Below are positions 1 to 64,000 of a stretch of DNA of 64,000 nt, one piece after another. The translations under genes were made by a program, and so were the position numbers. Below the pieces are notes generated by a model, which searched no databases, was not told where the DNA came from, and saw only the letters and a program-made list of their open reading frames with translations. The DNA comes from Hormiphora californensis. Lineage: Eukaryota > Animalia > Ctenophora. Location of the stretch: contig CM035362.1 in assembly GCA_020137815.1 (NCBI GenBank), positions 3,100,001 to 3,164,000 of the forward strand. The letters are read 5' to 3'. Within the stretch, counting starts at the first letter, position 1. Each line of letters starts with the position of its first letter.

Positions 1-1148
1 CATGTGTTTTACGATTTCCTGGGTGACGAACCCGCAATCTGAACGATCCTATAGATTATAGATAATCGTCCACCTACCTACCATATAAAGATCACCCCTG
101 CACCGGGATTGGTGATGAAATCCCCTACAGTGCAGTAGGGGTGACCACCGGGAGTACATGGTTAGCGATAAACTTAGTGACTGTACCCCACAATTTGTGT
201 GCAGTGTGCGTGATGTCGTGATATATATGAGATGACACACGTCAGTCAAACCTCGATTTATACCGAACTCTTTTCGAGGGAATGCCATTTTAGATAAATT
301 TTAGATAAATCGGGGTGCCCGGTATGTCGGGGTGATATATTTTTGATCAGCCTTTAGAAATCTAAGTTTCATGCCATATAAAGCAGTTTCAATGACACAC
401 TAAGCTTTGCTTTGCCTTGTTCGACCCTCCTTCCTCGCTTTGTATAGCATGTTGGTACTTGACGTGTCTTTATTTTACCACGTCTGTCTGAATAGCAGTG
501 TGCTAAAAACAGCTGCTACGATCTGTATGCAGCTTACTCCGCGGTGAGCTGCGTTATGAGCATGGCACGAGTTGTAGGAATTCAATGAGGCGGTCGGTCG
601 CCCCTCCCCCCCGTCGGTCAACACGGCTGTATTATCATTTACCAGCTCCTAGCCTTGGGGACTCAACATGATTCAATGATGCATCGCTAAACAATATCAA
701 CTATCCAAACTCATTTCATTATTGTATATAGTAATTAGTATATTACTATTAAACCCGTTCGCCCTTCGGGCGAATTTGGGGGAAATGATAGCTGGATTAG
801 GGAACACTGACATCACCAGTCGAACTGTTGACATGCACTATCCCATCTTAAGATACGGTACCGTAAAAGGAGCTCAGGCAAGATCGCTTACTATTTCGTC
901 TGTTTGCAGTATTCAATAATCTCTGAGATTGATCATCGGTTCTCTTTACCTCCAACGTCTTGTTCGTTCTCTCTGCACTTCCTTTGGTGTTTGAGTACTC
1001 AACAAATCGTTAGTACGTTAGTGATGGTGAAATTTCTCTTAGGCATTCAGGGATTCAACAAATAAATACAAGACAAACTTAGTTAATACGAAAACTTAAA
1101 TCGTAAAAAATGTTTATGAATTCAATTTGTTATCAAATATAGATTGGC

Positions 1149-2181
1149 TTAAGCCTTGACCCAAGATTTTTCACCGGAGGGAGATTTCTTGAACTGCTTT
1201 CCCCTTCGGAGGGTGAATTTGGCGGGACTCTTGTGCTTCTTCTCCCAGGTGACACCACCACAATCTGCAAATAGGACAGTGTTACGAAATCTGCAGGAGG
1301 AAGAATTAAGTAATAAGTTTCTTAATTAACGAGAGTAAGGTATTTTTTATTATAATTTCAACAATAATTCTCGTTCATGATAGGGGCCGATTAAAAAATA
1401 AAGAGGACGTTTGACTTAGGAGGAAAGGAATTTATTTTTGTGTATTTAACGAACCTTTGACAACATTACACTTGTCCAGGGCCTGTTTAAGAGTTTTGAA
1501 ACCATGGCGTCTGCCTCCTGCATAACCGGCCAAGTAGACTCCGTTCCTTCCCCTGTAACGGGGTCGGCGTCCACCACGGCGTCCACGCTTGGGAGGGGCC
1601 ATTTTCTTCCAGGATCTCTCACCGGAGGGGGATTTCTTGAAGGTATTGCCCTTACGGAGAGTGAACTTGTCAGGTCCCTTGTGCTTCTTCTCCCAGGTGA
1701 CTCCACCACAAGCTGCAAAATTTTGTTGATTAACAATTAATTATGTATATGATTGGGAAATATTAGGGAATATTAGGGAACTGGAAAAATTATTTTTAGA
1801 CGCAACAACAGTCAAGAAGGATTTTGTTTAACCAGAGATGTTAACCCCTCGTAATATGTCTCCCATTTTTATAATATATTATAAAAATGGGAGACATATT
1901 ACGAGGGGCAATCACTAAGTGATACCAGAATCGTTATTCGTTATTTAGGCCGGAAGTCATGCCTATGACAAAAAAGTAATTCAATCACTCCAGAACAATG
2001 TCAACTCACCCTTGCGCATCCTGTTACAGGCGCCACGGGCTGCCCTCAGGCTCTTGAATCCGTGCCTCTTTCCACCAGCATAACCGGCCAGGTACTTGCC
2101 ATTGGCTCCGGCATAACGAGGGGGAGGGGGTCGTGCGGTGACAGCCGCGAGGGCGATCAGAAGGACCACCAAGAATTTCAT
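1149..2181 (-). CDS. Secreted cationic protein with two tandem Cys-pair (PAN/apple-like) domains, copy 1 (181 aa; exons 2181-2010, 1712-1455, 1264-1149)
   Basis: Signal peptide MKFLVVLLIALAAVTA. GT-AG phase-1 introns join into an open frame with two repeats of YLAGYAGG..GFK.L..A...C....CGGVTWEKKH....FTLR.G..FKKSPSGE.SW, ending SWVKA*. The fold assignment is inference. Confidence 0.85.
1845..1908. repeat. Short palindromic (hairpin) element in intron 1
   Basis: CCCCTCGTAATATGTCTCCCATTTTTATAAT/ATTATAAAAATGGGAGACATATTACGAGGGG. The same element in copy 2 is interrupted by a MITE. Confidence 0.7.
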
Positions 2182-2894
2182 CTAGATCGGGGGGTGAACG
2201 TGTTGTTAGTTTTGTTATTTTCATCTAGTATAGTATAGGGTGACACAGGATAAAGGAGGGTGAAACACTGAAACAGGGTAAAAGGAGGGTTACTGGTTAG
2301 TATAACTTAGTTGTCAAATGTAAACGTTGGGCAAATGAGGCATTTTCAAATGAGGGGTTTGGGACTAAAAGGACGATAGACAAGTCAGGACAAGAGCATA
2401 TATTGCACTGCACTCTACTAATTATATAAACCATGCAGCAAACTTGTTGCATCAACTGAATAGCAGAGTTAAGTGCAGTATGTTTTATACACATCCTCTT
2501 GTGCCAGAGACTTTTAGTATACGTGTCAGTTAGTTAGTGTTAGTGTGGTGTGGCAGGTGAGAAGAAGCCCGACCGGTTAAGGGACCCTTCAAGGGGCCCT
2601 TTAAGGGACTCTTTAAGGGACCCTAGAAAGTTAATGGACCCTAGAAACTAAAAAGTTAAGGGACCCTTTAAGGGTTAAGGGACCCAGAGACTTTTACACG
2701 TGTCAGACGTCAGTTTTCAACATCTGTTGACAATATTAGTGTGCTGTTACAAAATAATACCAGATTATAAAATTATTATAAAATCTCGTATTATTTTGTA
2801 ACCAGCTCCATAATCCTGATTCTGTCGAGTACTTTACCAGGAATCCCTTCCAAATCAAAGGTAAGTGTACTGTTATGTACAGTTATTCCTGACA

Positions 2895-3110
2895 TTTCTC
2901 TTGAGAACCGTGGTCACTGGTCAGAGCATTGGCCCGACCCTATATTCTCATTTCTCTTGAGAACCATGGTCACTGGTCAGAGCATTGGCCCGACCCTATA
3001 TTCTCATTTCTCGCGAGAACCATGGTCACTGGTCAGAGCATTGGCCCGACCCTATAATCTCATTTCTCGCGAGAACCGTGGTCACTGGTCAGAGCATTGG
3101 CCCGACCCTA
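2895..3110. repeat. ~56-bp tandem repeat x4 (GAGAACCGTGGTCACTGGTCAGAGCATTGGCCCGACCCTA), with related copies near 8895-9000 and 59398-59472
   Basis: Direct repeats visible in the sequence. Confidence 0.8.
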
Positions 3111-3229
3111 TGGGGGAAAACAGTCGTGCCTGAACCTCAAGTGCCCGGAGAGGGCAAAGGTGTCAGTTTGACAACAAAAGTGGTCACCCTTCCAGCCAAC
3201 TAATTTCTGTTAGTTTTTGGCATAATAGA

Positions 3230-4920
3230 TTTACAGGGGGTTGGTTTTAAAAGGGGGGGGTTGTTTTTTTATTTAAGATTTAAATTTTAGCCCCCAAAAT
3301 AGATGGTCTTGGGTTTTTTGGGGTTTAAAAAAAAGAGGGGGTGGTGGTTGAAGAATGTTAGGGGGGGTTTTGTTTAGGGGGGGGTTTTGGGGGGAAAAAA
3401 AATTTTTTAAAAACAATAAAATTATTTAGTTTTTAAACCGGGGGTCAAAAAAAAAAAAATTTAAACCTTTTAAATTTTTCAGAAAACCCCGGGGGGGGGG
3501 GGCCCAAACGGGGGGGGGTCCACGGGTCCACGGGGGGGCCCCGGGGTCCCGGGGGGCCACCCCCCAGGGGATTTTTTGGGGGGTTGGGGGGTTTTTCCCC
3601 CGGGGGGGGGTTTTTTTTTCCCCCACCCCCTTTAACCCTTTCCCCGGGTTTTTTTAAAGGGGGTTTTTTTTTGGGGTTTTGGAAGGGGAAAAATCCCCCT
3701 TTTTTCCCCCAAAGGACCCCCAACAAAATTTCAAAAACCCCTTTTTTCCCAAAAAGGGGGCGAAAAAAATTTTTCCCAAAGGAAATCTTGGAAATTTTTT
3801 TTGAGAAAAAAAAAATACAAAGGAAGGGGGGCCAAAAGGCAAAGCCCCGAAAAAAATAAAAAAAACCCCTTATTACGCAGAGGGTTTAGGTCTTGAAAAT
3901 TCCCCCCTTCCCCCCCCCCAAAAAAAAAAAGGGCATTTTTAAATTTGGGAAAAAAAACGGCCTTTAAAAAAAACCCCCCACGAAGAAGACCCCCAAAATT
4001 TTATTTGTCGGGAATTTAATTAAATTTAAATTTTGTTATATTCAAAAAAAAATTTTTTCCGGGGGGGGGTTCTCCCTTTCCCCCCCCCTCCTTTTTTTTA
4101 AACCCCTTTTAAAAAAAAAAAAAAAAAAACACCCCCCCCCTTCCCCCCTTTTTTCCCCCCCCCCAAAGGGGGGGGGGGTTTTCCCTTTTCCCCTCCCCTC
4201 TCTTTTTTATCCCCCTTTCCCCTTTTCCCCTTCCCCCCTCTTTTTCCCCACCCCCATCCCCCCCCCTTTTCCCCTTTCCCCCCACCCCCCCCCTTTTCCC
4301 CCCTCCCCCCCTCCCCCCCCCCCACCCCGGGGAGGGGGAACCCCCTTTTATTTTCCCCCCCGGGGGGGGGGGGGAAAAGGGCCCCTTTTTTTTTTAAAAA
4401 AAAAAAAAAAAAAGGGCTTTTTCCCGGGGGGGGCCCCTTCCCCCGGGCTCGGCGGCCCCCAAATCGGGTTTTTTCTTTCCTTTTCCCTTTTTCCCCCCTT
4501 CCCCCTTTTTTTTTTGGGTTTTCGTTTTAAAAAAAGGGGAAAATTTTTTTTCCCCCTTCCTTTTTTTTTGGCCCGTTTTTTGGGGCTTGGGGGAAAGAAA
4601 ATTTTAAAGGGGTTTCCCCCGGGAATGTTTCAATTTTTAAAAATTTTTTTTTAAATTTGGAAAAAAAATCCCTAAAAAAAATTAAAAAAAAAAAAGGGAT
4701 TTTTAAAAAAGGGGGTTTTTTTAAAAAACCCAAAAAGGGTGGGGTTAAAACAACCCCCCGGGTGGTTTTCCCCCCAAAAAAAAACCCCCCCCCCTTTTTT
4801 TTCCCAAAATTTTTCCCCCAAAAAATTTTTTTCAACTTCCCCCTTTTTAAACAATTTTTTTTGGGCAAAAAGAAAAAATTTTAGAAAAGGGAAAAAGGGG
4901 GGAAAAAAAAAAATGGGAAG
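3230..4920. other. Low-quality, homopolymer-inflated assembly segment
   Basis: Made almost entirely of long A/T/G/C runs. Its ORFs (K/G/F/P-rich) are artefacts. Confidence 0.9.
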
Positions 4921-4923
4921 TTC

Positions 4924-5572
4924 ATGGCTACTGGTATAGAGGAACCTTCCCTCGTTAGCTCTACGGGAAACTATCTAGAACAAGTGGACGATTTCGTTTA
5001 CCTTGGTGCCCACCTTAAATCGACGGAGAAGGATTTTAACATTAGGAAGGCTAAGGCCTGGGCATCCTGTCATAGACTCAAAGGAATATGGAAAACTGAC
5101 CTGAGAAGGAGCATTAAGGTAAACCTGTTCCGTACTACTGTAGAAGCCATTCTATTATACGGCGCTGAAACGTGGACCCTTACATCTACTATGGAGAAAC
5201 AATTGGATGGTTGTTATAGTAGGATGCTACGAATGGCGCTTGGCATCAACTGGTGGGATAGGGTCTCTAATGAGGAAGTCTTCCAGAATGTCCCCAGAGT
5301 TTCTGAGACTGTGAGGACTCGTAGACTTAGGCTGGCTGGACATGTCCACAGACACGAGGAGCTAACAGCTCACCAACTGCTGTTTTGGGAACCTGATAGG
5401 GGCTCTAGAAGCCGGGGTAGACCCAAGAAAACCTATATTAACCAGCTCAGGGAGGATACTGGCCTATCTAATGATGGCGATATCAAGAGGCTAATGGAAG
5501 ATCGTGTGCTGTGGCGGACCGAACTGACTGCTCGGACAATGAAGCCGCCTTAAGTCAAAAGTAAGTAAGTCA
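4924..5572 (+). mobile_element. 3' end of an RTE-clade non-LTR retrotransposon (C-terminal part of the RT ORF plus short-repeat tail)
   Basis: ORF motifs LEQVDDFVYLG, LLYGAETWTL, RRLRLAGHVHR and RGRPKKT are typical of RTE ORF C-termini. The ORF is followed by a TAAG-repeat tail. Confidence 0.85.
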
Positions 5573-6061
5573 AATTAGGGAACACTGATATCACCAGTCG
5601 AACTGTTGAGTGTTGACATGCACTATCCCATCTTAAGTTACGGTACCGTAAAAGCAGCTCAGGCGGGATCGCTGCGAGAACATCAGATGATGATCACCCC
5701 CGTGCTTGAGTCCCGTGTCGGAGAAAGTGTAATATACACAACCCCCTTGAAGATGATGATCAGGCGATCAAAGTGATAAAAGAACTTACTATTTCGTCTG
5801 TTTGCAGTATTCATCTCTGAGATTGATCATCGGTTCTGTTTACCTCCAACGTCTTGTTCGTTCTCTCTGCACTTCTTTGGGTGTTTTAGTTGCTGATGAT
5901 TTTTTGAGTACTCAACAAATCAGGAGTACGTTAGTGATGGTGAAATTTCTCTTAGGCATTCAGGGATTCGACAAATAAATACAAGACAAACTTAGTTAAT
6001 ACGAAAACTTTAATCGTAAAAAATGTTTATGAATTCAATTTGTTATCAAATATAGATTGAC

Positions 6062-8063
6062 TTAAGCCTTGACCCAAGATTTTTCACCGGAGGGAGATTT
6101 CTTGAACTGCTTTCCCCTTCGGAGGGTGAATTTGGCGGGACTCTTGTGCTTCTTCTCCCATGTAACTCCACCACAATCTGCAAATAGGACAGTGTTACGA
6201 AATCTGCACGAGGAAGAATTAAGTAATACGTTTCTTAATTAACGAGAGTAAGATATTTTTTATTATAATTTCAACAATAATTCTCGTTCATGATAGGGGC
6301 CGATTAAAAAATAAAGAGGACGTTTGACTTGTGAGGCAAGGAATTTATTTTTGTGTATAACGAAGGGGGGTGCGACATGTTAATTTTGTTAACTTTGTTA
6401 ATATTAACATCGAGAAAACAGGTGATTTATTAACAAAATTAACAAAAAGTTAACAAACGTTAACAAATGCCATTTATGCCATCTAAATCACCTTTAGCGC
6501 GTGTTTTTGGTATTTAACACTTGTTCTGCGAGTAAAGTTGTTCCTTTTGCACGATTTGCACACCCCTACTAACCTCTACTACGGCTTTTCTACAGCGATT
6601 TGTTCCATTGTCTAAATTTTAATAAAAACTAGCCAAACTAAACCGCAATTGAAGTCAATTGACCCTAATCCACCTTTTTTTAACCCTAAAAACTAAATAA
6701 GACTCATGAATTTACCATAAATCAAAAATATCCCAAAAATCAACTTTTCTAAAAAAACACAAGGATTTGTAGCGAAGCAAATTTTCAATTTTTGACCAAA
6801 AAATTGATTTTGGAAATATTTTGTTTCTTTTTTCCGACAGAAACGTTGTACATCATCTTCTTTCGTTCAAAGAATCGATTATCAATGAAAAAATTACGTT
6901 AAAGTGAGATTTTATACGCTAAATTGAAATATTTGTAACTTTTGGATTTTTATCGATTTTGAGCCAAAAAACATGTATGTCAGACTTTGGTTATCGGAAG
7001 AGGCCTTGTTTGGGTATATATGTGTTAGAAAAGTCATTAAACTATAAAATTAAAACAGTTAAAGTCGTATTATCAACCAATAAGAACAGTCTTTGCTTAT
7101 TTGTTAACTTTGTTAATTTTGTTAATTAACGTTAATTAACAAAATAGAAAAAAAAGAGGTGATTTATTAACAATTAACATGTCGCACCCCCCATAACGAA
7201 CCTTTGACAACATTACACTTGTCCAGGGCCTGTTTAAGAGTTTTGAAACCATGGCGTCTGCCTCCTGCATAACCGGCCAAGTAGACTCCGTTCCTTCCCC
7301 TGTAACGGGGTCGGCGTCCACCACGGCGTCCACGCTTGGGAGGGGCCATTTTCTTCCAGGATCTCTCACCGGAGGGGGATTTCTTGAAGGTATTGCCCTT
7401 ACGGAGAGTGAACTTGTCAGGTCCCTTGTGCTTCTTCTCCCAGGTGACTCCACCACAAGCTGCAAAATTTTGTTGATTAACAATTAATTATTTATATGAT
7501 TGGGAAATATTAGGGAATATTAGGGAATTGGAAAAATTACTTTTAGACGCAACAACAGTCAAGAAGGATTTTGTTTAATAACAGAACCAGAGATGTTAAC
7601 CCCTCGTAATATGCCCTACTAAAATATAGTTCGATGCGACGCGACGCGCGATCGATGAACGATCGATAAACGATCGATATCGATCGTTTATCGATCGTTC
7701 ATCGATGGCGCGTCGCGTCGAACTATATTTTAGTAGGGTGTCTCCCATTTTTATAATATATTATAAAAATGGGAGACATATTACGAGGGGCAATCACTAA
7801 GTGATACCAGAATCGTTATTCGTTATTTAGGCCGGAAGTCATGCCTATGACAAAAAAGTAATTCAATCACTCCAGAACAATGTCAACTCACCCTTGCGCA
7901 TCCTGTTACAGGCGCCACGGGCCGCCCTCAGGCTCTTGAATCCGTGCCTCTTTCCACCGGCGTAACCGGCCAGGTACTTGCCATTGGCTCCGGCATAACG
8001 AGGGGGAGGGGGTCGTGCGGTGACAGCCGCGAGGGCGATCAGAAGGACCACCAAGAATTTCAT
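6062..8063 (-). CDS. Secreted cationic two-domain protein, copy 2 (exons 8063-7892, 7459-7202, 6177-6062)
   Basis: Near-identical to copy 1, with the same exon lengths (172/258/116 nt). Its introns are enlarged by two transposon insertions. Confidence 0.85.
6365..7192. mobile_element. Non-autonomous DNA transposon with GG-terminal TIRs and an 8-bp TSD (Merlin-like)
   Basis: TIR GGGGGGTGCGACATGTTAATT...AATTAACATGTCGCACCCCCC. TSD ATAACGAA at 6357-6364 and 7193-7200. Absent from the equivalent site in copy 1. Confidence 0.85.
7614..7738. mobile_element. Palindromic MITE with CCCTA termini and a 2-bp TG TSD (CMC/EnSpm-like)
   Basis: CCCTACTAAAATATAGTTCGA...TCGAACTATATTTTAGTAGGG. The empty site in copy 1 reads AATATGTCTCC. 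Confidence 0.8.
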
Positions 8064-9595
8064 CTAGATCGGGGGGTGAACGTGTTGTTAGTTTTGTTAT
8101 TTTCATCTAGTATAGTAGGGTGAAACAGGATAAAGGAGGGTTACTGGTTAGTACTTAGTTGTCAAATGTAAACGTTGGGCAAATGAGGCATTGTCAAATG
8201 AGGGGTTTGGGACTAAAAGGACGATAGACAAGTCTAGACACTGCACTGCACTAATTATATAAACCATGCAGCAAACTTGTTGCATCAACTGAATAGCAGA
8301 GTTAAGTGCAGTATGTTTTATACACCTCCTCTTTTCATGTGGCAGAGACTTTTAGTATACGTGTCAGACGGCAATTTGTTAGTGTGGTGTGGCAGGTTAG
8401 AAGAAGCCCGACCGGTCAAGGGACCCTTTAAGGGACCCTTTAAGGGACCCTAGAAAGTTAAGGGACCCTTTAAGGGACCATAGAAACTAAAAAGTTAAGG
8501 GACCCAGAGACTTTTACACGTGTCAGACGTCAGTTTTCAACATCTGTTGACAATATTAGTGTGCTAATCTATTAGTGTGCTAATACAATATTATAAAATT
8601 ATTATAAAATCTCGTATTATTTTGTAACCAGCTCCAGAATCCTGATTCTGTCGAGTACTTTACCAGGAATCCCTTCCAAATCAAAGGTAAGTGTACAGTT
8701 ACACGGTCGCTTGTAGTGGGAAAACGGTAATGGAAAACGAAGATACAGTAAGACGACGCGCAACCGTGGCCAATCAGTACGCTAGTACGTGCTGACACAT
8801 GAACTTTTTGCCGCGCGTTATGCAACGTGTGTGTCTCATTACTGTATTTCGCGATACCTTATTTTGACTGCAAGCAGCACTGTTATTCCTGACATTTCTC
8901 GCGAGAACCGTCGTCACTGGTGAGCTAGCATTGGCCCGACCCAATATTCTTATTGATCGCGAGAACCGTGGTCAGAGCAGTGGCCTGACCCAGAGCATTG
9001 GCAGGTGATAGAGTTATTCCAGATTCCAGGTATCCAGGTGATTCCAGGTATCCAGGTGATTCCAGGTATCCAGGTGATTCCAGGTGTCCAATTAAGCTAT
9101 AAAGGTACTTGGCATTCACTTACTGCACTTGTGGATTGGTGGTGTGCAGGTGGTGTGCTCCTGCTGACTCAGTGGCGTTGAGTGTTCTACGTCTCATAAT
9201 CGCCAGCACAGGGACAGGAAATGAAGTTTTCTCTAGATTTACGATCGGTAAAATCGTGCCAGTTTCTAATCTTTCAAAAAGTTTGATCGGATCTTTCCAA
9301 TAAATTTACAGGTATGTGTGTGTAATACCCAAGGGGTGTCCTGGTAAGTTTCATGGGAGAATTTCCAGCCACCAACACCTAGATGACTTAGGTCTTAGGG
9401 TTCTTCAAGGGTCCCTTAAATATCGAGACATGGTGTATGATAGAATGTTAGTGGGTGTTTGTGTATGTGAGGGAGGCTGGTGGTGAACAGATCTGAGCAA
9501 ATGTTTTCAATAACGAATTACTCTAGTTTATAAACTCAGGGGTCAAATATAAATCAACAATTTAATCAATTTATTAGTTAATTAATTCAGAATAT

Positions 9596-10367
9596 CTAAT
9601 CGTGGGGGGGTCCTCGGCGTCCACGGGGAGGTCCACGGCGTCCACGGGGAGGTCCACGGGGGTGTCCACGGCGTCCACGGGGAGGTCCACGGGGGTGTCC
9701 GCGGTGTCCACGGGGAGGTCCACGGGGGTGTCCACGACGTCCCTTGGGAGGGGCACCTTTCTTCCAGGATTTCTCACCGGAGGGGGATTTCTTGAAGGTA
9801 TTGCCCTTACGGAGAGTGAACTTGTCAGCTCCCTTGTGCTTCTTCTCCCAGGTTACTCCACCACAAGCTGCAAGAGAACAGTGTTACCATAATGGAAATC
9901 TTTGAATTGCATTATTCAGACTGATTTAAAGACTGCCTACAAAGGAATTACACTCCAGTAACAGATTTGGAACCGGGCGTCAGTTTCCTGATGGGAGATT
10001 CCTGATGTGAGATTCCTGATGGTAGATTCCCGATGAACCATGCTGTGCGTCATAATTTACAATGTGCAACTAAATTTACAGCTAGAATGAATGGGGAGTT
10101 GAGAAGGATTCATTGTCAGCAGTGTGCAAAAATTCTCCCATCAGGAAACTGAGTCACAAGGCACAAGACCCGCCTACAGAAATAATTCAACTCACCCTTG
10201 CGCATCCTGTTACAGGCACCGAGGGCCTCCTTCAGGCTCTTGAAACCCTTCCTCTTTCCACCAGCATAACCGGCCAGGTACTTGGCATTGGCTGCGGCAT
10301 AACGAGGGGGAGGGGGTCGTGCGGTGACAGCCGCGAGGGCGATCAGAAGGACCACCAAGAATTTCAT
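9596..10367 (-). CDS. Secreted cationic one-domain paralog with Arg/Gly/Pro/His repeat tail (147 aa; exons 10367-10196, 9867-9596)
   Basis: Same signal peptide and first domain, followed by GAPPKGRRGHPRGPPRGHRGHPRGPPRGRRGHPRGPPRGRRGPPRGRRGPPHD*. Confidence 0.85.
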
Positions 10368-10671
10368 CTAGTCGGGAAGTGTAATTGATAATTAATTTAC
10401 TGCTTATATATAGTGCAAAGAGAAAATATAATAAATGATCGCGGGAATGGGAGGTGCTCCCATTTCCCAAAACCAACAAAGTGAACGAGCAAGTTTTTTA
10501 GAACGAGAGCTGCTTCCAACAACAACAACATCTAAAGGCCTCTAAAAATTAACTGAGCTATCCTCTCACCGAGAGAAATGGTACCTTCAGCTCGCATTGG
10601 ATTACGTAATATACAGGGGCACTATAATAACACCAGCTCGGGAGACTTCTACTGTCTAGTATCTCTCTTCA

Positions 10672-10673
<2 letters not shown>

Positions 10674-10737
<64 letters not shown>

Positions 10738-10771
10738 TCACTCTTTCACTCTTTCACTCTCCCTATGAATC

Positions 10772-10852
<81 letters not shown>
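10674..10852. repeat. (CT)n microsatellites
   Basis: Direct reading. Similar (GA)n tracts lie at 22440-22545 and 45225-45372. Confidence 0.95.
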
Positions 10853-10857
<5 letters not shown>

Positions 10858-11501
10858 CTGAGCGTTGTGGTACTACTACAAGCACAACATCTGCATCATA
10901 GCTGTCATGGTCTCCCGCTGCAGTAGCAACGTGGCTACACCTTGTTCTAGCCGTTTATAATTATAAATAATCCTAGTGGATTGAGAGAATCCCTAAATGG
11001 AATCGATAATAAGGGACCAACTTAAAAAAAAAGAACCCGGGTATGTTAACCACAAGTACTCGAGTACTTTGTATCAAAAGACGTGTGAGGGTTAACTTAC
11101 CCGAACTTACCCGCACAGCACTCGTGCTGACAACCCAATCAAAATACGTATGTCTGTCGCGTGCGGGTATTTAAATACTATTTATACCCCAAACACAAAA
11201 GTACCCGAACTTTTTTGTAAGTTGCTCTGTAACATATATTATTTACCTGGTAGGCAAAGAAGTAGATTTAGTATATCTATGTTGGCTTTGCAGTATGTTT
11301 TGATCAGGCACATGGGTGGTATTTTGGTGTGCCGTGTGCAGTACAAGAAGAATGCAAAAACGTATTTTCAAGAGAAAAGTAAGAAGATTACAGCTAAATG
11401 GTTTCCATTATTTACAACAAAATGTATTATCTCCTCTCTGGTTGAACTGAACATTCCGACCCATGGAGTCCAAATTAACACTCGCATCATCAACATTGTA
11501 C

Positions 11502-11638
11502 AGTGTTTCACTTCATCAATACCAAATAAGGAGTGTGTTTCACTTCATCAACACCAAATAAGGAGTGTGTTTCACTTCATCAATACCAAATAAGGAGTGT
11601 GTTTCACTTCATCAACACCAAATAAGGAGTGTGTTTCA
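11502..11638. repeat. 31-bp minisatellite x4 in the 3' UTR of the MFS gene
   Basis: Repeat unit GTGTTTCACTTCATCAAYACCAAATAAGGAG. Confidence 0.85.
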
Positions 11639-14600
11639 TTTCTGCCGCACATATTTCTTCCCATTGTGCCAGATATAATCGTCCTCATCTTCCTCGGCCG
11701 AACTTCCCTCCACCACTACCTCTCTCATGATCCTTCCACCCCTGCTCCTGTACTCGAGATACAACCCAAATGCCGTTGCTACTGCCAGCGACGAAAACAG
11801 AGATATTGCCAGCCAGAAATCGTGCCAAGTGAGCTTGCTAAAACTGGCAATTGTAAACCAGAGGCCACTGAAAAACGTGGAAAGAGAGGTAATACCAAAG
11901 GCAATGGAAAACTTTGAAATCCCAAAGATCTCCAAAAGAACCATATTCATGACGGAGCTGGCTCCACCGAATGCCAATAATGTCACATCATAACTGAACA
12001 AATACCAAATCTTGCCCATTTTGTCAGCAAACATAAGCATTGCCGTTCCGGTGAGACAGAGAAAGGCATTGAAAAGGAGCAGCTTGGGGCTATTTCCAGA
12101 TATCGATCCTCCCGATCCAATCGCCATATCCATGATAAGCCCCATTGAAAGTGCCCCAACAGCCGCGCCAAACGAACCACTGCCCCCAACGGACGAGAGA
12201 TATCGTTCATCATTAATAAAACTCTCGCCAAATGTTTTTAGGGAGGACCGTGCACACATGCCGGATACTCCGCTGAAACTGAAAGATGTAAACGCGAGGA
12301 GGAACCTCGAATCAGTGGTGATTGACCGGGTGGTTTTGAAGCATGTCTCCAGGGCACGGTGTTCGTCAATGCTCGGTCCCGGGTCTGGGTAGATCCTGTA
12401 GACTATGACGGGGTAAAGAAGGAGAAGGAGAAGGATTATTCCGAGATAGATGTAGAACTCACCACACCTGAGAGAGAGAGGACAAAGTTAGGATAGCTTT
12501 GTAACAAAACTGTTGTTCGCCAACATATAATTGTGGCGTACCAAATACATTTTGTCTACGTAATTCAGGAACCGACCCAATCAGGAAATACTGGTCCCTG
12601 ATTGGCTGATAACCTATCACGTGACCTAAATAACGAGTTCTGATTGGTTAACCACAAACAATTGTTTACTTGTGTCGGTCGGTTCCTGACGTCACCATAC
12701 TCACTTGTCAAGGACAGTCTCACTCTCGTAGTACCAGTATTCTGATATCGCCTGATCACCGCTCAGTTTCACTGGGTTGATGTTAAGTGGGTTCACCATG
12801 GCACCCTCCCAGATGTGGATTATTGAAGTTGCCCCAAACCCAACAGCAAGGAGAGTTCCGCTCACAACGCCCCAGTGGTCTCTGTAGCTTCGCAGACACC
12901 TAGAGATATACAAGTATATAGTGTACAAACTGTACTGGTCGTGTCCCACCGGAGTCTAGAAATCGCAAGAAAAAACAGAATTTAGAGATCGGAGAAACCC
13001 GTAACTGTTGTACCACCAAAATAATAATCCTCCACAAACCTCAGAAGGATGGTGACATTTATCAGCATACTGCTGACACCAAGACCAACCATAGCTCCAA
13101 TCAGGAAACCGTACCTGCAAGAATTAGAACATTGTATAATGTACACGGTGTTCATTTTGGATCTTTACAAGCGTTGGGCTTCACCCAGAAAACAGTTGAC
13201 AAGATTAGGTCGTGAAACTTCATACTTGGACTATTCTATACCCTCATTCAAGGTTCCTGGGGATTTTGGAGCTCTAGTACCCCGGGAAGTGTGTTTTTGG
13301 CATCAAAACTACCAGAAGGAATTTTTTGCTGGTGCTGAGACTTTGCTAAAATGTTTTTTGGGTATTTTCTATGTCAATCCTAAAGTTTCATGGAGATTGG
13401 ATGTGTTTTTCGGACTCAAAACTTCAGAAAGTGGCTGGAAAGGCTCGAAAACGGCTCAAAAACGGCAAAAATGGAGTCTTTTCAGCCACTTTCTATGAAG
13501 TTTTGAGTCCGAAAAACACATCCAATCTCCATGAAACTTTAGGATTGACATAAAAAATACCCAAAAAACATTTTAGCAAAGTCTCAGCACCAGCAAAAAA
13601 TTCCTTCTGTTAGTTTTGATGCCAAAAACACACTTCCCGGGGTACTAGAGCTCCAAAACCCCCAGGAACCTTGAATGAGGATATAGAATAGTCCAAGTAA
13701 GAAGTTTCACGACCTAATCTAGTCAACTGTTTTCTGGGTGAAGGGCAACGCTTGTAAAGATCCAAAATGAACACCCTGTACAATGTACAATGTACAATGT
13801 ACAACTATGTACATTGTACATAGTTGTACAGAATAACTATTGAAGCCTTCAATTTTTATAGAAGTTTAATTTCCGTAAGAACTGTCCTAATTCCCCTATA
13901 ATTCTCCACCAAGAACAATAATTTTCACATGTCTAGATAAATGATATACTAGTAGTACTACACGTGTGATGTACACGTTTACACGTATATTGAACTACAG
14001 AGTATAGATTACCACTGCACACTTCATTCAGTGTGGGCAGCTGCAGCTCTATTGAACTGTTATATACACGTTTTATAAAGTAGTAGAGGTACCTCAGCCC
14101 ATAACTGTTATATACACGTTTTATAAAGTGTTGACTGGTTCACCTAGAAGGGGATCAGGTCCCCTGTACTAGTGATTGGCTCGCATCTATCTAGAGCTGT
14201 TGCTTGTGTTTATCAAACAGGGAAACACACAATACACATGGGTGCGGTGTGAGATTGAGGGGAAAACAGTTGGGAGCGGTTGGGAGAGAGAGAAAGAGAT
14301 AGTATTGAAAGAGAGGCAGTTGGTTTGTAAACACCTGCAGATTGTAAAGGGGGGTAGTTGGCTTACATGATGGTGGTGCAGCTCTGTGTTTTACACTCAA
14401 TAAACTGAGACAAAGCTTGTATTTTGTAGCAGTGCACAGTGAATCAGACTCTGATAACCATCTTTGCCACAACTCCACAAATCACAATTCAATTTGGTGA
14501 CGCAGTCACCCCTACACTAGCCGTGTGCAGCGCGTCTAAACGAAGCGAATAGGGGATATCATCACCGACAATTCAATGGGGGTCGTGTGTGTGTGTACGG

Positions 14601-16567
14601 GTATACGAAGCTACAATTCAAACACTGCATATAGCTGAGAACAACAACAACTGACCTGAAGTTTACTCCAATGAAAATGGCGATGTAACTGATGGCGAAT
14701 AGTCCAGAACCGAATGCTAACATTACCGAGAGAGGGCACCTGAAATGTGATGTAATGTCAAATAGTTGTTAAACGAGTCAAATCAAGTTGGTCTAAATCC
14801 TTTCACTTTGTGTCAAACAGTTTCTACAATAATATTCAAGGTCCGGTGGTATGCTGATTACGTGGTCCCTAAAGTGGTCATCACAATAATATTATGTGGC
14901 ATGTATGTAATCCCAGATAACCCAGTTATTTCCCGGAAGTAAGGTATTTTCAGGCGACACCGAGACTTATTAAAGAATCTCAGGCAGGTCGGTAGAACTT
15001 CGACAGAATTTAGGGCAGGTCTGAATTTAGGGCAGGTCTGAATTTAGGGCAGGTCAATTTAGGGCAGGTCTGAGTACTAAGCATGTGAATGCGATTCGGG
15101 GAAGCTTATTAGCGGTGTGAGACGATACGAGATATGGAACATGATTCGGGGAAGCCAATCAGGAGTGTTAGACGATGGATATGAGATACGATTCGGGGAA
15201 GGTTTCTATCACTTTCCATCCCTATATAAGCCATTGGTTAGATAGCAACATGGGACAGCCCTACCTTTGTAGACTGTACCCATGGTGTACAGGCGGTATA
15301 CAAGCGTTAATATTATTATTATTATTATTATTATCCCCCTCTCTGTTCGCTATGTCTCTCTTTCTTTCTCTTTCTTTCTCTTTCCTTTTCTATGACGGGA
15401 GAAAGAGAGACATGGAGAAAGAGAGATACCCTTAACTTTTTACCGAGAGTCGAGATAGAAAGACTGTTGAGCTCCTCCGTGGAAATTAGTTTCGCCGCTT
15501 TCCCATCAGGTAGATGTAGGCAGCTCTCGGTCGGTGGCTAAACATTGTCTTTTCTCTCTCGGTAAAAAGAGCCGCCTACATCTACAATTCCTACGTGCTT
15601 TCCTAGCAGTCAAAAAGTTAAGGGTATCTCTCTTTCTCCCTCAGAGAAAGTAAGAGAAATTGAAAGAGAGACAGAGCGAACAGAGAGGGGGATAGGGTCT
15701 AGGGGTGGAAAGTGATAGAAACCTTCACCGAATCGTGTCTCATATCGTCAAACACTCCTGATTGGCTTCCCCGAATCATGTTCCATATCTCGTATCGTCT
15801 CACACCGCTTATAAGCTTCCCCGAATTACATTCACATGCTTAGTACTCAGACCTGCCCTAAATTCAGACCTGCCCTAAATTGACCTGCCCTAAATTGAGA
15901 CCTGCCCTAAATTCAGACCTGCCCTAAATTCAGACCTGCCCTAAATTGACCTGCCCTAAATTCTCACAAAGAAAATCTTGACAGACCTGGATACAAAGAA
16001 TCCTAAGGGAAATCCGCTCATTCCATAACTCGTTGCCAGGAGCAACATGAGAAGTTGACCATCGAAGATGGAGATTTCCTCATTGCTGCCCCGGGCCCTG
16101 ATGTAACTGATCAGGTAGGAAATGTAGAAATTCAGGATGAAGATGGAACCGATAGAGATCTGGGAAATTGGGAGGGGTTGAGGGTTTTTTCCGAAATTTT
16201 TTTTAACTAGACCAAGACAAAATTTGTTCGGCCCTTCGGTAGACGGTATTTGAAACCGAGAGCCTAGTGTCTTCAGTACCCTTATTTTAACAAGGAAAGA
16301 CACATGAGTTCATGTTTTTCAAGATGATTAGGGACATGTGATACGTTTCACATGTCCCACATGTATCGACACACATGTTCAAGTTGTTTGTACCTGTGCA
16401 GCCACACTACTGGTGATCACCAGAAATGACTGTAAAAAGCCGAGCTGACCATGCTGCGGTGGTGAGGATGGTGGTGAGGAGAGGAGGTTGGGGAAGGAGC
16501 TGCTAGCGAGGGATGTTGTATCTGTGGCGGGCCTGCTCTCCGTGAATCTACTCTCACTGAACACCAT
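11636..16567 (-). CDS. MFS transporter, oxalate:formate antiporter (OFA)-like; 6 coding exons (about 16567-16394, 16160-15988, 14739-14657, 13113-13041, 12899-12706, 12467-11636)
   Basis: The spliced product has many TM helices and OFA-like motifs: YLISYIR, GVVSGTLLAVGFG, VNPLN, KTFGESFINDERYLSSVGG. Confidence 0.75.
12566..12688. mobile_element. hAT-like MITE (~110 bp, TIR CAGGAACCGACC); other copies at 21607-21722, 32223-32331, ~32487-32585, 39127-39235, 48313-48421, ~56578-56670
   Basis: Dispersed near-identical copies. An 8-bp TSD (AGAGCTAG) flanks the 32223 copy, and GAYATGGG flanks the 21607 copy. Confidence 0.85.
13144..13778. mobile_element. Tc1/mariner-type foldback MITE in an MFS intron
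   Basis: TA|CACGGTGTTCATTTTGGATC...GATCCAAAATGAACACCCTG|TA, with inverted arms of about 290 bp. Confidence 0.85.
14983..15964. mobile_element. Foldback element with subterminal AATTTAGGGCAGGTC repeats, related to the 57594 element
   Basis: Long inverted arms. The left terminus GGCAGGTCGGTAGAACTTCG resembles GGCAGGTGAGTAGAACTTCG. The right terminus is missing. Confidence 0.75.
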
Positions 16568-17944
16568 GATGCTGCAGCTGGGGAAGGGAGAATGTATTAC
16601 ATTCAGCAATACAACACTAAGAAGAGGGAGAGGGAGAGGCATAGAGAATAAGATTGTCACTGTTCAGCAATGTAATGACTGAAATCCTCTCCCTCCCAGC
16701 TACAAGCAGAACCCTAGGACATCTTTAAACGCACTACTACTATTATACTGCATCTATAAACACTTGTTTTGTTCAAACCGGGGTGCGGATCATGATCAGA
16801 AAGGGTCGAACCAAGTACAACAATATCTGAGAAAACATACACGCAATAATATAATGACTAGGTATAGCAATGAACATGTAATATCATCTCATGAGACCCA
16901 CCCATTGTTTCTTACACACACAATCCCAGGTGGGCACGCGGATACCACATAATATCTTACTTTGAGTACACACATGGATTGTGTGTGTGTTTAGTATAAC
17001 ACAGAACAATAGGCAGTATAGGCTACTGGAGTATTATATCAAATGACAATGGTCTTGGCTACACGCTGATCATCATTGATCAAGAGCTGAGCTCTACTAA
17101 AGCACACAATCACATCGCAGCTGTAGGCCTTACGCAATAATATAGCTCTCTTGAAACAGCTGTGTCCCGTTCTCTGACGAGGGCCAATGAAAGGGGAATA
17201 CATTGTACCACGTGTGGGATATCAACCAATAGGAGCAAAGGAACAGACGTGTCACGTGTGGGCTCATTGACCAATTACAACCACCCTAGCGGGGCATCAT
17301 TATATGCAAAGATTATCCCTCTGCTCCTCATGAGGCGGGTATTTATAAAATGAAGAGAGGGAGGAGAAACATTCCCCAACCGTGTGTGTGTGTGCCATAT
17401 GAAGCGAATGATAATGAGGGAAACATACTCTTAAAATTAGCTCGATTTATTGAAAGAAAAACAATGTACACAGTATTCACATCTATATCATATGATCACA
17501 TTTGATATCCTCTCTTAGTATGAGCTGCAGCGGGGCATCTAGGTATACCCTGGGTTTGTGGTCCGGCCGCCTCCTTACTCTCATTCACCATCCAACTGTT
17601 CCTGTGGAACTGAGCCGATATTGTCATTGGAGAATCCCCAGGTTCAGATGAAAGGAATCCGAGAAGTGCTTGGGTTGTACTTTTCCTGAGGTTGTTTCTT
17701 CTTTCTAAGGATGCTTCTTAGAAGCGATTTTGACTTTGGTGACTCTTCGCCAGACGTAGAAGGAGGTCTGTCATCCTCTTTGAAGCGATAAACCCTAGAA
17801 TCTCCCTTCAGCTTCTTTAGCACCTTGTCCATGAATTCAAGTTGTTCAAGTTTCAACAGTCAACAGTCTCAAAAGCAATTCAAGGTTCTGTATTTTTCCT
17901 GTTTCGCCTCAATTTATATGCTCCTTCATAAAACTATCTGATGA

Positions 17945-20900
17945 TTATGGATTCCTAGGAGGCGCTTTGAACGCCTTGACTACTTTTCTCAGTTTTTCTT
18001 CACTTGATAAGGCCTCATCGACAGGTTTTCCACTGTACTTTTTCGACAAAACCTGCCATAACTTGCTTTTCGACCGCTCAGGGGGTCCCGGTTGCCTCTT
18101 TTTTGGAAGTACCCGAACGACTTTCGGTTTGACCGCAACTGGTTGCGGGCCATCGATGCCGGGAGTACCCCTGGGTACCCTTTGAAGGAGCAGTGAAGTT
18201 GGGACGAGATCGAGCCCTTTTTTCAGGGTGTCCCTCCGATACTGCATCGTATAGTTGGTCACCTTCCCCGACCTTAGTTGACTGCTGTTGTATGCATTCA
18301 CATTAAAGGTGTCTGATGTGCCTGACTTTGCACTGGAGCTGGGTGGTTTTGGGCTGGCTCCTAGTTTAGGATCCCAACTTCGAGCCAACGGATTCTGAAA
18401 AGTTGAGGGAGTAGTTATTTTCATCGTCAATTGAACTGAACTATGACCTATGTCGAACCAGAATACCATGCTATACAAGTATCAAACTAACCTTGTAGGG
18501 CACAAAAGTGCTAGGCTTCTGCTGATTGAATGATCCTGTTGACACAGATTTCATGTGATCTGGTTGTTTCAACATGACAATTGGTTTCTCCCCAGCCGTA
18601 GCAAAGGGTTTGTAATCCCCGGCATTCCAATGGTTTGATCTTGATGCCCCGTATCCGTGACGTTTTACGTTCTGATTTGAGTCAAGCTCCACGTAGTACC
18701 TGTGGGTAATTTAGCATATTTATCTAACATGATCTAAGCAAGATAAGGGGATATACCTCCTAGGATTAAGCGGGAATTTACCTGGGATAGCTCTATACCC
18801 TTATCCCAATCTAATCAATATCAAGACTTAGTGTCCAATCAGGTAAATTTTTATCAAACCAATGTGAGATTTCATTATCTAAATTTGGTACCTCGGGGAG
18901 ATTTCTTGTTTGGGTGGTGAATTATCGGAGCTGTTTAACCATGGCACAACCTTCCTATCATCCTCCTCCTCATCCCCAGAAAAATCAACCAGTTTGTCAG
19001 AACCACCACTACTTTCATTGACAAACACCACAGGTTCACTTTTTAGGACAGTCGTCGGGGTCTCCACAACATCCGTTATATTCAGATCGAAACTGCCCCG
19101 GTGTGCTTTCAGAGTTTCTGTCAGGTCTCCGTTGTTGTACTTGTCGTCACGGTTACCATGGCAACACGGTAGGCAGGAGCAGCAATTCTCCCTTTTTCCA
19201 TCCTGGCAACAGGGGAAATAGGAGAAACAGGGACAGCAGCAGAAGCAACAAGCCAGGCAACCGGTTGCACCTGTGGTGTTTCCACTCTGCTTACAGCAGA
19301 TCCACCCACAGGAAAGCTTGCGGAGGATGTTTTTTAAGTTTTTCCACCAGTAATGACAGATGGATCGGAGGGTGTGGTTTTCTTTGATACAGATGAAAAG
19401 ATAGAGGAAGTTGATGACGTGTAGTGTCAGGAAGGTCGCAGTTATCACCCGTAACCTAAACGAAATAGATGTCAGATTAGAGTCATATGCACGGTAAATT
19501 GAGGTTGACTGACACACAGTCAATGACTATGCAGACTAGAATATAGATACTGGAGAATCCTGATAGATAGTAACTAGTAAGATACTGAAGAGTCATATAT
19601 ACAATACCTGTCCATAACATTGACATTGAAGTTAGCGACGATAACGATCCCCGGAACACCCAACAAGTAGAGGGTGGCAAAACCATACAGGATAGAAAGA
19701 TAGATCTTGTCCGGGTCGGAGGAGCTTGTTAGGGCTCGGATAAAAGGAATAAAGGTTAAAATCCACAAGAGTAACCAAGTTCCCAGTTGAACCCAGACCA
19801 AGTACTGAAAGGAATTTGAATCAATAAGTTGAATTTGGGTACTGAAAAATCGTGACTTTCGAATAAATAAATAGAAACAATCCTCACCCTATCGTTTCTC
19901 TGCTCCCACATATGGACATCTGCATGTTCATCGTCAAAGTACTGAACTCCATAGATGGTTACCATGGCAACTGCGACCAGGGTTGGCAACAGAAATGTCA
20001 GCACCGATTTCCATCTTGGTAAGCGGACTGCTATGGTACTTCCTGATGTACAGGATGTTGTTAAAAAGCACGGTGCTTGGAACAGCGGGGTGTAAGAATC
20101 TGTCTATCCGCACTGAGGAGACTCTCAGGTCTGGGTTTGCCTTGTTCGACCTTGTCTCACAAATTAGGGTTTGAACTTTGAACATTTAAGAAGTCTCGGT
20201 CTGAGGTAAGATGGATCTTTACCTGCCCATGTAGCTGTGAGAAAGATGTGAACAAGGAGAATAAAGCTAAGGAGGAGGAAAAGAAATGCGGCGGTAAGGA
20301 TGCTGTCCAGTCGTATACCGCTGGCACAGAGTCTTCCGTAGTAACCTGATATAGGAGGCGTTGTCATGGTAACAGGGTTGAATATGATACTGAAACAATT
20401 CTTGGTAGCAGTTACTAAATTAATCATTGGTCCCCGTGATTGAGGTTCACGCCCATGGCAACCGCTCTTACCAAATCAATGGAAGCAACTGTTAAGGTGC
20501 TGTGATCACTAACCTGTAAAAAGGCATAAAGCAATAATGGTGAAGAGTAGGGAGGCTCGGAAGACCATCAACAACTTGGTGCTCATTTTAACCGTCCTCT
20601 TGTAAAGTATCCTGCAGTGGGGTTTCAGTAATTTTGAACTTGAATATTTCTATTTACAAATAAGACTTTGTACCGACTGAAAAGTAAAACCATTAAACGA
20701 TTATTAACCAAAAGAGTGTAAAATACTCACCAAAACAGTGCGAACAGGATGCAGATTATCAGCAGGATAAGGGATGTAAGAAACAGCCCGGACTCAATCC
20801 GGGGAGGTTCCTTGGTGAGGTATGATGCACCGTTCGTAGCGTGTAGTTCCCACTGCAAATCTACAGGATAGAAATAGGGAATTTAGTTGGATGGACCCGT

Positions 20901-22050
20901 TGTGAGAACTGGAAAATTAGCTGTTCGTCAAAGTGTATTAAAACCAATTTTTCTGCTACAAAAACATCAAACGCTCATGTTTATTAGGTCGTAGAAATCT
21001 GAACAAAGTATCTGGTCTAACCTAGGTCATTGATGTCATTTGTACAGTATGAAATTGTAAGGAACATCCAGGACTCGGTACTGATTGATTTGTTGATTTC
21101 ACACGTCAACCCATTATAATAGTTGTAGCAGTTTCTCACTATACCCTGTAATATGAGTTATAGTTGCCACTCTTGATGGAAACAAAAACTATATAAATTC
21201 AGTAATACGGCGGAAAAGGCTTTACCGCCGTATTACTGAAAAGCACCATGCAAAGGGCACTACTGTATAAACTTTCTGGCGGGTTGGTCCCGATCTGGAC
21301 ATATAATACTGTCGCGTTTTGAGAAAAACCGGAGTGATGACAATGTATAAAATATGAGTTTACTCACGGTGGTATTCTCCTCTTCAAGCCTCAAGTTTAC
21401 TTGTTCGGTTGCTAGGGACAACCGACCATTGCACGAATCCGTTGCTAAGACAGCAGTGCCCCATGTCGACGGGTCATCTAGTCTGTATAGACCCAGTATT
21501 GGGTATGTGACCTGGGTAACATCAGGTTAAATTTGAGCCGCCCAGTGTAAGTGACATGCCACGCAAGGTCCCTTGCAGAAGCCGCTAAGTCTGTGAGGGA
21601 TATGGGCAGGAACCGACCGACACAAGTAAACAACCAATCAGAACTCGTTATTTAGGTCACGTGACTGGTTATCAGCCAATCAGGCCTCAGGGACCAGTAT
21701 TTCCTGATTCGGTCGGTTTCTGGACATGGGTCTAACTGCAGATCTAAGCTGTTACACAATTTAAGACCGATTTGGAAGTTGCTCTACCGAACCCTCACTG
21801 CACTCACAGAGCGCTTTATTAACTAAAAAATGCATTGTGAGCTACACAATTTGTAAGCAATTTGTAAGCAATTTCTTGTATTTGTAAGCATGAATCATGT
21901 AACCTGGTCGGCGTTTGGTATAAAATGTATGGTGAGAGATATCATCCCAGGCCTTTCCATAACTCCACTGATTGAGAAGTTCCCACTGGTCTGATAGGCC
22001 TCTGTAGGAAAACTCTCCATCTGCAAACCGCTCACACGAAGCCTGTTAAA
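17945..22050 (-). CDS. Divergent 7TM receptor (secretin/adhesion-GPCR-like) with an extracellular N-terminus, a Cys-rich juxtamembrane tail and a long cytoplasmic C-terminus; 5' end and final exon uncertain
   Basis: Spliced exons give seven hydrophobic segments (GLFLTSLILLII.., LLMVFRASLLFT.., SILTAAFLFLLL.., VLTFLLPTLVAV.., VQLGTWLLLWIL.., IYLSILYGFATL.., VITATFLTLHVINFLYLFICI). There is a Cys before TM3 and a CGWICC...CCFCCCPC tail. Confidence 0.6.
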
Positions 22051-22438
22051 ACGAGTATACAATAATTGTGTCATGGCTAGTAGTGCCACGGTGTCACAGT
22101 GCCGCAACTTCTAGATCTGAGCATGACACAAGAATCAAGATCACACCCTATACAATTGTGTCACGGCTTGTAGTGCCGACTACGGCCCCCGTGCCGCAGT
22201 CCCCTATATCTGAACACACTATAGGCCATCATCACATGCCCTCAGCGTGGATCATTCAAATCGGAGAAGCCTTGACTAACCTGGGGCACTAAGATCACGA
22301 TAATCGATACAAGGAGAAACATTTTAGCTGCTGGTTATAAATTTAACAGTCCCCATGATGATTTCTTTAACGTGATTACTTATATCGTTTTATGTGAGTG
22401 TGTGAGGGTGCAGGTGGCAGAGGTGCATCTAGTTGAGC

Positions 22439-22544
<106 letters not shown>

Positions 22545-22848
22545 AACATGATGTTGGGTTTGTGAAACCATGGCGATGTTCCCACTTAACTTCCCAATGA
22601 ATATTAATAATATCGTAATATCGTATATATGTAATGCTCCTTTACATTTCGCGGCCGGAGCTCCTGACAAGGGGGTCGAGCTAGGCAATTAAATAGAGGT
22701 TCCGTCCAGTAAATCGAGGTTTGACTGTAAATCAAAAGAAAACAGCTGATTTTTCAGTATATTTGTGATATCTCTCTCGAAGAATTTATCTCAGTATTAA
22801 AATTCACATCAAATAAAAGGCATTTATCTCTCTCTCTTCACACAGTCT

Positions 22849-24779
22849 TTAATGGTTTTCGTAGACAATGTTGGTAGCCTCGGGTCGGTGGCAGACCCGA
22901 CACCTCGAGACGTATTGCCTTGAATCCGTGAACGACTGCCTGTTACCTGACTCACTCTCGATATCCTGAAATAATGTTAGAATGAGTTGTGTGTCAACAA
23001 GAATTACAACAGAAATGTGAGACACGTAACCATAGAAGAAGAAGCCATAGCCACATGCTGTTACCATAGTAACATGCTGTTACCATAGGAACCACACATA
23101 CCTTGTCAGCATTCATGACCCATGTGGTTTTCTGTCCTTCCTCACTCTTGATCTTGCATCCCTCGACATCACACTCAGCGATGGTGGCGGGAGAATAGTA
23201 GAGGAGACATGCAGCGGGTTCATCTGAACAGGGGGGAGGGGGTGTTAGCATATGGGAGAATAGTAGAGGAGACATGCAGCGGGCTCATCTGAACAGGGGG
23301 GAGGGGGTGTTAGCATGCGGGAGAAAAGTAAGGGAGACATCTAGCAGGGTTATCTAAACGATGGAGGGGCAGCTTGGTAACGAAATTAACTCTACGAGGG
23401 GTGATTTAGCTGCCAAGGGGGAGGGGGGTTTGTTTGTCTGTTTACCTGTGAGTACACCCATGGCATGGTTATCCAAATCATTCAGCCAGAAACTGTAGCC
23501 GGTCCATTCATCAGACTTAGTTCCAGGAATGAGACGGTTGGGGGAGGCAGCTGTTACGTAACTAGGGAGAGATGAGGTTTTTTGTTACGCAACTAGGGGG
23601 AGATGAGGTTTTTTGTTACGTAACTAGGGGGAGATGAGGTTTTTTGTTACGTAACTAGGGAGATGAAGTTTTTTGTTACGTAACTAGGGAGATGAGGTGT
23701 TTTGTTACGTAACTAGGGGGAGATGAGGTTTTTTGTTACGTAACTAGGGAGATGAGGTTTTTTGTTACGTAACTAGGGGGAGATGAGGTTTTTTGTTACG
23801 TAACTAGGGAGAGATGAGGTTTTTTTGTTACGTAACTAGGGAGATGAGGTTTTTTGTTACGTAACTAGGGAGATGAGGTTTTGTTTACCAAATGATCGGT
23901 ACTTTTCTTTCAGGGATAACGGGATAAGCCCAGCCAGTAGCCGAACAATACAAGTGCAAGGATAAGGAATCAAGGTTCTATTTAAACGAAAATGGTAAGT
24001 CTCCTTTTTAGCAGAATTTGATAACCACCCCATATCAATTTCTGCATCTTGTAACCATGACAACACAATATGTCACAAGACTTTATGTGACACTTACCCG
24101 GCGGGGCAGTCAGGGACAACGCTGTTCATACTGTGGATGACGACCATCTTGAAAATAGATTCACACACAACACACCTGAATTGTAAACTGTAATGAGACC
24201 TGTTCGGTAATGAATTGTAACAAATGAAATTAGAAAATACTGCAAGTTTGATCAGTGGTTGCACGGGAATGAAAAAGGATTCATGGGTCGAAAAACTTAA
24301 AAATACACGGAAATGGATTTTTATCTGAAAGGACTGCTGAGTGAGTTACCGGGAGATATAGCTGAGAAGTTCGTTCCGCCTGGAAGAGTTGAGGATCAGC
24401 TTCCTCCTGGGAAGGGTGTCACTGTAATCATCATCAAACTCATCAGGAGCAGTAGCCAACCATCTGAAGAGGGGGGAGTTTGGTTTTATATGGGGGAGTA
24501 TTATAGGAGGGGAATGTTAGGTTGTACAGTTTATATCAATATCCTGGATTTTTGGATTGATCATTAGAAACCGAAATAGCCATATCAAGCCATATCACAA
24601 CTTATGCTTGATTGAAATGGTTGCTATGGTTACTAGAGTCGCTACTTACGTCGTCTTGTGGGACTCCCCGGCAATGTAGACGGTGTCAATGTTAGCAACA
24701 CCGTAGAAACCAGGATAGAAGTCAGGGAGACAAGATCCGGGACCTCCCAGACTCTGACCCCACCGGGAGTTGCCATCAG
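22849..24779 (-). CDS. Distal (alternative) collagen IV NC1 cassette of gene B; lacks the first NC1 exon and a signal peptide
   Basis: Exons encode DGNSRWGQSLGGPGSCLPDF, WLATAP..YISR, CVVCESIFKMVVIHS..CPAG, WTGYSFW, EPAACLLYYSP..ECDVEGC and YVSRCRVCHRPEA..*. It begins with a phase-1 acceptor at 24779. The link between 24099 and 23551 needs an unresolved small exon or an indel. Confidence 0.8.
23553..23885. repeat. ~31-bp intronic minisatellite x~10
   Basis: Repeat unit GTTACGTAACTAGGGGAGATGAGGTTTTTT. Confidence 0.9.
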
Positions 24780-25284
24780 CTGCACGATTGTTTGTTAGAG
24801 ATCGTTGTTGTCATGGTAACGTCATGACAAATGCTATCGTTTTACGACAAAAACTGACGACACATATTTGAGATTGAACACTCGAGTGTTGATCAATTCT
24901 CAAATACTAAAACGAATAATAAGACTTTTAAGAAACAGACATACAGACAGACAAACGAACAAACATTGAAACAGACAAACAGACGGACAAACATTGAAAC
25001 AGACAAACATACAAACAAACCTCAACGTTATACGAACCATTCTGCTGTACAGTAGTAGAGAAAGTTTCCGCTGTGTCTTCAACACGTGTTTGTGTGTTAG
25101 CTATTGTTATACGTGTGTCTTTGGAACGAGGTCCAAGACTTAATTGAGCGATAAAAAGTTAGGCCAAGACAAAATTAATAAAGGCCAATAGTTTGATAGG
25201 ACATGATATATATCGCGAAAAAGATGAAGCGGCGGGTGGGAGATCGTGAGGGCTCAGATAGAGGGTTGGGGTATGTATGGCTAT

Positions 25285-25340
25285 AGCGGCAGCGTGGTTC
25301 GTTTAACGATAGAGAGGGGTGACCAAGAGCGGCAGCGTGT
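25285..25340 (-). promoter_or_regulatory. Two copies of the putative RNA-pairing motif downstream of the gene B proximal NC1 (25285-25296, 25328-25340)
   Basis: AGCGGCAGCGTG on the plus strand, the reverse complement of the intronic copy at 26981-26993. Confidence 0.65.
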
Positions 25341-25788
25341 GTCACGAGATGTTATAGTAGAGCTGGATCTGATATATTATAATCAGAGAATTCAAAGCTT
25401 TTATCGAGAGTAATAATATCGAGGACAATATAAATTGAGGTTGTTAGAGTGCAGTGTCAGAATGTATAAATCTAGGGATGAGGCCAAAGCAAAATTTTAA
25501 GAGTTTTCCAGCCGTCCACTGCAGAGACAAGATATATCAGGAGCATACCAGATTTTAGCAGCTGGTGCGGGGAATTCATCAGGGGGTTTATATCGGGATA
25601 AAATTGTGGTTGAAATGTGATGTGTATTTTACTTACAGCTATAATACCAATCTGCACGTGCATGAACTACCACGTTGTTTTCAGTTATTTGTATCAGAGT
25701 AGAATTGTTATACTCACAATGGTCAATGATCATCACTCATCAAAATTGCTTAAAATCTAAAATTCACCGTCCATATGATCTCATATAT

Positions 25789-28700
25789 TTACATACGGCC
25801 CAGGCCGGAGTAGTACAGAATCTTCCTGTTCTTGGAGCTCTTGTGCATTACGGTACACCTGCCCAGCATTTGTTCCCTAAACTTCTTCCGGTCAGGTCCC
25901 TCCTCAACATCCGCGTCAATGCCGCCATCATCTAGGTTGTAGTCCTTCAACAGCTCGTTGTTGATGATCCATACGCTCTTGGGAGAGTTTGAAATCCATC
26001 GGACCTCTTGACCGATGGCCTGGACAACCGAGACGGGAGAGTAGTACTGCATGCATGATCCGTGCTCGCCGAGTTGGTTTCCGCTGCCCTCCTTGGCTCC
26101 AGATTGGAAGAGGTAGCTGTACCCCTGGTACAGTTCAACCCAGCCGTTTTGTTGGAGGTATGAGGTATCTGGGTTCTGGTTTCGGTAGCTGTGGACTGCC
26201 ATCAGCCTGTAGTCGGAGACACACACCACGCATCGGCTGAGAAATGAAATGGTGTGGTTTGGATTCGATTGGTTTGGACTTTTGATTGGATTCGATTGGA
26301 TTGTTGTGGTTTGGATTGTCGTGGTTGGTAGTTTGCCAACCCATGGTACAGGTGTCTGGTGTGGTTGCTATAGTGTTGGTCAATCATGAATGTGGGAAAA
26401 GTAGTGATTACTATTCGTCAAATTGACTAGGGAGTGGGGACGTGTAGTTATATATGTATACCTGATATATTTAAGAATCTCATCATGGTTCTCCTCAGTG
26501 TATCGGAGCGCCTGAGGGTAATGCTCTCCCACAGCCACACTATCGGGAATATCCGCAGTAGGCATCCAGAAGGTATACTCATTCTTGGAAATCTGGCAGG
26601 ATGCAGTGTTGCACAGTTGCAGAGGATTCATGTAGAATTCCCTCCAGCAACTACCCGGCTCGGAGATGGTCTGGGCGGTGATCGACTTGGTAACTGGGGG
26701 AGAGGGAAGGAGAGGGATGGTTTAGCTGCTGGATATATCGAGGATGGACTGCTGTTGATCTGGTATGCTCCATGTTGTTCCACACGACCCGGGGAGATAG
26801 AGAGAGAGATGGTGTGTTGGACGGCGTGGATCTGGAACGTTTCCAAATTTGTAACGGTCATTTATTAGAGAATGAATCTGGTCCAAACAAAAAGTTGGCA
26901 AAAAACGATGCAAAAATACTGATTAATTACCGAAGGAGGACCAGATTATTAAGTGAGAGATGCCAGAGAATCGTCGCGAAACACGCTGCCGCTTAGTCAA
27001 AAAAGGAGAGTATGATCTGCCTCAATACAAGAGAGAGATAGGGTACCTACTAACAATAAAACAGAAACAATATACTGGGTGACTACATCTCTCCGAACTA
27101 GTCAGAGAGATGATGCTACCTTTATATTACAAATGAGAAATTGCTTCGTTTGCAAATTAGCTTGCAAACGAACAATATATAATTTGATTCGATATATAAC
27201 AGCCAGACCCCGATTTTCCGGGATCCCCAGGGTTTCGGTAAATCGGGGTCCGACTGTATTTTAAACAACTTTGCAGAATCTGATAATATACTGACAGACA
27301 CAGGACATACAAAACTTACCATCCACAAACATGAAGGAGTATCCAGTCCACAGCTCGGTCATACCATCGAAACATTTGGGGGCGACATTTTTCTGTGAGT
27401 GGAAGGCCACAATGTAGGGGTTCAGTTGGATGCTCTGGGCAGCCTCTCCGGGAGGTCCTGGGGAATGTTATTGTCATTTCGCATCAAGCACCTTGGGAAC
27501 TGTGCCAATTATTTAGCAAAAATTTTGTAAAATCTCCACGCATGGAACAAGGGTTATAGTCATCCTTTTAGTAGTGGTAGACCAAAATCAAAAGGTGCGA
27601 CCCATTTGATTTCTAATTGATCCCAAACTTACCAGTCTTTCCAGCGCTTCCCTTCTCTCCCTTGGCTCCCATAACTCCAGTTCCGGCGATTCCGGCGGGT
27701 CCGGCAATTCCCTTAATACCAGCAATACCTCGGGCACCAGTGGCTCCTCTCTCTCCTCTCTCTCCCTTGACTCCATCAGTTCCCTAGTCAAGATATAATC
27801 ACCATGGTTACCAAAAATAAAGGATTAATTGTATAAGTCATTAAGTAAAATATATATTGTGTATACTTACAGAGGGTCCGGGTGGTCCTGTAATAGTAGT
27901 TCCGTCAGATCCCCTGTCTCCCTGTCGTCCGGGCATTCCTGGGCTTCCGGGGCTTCCATCTCGTCCGGGGTTTCCAGCGGGCCCAGTGTTACCCTTCTCT
28001 CCGGGAGTTCCGGATGTTCCGGGGTTTCCATTAGTTCCAGAAGGTCCGGGAGGACCCCTCATTCCCTGACTTCCAGGAGATCCAGGAGATCCAGCGTTTC
28101 CGGCGGCACCATCGTTACCAGGGGAACCAGGAGATCCAGGGCTACCTCGGTCTCCCTTCATTCCAGCATTTCCCTGTCGACCCTGAGGTCCAATGTCTCC
28201 GTTAGCTCCAGGAGAACCGGCGATACCAGGGTTACCAGGTCGTCCCATATCTCCCTTCATTCCCGCAGCTCCGGGCAGACCAGGTCGGCCAGGCTCTCCA
28301 GCGATTCCGACACCGGGGTTACCGTTAAGACCAGCATCTCCCTTCTCTCCGGGAGTTCCGGGAGTTCCAGGGTTACCGGGGTTTCCCTGGGGGAGGGGAC
28401 GAAAGTTAAAATTGATATTCAGATTGTGCCATTGACCATAAGAAAAGATAGAGTTTAACTGTACTTACATCTCGACCGTTGTTTCCATTCCTGCCTCGGT
28501 CTCCCTTGGCTCCGGGCATTCCATCTCGTCCAGGAGTAGCCCTACCAGGCTCTCCCTTAGTTCCTGCGGCACCAGGCTCTCCGTTCTTTCCGGCAGGTCC
28601 AGGAGGACCGGCGTTACCAGGGTTACCGGGTCGTCCTTGGAGACCAGGCTCTCCATTAATTCCGGCAGTTCCAGGGTTACCCTTTTCTCCGGGAGTTCCG

Positions 28701-31700
28701 GGAGTTCCAGGGTTTCCGGGAAGACCAGACTCACCCTTCATGCCGTTGATTGAGGTGCCCTGCAAGGAATCGGTGTCGGTTGGTGTGAGATTATAATATG
28801 TTACTCGAATTAGCATTGATTTAGGTCACTTGGACATGATTTACTTACAGGTCGTCCGGGCATTCCAGACTCTCCCTTGGCTCCATTCATTCCATTCTCT
28901 CCATTAGCACCAGGATCTCCCTTCGCTCCAGGCATTCCTGGGGTTCCAGGGTTTCCAAATCCAGCTTCTCCCTTGGCTCCGGGCATTCCAGGGTTACCGT
29001 TATTTCCTCGGTCTCCCTTCTCTCCAACGGCTCCATCATTACCAGCGTTACCGGGACCTCCAGGTTGTCCATAATTGTTAATGGTCTCTCCCTTGGCTCC
29101 GGGCATTCCGTTTCGTCCGGGGGTACCAGGCTCTCCCTTAGCTCCAGGCATTCCATTGCCGCTCTCTCCGGGAGGACCTCGGGGTCCAGGAGGCCCATTG
29201 ACAACAGGAGAATCTCCCTTCATTCCGTTCATTCCAGGAGCTCCATCCTTACCGGGCTCACCAGCAGCACCAGCATCTCCCTTCTCTCCGGGCATTCCAG
29301 GGTTTCCATTCATACCATCCTTTCCAGGATTTCCCCGTTCTCCGGGTCGTCCGGCGGATCCAGGAAGTCCCTGGAGTCCCATATCTCCCTTGATTCCAGC
29401 CTGAGCAGCGCCAGGCATACCAGGGTTACCCTTGGTTCCGGGGAGTCCGTTGTTTCCGGGTCGACCATCAGCACCGTTCAGACCTGGGTTTCCTCGGTCT
29501 CCCTTCTCTCCGACCATACCGGGAGTTCCGGGGGTACCAGGGTTTCCAGCGTTACCTCGGTCTCCCTTCTGTCCGTTAAGCCCGTTTCGACCCTAAGAAC
29601 ATGATGGTGTTATAAAATTCTTTATATTCAGCGCATGGGGGTTCAACAATTTATCATTCCATAGTTATTATAACTTACATCGTTTCCAGGTCGTCCGGGA
29701 AGACCATCCTTTCCGTTAGCTCCTGGGGATCCGTTGATACCAGTATCTCCCTTAGCTCCAGGCATACCGGGCATACCATCCTTTCCAGCATTTCCCATCT
29801 CTCCGGGTCGTCCAGGAATGGTCCTACCAGCATCTCCCTTGGCTCCGGGCATGCCGTTAGATCCGGGAAGTCCAGAAGCTCCCTTGTCTCCGTTCATTCC
29901 GGGGGTACCATCGTTACCCCTCTCTCCGTTGATTCCGGGTCGACCGGGCATTCCAGCGTTACCCTATAGGATGACCAAAATTATTCTTCAAGTACTATAC
30001 TTTAAATTTTCATGGCATTTTATTTACATTCCATGATTCATACCTTAGCTCCGTTCAATCCAGGTCGGCCAGCGTCTCCCTTGGCTCCGTCCATACCGGT
30101 AGCATCTCGTCCATTATTACCAGTGTCTCCCTTAGCTCCGGGGGTTCCGGGAGTTCCATTGGCACCATTCTCTCCTCGAGCGCCGTCGTTTCCAGATCGT
30201 CCGGGTAGACCACCGTTACCCTTAGCTCCGGGAGCACCGGGCATACCTTAGGTAAATTATGTCAGATCTTGAACCATGCACCGAAAGTGGTTATTCATTA
30301 ATCGTTTAAAAATTATTTCATTAATTGATGATATTATTAAATTAATGTGCTAATTAGCTAATTAATTACCTCGCTCTCCGGGAGTTCCCATATTTCCAGG
30401 CAATCCAGGCTCTCCCTTGTCTCCTCGGAGTCCACTCTTTCCGGGGGTACCAGGGTTTCCGGGCTCTCCCCTGTTTCCAGGGGCACCATCACTTCCACCT
30501 CGACCAGTGTCTCCCTTGCTACCGGGCATACCGGGGGTTCCAGGGTTACCAGCATCTCCCTTAGATCCAGGAAGACCAGGAGTTCCGGGTCGTCCACCTA
30601 GACCATTTTCTCCCTTTCGTCCGGGGACACCAGGTCGTCCACTATCTCCCTTTGATCCGGGTGTTCCGTATCCAGGGGATCCAGGGGATCCGGGTGTGCC
30701 TCGATCTCCCTTCATTCCCAGAAGTCCGGGGCTTCCATCTCGGCCTCCCTCGCCAGAGTCTCCCTTCTCTCCGTTTCTTCCAGGAGTTCCAGGGGTACCA
30801 GAGTCACCCTTTGCTCCAGGCATACCAGGTAAGGACTCTCCCTTGGCTCCGTTCAGACCGGGAGCTCCAGGCTCGCCATTAGATCCGCCAAATCCGGGTG
30901 TCCCTCGGTCTCCCTTGCTTCCGGGTCGTCCAGCATCTCCCTTTTCTCCATCTAATCCTCGGGCTCCATTCAAACCATCTTTTCCGTTTCGTCCGTTAAG
31001 ACCATCTTTACCGGCGTCTCCCTTGGCCCCAGCTCGTCCATCAGTACCTCGGTCTCCCTTGGCACCGCTCATTCCAGGTAGTCCATTTCGTCCAGGGTTT
31101 CCTCGGTCTCCCTTCTCTCCGGGAAGACCAGATAGAGTGACGGCAATACCAGGTGAACCCCTGTCTCCCTTCTCTCCGATTCCGGGAGCACCGGGTCGGC
31201 CCTGGTTTCCGGGCATACCGGGTGCACCAGTGTCTCCCTTGGCTCCAGCGAATCCGGGGGTTCCCTGGACAAACGGAATATAATATATTGATTGGTTTAT
31301 TGAATAAACTAAACTTGTGTAGATTTAATTTTTCAAGACTAGCTATGTGGTGGACAGACAAACTTACATCTTTTCCGGGTGTTCCAGCCTCTCCAGCTCG
31401 GCCAGAAGTTCCCTTGGCTCCGTTCACGCCCTCTTTACCAGGCAGACCAGGGGCACCCCTGTTTCCATTTTGACCGGGAGAACCCTTCACTCCGTTAAGT
31501 CCGGCTGATCCATCGTTACCGGGTCGTCCGGGTTGTCCACTGTTTCCTTTTTGTCCAGGAGCACCGGGTCGGCCGTTAGATCCGGGACCTCCGGTGTTAC
31601 CTTTCTCTCCGTCCCGACCGTTCTCTCCCCTCTCGCCGGGGGATCCTGTAATGATAAAGGATCAAATTTAGGTCCTCGTGAAGGGATACACCTGGCTAGT

Positions 31701-34092
31701 GTATTGGCTTAGTTGGGTGATCGGATAATTGTTTATGAGCCTTATTTAGATTGACAGCACAGAGAGAACAATAAAAACTCTGTCAATAACTATTATAAAA
31801 CATTACTGTGGGGTAAAGTGCTCTTACCCCTGGATCCAGGTCGTCCCTGTTCTCCCTTGGCTCCATTCATTCCATCTCGTCCGTCGTTTCCATCTCGTCC
31901 AGGGTTACCCTTGGCTCCGTTCAGACCAGGCTCTCCGATGGTTCCAGGGGTACCGGCGAGACCGGCAGCACCCTTCAGACCAGGAGCACCAGGTCGTCCG
32001 TCGTTACCAGGAAGACCAACCTCTCCCTTGGTTCCGTTGCAACCGTCCACACCGGGGGTTCCGGGGACACCGTCAACTCCATCGCGACCGGCGTAGCCAG
32101 TTAGTCCGGCATCACCGGGCTCTCCGGCAGGTCCAGCTGGACCGGTTAGACCCCGATCTCCAGAAGGACCGGGAGGTCCATCGTTACCCGGTTCACCCTG
32201 AACAATTTGAAATTAGAGCTAGCAGGAACCGACCGAATCAGGAAATACTGGTCCCTGATTGGCTGATAACCAGTCACGTGACCTAAATAACGAGTTCTGA
32301 TTGGTTGTTTACTTGTTTCGGTCGGTTTCTGAGAGCTAGATGGTTGGTATTGTTTTTTGATTTCAGATGGTTGTTGATTGTGAGCATATATGATCAGTGA
32401 CTTCATTTAAAACAGTTAGTGATCTTGTCCCCTAAACTACTTTGGGCCATTAGTCACATTGGGTAATTGTTTACAGTTCAGCTCGATCGAATCAGGAAAT
32501 ACTTATCCCTGATTGGCTGATAACCAGTCACGTGACCTGAATAACGAGTTCTGATTGGTTGTTTACTTGTGTCGGTCGGTTCCTAACAGTTCAGCTCGAT
32601 CTACAGATATATTGGCTAGTTTTTGTTTACTTTCCCACGTGTATTGTGATTGGTATTGGAAGTGGTGGCGGTCACAGTGAGGTGTGAATTTTCACACAGG
32701 ACACCCTGCAGCACAACAAAACAAGTTGCCAAGTAACCAAGCAAGTGGCAACATGGTTCGGAATAGGTCGCGATCAGAAGCTCTGATCATGATCAATCAC
32801 CATTTAAAGTCAGAAATAGAGCCGACCAATCATCACGTCGTGGAAGTGCCACTACCATGTCATGTTTGTGGAAGTACCACTACCATGTTGTCACGTTTGA
32901 TGCTGGTAGTCGGTAGTTCAATGAACTGTTATAATGAGAGAATAAACATACAGTCGGACCCCGATATATCGGGCACCCCGATTTACCGGGCAAAACCCTT
33001 TCCCCCGAGCATCCCGGTTAATCGGGGTCCGACTGTAATACGATCAGTGAATTTCACAGTCTAAATGTCGAATAAAGCGGGGCAATTATCTTCCAAAATC
33101 CGAAGGAGCTTTAGTGGATTTATGGGTAGTATAACGACATGGTAAAGTGATCTGGGGCTTTGATAAAGTTTGATCATTCCAGTTTGTGTATGAATCCAGT
33201 AACGGTACCATACTTAAACAGTCGGTAATCAGTTTCCCATTATCATACGGGCAATTCATGTTTATGGGTGATGCAATATGAGCGGATTGATGTTATAAAA
33301 TTGATGTTTGAAGATTGAAGCTACTTACCCTGTCACCCTTCATTCCGGTAGATCCGGGGACTCCCCTCTGGCCAGGGGAACCCTGTTTACCTGGGGGACC
33401 AGCCTCGCCAGGTCGACCCTGAGAAATGTTACGGGTTAGTTGGTTTTAGTCAATCATGGGCTATGACATAGAATCGGGACATGACATAAAATATCATGAT
33501 CTCATCTCATGATGGGTCATATAATCAAATTGGATCCAAGTTTTAGAGCGAACTACTGCCCTATCTCTTTCATAATAGGGGCTCACAAAACAGGTGTGAC
33601 ACGCCTTTGCTTCCTGCTACTAATTAGTACATGTATTTTATGCAAGGGGAAGCATCCCCTCTCAGTTACAACTAGGTGCACTCTCATAACATATGTTTAA
33701 ATCAGTTATATGCCTGGGAAATGTTGGTTGCTTGTTGTTCTAATTTCTACTAACAGTACTGTATGGGTCACGGGAATGACAGCTCTTTCCGGTTTCAATC
33801 AACCAACCAATCGAGTTGGTCAAAAGAAAACGTTTTGTTTTGACCACTTCGATCGAGATAAGTCTAACCGGGAATAAAATAACTTTTTACCTTCCTCGAC
33901 GATCCTTTAGTTTCTAAGACAGGAACCTACTAACAATAAATGAAATCCAATTCAACTATTGTATGTACTCACTCGGGCACCCTTGATGTAGGGAGGTCGT
34001 TGTCCGCAGTTGTTACATGCGGGATCCGCCTCAGGATCGGCCTCAGTCCGGGCCAAAGCAAATAATGTCACTAACAGAATCAACCACTTCAT
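25789..34092 (-). CDS. col4a: Collagen IV alpha chain, gene B (isoform ending in the proximal NC1)
   Basis: Signal peptide [16 protein letters not shown], then [16 protein letters not shown], the 7S-end motif GCNGTKG and interrupted Gly-X-Y exons. NC1 exons lie at 27457-27320 (AFHSQ..C..LWTGYSF), 26693-26462 (EPGSCWREF) and 26236-25789. Confidence 0.92.
26981..26993 (-). promoter_or_regulatory. Putative intronic docking motif of gene B
   Basis: ACACGCTGCCGCT on the plus strand, in the intron between the shared NC1 exon and the proximal cassette. The same motif is at the same position in gene A. Confidence 0.65.
32951..33035. mobile_element. Tc1/mariner-like mini-MITE (TIR CAGTCGGACCCCGAT, TA TSD); other copies at 27200-27256, 46825-46909 and partial near 47045
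   Basis: TA|CAGTCGGACCCCGAT...ATCGGGGTCCGACTG|TA. Confidence 0.85.
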
Positions 34093-35741
34093 CTTTTATT
34101 GAGTTGTGTGGTACAGCATATACCACTTTCCTATAGACACGAGAGAGTAGGAGTTATTGAGTTGGGTGGTAAAGTGCATATACCACTTTCCTAGATGGCG
34201 TAGGGTGGATTGTTTAAAATTGGTAAAGTGTTTTGTCAACTCAAGTTAATCAGGATAATGTTATATACCAAAGCTGCAATGCAAGTAAAGAGAAATGACT
34301 ACTACAAAAAGCTCTAGAGCCGTGTTCCGGTTTATAGTGGCCCCGCATTAATGAAGCGCCGCAAGCATATGACAAAGTGGCAATTTAATGCAAGCGACCC
34401 GTCGCCATTCATGTTGCACGTGCAAATTTAAAATGCAAGGATATAAGGTCTCCTCGTATTTAATAAACGGGAACATATAACCGGAGAGAGACATGTAACG
34501 GGAACATATAATATTTAAGCGGAGAGAGATGCAGTAGTAGCACTCCTCTGTCCCTCCCGGAAAAGCTGGAAGGGAGACTATCCGGCGAAAAGGAGCTCTG
34601 CAGTGTGCAAACTAAAACTCTTGCAACTTCACAACAGCTCAGAGAGCTCATGCAGTAGCCTTGGAGTCGAGAGGCGGGGAGGAAGGAAGCATAGTCGCGT
34701 CGTGGCGATTATATAAATTTGCGTTTATTCTACTGGTTGGATGAGAAGCCTGAGGAAAAGCAAACACACTGAACACACATGGCCTGTACCTAACTCACAC
34801 GTTCATTAACTTATCCATGTTGTAGATGGAAACTCCTCTTAGCCTTACCGGAGTTCTACTCTACTCTAGACTCCGGCCCCGTTACCATAGCAACTAACTC
34901 CGGCCCCGATCTAAGAGACGCAAAACCAAAAAGCTGCTGACTGCTTGTACCTATTTCTCTCTCTGCGGCAGTAGTGCGTCCGCGGCTTTGTGTGTTGTTT
35001 TTCCGCCCCTCACGCTCATTGGCTAAGCGTGGGTTGAAGGTGCTAACTGTTGCGTGAGAGGTGCTGCCTGCCCGCTGCTGAGTTGCACGTGTGTGAGCTG
35101 GGGTGACAGAGTCTTAATCTGTTTAACTCATCTCTCAACTTGGTGTGCCCCCTCCTCTCAATCTGCCACTTTACTTGAGGAGGGAGCTGCTTTTTAACCT
35201 AATCAAGGTCACCCCCAAACACCAAAAAACGACAATTTGCTGTGTGAGAGCTTGGTAAAAATCCCATACTGCTTTTCCGCCTTCAGAGGCAGCCTGCAGC
35301 GTCCAACTCATTCACCCACACACACACAGGTGTATAGCCTTATGTCTCTCAGTCGTGGAGAGAGACGTGCTGGGGTGAAGAGTGAAAAGTCCCGAAATTA
35401 AAAAAACGGGTGCTTTTGTCGCCCAATAGCAAGTTGACACGGGGCTTTATGCTATCAGGGAGCTTTGTGATTGGTGTAAATTGTAGCCCTTTGCCTTAAC
35501 ACATTATTGCTGATGTGTTAGTTGCAACTGACTTGTGAGCACTTAGATGCTTGTATTATATTGAAAATTCACGGTTTTCTTAAATTCTTTTTTAAGTGCC
35601 CATCAGTTTTCTGGTTTAGCCCTCTTCTATAGAATAGACTTGATTTAGTTTTGCGTGAAATGGGTTAAATGCTCAAACAATATACAGATTTCTCAAAACA
35701 CTGTTGCAATTGTCCATTTCATCAATATATCCTCAGCTGTT

Positions 35742-36944
35742 TTATTCCTGTCGGAAAAGCTTTGCCTCGGGTCGTCGGCATACCACGCATCGTGATACAT
35801 ATGGGCTAGAGTCTCCAAAGGACTTGTAGTCAGAATCTCGCTGAAAAAGGAGTAGTTTAGTGGTTTGTGTGATAGTTAATAGTGGATTATCTTCTTGCAT
35901 ATAATATTATATTATCATAATTTCTAATTCTTCGAACTTTCTAAAACTTATAATTTGCCCCCGAATTTACCTGTGTGTCACTCATGAGCCAGGTGTTTCG
36001 GGTTCGTTTCTTCAGCCTGCATTCCTCGTTGTTACATGAAACAAGGGGAGTCTGGGAGAAGTCCAGGAGACACGATCCCTGGGAATCTGAGCAGGAGAAA
36101 GGTCGAGTTAGTTCTTTTGATATCATTTTCATATATATAGAAGCTGCACGAGTTTTAAAATAGTTTACACAGAATCAAAAATCGGCATTGTATTTTCTTA
36201 CCGGCCTGGGTTCCAACTCCAAATTTATCAGAAGACACCTGCCAGAAACTGTATCCGCACCAGTTCTCCTCCGCAACACCGGGGTTGATGTGTTTGTTGG
36301 GGTTAGGCACGATCTGCAATGTTGTATTTGTTTTGGCTTGGATATACAACAATTTTAAATTCGCCTTCACACATTTTGTGTTACAGTTCATTTGGTAAGA
36401 CGTGTGTAACCTGGTAACCGGTTTTTGTTTTTTCAGGTTACTTAGCCACACGCTGAGCAAACCGCATACCGACCGGGTAACTATGTGTAACTATGGCTCC
36501 CCCTTACCTGGTAACCAGTGGGGCAAGCGTGGTTCTCAACCTCAGCGGGGTGCGTGTTGGACCTTGTATGGACGACCGTCAGTCGGAAAATACTCTCGCA
36601 AACAACACATCGGGAAACGTAGTTCTTAGCTCGATCGTAGTCCAGTCCTCGAGAGGGAAGGTCATCAAGGAATTCATCTTGGTTGCCATCCAGAGAGGCA
36701 ATGGACAGCCACCTGTGAAGGGGAGAAGTTGATGAAGATGCGGAATATATGTCTTGATAAAGGAGTAAACGGTTGATTTTATGAAGGAGTTAACTTACAT
36801 GGTGCTGTGTTGGTCAATGTTCCTTTCAGCAGGTGCTCTCTCCGTTTCCATTGTCAGAGCAAGTTCCAAAGAATTCAGGTTTGAAGTTCAACATACAACT
36901 ACCGGGGTCACCCAAGTTTTGGGTCCATTTGTTGCTGTTATCAA
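35742..36944 (-). CDS. Distal (alternative) collagen IV NC1 cassette of gene A; 5 exons, with one apparent +1 indel near 36828
   Basis: Phase-1 acceptor at 36944. Encodes DNSNKWTQNLGDPGSCMLNF, YVSRCVVCESIF..CPTGY, WCGYSFW, SQGSCLLDFS..SCNNEEC and [13 protein letters not shown]. Confidence 0.82.
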
Positions 36945-37234
36945 CTGTTTTTGGGGGATTTGTTAGGACGGACCGACAGACAGACAGACATATTGGCACA
37001 CATTCCAGAGATGGTGGTAGTAGTTGAAGTAAAGTCCTCTGTAGGTCTCTGATACAGCTCACCAAGATAAGAGAAATTGTGTTAAACGAAATTGGAGAGA
37101 CAGGAAGGAGTTAAAAAGAGAAAATGGGATCGTTTTAGTTTAAACCGTGTTATAGCTGGTCGAACACCCATATTTCGATTGAGGCAGTACTAATTACCCC
37201 TACTAATTAGTTAATTACTAATTAAGAGACGGCT

Positions 37235-37288
37235 GCGGCAGCGTGGAGGTTACAGGGCTACTTCAACCACAGGTTTAGCGGCAGCGTG
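37235..37288 (-). promoter_or_regulatory. Two copies of the putative RNA-pairing motif downstream of the gene A proximal NC1 (37235-37246, 37277-37288)
   Basis: GCGGCAGCGTGG and AGCGGCAGCGTG, both complementary to 38710-38722. Confidence 0.65.
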
Positions 37289-37632
37289 ACGTGGTCTATA
37301 GATCGGAGGGTCAAAGAGATATTTCAAGAAATTCTGATGGTGCCATGATTTAGAAAATATATGGGGGGAACTAGTTGGAGAAATAGTTTTAGGAAGACTG
37401 TAAATTTTAGGTGAGAATATATGTCTATCTAATATCCCTCTCAGGATCCCTCTCTCTTTTATGGTTTGGGACTTGAATACTTGGCCAGCTCCTCCTCCTA
37501 TTGGTTCCCGGTCCAAACTTCGCAGAACATACATACAGCGGGGTTATGGGATTTGCAAATAGAGACCATTACAATACAACATTGTCATATTTTCACAGTC
37601 TTATTTCATGGTTGATTTCCATCACTCTCTCT

Positions 37633-40600
37633 CTAGTTGTCGGAGTAATACCTAAACCGATCATTGGCATTCCTCTTGATCACGTAGCACTTTCCTAGCC
37701 TGTTCTGGATGAATGCCTGTCTGTCCGCACCGTTGGTGACATCGTACTCAGTGCTCTCCCATCGGTCATCCTCGGATAGATAACTGTAGTCGAGGACCCA
37801 AGTGGCGTGGAAATTAGGAGAGATCCATCTCACCTCAGCGCCATTCGTCTGGGCAGCCATGATGGGCGAGAAGTGTTGGAGGCACGAGCTGTGTCGGGAG
37901 AGTTGAGTTCCCCAACCGACACCCGATCCGACTTGGTAGGCGAAACTGTATCCCTCATACAGCTTAGCCCAGCCGTACCGAGAGGCAGCCTGGAGTTTCG
38001 CCTCGGGCTTGTCTTTGGAGAAGGAGTGAAGGGCCATGATCTTGTAGTCCGAGATACAGACAGTGCACCGGCTAGTGGGAGGGGAGGGAGCTAAGTAAAA
38101 GGGGGGGGGACTAGTGGGAGGGGAGGGGAGCTAAGTAAAAGGGGGGCAACTTCGAAAATATTTCTCATCTATGTATAACTCACACAGTTGGTTGATATTT
38201 GATGGAGGGTGGGGGTGTAACTTACCTAATATAGTTAAGGACAGTCTCTCGATCATCCAAGGCTGAGGTAGACTCAGGGTAGTACTCAGTGGGAGTTTTG
38301 CCCTCAGGGACGGCGGTTGCCAGCCAGAAAGAGTATCGAGAGTTACTGTTTGTGCAACTGTCATCGGTACACATCATCATGTTGTTCACATAGAAGTCCC
38401 TCCAGCAACTGCCAGGCTCAGATAGAGACTGTCCGGCGGCGAAATCGAAAGCTGTGGGACGGGGTGGAGTGACGGTTAGTTGGGTCTATCATCTTCAGGG
38501 GATGGCGTGTTCTGCGAGAGGATGGTCCGGGAGGGCGAGGAGGAGCTGTCCAAGTCATCGTGTGATGTCCATTATATATCCGGGAGAGATGCTGGTCTTT
38601 GTATAAATACACAAGAGAGAAATGAGAGAGAGGGAGGGAGGGATATATAGTAGATAGAGATTTAGAAAAAGAAGATTGGGTTGATGTATCCCTGCGACTG
38701 CACACCCAGCCACGCTGCCGCTTAACGATCTCTGAGACAAACTGACAAACTGACAAACTGAACCAGTCATATTACATCATAACAAAACAGAACAGGTGCA
38801 GTCGAATTGTATATATAAGGCAATAATATATTAATAACAGATTTGTACAAGCACCTACCGTCAATGAACATGAAAGAGTATCCCCTCCACAACTCGGTCA
38901 TACCATCCAGGCACTTGGGGTACTCGGTCCTCTGGGAATGGAAGGCCACAATGTAGGGGTTCAACTGGATGCTCTCTCCGGGCTCTCCGGGGTATCCAGG
39001 GGGACCTTGGTCACCTGAATAACAGCAACAACAGGTCAATGATGATCTAATATTGTGGGAGGGAAATCAGTAGAAAGTGGGACAAGTACACAAATTCATC
39101 AAGGAGAGCTTGTCGAGAACTACTAGCAGGAACCGACCGAATCAGGAAATACTGGTCCCTGATTGGCTGATAACCAGTCACGTGACCTAAATAACGAGTT
39201 CTGATTGGTTGTTTACTTGTTCCGGTCGGTTCCTGACTAGCAAATCTTACTAAATCTTACCCTTAGCTCCAGCGGGACAATCGTTGATGTTGGCACTAGT
39301 TCCAGGAGGTCCCTGAATACCCTTGATTCCAGCAATTACCAGTAGGTCCAGCGAACACCTCGGTTTCCCTTAGCTCCAGGAGCACCAGGGGCACCCTGCA
39401 ATGTGTACGTTTTATTAGATATTGAACTTTCTCATTCCGGCTGAACAAGCTTATTGTTGAAATCACAATCAAGATGAACAAACGGGCTTATCTGGGTGAA
39501 GATGTTTTGTACTTACAGCAGGTCCAGCCAAGTCCACCGGAGGTAGATCCAGGAGGTCCACTGGGTCCAGGAGGTCCAGCTCGTCCATCATTTCCAGATC
39601 GTCCGGGTGTTCCAGGGTTTCCGGGTGTTCCTCGCTCTCCCTTAGCTCCGGAAAGACCGGGGGTACCAGCAGCTCCAGGGTTTCCGGGGCTTCCAGGGCT
39701 TCCTCGAAGACCAGGAGTTCCTGGTGAAGTGAATTTCGTCGGGAATTGTACGTCTATTTCATATCAAATGAGAACTATTATAGTGAAATGAGCATATTAG
39801 TAAGCTGTGATATACATACCAGGGTTTCCAGCAGCTCCAGCGTTTCCGGGTGCTCCAGCAGCACCTGGTGCTCCAGGGTTTCCAGCGTTACCTCGGTCTC
39901 CCTTGGCACCATCACGTCCAGGATTTCCGGGGGATCCAGGGGATCCCATGTTACCGGGGGCACCGGCGGCACCAGGGTTTCCAGCGGGCACCAGTATCTC
40001 CCTTAGCTCCACCCATACCGGGGGATCCGGGTCGTCCATCATTTCCGGGTCGTCCAATTCCATCCATTCCAGCTCGGCCGGCAGCTCCCTTCTCTCCGCC
40101 AGCACCAGGTGCACCAGCAGCTCCGGGGTTTCCTCTAGCTCCAGGATTTCCGGGTCGACCGGCATTACCCTTAGCTCCGTTCGCTCCATTTTGTCCAGGT
40201 GATGCTCGTCCAGCAGTCTCCCTTAGCTCCTGCGGCTCCAGGAGTTCCGGGGTTACCAGGGTTTACCAGGGTTTCCTCGGGCACCAGGGTTTCCTCCTCG
40301 GCCAGCGTTACCCTTGGCTCCATCTCGGCCAGCGGCACCATCACTTCCTCGCTCTCCGGGAGTTCCAGGGTTTCCATCTTTTCCGGGGGTACCGGGTTCT
40401 CCTCGGGCTCCGGGGCTGGAAGTTCCCTGAGAAAAAGTGTTGTTATTTTCTATCTAATCGGCGTTCGCACATAAAAAATAATAGATTTCTATTTTTTAGT
40501 TTTACCGCTGTCCACTATAATACTTACGGGTCGTCCAGGCATTCCAGAGTCTCCTTTAGTTCCTCCAATTCCGGGGGTTCCAGGGGTACCAGCATCTCCC

Positions 40601-43600
40601 TTAGCTCCGGGCAAACCGGGGGTTCCGGGGGTTCCAATACCATCAGCTCCCTTAGCTCCAGGAGCACCGGGGTTTCCGGCTCGTCCAGCATTTCCTTGGT
40701 TTCCCTTGGCACCAGCGGCACCAGCGGCATCCGGGTAGACCTGGGGTTCCATAGTTGTTCACAGTTTCTCCCTTGGCACCAGGTCGTCCAGGCATACCGG
40801 GGCTACCAGAATCTCCCTTGGCTCCGTTGGCTCCTGCAATACTCTCACCGGGGGTTCCTGGAGGTCCAGGGGGTCCAACGACAACACCTGAATCTCCCTT
40901 AGCTCCGGCTCGACCGGGTTGTCCATCACGTCCAGGGTTTACCAGCGAGACCAGCGTCTCCCTTAGCTCCGCTTGCTCCGGGGTTTCCGGGAAGACCATC
41001 TTTTCCGGGGTTTCCTCGGTTGCCACCTCGGCCAGGCATTCCATTGTTTCCTGGGTTTCCTCGGTCTCCCTTGGCTCCGGGCGTTCCGATTCCAGGGGCA
41101 CCAGGGTTTCCCTTAGCACCACCCATTCCAGGGCTTCCAGGTCGTCCGTCACTTCCGGGCATACCAGCAAGACCGTTTTCTCCCTTGGCTCCGGGAGTTC
41201 CTGGGTTTCCGGCGGCTCCTGGGTTTCCAGGGGTTCCACCGTTACCCTTAGCTCCAGGCATTCCACTTCGTCCATCGTTTCCGGGTCGTCCAGGAAGACC
41301 ATCCTTTCCGGGGTTACCAGGGGATCCGGCAGCACCGTTATCTCCCTTGGCACCAGGGGCACCGGGGGATCCAGCATTACCAGGGGATCCAGCGTTTCCA
41401 GCTCGACCAGGGATAGATCGTCCAGGAGAGCCGGGGGCACCGTCTTTTCCGGGGGATCCAGGAGTACCAGCATCTCCCTTAGTTCCACCCATTCCGGGGG
41501 TTCCAGGGGTTCCTCTCTCACCGGGGCTTCCATCACGTCCGGGCATACCGCCGTTACCCTTCTCTCCGTTTCGTCCGGGGGTTCCAGCCATACCCTTGGC
41601 ACCGGGCATACCAGTAGCATCCAAACCATCCTTACCACGGTCTCCCTTCTCTCCGCTTGTTCCAGGTTGTCCGGGGGTTCCGGGCTCGGCTCGGGCTCCG
41701 GGTTGTCCAGCACGTCCAGGTAGTCCAGGGCTACCCTTTTCACCGTTCATGCCATCGTTTCCTCGGTCTCCGGGTGTTCCGGGTGTTCCGGGAATACCGG
41801 CATCTCCCTTATCTCCCCTCTGTCCTGGTGTTCCACCGTTACCGGCTCGTCCGGGCTCTCCTCGTCGTCCAGGCTCACCACTTCCGCCAGGTCGGCCGCT
41901 CTCTCCCTTGCCTCCGGGCAGACCAGGGGCACCGCTAGCCCCTCGGTCTCCCTTGGCTCCGTTCAGACCCTATAACAGGGAAATAGACGTTGTCAGGGAA
42001 TATGATCTAGAAATGCCTAACGATAAAAAAGATCGCAATGCCGGGAGACCAACTGATTTATTAAGAAAGAAATGCAGTACTTACAGGAGATCCAGGTCGT
42101 CCAAGAAGTCCACCATCTCCCTTTCGTCCGGGGACACCAGCTCGTCCAGCTTCTCCCTTAGCTCCGGGAGTTCCGTATCCGGGGGATCCAGCGGAACCGG
42201 GTGTACCTCGGTCTCCCTTCAATCCAGGTGCACCACCAGCACCAGCTCGTCCGGGCTCTCCAGTGTTACCTTTTGCTCCGGGTCGTCCAGGCTCGCCAGG
42301 TCGTCCAGAAGTTCCCTTCTCTCCGTCCATTCCTCCGACAGTGTTACCCTTAGCTCCGGCGCTTCCGGGTGTTCCCCTTTCTCCCTGTTGTCCGGGGGCA
42401 CCTGGGGTACCTCGGTCTCCCTTCTGGCCATCACGTCCGGCAGTTCCCTTAGCGCCAGGTCGTCCATCAACTCCAGCTTGTCCGTCGAGACCAGCCTTTC
42501 CAGGCTCACCAGCTCGGCCAGGCTCTCCTCGCTCACCATTTCGTCCAGGTGTACCTCGGTCTCCCTTGGCTCCACCGGCTCCGGGCAGACCATTTCGTCC
42601 GGGGGTTCCAGCGTTACCCTTCTCTCCGGGGGTTCCGGGGAGTTGGACGAAGTTTCCGGGCATACCAGCATCTCCCTTCTCTCCGAGTCCGGGAGCACCG
42701 GGTCGTCCTTGGTCACCAGGCAAACCAGGTGTACCGGCGTCTCCCTTTCCTCCGGGGGATCCAGGGGTTCCCTAAAATGATAAAATAATATGTCAGAAAC
42801 GTTAGTTACAAAATGTGCATCCAATCTAATCTTCGAATGGGTTTTGGAAAAGAAACTTACGTCAGCACCGTTGTTTCCGGGTCGTCCAGCTGATCCCCTG
42901 TCTCCACGGGCACCGGGTTTTCCGTCCTTTCCGTTCTGTCCAGGCAGTCCTCGGCCACCGCCAAGTCCATCTCGACCCTTGGGTCCAGCGGTTCCCGGGG
43001 TACCATCGTTACCATTTCGGCCAGGTGTACCACGGTCACCCTTCAGTCCTGGGGCTCCAGGTCGACCATCAGATCCACCTCGACCAGGCTCTCCCTTGCC
43101 TCCGTTCCGTCCTGGTTCTCCCCTGCCTCCAGCAGATCCAGGAGTTCCAGCTCGTCCTTGGTCTCCCTTGGCTCCGGCGGTTCCGGGTCGTCCGTCATTA
43201 CCGGCTCGTCCCTGGTCTCCCTTGCCACCATCCCGTCCGGGTCGTCCAGGCTCTCCAGTGGATCCGGGAAGTCCAGAGGCTCCCTTCTGTCCGGTTTGAC
43301 CGCGGCCTCCGTCCTTACCAGGGTAACCTTGTTCTCCCTTGGTTCCGTTGCAACCGTCAACTCCGGGGGTTCCGGGAATACCGTCAACTCCATCTCGGCC
43401 GGGATATCCAGCTTGGCCAGAATCTCCAGACTCTCCAGTAGGTCCAGCGGGTCCCTGAAGACCTCGGTCTCCCTGGGGTCCGGGGTTACCGGGCATGCCG
43501 GAGGATCCTCGTTCTCCCTTGATTCCGGTGGCTCCAGGGCTACCCCTCAGGCCAGGAGGACCAGAAGGTCCAGCGGGACCAGGTTCACCAGTTCGGCCCT

Positions 43601-43869
43601 AAGAAGGGTGATTGTAAGTTATGGGCTAGTCACTTTTATACGATCTAGTTTTCTAAGACTTCCTAACAACAATAGTTGGTCATGTGACTAATTGAAACCT
43701 GAAACCCAATTGTTGTTGTACTTACTCGGGCACCCTTGATGTAGGGAGGTCGTTGTCCGCAGTTGTTACATGCGGGGTCCGCTTCGGCGTCAGCCTCGGC
43801 GAAGGCCTCAGCAGAGACATGCACTGCAAACAGCAGCGCACTCAGCACAAACACTGTTCTAAACTTCAT
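37633..43869 (-). CDS. col4a: Collagen IV alpha chain, gene A (isoform ending in the proximal NC1); several frameshifts at 39.3-41 kb, probably assembly indels
   Basis: Signal peptide [20 protein letters not shown], then [23 protein letters not shown] and long Gly-X-Y exons. NC1 exons lie at 39014-38859, 38451-38226 and 38071-37633. Confidence 0.9.
38710..38722 (-). promoter_or_regulatory. Putative intronic docking motif of gene A
   Basis: CCACGCTGCCGCT on the plus strand, about 140 nt into the intron after the shared NC1 exon. Confidence 0.65.
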
Positions 43870-44443
43870 TGTAACTCGCAACAGTGGTCGATGAAGCACA
43901 CATCAACCAAGTGCTAGGAAGGGGAGAGAGAGACGGGGTTAGAGAGGGGAGAGAGAAGGGGTTAGACAGGGGAGAGAGAAGGGGTTAGAGAGGGGATAGA
44001 GAAGGGGTTAAAGAGGAGAGAGGTGGGGTTAGAGAGGCGGGAGAATAAAATTGCATGGACAGAGTTGGAAGTATAAAATGTCTGGTATTTAGGGATACCG
44101 ATAAACAAGGATATAATTCTGTCTTACTGGGTCTCATGGGTCAGTAAGATAGTCAACAAGCCGTGCTTATCCTAGTTATAATCCGAATATAAAAATAATG
44201 AATAAGTAGAAACAAAATAGAGCTCGGAAGGTTTGCTAAGTTCTATACCACTCGAAATCGCGGACGTTTCTCGTTATCAATTGTTTGAACTCATATAATT
44301 TACTAGATCAGATATGTCTTAGTATTCAAAAAAGTTAACCTATATTGAATTAAAGTTATTCAAGAGTAAATCGAAGTTACCTTTAATAGATTAAACCTAT
44401 CGGCTAGGCTATCGCTATAATATATATCTTAGCTCCTAACTCT

Positions 44444-44890
44444 GACTCTAATGACTATCCGAGTAACTCTAATGACTATCCGAGTAACTCTAATGACTAT
44501 CCGAGTAACTCTAATGACTATCTGAGTAACTCTAATGACTATCCGAGTAACTCTAATGACTATCCGAGTAACTCTAATGACTATCCGAGTAACTCTAATG
44601 ACTATCCGAGTAACTCTAATGACTATCCGAGTAACTCTAAGACTATCAGAGTAACTCTAATGACTATCTGAGTAACTCTAAGACTATCAGAGTAACTCTA
44701 ATGACTATCCGAGTAACTCTAATGACTATCTGAGTAACTCTAATGACTATCTGAGTAACTCTAATGACTATCTGAGTAACTCTAAGACTATCAGAGTAAC
44801 TCTAATGACTATCTAAGTAACTCTAATGACTATCCGAGTAACTCTAATGACTATCTAAGTAACTCTAATGACTATCTAAGTAACTCTCAA
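44444..44890. repeat. 21-bp minisatellite x~21
   Basis: Repeat unit TAACTCTAATGACTATCCGAG. Confidence 0.95.
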
Positions 44891-44929
44891 GCCTATCTAA
44901 TGACTCTCAAGCCGCACAACGAACACTAC

Positions 44930-45224
44930 TCGTATAATGCCGAGTGACCGTACTAAGCCGTGTTTACTCTGTGTGGTGGTGGGGAGTCCCTGCACAGTAC
45001 TATTTAGTAACTGTACTCCTCCCACCCCATTGGCCAGACATATCACGTGACTCTGACCACGTGACCACGTGACCCTCAGTAGCTGTCAAGGCTGCACGTG
45101 CTTTACTTCTGGTTAGGGATTGTTTACTCATGGTATGTGCACTTTAGCCCTGACTGGGTCCTGCCGGATTGTTTGTTTAGTAGCGGGAGGAGTAGAGACA
45201 TGACAGAAGTAGTATGGCGAAAAA

Positions 45225-45257
<33 letters not shown>

Positions 45258-45291
45258 GGAGAGAGAGAGAGAGAAAGAGAGAAAGAGAGAA

Positions 45292-45375
<84 letters not shown>

Positions 45376-45400
45376 GTATTATACCGAAACATAGGAAAGG
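44930..45400. promoter_or_regulatory. Probable bidirectional promoter between head-to-head collagen IV genes A and C
   Basis: Divergent ATGs at 43869 and 45988. Contains a CCAAT (ATTGG near 45029), four CACGTG boxes at 45044-45100 and a (GA)n tract. Head-to-head COL4 pairs are established in animals. Confidence 0.5.
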
Positions 45401-45987
45401 TGCACGGGTGGTTGACACGATATATTTTAGTTTGCGGTAGGCTCGCGACCACTGACAGGGGGTCTTGTGGTGGACTTGGGTTGGCCATCCGGGTCTACAA
45501 TTCGAGGAAGTGAGAGGGCTAGAAAAGAGAGAATGATAGAAGGAAAGAAGGAGAGATAAGTTAGCTAATTGAGAACGGTGAAAGTAAATAAAGGAGCGGT
45601 TCATGGCTAACATTAGACAATTGCGGTTTACCAAATGAAAACAGTAGAATTGGGCCAGGATTAACCAATTCCCACGGCAGCCTGATCAGTAAATTATGAA
45701 GTCTAAACTGCCTTCATCATATTACCCAAAATTAAAGTATGAAAAAAGAAACTATTATACGGAATCCAATTCAAAAGTGTATTCTCGAAACCAACATAAT
45801 TTTGATTCACAGACTTATGAACCCCGATATTCACAGACTTTTATATCCGTACAGATATTCCATTAATATTCCATAAAATAATCACAATTGAACTTTCTTC
45901 TAATTAAAAAGGTAAGCGCAATTAACTAATTAATTAACTAATTAATTAACTAATTAATTTAGCGTGTTGATGAACTAAGACGCTCAA

Positions 45988-48900
45988 ATGAAACTGTTAT
46001 TACTGTTGGTGGCCGTTGTAGCCGCTCAACGCGACGGATTGGGAGAGACCATCATTGGAGAAAATGATCCTTATGCTTATGACCCATATTAGTAAGTAGA
46101 TATTATAACTTAGCAATTTTAACTTAAAATGAAGTCCATACAAATTAAAAACAACGGTAGTTTTTAAGGTCTTAAAATGAAGTCCCTAAGTTTCGTGTCT
46201 AATTCAATTAATTAATTAATTAATCTAATTCAATTAATTGTAATTTAGTTTCATCTCCTTTTCAGTCAGTACGGCCAGGGATTCTCCCAAGACGCGGGAA
46301 CACGAACCCAAGATCCGGGGTGCAAGAACTGTGAACAGAGGCCATACATTGTGAAGGGAGACCGAGGTGTTCCTGGGGGTGCTGGATTTGAGGGACCCGC
46401 TGGAGCAAGGGGAGAACCTGGTTCCCCTGGATCTCCCGGTTCTCGGGGAGATAGGGTGAGTAGTACTAGATTAGTAATCAATTAGTAGCTAGCAGTCAAT
46501 CAATTAGTTATTAATTATTAGTTAGCAGTCAATTAATTAATAGTTAGCACGGGTAAACTCATCGGGTACACCCATTATATATTTCTTAGAATTAACTCAC
46601 GTCATTATTCTCAGAATTAACTCACCTCATTGCATTTTAGGGTCCCCCTGGTAACGCAGGAAAGAGGGGTGAGGCTGGTGACCAGGGACCAGCTGGTCCT
46701 CCAGGAGACAAGGGTTTCTCCGGAGTTAGAGGTCGACCAGGTACGATATCATTATTACATACTTCAATTGTCCACAATGTCCACATGCATTGTTCTGAAT
46801 TGTTCTGAATATTCAATACTAATGCAGTCGGACCCCGATTTAACGGCACCTTCGGGGGAAAGGGTTTTGTCCGTTAAATCGGGGTGTCCGCTAAATCGGG
46901 GTCTGACTGTATTAGTATTGAATATTCAGCTCATGTGGAATACTACAGAACGATCAATGTAGGGGCAAGGCCAGCTGGACACAGACCTGAAAATGTATAT
47001 AATGGCAGTGTAAAAATTAAACTCTTTCCTCTTGACCACTAGTACAGTCGGGGGGAAAAATCGGGGTCCTATAGTAGTTGTAACTCTCCCAACCGACCAA
47101 ATCCATTTTCTCCTGAAAAAGTAGAATTGAAAATCAATACAAACCCTTACTCGTGAAACAACAAAAATCTCCGGGACTCACACATGATTACCCCAGGCAG
47201 GCCCGGTCGACACGGTCTCGATGGTAACCCCGGTCAGGCGGGTGTAGATGGATGTAATGGTACCCGGGGAGACACCGGTTCCTCTGGCAAACCCGGAACT
47301 GTTGGCCTGCCCGCCTCTATTGGTGATCCCGGCCGACCCGGTGAGGATGGCCGACCCGGTGCTCCTGGACAGAGGGGTGCACCTGGTGAAAGTGTGAGTT
47401 AAAATCTTGTTTCTGAGCACTGAATGGGAAAAATTTCATACGATTTTCCTGGTTTTCAATAAGCATAAGAAGGAAAATGAATAATGAAACTGACTTTCTG
47501 TCAGTATCAGTTTGATCATTTTTCTTTTTACCCAGATTTAAAAAGTATCACAGCTTATATTACTAACAAATTAATACACACAGGGTAAAGATGGTACCCC
47601 CGGAAATCCTGGTACCCGTGGAGCCCCGGGAGAGGAGGGTAGTAACGGAGAGAAAGGCCGGGCTGGATACCCTGGTTCGGCTGGACGACCCGGAGCCCGG
47701 GGAGATCCTGGACGACCCGGAACCGCAGGAGACCCTGGAACACCCGGACTTGATGGAGAGACTGGACGGGTGGGAAATGATGGAAGACCGGGACGACCTG
47801 GTCTGAGGGGTGCCCCTGTACGTAAAGTAGATTAAAATTCGATAGAAAGAATGACAAATTAGAAACTTTTGAGACTCTTTTTAACGCAAATATTATTTTA
47901 CTTTTAGGGTGAAAGGGGAAAGGACGGTGAGAGGGGAGAACCCGGACGACCTGGCAGAGATGCCTACGGTGGAGCCCCCGGAGAGAGAGGTCTACCTGGA
48001 CGTGATGGAAACCCCGGAAGAGATGTAAGGAGAGGAGAGGAGAGAGAGAGTGAAAGAGAAGGAGAGAAGAAACCCCCTGGATATTTTGAATACTATTTCG
48101 ATTCCAATATTATTCTCACTATAACCATATCAATTCCAAGGGTCGACCCGGATCACCCGGTGCTAGAGGATCGCCCGGTGCTCGAGGTATCGATGGAGAA
48201 CTGGGAGAACCCGGTGCCTCCGTGAAAGGAATTAGGGGAGATATTGGTCTGCCCGGAACTGGAGTGCCCAAACGAGGCACCCCTGGATATTCTGTGAGTA
48301 CTATATACTTATCAGGAACCGACCGAAATAAGTAAACAACCAATCAGAACTCGTTATTTAGGTCACGTGACTGGTTATCAACCAATCAGGGACCAGTGTT
48401 TCCTGATTCGGTCGGTTCCTGATATATCCTGATGTAGCAAACATGACACTACATGATATTAATTCATTTCTTCCTTCCTCCTTAAAACCTAAATTACTCA
48501 CGCCCTCTTTACAATTTCCTGATATTAAACACTAACTCACTACCCGATTTAATCACCTTTAATCACCCATTATATCACCTATTATCACCCACTTCTCCAC
48601 AGGGTGACGATGATCACCCCATTATATCACCCTTTATATCACCCATTATATCACCCATTATCACCCATTATATCACCCATAATATCACCCGTTATCACCC
48701 ACTTCTCCACAGGGTGACGATGGTCTACCAGGAGACAATGGTCTGCCTGGTAAAGCTGGTGCTCGAGGTGACAGTGGTACACCCGGATTCCGTGGACTAC
48801 CTGTAAGCACTAATTGGTTAACTAATTGGTTAATTAATTAATTATAATTAAATCAATTAAGATTAATATGACGTTGAACTATTTTAGTAGAGAGTTCTGA

Positions 48901-51900
48901 AGATTATTTAGATCCTGAATGAACCAGAATCTTGTATCACTCTGTAGATCCCGGATGACATATTTTACCAGTCACAATGCTTGTTGTGATAACTAGTAAT
49001 CATTACTATACCTCTAATTAATGCTAATATATTGGACCTAACTGTCTCTAATTATATTACCTAGGGTGATCCCGGTGCCTTTGGAAGGCCCGGCGAGGAT
49101 GGTAAAAGGGGATCTCCCGGACAGCCCGGTAACCGAGGAATGAGGGGCGATGATGGTACTAATGGAGAGGTTGGAGATGTTGGTCTACCCGGAAAGAAGG
49201 GAGAGCCCGGTCGACCCGGACGAAATGGGTACCCCGGAGAGAGGGTAAGAGAACGTTGTAATTTTCAGATAATTATTATTGTCGATAGTTATCAAATAGT
49301 TATCAAATTAATCACATAATTCACTCGATCACATAGTTTTTTTTTTAGTTTTATCTAATCCACTGCCTCTTCTTCCCAGTCTGTTGGCCAACCAGGCCGA
49401 AATGGAGAGCCTGGTTCCCGGGGTCTTCCAGGAATGAACGGCCGAAAGGGAATGAGGGGAGATCCTGGCCGAATGGGCCGACCTGGTAAGTTGCCCTAGA
49501 CCATATTTTGAGAAATTCGCCTATCAAATTGTGATAAGTTGCACTTTATACATGTACAATAACTCATTGCTAGCACCTTTTCAAACACTCCGTGCAGGTA
49601 ACGCTGGAACCAAGGGAGCCATGGGAGATCCTGGTCTGGATGGTATGCCCGGTAGGAGTATCAATGGAATTGCGGGAAGGCCTGGCGAGGATGGCCGGGA
49701 TGGGGAACCTGGTGAGAGAGGTACACAGGGTCGACCTGGGGAGGATGGCACCTTCGTAAGTTTGATGATTAATAACTAATTAATAACAAATTAATTGATT
49801 AATAACTAATTAATAACAAATTAATTGATTAATAACTAATCAATTGATTAATTGATTGATCATTTATGTTATTAGAGGTACAACCAGAACTTTGAAACCT
49901 CAATCGTTGCTAGGAATTTTTAACACCTCTCTCTTGTTGCTAGGGAATTTTAACACCTCTCTCTTGTTGCTAGGGAATTCCCGGAAACAGGGGAGACATT
50001 GGAAAACCTGGAAACAATGGAATGCAGGGACTGCCTGGAGATATGGGAGCACCCGGGAAAAGGGGAGAATCTGGCATGGCCGGAACACCCGGACGACCTG
50101 GTAATTTGTTACCTAAATAACTATTTGATAGCCTAATTAAGTAAATAAATCTACTTACTTAAGCAATTAATTCCCATTTTGTGCTTCTCAGCTGACAGAC
50201 TAAGATACTCCAATTCGCAGGTTTTGATGGTGTTAACGGAGAGAAGGGAACCAGTGGTGTAAACGGGCTCAACGGACGACCCGGTGCTGCCGGAGAGCGG
50301 GGAGAACCCGGTAGGGATGGTGAACCCGGTTTTGCTGGCATGGCAGGCCGAGATGGTCGAAAGGGAAGCTCCGGATTCGATGGACGACCCGGAATGCCCG
50401 GACGACCTGGAATTAAGGGAAACCCCGGTATCCCGGGGAAAAACACCCCCGGACGACCCGGAGCACCCGGTGAACAAGGAACAGACGGAACAAGGGGAGA
50501 GCCGGGTGTCGATGGTCTACCCGGACGAGATGGATTGAGGGGACAACCCGGTAACTCTGGACTACCCGGACGAAGGGGTGAGCCCGGTGATCGAGGTCTA
50601 GATGGGCAACCCGGATCACCCGGTCTAATGGGTGAAACTACTTACGTGAGTCCACCTGGTGAATCATAATGGGTTATTACAGTTACTTGCTTAATAAGTA
50701 CTACTTTACGACCATTATAAGGGATTAGCTGTGACATGACATTTTATCCCCTCTCTCCAACTCATTTAGCACAATAATTCCCATCCCCCTCCCTCCTCCC
50801 TCCTAACACCTGCATTTCCCCCCCCCCCACAATCCACCCACTTATCTAACACAATTTCTCCAGTCACCCTACTCATTACCCACCCACTTATCTAACACAA
50901 TTTCCCTGCAGTCACCCCCTGGTGATCGGGGTAAGGATGGCAAGGATGGGAAGAACGGGCTCCCTGGAAGGGAGGGACTACCCGGAGAGAGGGGCCAGCC
51001 TGGCATGCCCGGCCGGGATGGATACCCTGGCTCCCCTGGACCTGATGGCAACCCTGGAACCAGCGGAAACCGGGGAGAGATTGGTCAAGCTGGATATGAC
51101 GGTTTGGTAAGAGTTAATCAATGTGTGCCACAATTAATATGGTTTAACGACACCCATTCTTCGATTTCCAAGTTTCTAAAATGCTGAAGTTACAGTCATG
51201 GAACACGATTTACCGTAATGTCGACAGAGAAGTTCAAACTAATTGGTTTTTGGTACTACATAGTATCTAATTAATAATTATCTAGTATCTAATTAACATA
51301 ATAACCAAAGAAAACGAATTTTCTCTGTTACGAACGTTTCATGGACAAAACCAATTTTTGTGGTAATAGCTCTCTGCAAAGATTGAGCACTGTATACTAT
51401 ATTATGTTAATTAGATACTATACAGTGTATAGTATCTAATTAACATAATTAACTTCTCCACAGGCCGCCAGGAATGGGTTCAAGGGCCGAGCCGGTCTGA
51501 GGGGAGACCCCGGAACGAGGGGACTACCCGGATCACCCGGACCCGATGGAACACCCGGAACACCCGGATTTGATGGAGAGCCTGGATTGCCCGGACGGGG
51601 AATAAAGGGAGTTAGGGGAGAGAGCGGTGTTAGGGTAAGTGTGATGTAATATACCTATTTCAAAAACTCTCGCATGTACTTGATATGTTTTACCTGTCAT
51701 AATTAATTATAGTCATATTTTATTAATTCTCATCCCCCTCTCAGGGTACCGATGGTATGCCCGGAGAGCCCGGTGCTGATGGCCTGGACGGTAAGAACGG
51801 TATGGCCGGCATGCCCGGTCGAAAGGGCTATGCTGGGTGGAATGGAATGCCTGGTCGCCCTGGCAACAGAGGTCTTGATGGAATGCCCGGTGAGAGAGGT

Positions 51901-54900
51901 ACACCCACCTTGGTAATTGGACAGCCAGGAGAGAAGGGTTCCCCTGGTTACGGACGACCTGGCATGCCTGGAAACAGGGTGAGTAGTTTACTGGTTGGGA
52001 AATATTTTCTTGGAGTCCAGAATAATCCAGTTTTGCTTTCTTGCAGCTCCCGAATGACTCACTTCTTGAATTACTTGAATCAATTTATCCGTGTTTCCAG
52101 GGAGACCCCGGAGCACCCGGATTGATGGGAACGCCCGGTGAGCCCGGAGACAGGAAGACCCTACCACCTGGTCGAGATGGTATGCCCGGTCGACCCGGTC
52201 AGCCCGGCCGAAAGGGTCTCAGGGGAGATCCCGGTATGCCCGGCCGAGATGGTATGCCCGGAGAGAGGGGAGAGAACACTGTTGGACGGGCCGGTATGCC
52301 CGGACGACCTGGACGGGTTGGAGATCCAGGAAGGAGGGGAATTCCCGGAAACAGGGGTGAACGGGGAGATAACGGTGCTCCTGTAAGTTAACATTTGGCA
52401 GCTCCTAGTACCCTACAAATTCCTGCACTACGAACCCCCCTAACCCCAAATTAAATAAGTTTTTTAAAGTCCTGTAAAACCATCTCCTGACAGGGTCTGT
52501 CCACGGTAGCGGAGCCCGGTACACCCGGAGAACCCGGTCGAGATGGACGGAATGGTATGCCCGGACGAAAGGGTTACCCCGGTGACCCAGGACGAAATGG
52601 AATGAGGGGAAATCCTGGTGCTATTGTAAGTGGGTATAGGGAGATCTGCACATCAACCGATTTCGCCGGATCGCACTTTAATCCGCGGTGTAACGCCCGG
52701 CTTCTGGACCCCCCCCCCCCCCCATTTATTGTAACCCCATCCCCAATACAGGGAGAGGCAGGTAAGGGAGGTAATCCCGGCATGCCCGGACGAGATGGGT
52801 ACCCCGGCCGAGATGGATATCCCGGTTCCCCAGGAGAGAGCAGCTATGGAATGCCCGGAAAGAACGGAGCCAAGGGAGAGCCCGGTGTTGCTGGTAACGA
52901 TGGAAACGCAGGGAATGCTGTAAGTTGTCATGGTGATGGAAACTGAACGGTGATTTTACACAATAATGTTCAGTTGTAAAATTTGTGCAAGAAATCCCGG
53001 TCAAATCCAGTGTTTTTCAGGGCCGAGACGGCAGCGCAGGGATGCCCGGTCGAAAGGGTTACCCTGGTAACCGAGGAATGCCCGGCAGGAACGTGAAGGG
53101 GGCTGCTGGAACACCGGGAGAGAATGGAACACCCGGACTAGCGGGGGCTGCTGGTGTCGATGGAGCTGATGGAGCGGTCGGTAACCCTGGCAGGAAGGGA
53201 TATCCTGGACGAACTGGTAATCCTGGTGTGGTCGGTTTGAAGGGAGGTGTTGGTGATGCTGGACTTCCCGGACGAGATGGATATCCCGTGAGTAATTAGT
53301 TTAATAACTGCTATTTTGATTAGTTAATCAATTTGCTAACTACTATTTTGATTAATTTATTAATTATAATGTGATGGGATTCCTTCCCAGACTCCCCTAC
53401 CAATTAATTAATTAATTAACCAACTAATTAATAACTACTTTCTTCCCATCATTACTAAGATCTGTGATCTCCTGCAGGGTCGAATGGGAAACCCTGGAGT
53501 GAGAGGATCCCCAGGTAAGACTGGACCCACGGGTGAGGCTGGCATGCCCGGAAACGCTGGCATGCCCGGCCGTGATGGAGTGAACGGAAGGAAGGGTTAC
53601 CCTGGCAACCCCGGACCTAGTGGTGTTGATGGAAAGAGGGGTGGTAATGGAGAGCCCGGAGCTAAGGGACCTCCTGGACTTGCTGGATATACCCCGACAA
53701 GGGCCAACCCTGGACCTCCCGTAAGTGATCTTTGAAATAGTGTGGAATATAGACCTAGAAAAGACGAGACCTGACCCCTACCCCGACATACCCCCCTAAC
53801 CCCAAAATACCCTATAAAACCCCTAAAGACCCTACCGCCACTGACCCTAAGTCCTAACCCCCACTGATTCCGAACAATATATTACAGGGCTACCCCCCCT
53901 CCACTAACCCTAACCCCCACTCACCACTGATCCCGAACCCCCACTGATCCCGAACATATTACAGGGCTACCCAGGAAAGAAGGGACCTAGAGGAGACCGA
54001 GGATTAACCGGATACACCGGTGCCCCTGGATTTGAGGGAGAATGCGGTGAGATTGGACCCCCTGGCCGAATTGATGGAGATATCAATGCCCTAACTGGTG
54101 CCCCCGGTGACCCCGGTCAAGCGGGAGCTAAGGGAAAAACTTTGGATTCCGAGTATTCTCAGATCCAGGTGTATGCTTTCCATTCTCAGACGAACACCCA
54201 CATGGCATGCCCATCTGGTAAGTTTTTTGTCTTCCCCCGCCCTTTTTCCCCGCCCTTTGGCCTTTTCCCGCTTTTTTTCGTGAAAGAGGTGTACTAGCTA
54301 CATACTTCTAATTAAATTAAATCTGAACAATTCTTATGCCAATAGCGATCTCTCAGATTAAATTATTTTCCTAATTATTCCTAATTAATTACTAATCAAT
54401 TAGAAATAAATTAGAAATTGATTAATTACCTCCCTTAGGTATGTTGGAGATTAGACGAGGTTTCTCCTTCCTCTACTTTGACTCCTCAACCGGTACGGGT
54501 CACGGTGTCCCCCTGAGCAGGGAGGGAAGTTGTCTCTCATCTTTCTCAATCCAGCCCATGTTGGAGTGTACTACCAAATACTGTGAGGTAATTGCGGGGA
54601 ATGGTACGTGGTGTGGTAACTGGTACGTACGTCGGGGGGGGGGGGGGGTGGTACGTGGTAACTGGTACGTGGGGGGGGTGTGGTGGGGGGGTACATGCGG
54701 TCTGGTACGTGGTGTGTGGTACGTGGTATCTGGTACGTGTGGTGGTACGTGGGGGATCTGGTACGTGGTGTGTGGTCTGTGGTGTGGTACGTGGGGGATA
54801 TCTGGTACGTCCCTCCTCGTTTCTAGAATCTAGATCTAACTCCTTTCTCTTTTGTCTCCTTTCTCTTTTGTCTCCTATCTCCAATATATCTCCTAAATCT

Positions 54901-56227
54901 CTCTCTGTCTAGGTGAAAGGAGACGATAGTTCTCTTTGGATGCCCGTGGGAGATATTCCTGAGGGTAGCGCTGCTGGTATGTATTACCCCTCTGATGAGC
55001 TGATTGTGGACGCAACGGATCCAAATGATCAAACTGAGACTGTTCTCAAGTTCATCTCTCGGTGTAAGTATACTTTGAGTAATTAGTTCGATTAATTAAT
55101 ACACATATCTCCCGATATAATTATCAATTAATTACACCAACCCAATGCAGGTACGGTGTGTGAATCGCCGTCAGTAGTGTTTGCAATCCACTCCTTTACC
55201 AACATTGACCCCTCCTGTCCTGATAAATGGGAGGAGTTATGGAATGGGTTCTCTCTCATCATGGTAAGGAGTTAATTAGTTAGTTAGGCATAATTAATTA
55301 GTTATTTAATTAAGGAGTTAATTAAGGAGTTAATAAATTAATTATAACACAAGACGAGGTGAATGTATTACATTATTAGGATAATTTCATCCTGATATTG
55401 CTAGGTTGCTAGGTTACTAGTTAATACTGTGTTACGAGTTGATTATGGGTAACCATGTTACTACTAGTATAGGTAATATAGGTAATTACTACTAGGTTAA
55501 AGGTTTCTAACCTCAATTTCCCTCAGGGTAAGGATCGAGGCGGTGGTGCCGGGCTGGAACTGCAGGGTCATGGGTCATGTGTCAAATACTTCACTCCTCA
55601 GCTTTCTGTGCGGTGCAGCCGAACCGGAGGTAATATCTGATTTTATGAAGGAGCACTCCACATTTTATGAAGGAGCACTAAATAGTTTTATAAAGGAGTA
55701 CATTAAAATATGCTCGTTTTCCTCAGGAACAACTGGACGACCGAGTTGTCACTTTATCAGCCAGGATCAGACAACTGCCTACGTGAAGGCATCCAACTGG
55801 GCCAATGAGCAGGACCAAGTTGGTAAGTGTCAGCAATTAACATTTATCAGATATTTTGACATATTTGAACTAAATGGAACTTGATGTTAGTACAATGACG
55901 TCGTGGTAGTTATTAAAAAGAGCCCTTGTGGTTAATTACTCAAACCCTCCCCCTTGTGGTTTACTCAAACCTTCCCCCTTGTGGTTTACTCAAACCTTCC
56001 CCCTTGTGGTTTACTCAAACCTTCCCCCTTGTGGTTAATTACCCAAACCCTCCCCCTTGTGGTTAGTTACTCAAACCTTCCCCTTTGTGGTTTACTCAAA
56101 CCTGCCCCTTGTGGTAATTGTATCATTGATGCATCAATTTCACTCTTCAGATTTCTTCAACCCTGAGCTGAAAAACTCGCTATCTCGGTGCGTCGTCTGC
56201 CGACGGATAACTAACATCCAAATCTAA
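45988..56227 (+). CDS. col4a: Collagen IV alpha chain, gene C (many small exons, single NC1)
   Basis: Signal [13 protein letters not shown], then [23 protein letters not shown] and Gly-X-Y exons. NC1 reads [64 protein letters not shown]. Confidence 0.92.
55924..56115. repeat. ~24-28-bp intronic minisatellite
   Basis: Repeat unit CCCCTTGTGGTTTACTCAAACCTT. Confidence 0.85.
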
Positions 56228-57593
56228 AAAATCCCGAAACACTTCCTACTGGAGAGGAGAGGGACGCTAGGGTGCGATGAAGCTGAGTGGAAGAGAGATA
56301 GAGAGACATTTATTTGTACATATTTGTAAAATATTTGTGATTTTTTAGGGAGAATGAAAGAGTCTCTGAATGACTGGACAGTGACAGCTTGAGAAATATC
56401 TGAGCTAGATGCGTGTGAGAGAGAGAGAGAGAGAGTTGTGCGGCAAGGGCTCCTACTGCTCTTGCTGTATAAGATCGCTGCTGAAAGTCCTTGGTGATTT
56501 GTTTTATAATCATTTTAACAATTATCTTGAACCCCCTTTGAAAACCAACTTGTTTCTAGCATTTCAACATATTCAGCCGGAACCGACCGAATCAGGAAAT
56601 ACTGGTCCCTGATTGGCTGATAACCAGTCACATGACCTAAATAACGAGTTCTGATTGGTTGTTTACTTGTTTCTAGCATCTCAACACATCCAGGGGTGGC
56701 GGAATGATTCAAGAGCGGTGATGCCATGGGGGGGTTGGCCCCAGCGCCCCTCGGTTCCACCCTGTATGGCGGCGCCAGACAGGTTCCGCAAACCCTGAAT
56801 TCGAACTCAAAATCTCGAAAAATTGTCTTCTACCCTGTCTGTTGTCAACTCGTCCCTGGCTCTAGTGCCCATGAACTTCCGGGCTGCTAAAACCACAATC
56901 ATCACGTGCTACGTATCTTGCTCTACAATTATAGTTCAGCCCAATAAAATACTTCTCAGTTTTCTATAGAAACCGCATAACCACACATGGGTTCATCATT
57001 TCACGTGTCAACTTACACTCACTTCCGGGATCTCTATCAAATATACCACAAACTACCTTGATCGCATAAGGCCATATCTCGCACTGTTCAACGTGACCAG
57101 GCCCTAAATATCAAAACCACATAGTGGCAAAACCACACTGTCTTTGAACCGGATATACTATCATGGTGGTAGATATCTGATCTAGACACGTGACAAGTAA
57201 TGAGTATCTTTTCACACATGTGGCAGCTGCATATCAAAGTATGAAAGTGGCCGGAGCTGTCAGCTCGTTGCCTAACCTCTTATCGCTTTGCTCAAAGATT
57301 TCGGAGAGAAGCGAGTGAGAATGGGACAGATGATATGGTAACTTCCAGTTCCTCTGTTCACGCCTCAATTTCATTACCCGCACATGTTAAGTTCTCCGAT
57401 ACTTTCTAAAATCCAAAACATGGACACAAAGTGTCTTTTGTAATCCCAAAAATCCTACAAATCTTTGAAATATATTTTTAAGGGGTCCTGATAACGTACT
57501 TCCCCGTGTGTTATCATGTGTCTCACTACTGTCAGGTATAATTGCAATGACCCTTTCTCTGATCACTCTTCGCTTCGGAGCAAGTGGTCACTG

Positions 57594-58826
57594 GGCAGGT
57601 GAGTAGAACTTCGCTCCCAATAAAAGGCTGCAATAAAAGGCTGCAAAAAAAGGCTGCAAAAAAAGGCTGCAATAAAAGGCTGCAATAAAAGGCTGCAAAA
57701 AAAGGCTGCAATAAAAGGCTGCAATAAAAGGCTGCAGTGGATCACGTATCCAACTAGACTAAAGCGGTAGATACACCGAATCGTCCTCCCCTAGTAGTGT
57801 TTCGTTTCACGTATCGGTCTCTACCATAGGCGGTAGAGAGACCGAATCACCCGCCCCTAATTATAGTGATTTGTGTCTAAATAAACCATGGGCAGAAGAG
57901 AGACCGAATTACCCTCCCTAACAGTGATTCGTGTCACGTATCCAACTAGACCATAGGCGATAAAGAGAACGAGATAGAAAGCGACTGAGAACTGAGAGTG
58001 AGTCGTGAGAGAGTGAAAAATCAGAATCATGGACAACTAAAGGAGTGTGGTATCACGTACCATGGTATCCTCTAATGAAAAGCGGTTACCAATTGAGAAT
58101 GAAACCTCATTGGTCCTGATACGTGATTCTCTACCGCCGTATAATATACTCCCTTAGTCTTTCCGTATCGACCCACGATTCAGTAGAGGTAGTCAGTAAC
58201 TACTGAGAGTGTCGGTCTTATGAGGTAGGGTAGATCCATTGATTGAGCGTGTAGCACAATGACAGGTGAACCAACCAACCACTTGGCTCATCTATCATAG
58301 TATCTTGTGTGATTCCGCTCTACTGAATCATGGATCAATACAATAAAAACTATTGGCGAATAGCTATAGAAAATCAGTAATCACGTATCGGGACCGATTA
58401 GGTCAAATTATAGGTTACCACCTTTCATTAGAGGATATCATGATACGTGATACCATACTTGATTAGTCGCCCATGATTCGGATTTCTCACTCTCACCTCT
58501 ACCTCCGTCTATCTACCGCCTATAATGGTTTATTCGGATACATGACACGAATCACTATAATTAGGGGCGGGTGATTCGGTCTCTCTACCGCCTATGGTAG
58601 AGACCGATACGTGAAACAAAACACTACTAGGGGAGGACGATTCGGTGTATCTACCGCTTTAGTCTAGTTGGATACGTGATCCACTGCAGCCTTTTATTGC
58701 AGCCTTTTATTGCAGCCTTTTTTGCAGCCTTTTATTGCAGCCTTTTATTGCAGCCTTTTTTTGCAGCCTTTTTTTGCAGCCTTTTATTGCAGCCTTTTAT
58801 TGGGAGCGAAGTTCTACTCACCTGCC
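57594..58826. mobile_element. Foldback DNA transposon with long TIRs containing AAAAGGCTGCA repeats; 8-bp TSD (Merlin-like)
   Basis: GGCAGGTGAGTAGAACTTCGCTCCC...GGGAGCGAAGTTCTACTCACCTGCC. TSD GGTCACTG at 57586-57593 and 58827-58834. Confidence 0.9.
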
Positions 58827-59611
58827 GGTCACTGGTCAGGGATCGCAGTACTGACAATGACTTACTATGTGTCTATACCACCCACATTCCTAGTTAACAT
58901 GCCCGGCCGCAGTCCCATCTGGGGTCGCCCTACGTCTCCTGACAGGCCTGCACTGTTATCTTACCGTGTGTCACGTGATCCACATAAAAGTCACGTGACC
59001 TCCAAATGTCACGTGACAAGCTCTTGACAGTTCATGTTGTTTACTTTTAGTACAACAGAGAGAGAGGCAGTAGTTACAATAACATGCACTACTGCTATAC
59101 TACGTGGCGCAATGGCCAGTCAGGGAATGAGTGGGTATTTTTAGGGAGAGAGAATGAGTAGATTTGAGTGCAGCTCTCATACGATATGTTGTGTGTTGCT
59201 CTTGCGTGTGTCGGGCGAGGGGGAGGGTGATGGAAAACATATAATTAATCATTTAAATTTAAATTGTTTAGGAATTGGATCCATTCCGAGAGTTATGGTT
59301 CCCATTATTGGGATATTTTGTGTCTATCTCATCTGTATCTGTCTATCCCAACCCTTCGTTCCAACTGTTCTCGAAGTTTAGGGATGGGGTGTAGTCTGTC
59401 AGAGCATTGGCCTGACCCATTCTCGTTTCTCTCAAATAAGAGCGAGAACTGTGGTCAGAGCATTGGCCTGACAGGGTGTAGTAAGGGACCCTGTTCATGT
59501 TGTATTGGAGTTTTGTTATTTTAGTTTTACTGTTTCTAACATACCATGCCTGTCCCCCCTTTGCAGTGTTGATGGTCACTAGAGACAACTCTCGGGGCCG
59601 ACTGCACTAAA

Positions 59612-62600
59612 ATGTAAGTTATGAAATTGAGGTTATAGTAGTTATAGTAACCATAGAATCTTTGATTTGAGTTATATGTAGGGTAAGCTGGGGTGAAATG
59701 GCCCGCGGGGTAAAGTGGCCCATGTATGGGGCAAAGTGGCCCTAGTTATTACATGTGGTCACGTGACTTTTTCTCCAGCGGAGACCTGCTCGTTCTGTTC
59801 CGAATTTTCGCTTTAAAACTGCTGTCATTTCTGTTTGGGTTGGCCGATTTTAATTTTGCAAAAACTGCCAGTTAGGCTTTATAATTCTCTAAAACGTGGT
59901 ATAAAAATTTTTGAAGAAATTGGCATTTTTGTTGTCTTAATTGTCAATTTTGTGAAATCGGGGCAAATATGGCCCACTCTCCGGGGCAAAGTGGTCCGGT
60001 CTGGGGCAAAGTGGCCCACCTCTAGGACCAATGAAATGGCGCCTGCAATACCACGTGATATTGGAATGCACAAAAGTGTAGTACAGACGATCAAATTAGG
60101 GGCAAAGTGGCCCATGTTCCGGTGCAGAACATGGGCCACTTTGCCCCTAGTTTGATCGTTTCGTCTAACAACACCAGGCACGTGATAAAATCGAGCAATG
60201 CTATTGGCTTGGGCCACTTTGCCCCGGTGCAAATTTTCCAAAAAACGCCTCACCAAATTATTTGAATTGATTAATTAACCCATTAAATAAAACTTGTAGA
60301 TAATAAAATTTAGCTCGGCTGAAAGGAAAAGGTTCCATTGGATAGCCTATATAATTTTTTTCTTCCTGCTGTATAAATTGCGTATTTTAGAACCTAAAAC
60401 GTTAAAAGTGGGCCACTTTTACCCCAGCTTACCCTAGTTATAGTAACTATTACATTGAATCTTTGGTTACCGTGGTTGCCCGTGTGAGGGGATCGCCCTC
60501 CGGGCGCACGAACATGCTAGGGGCGCAACGTGCCCAATTACCGTGGTAACCAAGGCAGCTGAAGTGCAGGAACACATTATATACCGTAAGTTGGGGTAAC
60601 TTTGTTTTGCAGGGTAACTTTGGACACTTTCAAAATTTGGCTTTAGTCCAAAATTACCAACAGATAACGAGAGATTTGGAAAAAATTTTGGGCGTACAAG
60701 TAACTGACCCACAAATGTCTAACTAACGGTACAATTATATTTTCCAAGTCTATGCTAATTAGCTCCTAATTAGGGTCAAACATAATTGATGTCAAAATCG
60801 CTAAAAATGTTCAAATCAAAATGGGTACCATAGATCTGACCGGGCAAATGATCGAATCAAGTTTGCTCCATAGAGTGGAAGGGTTTCGATCAAATAATTC
60901 GGGGCACCATTTTTCAAATCCGACCAATTACTTTAATTGAGACTAATTGGGGTGGCTAATGTTACCCCACCATATTTTGAATTTTCGGGTAACTTTGGAC
61001 GGGGTGTCAAAGTTACCCCATACTACATGTTTTGAACTTTTGATGTCTGCAGAGATGCCTTAAACCCTCTCTGACTTGTTTAGAACCATCTGACCAAGAT
61101 TTAGCCCGATCCATGCCCATTTTCATCGATCTATTCTCTAAGGTAGTAAAAAAACATAATTAGTTCTACTTTATGGAGCTAGATCATAGAAATCCGACCT
61201 GAAACCCATCAAACTTCAATAATTTGGGGTCCCTCATCCATTCTGTAGCTTGGTAGATGGTATTGAGTATTGACCCTCTAGGTGAGTCTATTAGTTCTTG
61301 TGGACACTCTATGCAGGAACACACGCACCAAAACTCCTTTAGCCAGTACCCATAAGTTTCCGGCCACTTCCTGGCGGTCCAATTCAGTAAAAAGAACTAA
61401 TACTGCCGCCTAGGGGCCCAATACCACCTACCAATCTAGAGGGTGGATAAGGGACCCCAAATTATTGAAGTTTGATGTGTTTTAGGACGGTTGTTTGTGG
61501 TATAGCTCCATAAAATAGACCAAATCCTCGTTTATTCACTACATTTAGCGAGTAGATGGATGAAAACGGGTGTGGATTGGGCTGAATCTTGGTCGTATGG
61601 TCCTAAACAAGTCAGAGAGGGTCTAAGGCAACTCTACAAACACTCATCGAAAACCTAAACATTTTATGTTCATTTATTTATCTCAGCAAAATGTGTCCAA
61701 AGTTACCCCACCCTCATTCCAAAGTTACCCCATGCCCTAAAACCCCACTTACACTAAAATACGTGTTAATTAATCTAATTAAATGAGACGGGACCAAAAA
61801 TTTCACTAGTTATATCTGGTGTACTGGGTCTGGAACGGGATTATTTGGTTCAAAAATTTTCGAGTGTGGTTCTGGCAAGGAGTTATTTTAGGAGAATGCT
61901 AAAAAGTGGTACAAAATTACCCCAACTTACGGTATCAACCACATATATTTCTACTTTGTTATTTTCCCATAGATATATCAATTATCAACCACGTATAATT
62001 CTACTTTGTGTGCCTTAAACCACAGATTATTGTCCCTCACAAAACACCTTTCCACTTCAGGGAACGAAGGATAATTCTGTTATTAGTGGCGCTCGCTCTA
62101 ACTGCTACTGTTGCAGAGGTAAATACATTTTAGCAGTGCTTTACCGGATTATCTACCATCTCTGATTCTTTTTTTCTATTATCTCTGATTCTTTATCTCC
62201 CTTGAAGTTGATCTGTTCAGGGGAGACAAAGATCTTTGTTTCTATCTTTACTATCTAAATCTTTATCTCCCTGATCTCTTTATAGTACATCATCCTTTTC
62301 CATCACTTCTCTCTCCTCAGATCTATATTTTTCTATCTCCCACCCTAGGCGAACAAGAAGAACAGGGGTAAGAAAGCCAAGGCTGCAACCCAGATCCTAG
62401 GTGAAGCTGACCCTTATGGAGCTGACCCTTACTATGATCCTTACTATGGCGGATCATCCTCAGGTAATTAGGGGTAATTAGGAGTTAATAAGTAGGTAAT
62501 TAGGAGTTAATTAGTAGGTAATTAGGAGTTAATTAGCTAGTAATTAGGAGCTGTAGTTAAGAGGTAATTAGGGGCTGTAATTAATAGGTAATTAGGAGCT

Positions 62601-64000
62601 GTAGTTAAGAGGTAATTAGGAGCTGTAGTTAAGAGGTAATTAGGAGCTGTAATTAAGAGGTAATTAGGAGCTGTAATTAAGAGTTAATTAGCTAGTAATT
62701 AGGAGTTAATAAGTAGGTAATTAGGAGTTAATTAATGTTGGTCGTCCGCGTCAATGTCAAATAGTTTTGACCCCACCCAAAATTGTTGTACAAAGAGTTT
62801 GAGTAGTATCCCAAATTGTTATTGTTGAGCTAACAATGTATCTTTCAGGTCAGGCACCCTCTCAGGATCAGCTACTAGCTGAGTACTACGCCTCCTTCCC
62901 CAAGGACCCCAAATGTGAGAACTGTGAACAGCGTCCTTACATTGTGAAGGGAGATGCTGGTGCCCCCGGAGAGGCTGGTTTCCCTGGCCCCATGGGACCT
63001 GATGTGAGTGTGTTCCCCTGACTAGGTTTTAGAAAAGAATAGAGTTAGGTGGGGTATCCTAGCAACCGAAGAATGCAAGTAACAGTTAGTAACATGTTTA
63101 TATCTGCAGGGAGAGCCCGGTTCACCCGGTCGAGCCGGGTCTCGAGGAGCACCCGGTTCCCAAGGCTCTGATGGTCTCCGTGGACCTTCTGGAGAGATTG
63201 GGTCCCCTGGACCTGCTGGAGAGAAAGGTAACGAATTCGTATACCACCTCAAATATCAATTTCATCCCACTCACGTAATGCTTCCTCTCGAATCGATTCG
63301 CCTCCCTCTTAAGTATAATAATTAAACCCTGATAATAGAACACTGATACTTTAACCGAAACTCAGCCCCCAAGCTAGAACCCTGATCCCAGCCCCGTTTC
63401 AAACCCCCACCCTGAATCAGCCCATTAGCTAGGCCCAGCTAATCCTAACCCCCTGTTCCTCACAAACCCCAACCTAAGCCCAGCCGGGCAGCCCCGGTTC
63501 AAGAACCAAAACTCAGCCCATTAGCCCAGCTGATCCTACCCCCCTGTGCAGGAAACCCTGGATCCCGTGGAAGGCCCGGTGTTCCCGGACGACACGGTAT
63601 CGATGGTAACCCTGGTCAAGCTGGTGTAGACGGTTGCAATGGTACCCGGGGAGAGTTTGGAAACCCCGGACGAAATGGTGCCCCCGGTAGTCCTGGTCCT
63701 TCCGTAAGTTAACCATTTAAAGGTACACCTCGGCGAAATTTTTGTCGAGTGCCCGCTTAGCTCTCCATATGGGGTTGTAGGGCATACCAAGGGGTAGTCC
63801 TGGTCCTTCGGTAAGTTAATTCCATTTAAAGGGGACTGGGGTAAAGCACACTCCCATAATTGTTGCACTAGTGCCAAAAACAGTGCCACTAACACCACCC
63901 AGTAATGGACACATGGAATATAACTGCTACAAATTTATATGTTGTGACACTCAGGGTTCCCCTCTTAACACTATCTCTAAGACTATCTCTAACACACATC
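59612..64000 (+). CDS. col4a: Collagen IV alpha chain, gene D, 5' part (runs off the window); start codon apparently split AT|G by an intron
   Basis: AT|gtaagt at 59612-59613 joins cag|G at 62061 to give [20 protein letters not shown]. Then ..[11 protein letters not shown].., [16 protein letters not shown] and GCNGTRG. Confidence 0.85.
59681..60434. mobile_element. Non-autonomous Tc1/mariner(pogo)-like element with GGGGCAAAGTGGCCC repeats
   Basis: TA|GGGTAAGCTGGGGT...ACCCCAGCTTACCC|TA. Confidence 0.85.
60584..61932. mobile_element. Non-autonomous TA-targeting DNA transposon with internal inverted arms
   Basis: TA|CCGTAAGTTGGGGTAA...TTACCCCAACTTACGG|TA. An internal inverted repeat pairs about 61030-61260 with 61430-61640. 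Confidence 0.85.
62462..62735. repeat. Intronic minisatellite starting at a splice donor
   Basis: Repeat unit resembles AGGTAATTAGGAGCTGTAGTTAAG. Confidence 0.8.

What the first reader, a model, noticed from the sequence alone, without database searches (positions are those of the whole stretch)
22849..39014. Switchable NC1 domains: two collagen IV genes each carry two mutually exclusive NC1 cassettes behind one shared NC1 exon
Seen: in gene B the first NC1 exon (27457-27320, ...[11 protein letters not shown]) ends at a phase-1 donor. It can join either the proximal cassette (acceptor 26693, [16 protein letters not shown], stop 25789) or a second NC1 remainder downstream (acceptor 24779, ADGNSRWGQSLGGPGSC, stop 22849). 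Gene A has the same design: shared exon 39014-38859, proximal cassette 38451-37633, distal cassette 36944-35742 (VDNSNKWTQNLGDPGSC). Both distal cassettes start exactly where the shared exon stops, in the right phase, and have no convincing start or signal peptide of their own. Established: NC1 drives chain selection and hexamer network formation in collagen IV. Inference: each gene yields two chains with the same triple helix but different assembly domains, a splicing-based route to network diversity that I do not know from other collagen IV genes.
Basis: partly seen in the sequence, partly recalled or inferred. Interest (0 to 1): 0.95.

Follow-up and report, generated by a model that had tools for sequence, protein, structure and literature searches.

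The report
Switchable collagen IV assembly domains
In what is likely a comb jelly, two neighbouring collagen IV genes each splice their RNA onto either of two very different end pieces, so one gene encodes two chains with the same rod but different assembly domains, and a short conserved pair of complementary intron sequences likely steers the choice.

Summary
Confirmed and extended. Two tandem ctenophore-type (Group I) collagen IV genes each splice a shared exon (end of helix plus the first ~35 NC1 residues) to either of two terminal NC1 cassettes that are only 27-32% identical. All four joints appear in RNA contigs, and two full-length mRNA contigs run from signal peptide to the distal cassettes. 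This rules out independent standalone NC1 genes. All 59 listed RNA differences in these exons are synonymous. Like cassettes group across genes, so the design predates the gene duplication; other ctenophore-like lineages use both types. New: a 12-nt intron box after the shared exon has two reverse-complement copies downstream of the proximal stop, in both genes and in another species' genomic contig (6 hits in 64 kb, 0.04 expected). It is predicted to loop out the proximal cassette, as in Drosophila Nmnat and PGRP-LC. Proximal NC1s lack four conserved cysteines yet fold in models. Untested: proteins, regulation, partner choice. The window has a probable 1-base error in gene A's distal cassette.

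The parts
35742..43869 (-). Collagen IV gene A (ATG at 43869 to distal stop); ortholog-like to Mnemiopsis ML17502a
   Evidence: L001 maps exon by exon, 92-97% identity over coding exons; last helix exons and shared exon 203/133/156 bp after removing the window's extra bases, as in ML17502a
38859..39014 (-). Gene A shared exon (last Gly-X-Y triplets and NC1 start, Pfam C4 2-30); phase-1 donor
38711..38722 (-). Gene A upstream intron box (12 nt), 138 nt after the shared donor
37633..38451 (-). Gene A proximal NC1 cassette: exons 38451-38226 and 38071-37633, own stop; cysteine-poor second C4
   Evidence: joints in RNA contigs; 25 of 25 listed differences synonymous
37234..37288 (-). Gene A two reverse-complement copies of the box (37288-37277; 37245-37234, one mismatch), 345 and 388 nt after the proximal stop
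35742..36944 (-). Gene A distal NC1 cassette, 5 exons; window has one extra base near 36828 that RNA lacks
   Evidence: all 4 internal joints in 4 of 4 runs; L001 and P0005 open
22849..34092 (-). Collagen IV gene B (ATG at 34092 to distal stop); ortholog-like to Mnemiopsis ML17501a
   Evidence: L003 maps exon by exon; exons 516/151/138/130 bp as in ML17501a exons 17-20
27320..27457 (-). Gene B shared exon; phase-1 donor
26982..26993 (-). Gene B upstream intron box (same 12 nt as in gene A), 328 nt after the donor
25789..26693 (-). Gene B proximal NC1 cassette: exons 26693-26462 and 26236-25789, own stop
   Evidence: joints in X8; P0004 is a natural joined relative, about 92% identical; 18 of 18 listed differences synonymous
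25285..25339 (-). Gene B two reverse-complement copies of the box (25339-25328; 25296-25285), 450 and 493 nt after the proximal stop
22849..24779 (-). Gene B distal NC1 cassette, 6 exons
   Evidence: joints in X4 and X8, loose end fixing acceptor 23561; L003
53968..56227 (+). 3' end of collagen IV gene C (opposite strand, head-to-head with A): one ordinary NC1, no second cassette and no box seen

Best explanation
[quoted passage not shown] Shown: the gene layout, the four joints in RNA, full-length distal mRNAs, open frames, and the conserved 1+2 box layout in three loci. Inferred: the proximal cassette is the default (nearest acceptor, stronger pyrimidine tract, own stop). If cleavage and polyadenylation behind it occur before the polymerase has made the complementary copies 345-493 nt past the stop, the mRNA ends there. 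If transcription runs on, the box pairs over 1.4-1.7 kb and the shared donor joins the weaker distal acceptor. About 86% of the NC1 is swapped, including the motifs that clip chains into trimers and hexamers, so the two chain forms probably differ in partner choice and disulfide content.
For: Joints 38859-38451 (X1 side 154; X3, X4 side 30), 38859-36944 (X2, X3, X4 side 30), 27320-24779 (X4 side 59; X8 side 30), 27320-26693 (X8 side 30). In X8 one contig runs from helix exons to exactly 27320 and two others leave it, one into each cassette. L001 and L003 are full-length signal peptide-helix-shared-distal contigs. Of the 11 true loci (L012 is a false hit), 4 mRNA contigs are proximal-joined (L002, L005, L007, L008), 5 distal-joined (L001, L003, L004, L006, L009), 1 ends in the shared exon and 1 is genomic. 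59 of 59 listed RNA-versus-window differences in NC1 exons are synonymous. Cassette identity is 40-41% like-with-like across genes and 27-32% otherwise; a gene-wise clade of A proximal and A distal is rejected, p-AU 2.7e-5. Box: 6 matches in 64 kb, 0.04 expected, all in these two introns. The same layout of one box plus two reverse copies is in L011, another species, and it is the only word of 8 or more letters shared by all three upstream introns and by all three spacers. Core duplex -25 to -28 kcal/mol; whole-intron folding pairs the box with the first copy in 3 of 3 loci; gene B extends the helix to about 20 bp with a G-C to U-A change beside the core. Pyrimidine fraction 0.76/0.95 at proximal and 0.52/0.52 at distal acceptors. 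AlphaFold2 pLDDT 90.9 (P0004, proximal) and 88.7 (P0005, distal). A P0004 homotrimer scored 0.58 against best control 0.01, runs agreeing in at least 49% of contacts, pLDDT at least 68; this mark was reached by 21 of 30 solved pairs and 0 of 23 single chains, but NC1 trimers are solved, so the pass may be from memory. Precedent: Nmnat boxes around a proximal terminal exon (PMC2724269 passages), PGRP-LC 3' cassettes (PMC6191721 abstract and Discussion).
Against: RNA evidence is assembled contigs from plankton metatranscriptomes, mostly 90-99% like the window; there are no raw or long reads and no same-individual DNA. A-distal then rests on side-30 joints plus L001/P0005, and B-proximal on one side-30 joint plus P0004. 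The 12-nt core shows no covariation, so a protein- or RNA-binding motif is not excluded. Isolated 12-nt inverted matches 0.3-3 kb apart occur elsewhere in the window by chance or from mobile elements. L011 ends before any distal cassette. Poly(A) sites were not located. L006 (distal) and L007 (proximal) are only 90.7% identical over 4159 nt (89% protein), so they could be sister-species orthologs or young paralogs. Nothing shows that both proteins are made or that they assemble differently.
Confidence: 0.8

Rival explanations
1. Alternative terminal cassettes are real, but the conserved boxes act as single-stranded binding sites (for a protein or small RNA, or at DNA level) rather than by pairing with each other.
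For: The 12-nt core is invariant in all three loci; in PGRP-LC the docking site also acts as a linear enhancer (PMC6191721 Discussion).
Against: Orientation is always one sense copy upstream and two antisense copies downstream of the skipped cassette. Flanking complementarity extends differently in each locus (15 bp in L011, about 20 bp with one mismatch in B). Global folding selects the pair in 3 of 3 loci. With two partner copies a compensated change needs three hits, so invariance is expected (inference).
Confidence: 0.15
2. The distal units are separate standalone NC1 genes (as described for ctenophores) with their own promoter and signal peptide, and the joints are read-through noise.
For: Standalone NC1 genes with signal peptides exist in ctenophores (PMC5395295, sections 7 and 10). 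Short hydrophobic ATG frames occur in the spacers.
Against: Distal units lack C4 positions 1-30 and the first cysteine. Full-length mRNAs join them to the helix. No loose end shows another exon joined at 24779. Mnemiopsis models join the shared exon to the distal type. The hydrophobic frames are translated microsatellite-like sequence.
Confidence: 0.02
3. One cassette type (most plausibly the cysteine-poor proximal one) is a decaying duplicate whose transcripts give no working protein.
For: Proximal cassettes lack 4 of the 6 cysteines of the second C4; published Mnemiopsis models contain only the distal type.
Against: 43 of 43 listed differences in proximal exons are synonymous. The same four cysteines are missing in 6 of 6 full-length proximal rows from several lineages, as whole pairs (pairing recalled). 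Frames are open, and the model and trimer are confident.
Confidence: 0.03

Closest known systems
Ctenophore Group I collagen IV cluster (Mnemiopsis ML17501a-ML17504a; Fidler et al. 2017, PMC5395295: passages, sections 7, 9, 10, supplements 2-4)
   Same: Four-gene head-to-head layout; matching exon sizes and exon ends (516/151/138/130 bp for B; 203/133/156 bp for A); collagen helix plus two C4 repeats.
   Different: The paper lists one NC1 per gene (the distal type) and the word stem 'splic' does not occur in its main text. Here genes A and B each have two NC1 cassettes. It reports five Group I NC1 subgroups for four genes; whether one is the proximal type could not be checked, because figures are not held.
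Drosophila Nmnat long-range stem (Raker et al. 2009, PMC2724269: passages)
   Same: Complementary intron boxes surround a proximal acceptor that leads to a terminal exon with its own poly(A) site; pairing is needed for distal acceptor use and gives distinct C-termini.
   Different: Here whole paralogous domains of 2 versus 5-6 exons are exchanged, the downstream box is doubled and lies well past the proximal stop, and pairing is predicted, not tested.
Drosophila PGRP-LC / CG42235 / Pip 3' variable regions (Pan et al. 2018, PMC6191721: abstract and Discussion)
   Same: Common 5' part spliced to one of several duplicated 3' cassettes that encode alternative recognition domains, steered by docking-selector pairing and coupled to 3'-end formation.
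   Different: There each cassette has its own upstream selector competing for one docking site. Here both complementary copies lie before the same (distal) cassette, so it looks like a skip switch rather than competing selectors. It is conserved across paralogs and species in a non-bilaterian matrix gene.
Known collagen IV splicing: C. elegans let-2 exons 9/10 (PMC2119826 abstract); COL4A5 41A/41B (PMC7160674, listing only); human alpha3(IV) NC1 exon-skipping forms (recalled, not found)
   Same: One collagen IV gene gives several chains by splicing.
   Different: These alter short stretches of the helix or truncate the single NC1; none swaps in a second complete paralogous NC1.
Ctenophore standalone NC1 genes (ML047918a; PMC5395295)
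   Same: NC1-coding exons downstream of no obvious helix, if read alone.
   Different: The distal cassettes have no signal peptide or NC1 start and are spliced to the helix.

Membership tests
Collagen IV chain | Signal peptide, long interrupted Gly-X-Y helix, C-terminal NC1 of two C4 repeats | tested here: met
   L001 and L003: 16 Collagen stretches plus 2 C4; P0004 and P0005: 2 C4 each; hydrophobic N-termini seen; 13 of 13 PDB hits of P0004 are collagen IV NC1
Collagen IV chain | Twelve conserved NC1 cysteines (six disulfides per chain; PMC13098435 passage: 36 per hexamer) | tested here: not met
   Proximal forms have 8, B distal 10, A distal 13; divergent members rather than another family
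Collagen IV chain | NC1 trimer and hexamer assembly | tested here: inconclusive
   P0004 homotrimer model 0.58 versus control 0.01, possibly from memory of solved trimers; hexamer and hetero-assembly not tested
Ctenophore Group I collagen IV | Four-gene head-to-head cluster with exon structure like ML17501a-ML17504a | tested here: met
   B and A on minus, C and the start of D on plus; exon sizes match
Ctenophore standalone NC1 gene | Own signal peptide and complete NC1 without helix | tested here: not met
Alternative 3' variable region (PGRP-LC / Nmnat type) | One donor spliced to alternative terminal cassettes, each with its own stop | tested here: met
Alternative 3' variable region (PGRP-LC / Nmnat type) | Conserved complementary intron boxes flanking the proximal cassette | tested here: met
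   3 of 3 genomic loci examined
Alternative 3' variable region (PGRP-LC / Nmnat type) | Pairing shown to control the choice (disruptive and compensatory mutation) | not testable with these tools
   needs a minigene or genome editing
Alternative 3' variable region (PGRP-LC / Nmnat type) | Own poly(A) site behind each cassette | tested here: inconclusive
   Proximal contigs run 40-53 nt past the stop and end at read ends; no canonical AATAAA within 300 nt of any of the 4 stops
Internal mutually exclusive exons (let-2, Dscam type) | Alternative exons rejoin common downstream exons | tested here: not met
   each cassette ends in its own stop

The most novel reading that the evidence does not exclude
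An ancient RNA-structure switch, identical in both highly similar-designed Group I genes, flips their NC1 domains together, so ctenophores build two distinct collagen IV networks (a cysteine-poor proximal type and a canonical distal type) on the same triple helices in different tissues or stages. This would replace by splicing what vertebrates do with separate alpha1-alpha6 genes.
Probability: 0.35. Interest if true: 0.92.

Novelty: new variant of a known kind. Interest (0 to 1): 0.82.

Why it matters
NC1 is the recognition module that selects collagen IV chains and links protomers into networks (PMC5395295, PMC6211539). Here the domain is exchanged on an unchanged helix, a natural domain-swap experiment on the open question of how far NC1 alone dictates chain selection. 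It means ctenophore collagen IV 'gene' counts from transcriptomes may mix genes with isoforms, and that genome models miss half the NC1 forms of these genes. It also gives a candidate long-range RNA-pairing splicing switch in one of the earliest-branching animal lineages, conserved across a gene duplication and across species; one search found no paper on such switches in ctenophores.

Tried and rejected
No whole genome is held, so other collagen loci of this animal could not be searched. A word-based search with A proximal exon 2 for longer proteins found 0 of 163 candidates. A proximal-type profile for proteins over 469 aa found 2 of 4451 (P0001 and a snail chain), so no named ctenophore record was reached and species are not identified. 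Contig depth was not used to rank isoforms. Runs X3 and X7 gave no piece on gene B's NC1 exons, which is no evidence of absence. One search's joint, variant and loose-end tables were cut (29, 51 and 123 rows not shown; 2 variant rows), so one search counts shown coding rows only. No cross-gene joint (A shared exon to a B cassette) is among the shown rows. Whether proximal and distal cassettes are sister groups is unresolved (p-AU 0.47), so internal duplication versus capture from another collagen IV gene is open. Proximal and distal labels of non-window rows came from similarity, so their clustering (100/99 each) is partly circular. Haplotype duplication is rejected by 27-32% cassette identity. 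A de Bruijn mix-up between genes is unlikely because the last 30 nt of the two shared exons differ. L012 is a false hit (integrase-like DNA by eye). Fold searches did not run. The count of 52 of 62 interface residues from the cassette (by hand) only mirrors its 86% share of the chain and is no enrichment. One alignment was in the wrong frame and was discarded.
Full report
SETTING. The window holds four collagen IV genes: B and A on the minus strand, then C and the start of D on the plus strand, head-to-head with A. This is the layout of the ctenophore Group I cluster (PMC5395295, section 7). Exon sizes match the Mnemiopsis models in that paper's supplement: gene B has 516/151/138/130-bp exons like ML17501a exons 17-20, with the same exon-end residues, and gene A has 203/133/156 bp like ML17502a once the window's extra bases are removed. 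The animal is therefore most likely a ctenophore; the species was not determined and no genome is held.

OBSERVATION. Each gene has a shared exon ending at a phase-1 donor after Pfam C4 position 30, then a two-exon proximal cassette with a stop, then a five-exon (A) or six-exon (B) distal cassette with a stop; all introns are GT-AG. Joined in a script, A-proximal, B-proximal and B-distal are open. A-distal has one extra base near 36828 that 4 of 4 RNA runs, L001 and P0005 lack. Gene A carries 9 such insertions against L001 and gene B none against L003, which points to assembly error.

RNA. In four plankton metatranscriptomes (two studies) the A shared donor joins the proximal acceptor in 3 of 4 and the distal acceptor in 3 of 4, both in X3 and X4; all four internal distal joints are in 4 of 4. 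For gene B (four runs, three studies) the distal joint is in X4 and X8 and the proximal joint in X8, where one contig runs from helix exons to the donor and two others branch from it; X3 and X7 do not cover the region. Several joints have only 30 letters on the shared side. That is the overlap expected at a 31-mer graph branch (inference) but is below the tool's bridging rule. Independent assemblies close the gap: L001 (4950 nt) and L003 (4916 nt) run from signal peptide through the helix into the A and B distal cassettes, and P0004 joins the B shared exon to a B-proximal cassette about 92% identical to the window's. All 59 listed coding differences between RNA and window in the NC1 exons are synonymous (tables were cut, so these are the best-supported rows). 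These are assembled contigs of the same or close species, not reads from this animal.

AGE AND SPREAD. A-proximal is 40% identical to B-proximal and A-distal 41% to B-distal, against 27-32% for the other pairs. A tree gives one proximal group (16 rows, 100/99) and one distal group (9 rows, 100/99) (labels of non-window rows are from similarity). The grouping of A-proximal with A-distal is rejected (p-AU 2.7e-5), while proximal plus distal as one clade is neither shown nor rejected (p 0.47). So the two-cassette design predates the A/B duplication. Other lineages, about 70% nucleotide identity away, use both types: L002, L005, L007, L008, P0011 and P0018 are proximal-joined; L004, L006, L009, P0001 and P0006 are distal-joined. 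L006 (distal) and L007 (proximal) are collinear at 90.7% over 4159 nt and diverge at the same junction; they may be orthologs in sister species or young paralogs. The published Mnemiopsis models use the distal type only; whether a proximal cassette hides in their introns could not be checked.

CONTROL ELEMENT (new). The 12-mer AGCGGCAGCGTG lies 138 nt (A) and 328 nt (B) after the shared donor. Its reverse complement lies twice, 43 nt apart, 345-493 nt after each proximal stop. The window has exactly these 6 matches (0.04 expected; 0 of 100 shuffles). L011, a genomic contig from another species (proximal cassette 55% and 46% identical to A and B), has the same order: shared exon, box, two-exon proximal cassette, two reverse copies; it ends before any distal cassette. 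It is the only word of 8 or more letters common to all three upstream introns and to all three spacers. The core duplex is -25 to -28 kcal/mol, flanks extend it differently in each locus, and folding the whole 1.6-2.5 kb intron pairs the box with the first copy in 3 of 3 loci. The longest perfect complement was reached by 1, 1 and 0 of 300 shuffles. Against this: the core never varies, and lone 12-nt inverted matches occur elsewhere in the window, so the weight lies in conserved position and orientation.

PROTEINS. The splice falls at the equivalent of human NC1 residue 37, the start of the first clipping motif (residues 37-45; PMC6211539 passages), so the other trimer and hexamer motifs lie in the cassette. 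All 6 full-length proximal rows lack the same four cysteines of the second C4 repeat; distal forms keep them, and window B-distal lacks one pair in the first repeat. AlphaFold2 folds a natural proximal (pLDDT 90.9) and distal (88.7) NC1 confidently. A proximal homotrimer scored 0.58 against best control 0.01 (contact agreement at least 49%, pLDDT at least 68; mark reached by 21 of 30 solved pairs and 0 of 23 single chains). NC1 trimers are solved, so this shows likeness only.

MECHANISM. Shown: alternative terminal NC1 cassettes used in RNA. Inferred (about 0.75-0.8): the proximal cassette is the default, with the nearer acceptor and richer pyrimidine tract (0.76 and 0.95 versus 0.52). Distal use needs transcription past the proximal 3' end and pairing of the box with a downstream copy, which loops out 1.4-1.7 kb. 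The ratio would be set by competition between proximal cleavage and pairing. Inferred more weakly (about 0.6): the two NC1 types differ in partners or network properties. Speculative (0.35): the identical box lets both genes switch together.

COMPARISON AND NOVELTY. The logic resembles Drosophila Nmnat (PMC2724269, passages) and PGRP-LC (PMC6191721, abstract and Discussion). Known collagen IV splicing affects short helix exons (let-2, PMC2119826 abstract; PMC3459649 passages note little evidence of COL4A1/2 splicing in vivo) or, from recall only, truncates the alpha3 NC1. Searches listed no paper on swapped NC1 cassettes. 'Splic' has 0 hits in the main texts of PMC5395295, PMC12141075, PMC13098435 and bioRxiv 10.64898/2026.02.02.702917 (passages seen, plus sections 7, 9, 10 and supplements 2-4 of the first). 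Figures, the 118 chain sequences, bioRxiv supplements, subscription journals and genome annotation databases were not seen and might list the isoforms without comment. The scan's own index had no look-alike. Verdict: a real, conserved new variant of alternative 3' cassette splicing, apparently new for collagen IV.

Noticed in passing
window 23561-23870, 23223-23330, 38071-38135: Three internal acceptors of the cassettes are tandemly duplicated with the start of their exon (about eleven ~29-nt copies before 23561). RNA uses the last copy at 23561 and 38071; L003 fits 23223.
   Followed up: partly
window 35742-43869: Gene A has 9 one-base insertions against mRNA contig L001 while gene B has none against L003: local assembly error, or less likely a broken allele.
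   Followed up: partly
window 3400-4900: Homopolymer-rich, garbled-looking sequence, probably a poorly polished stretch, next to a 222-codon frame at 4885-5550 that looks like the tail of a non-LTR retroelement protein (recalled; Pfam gave only DUF6451 at 0.005).
   Followed up: partly
window 13147-13764, 15005-15953, 57594-58815, 59679-61924: Long inverted repeats with internal tandem units, like foldback or miniature transposons.
   Followed up: no
window ~32240-32340, ~32490-32590, ~39125-39235, ~56575-56665: A ~110-nt element with short terminal inverted repeats recurs in collagen introns and has many matching contigs in RNA run X4.
   Followed up: no
window 11639-12487 (-): Single long frame with a weak Major Facilitator Superfamily match (E 0.0013).
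   Followed up: partly
P0013/P0147 and P0014; P0018: Two different proximal-type exons are each recorded on an ENA contig of 40,878 nt, possibly genes A and B of another ctenophore. P0018 joins a shared-exon end like that of Mnemiopsis ML17502a to a proximal-type cassette, a lead that lobates have it too.
   Followed up: no
window 59570-64000 (+): Start of a fourth collagen IV gene (D) with extra N-terminal exons; its NC1 lies outside the window.
   Followed up: no
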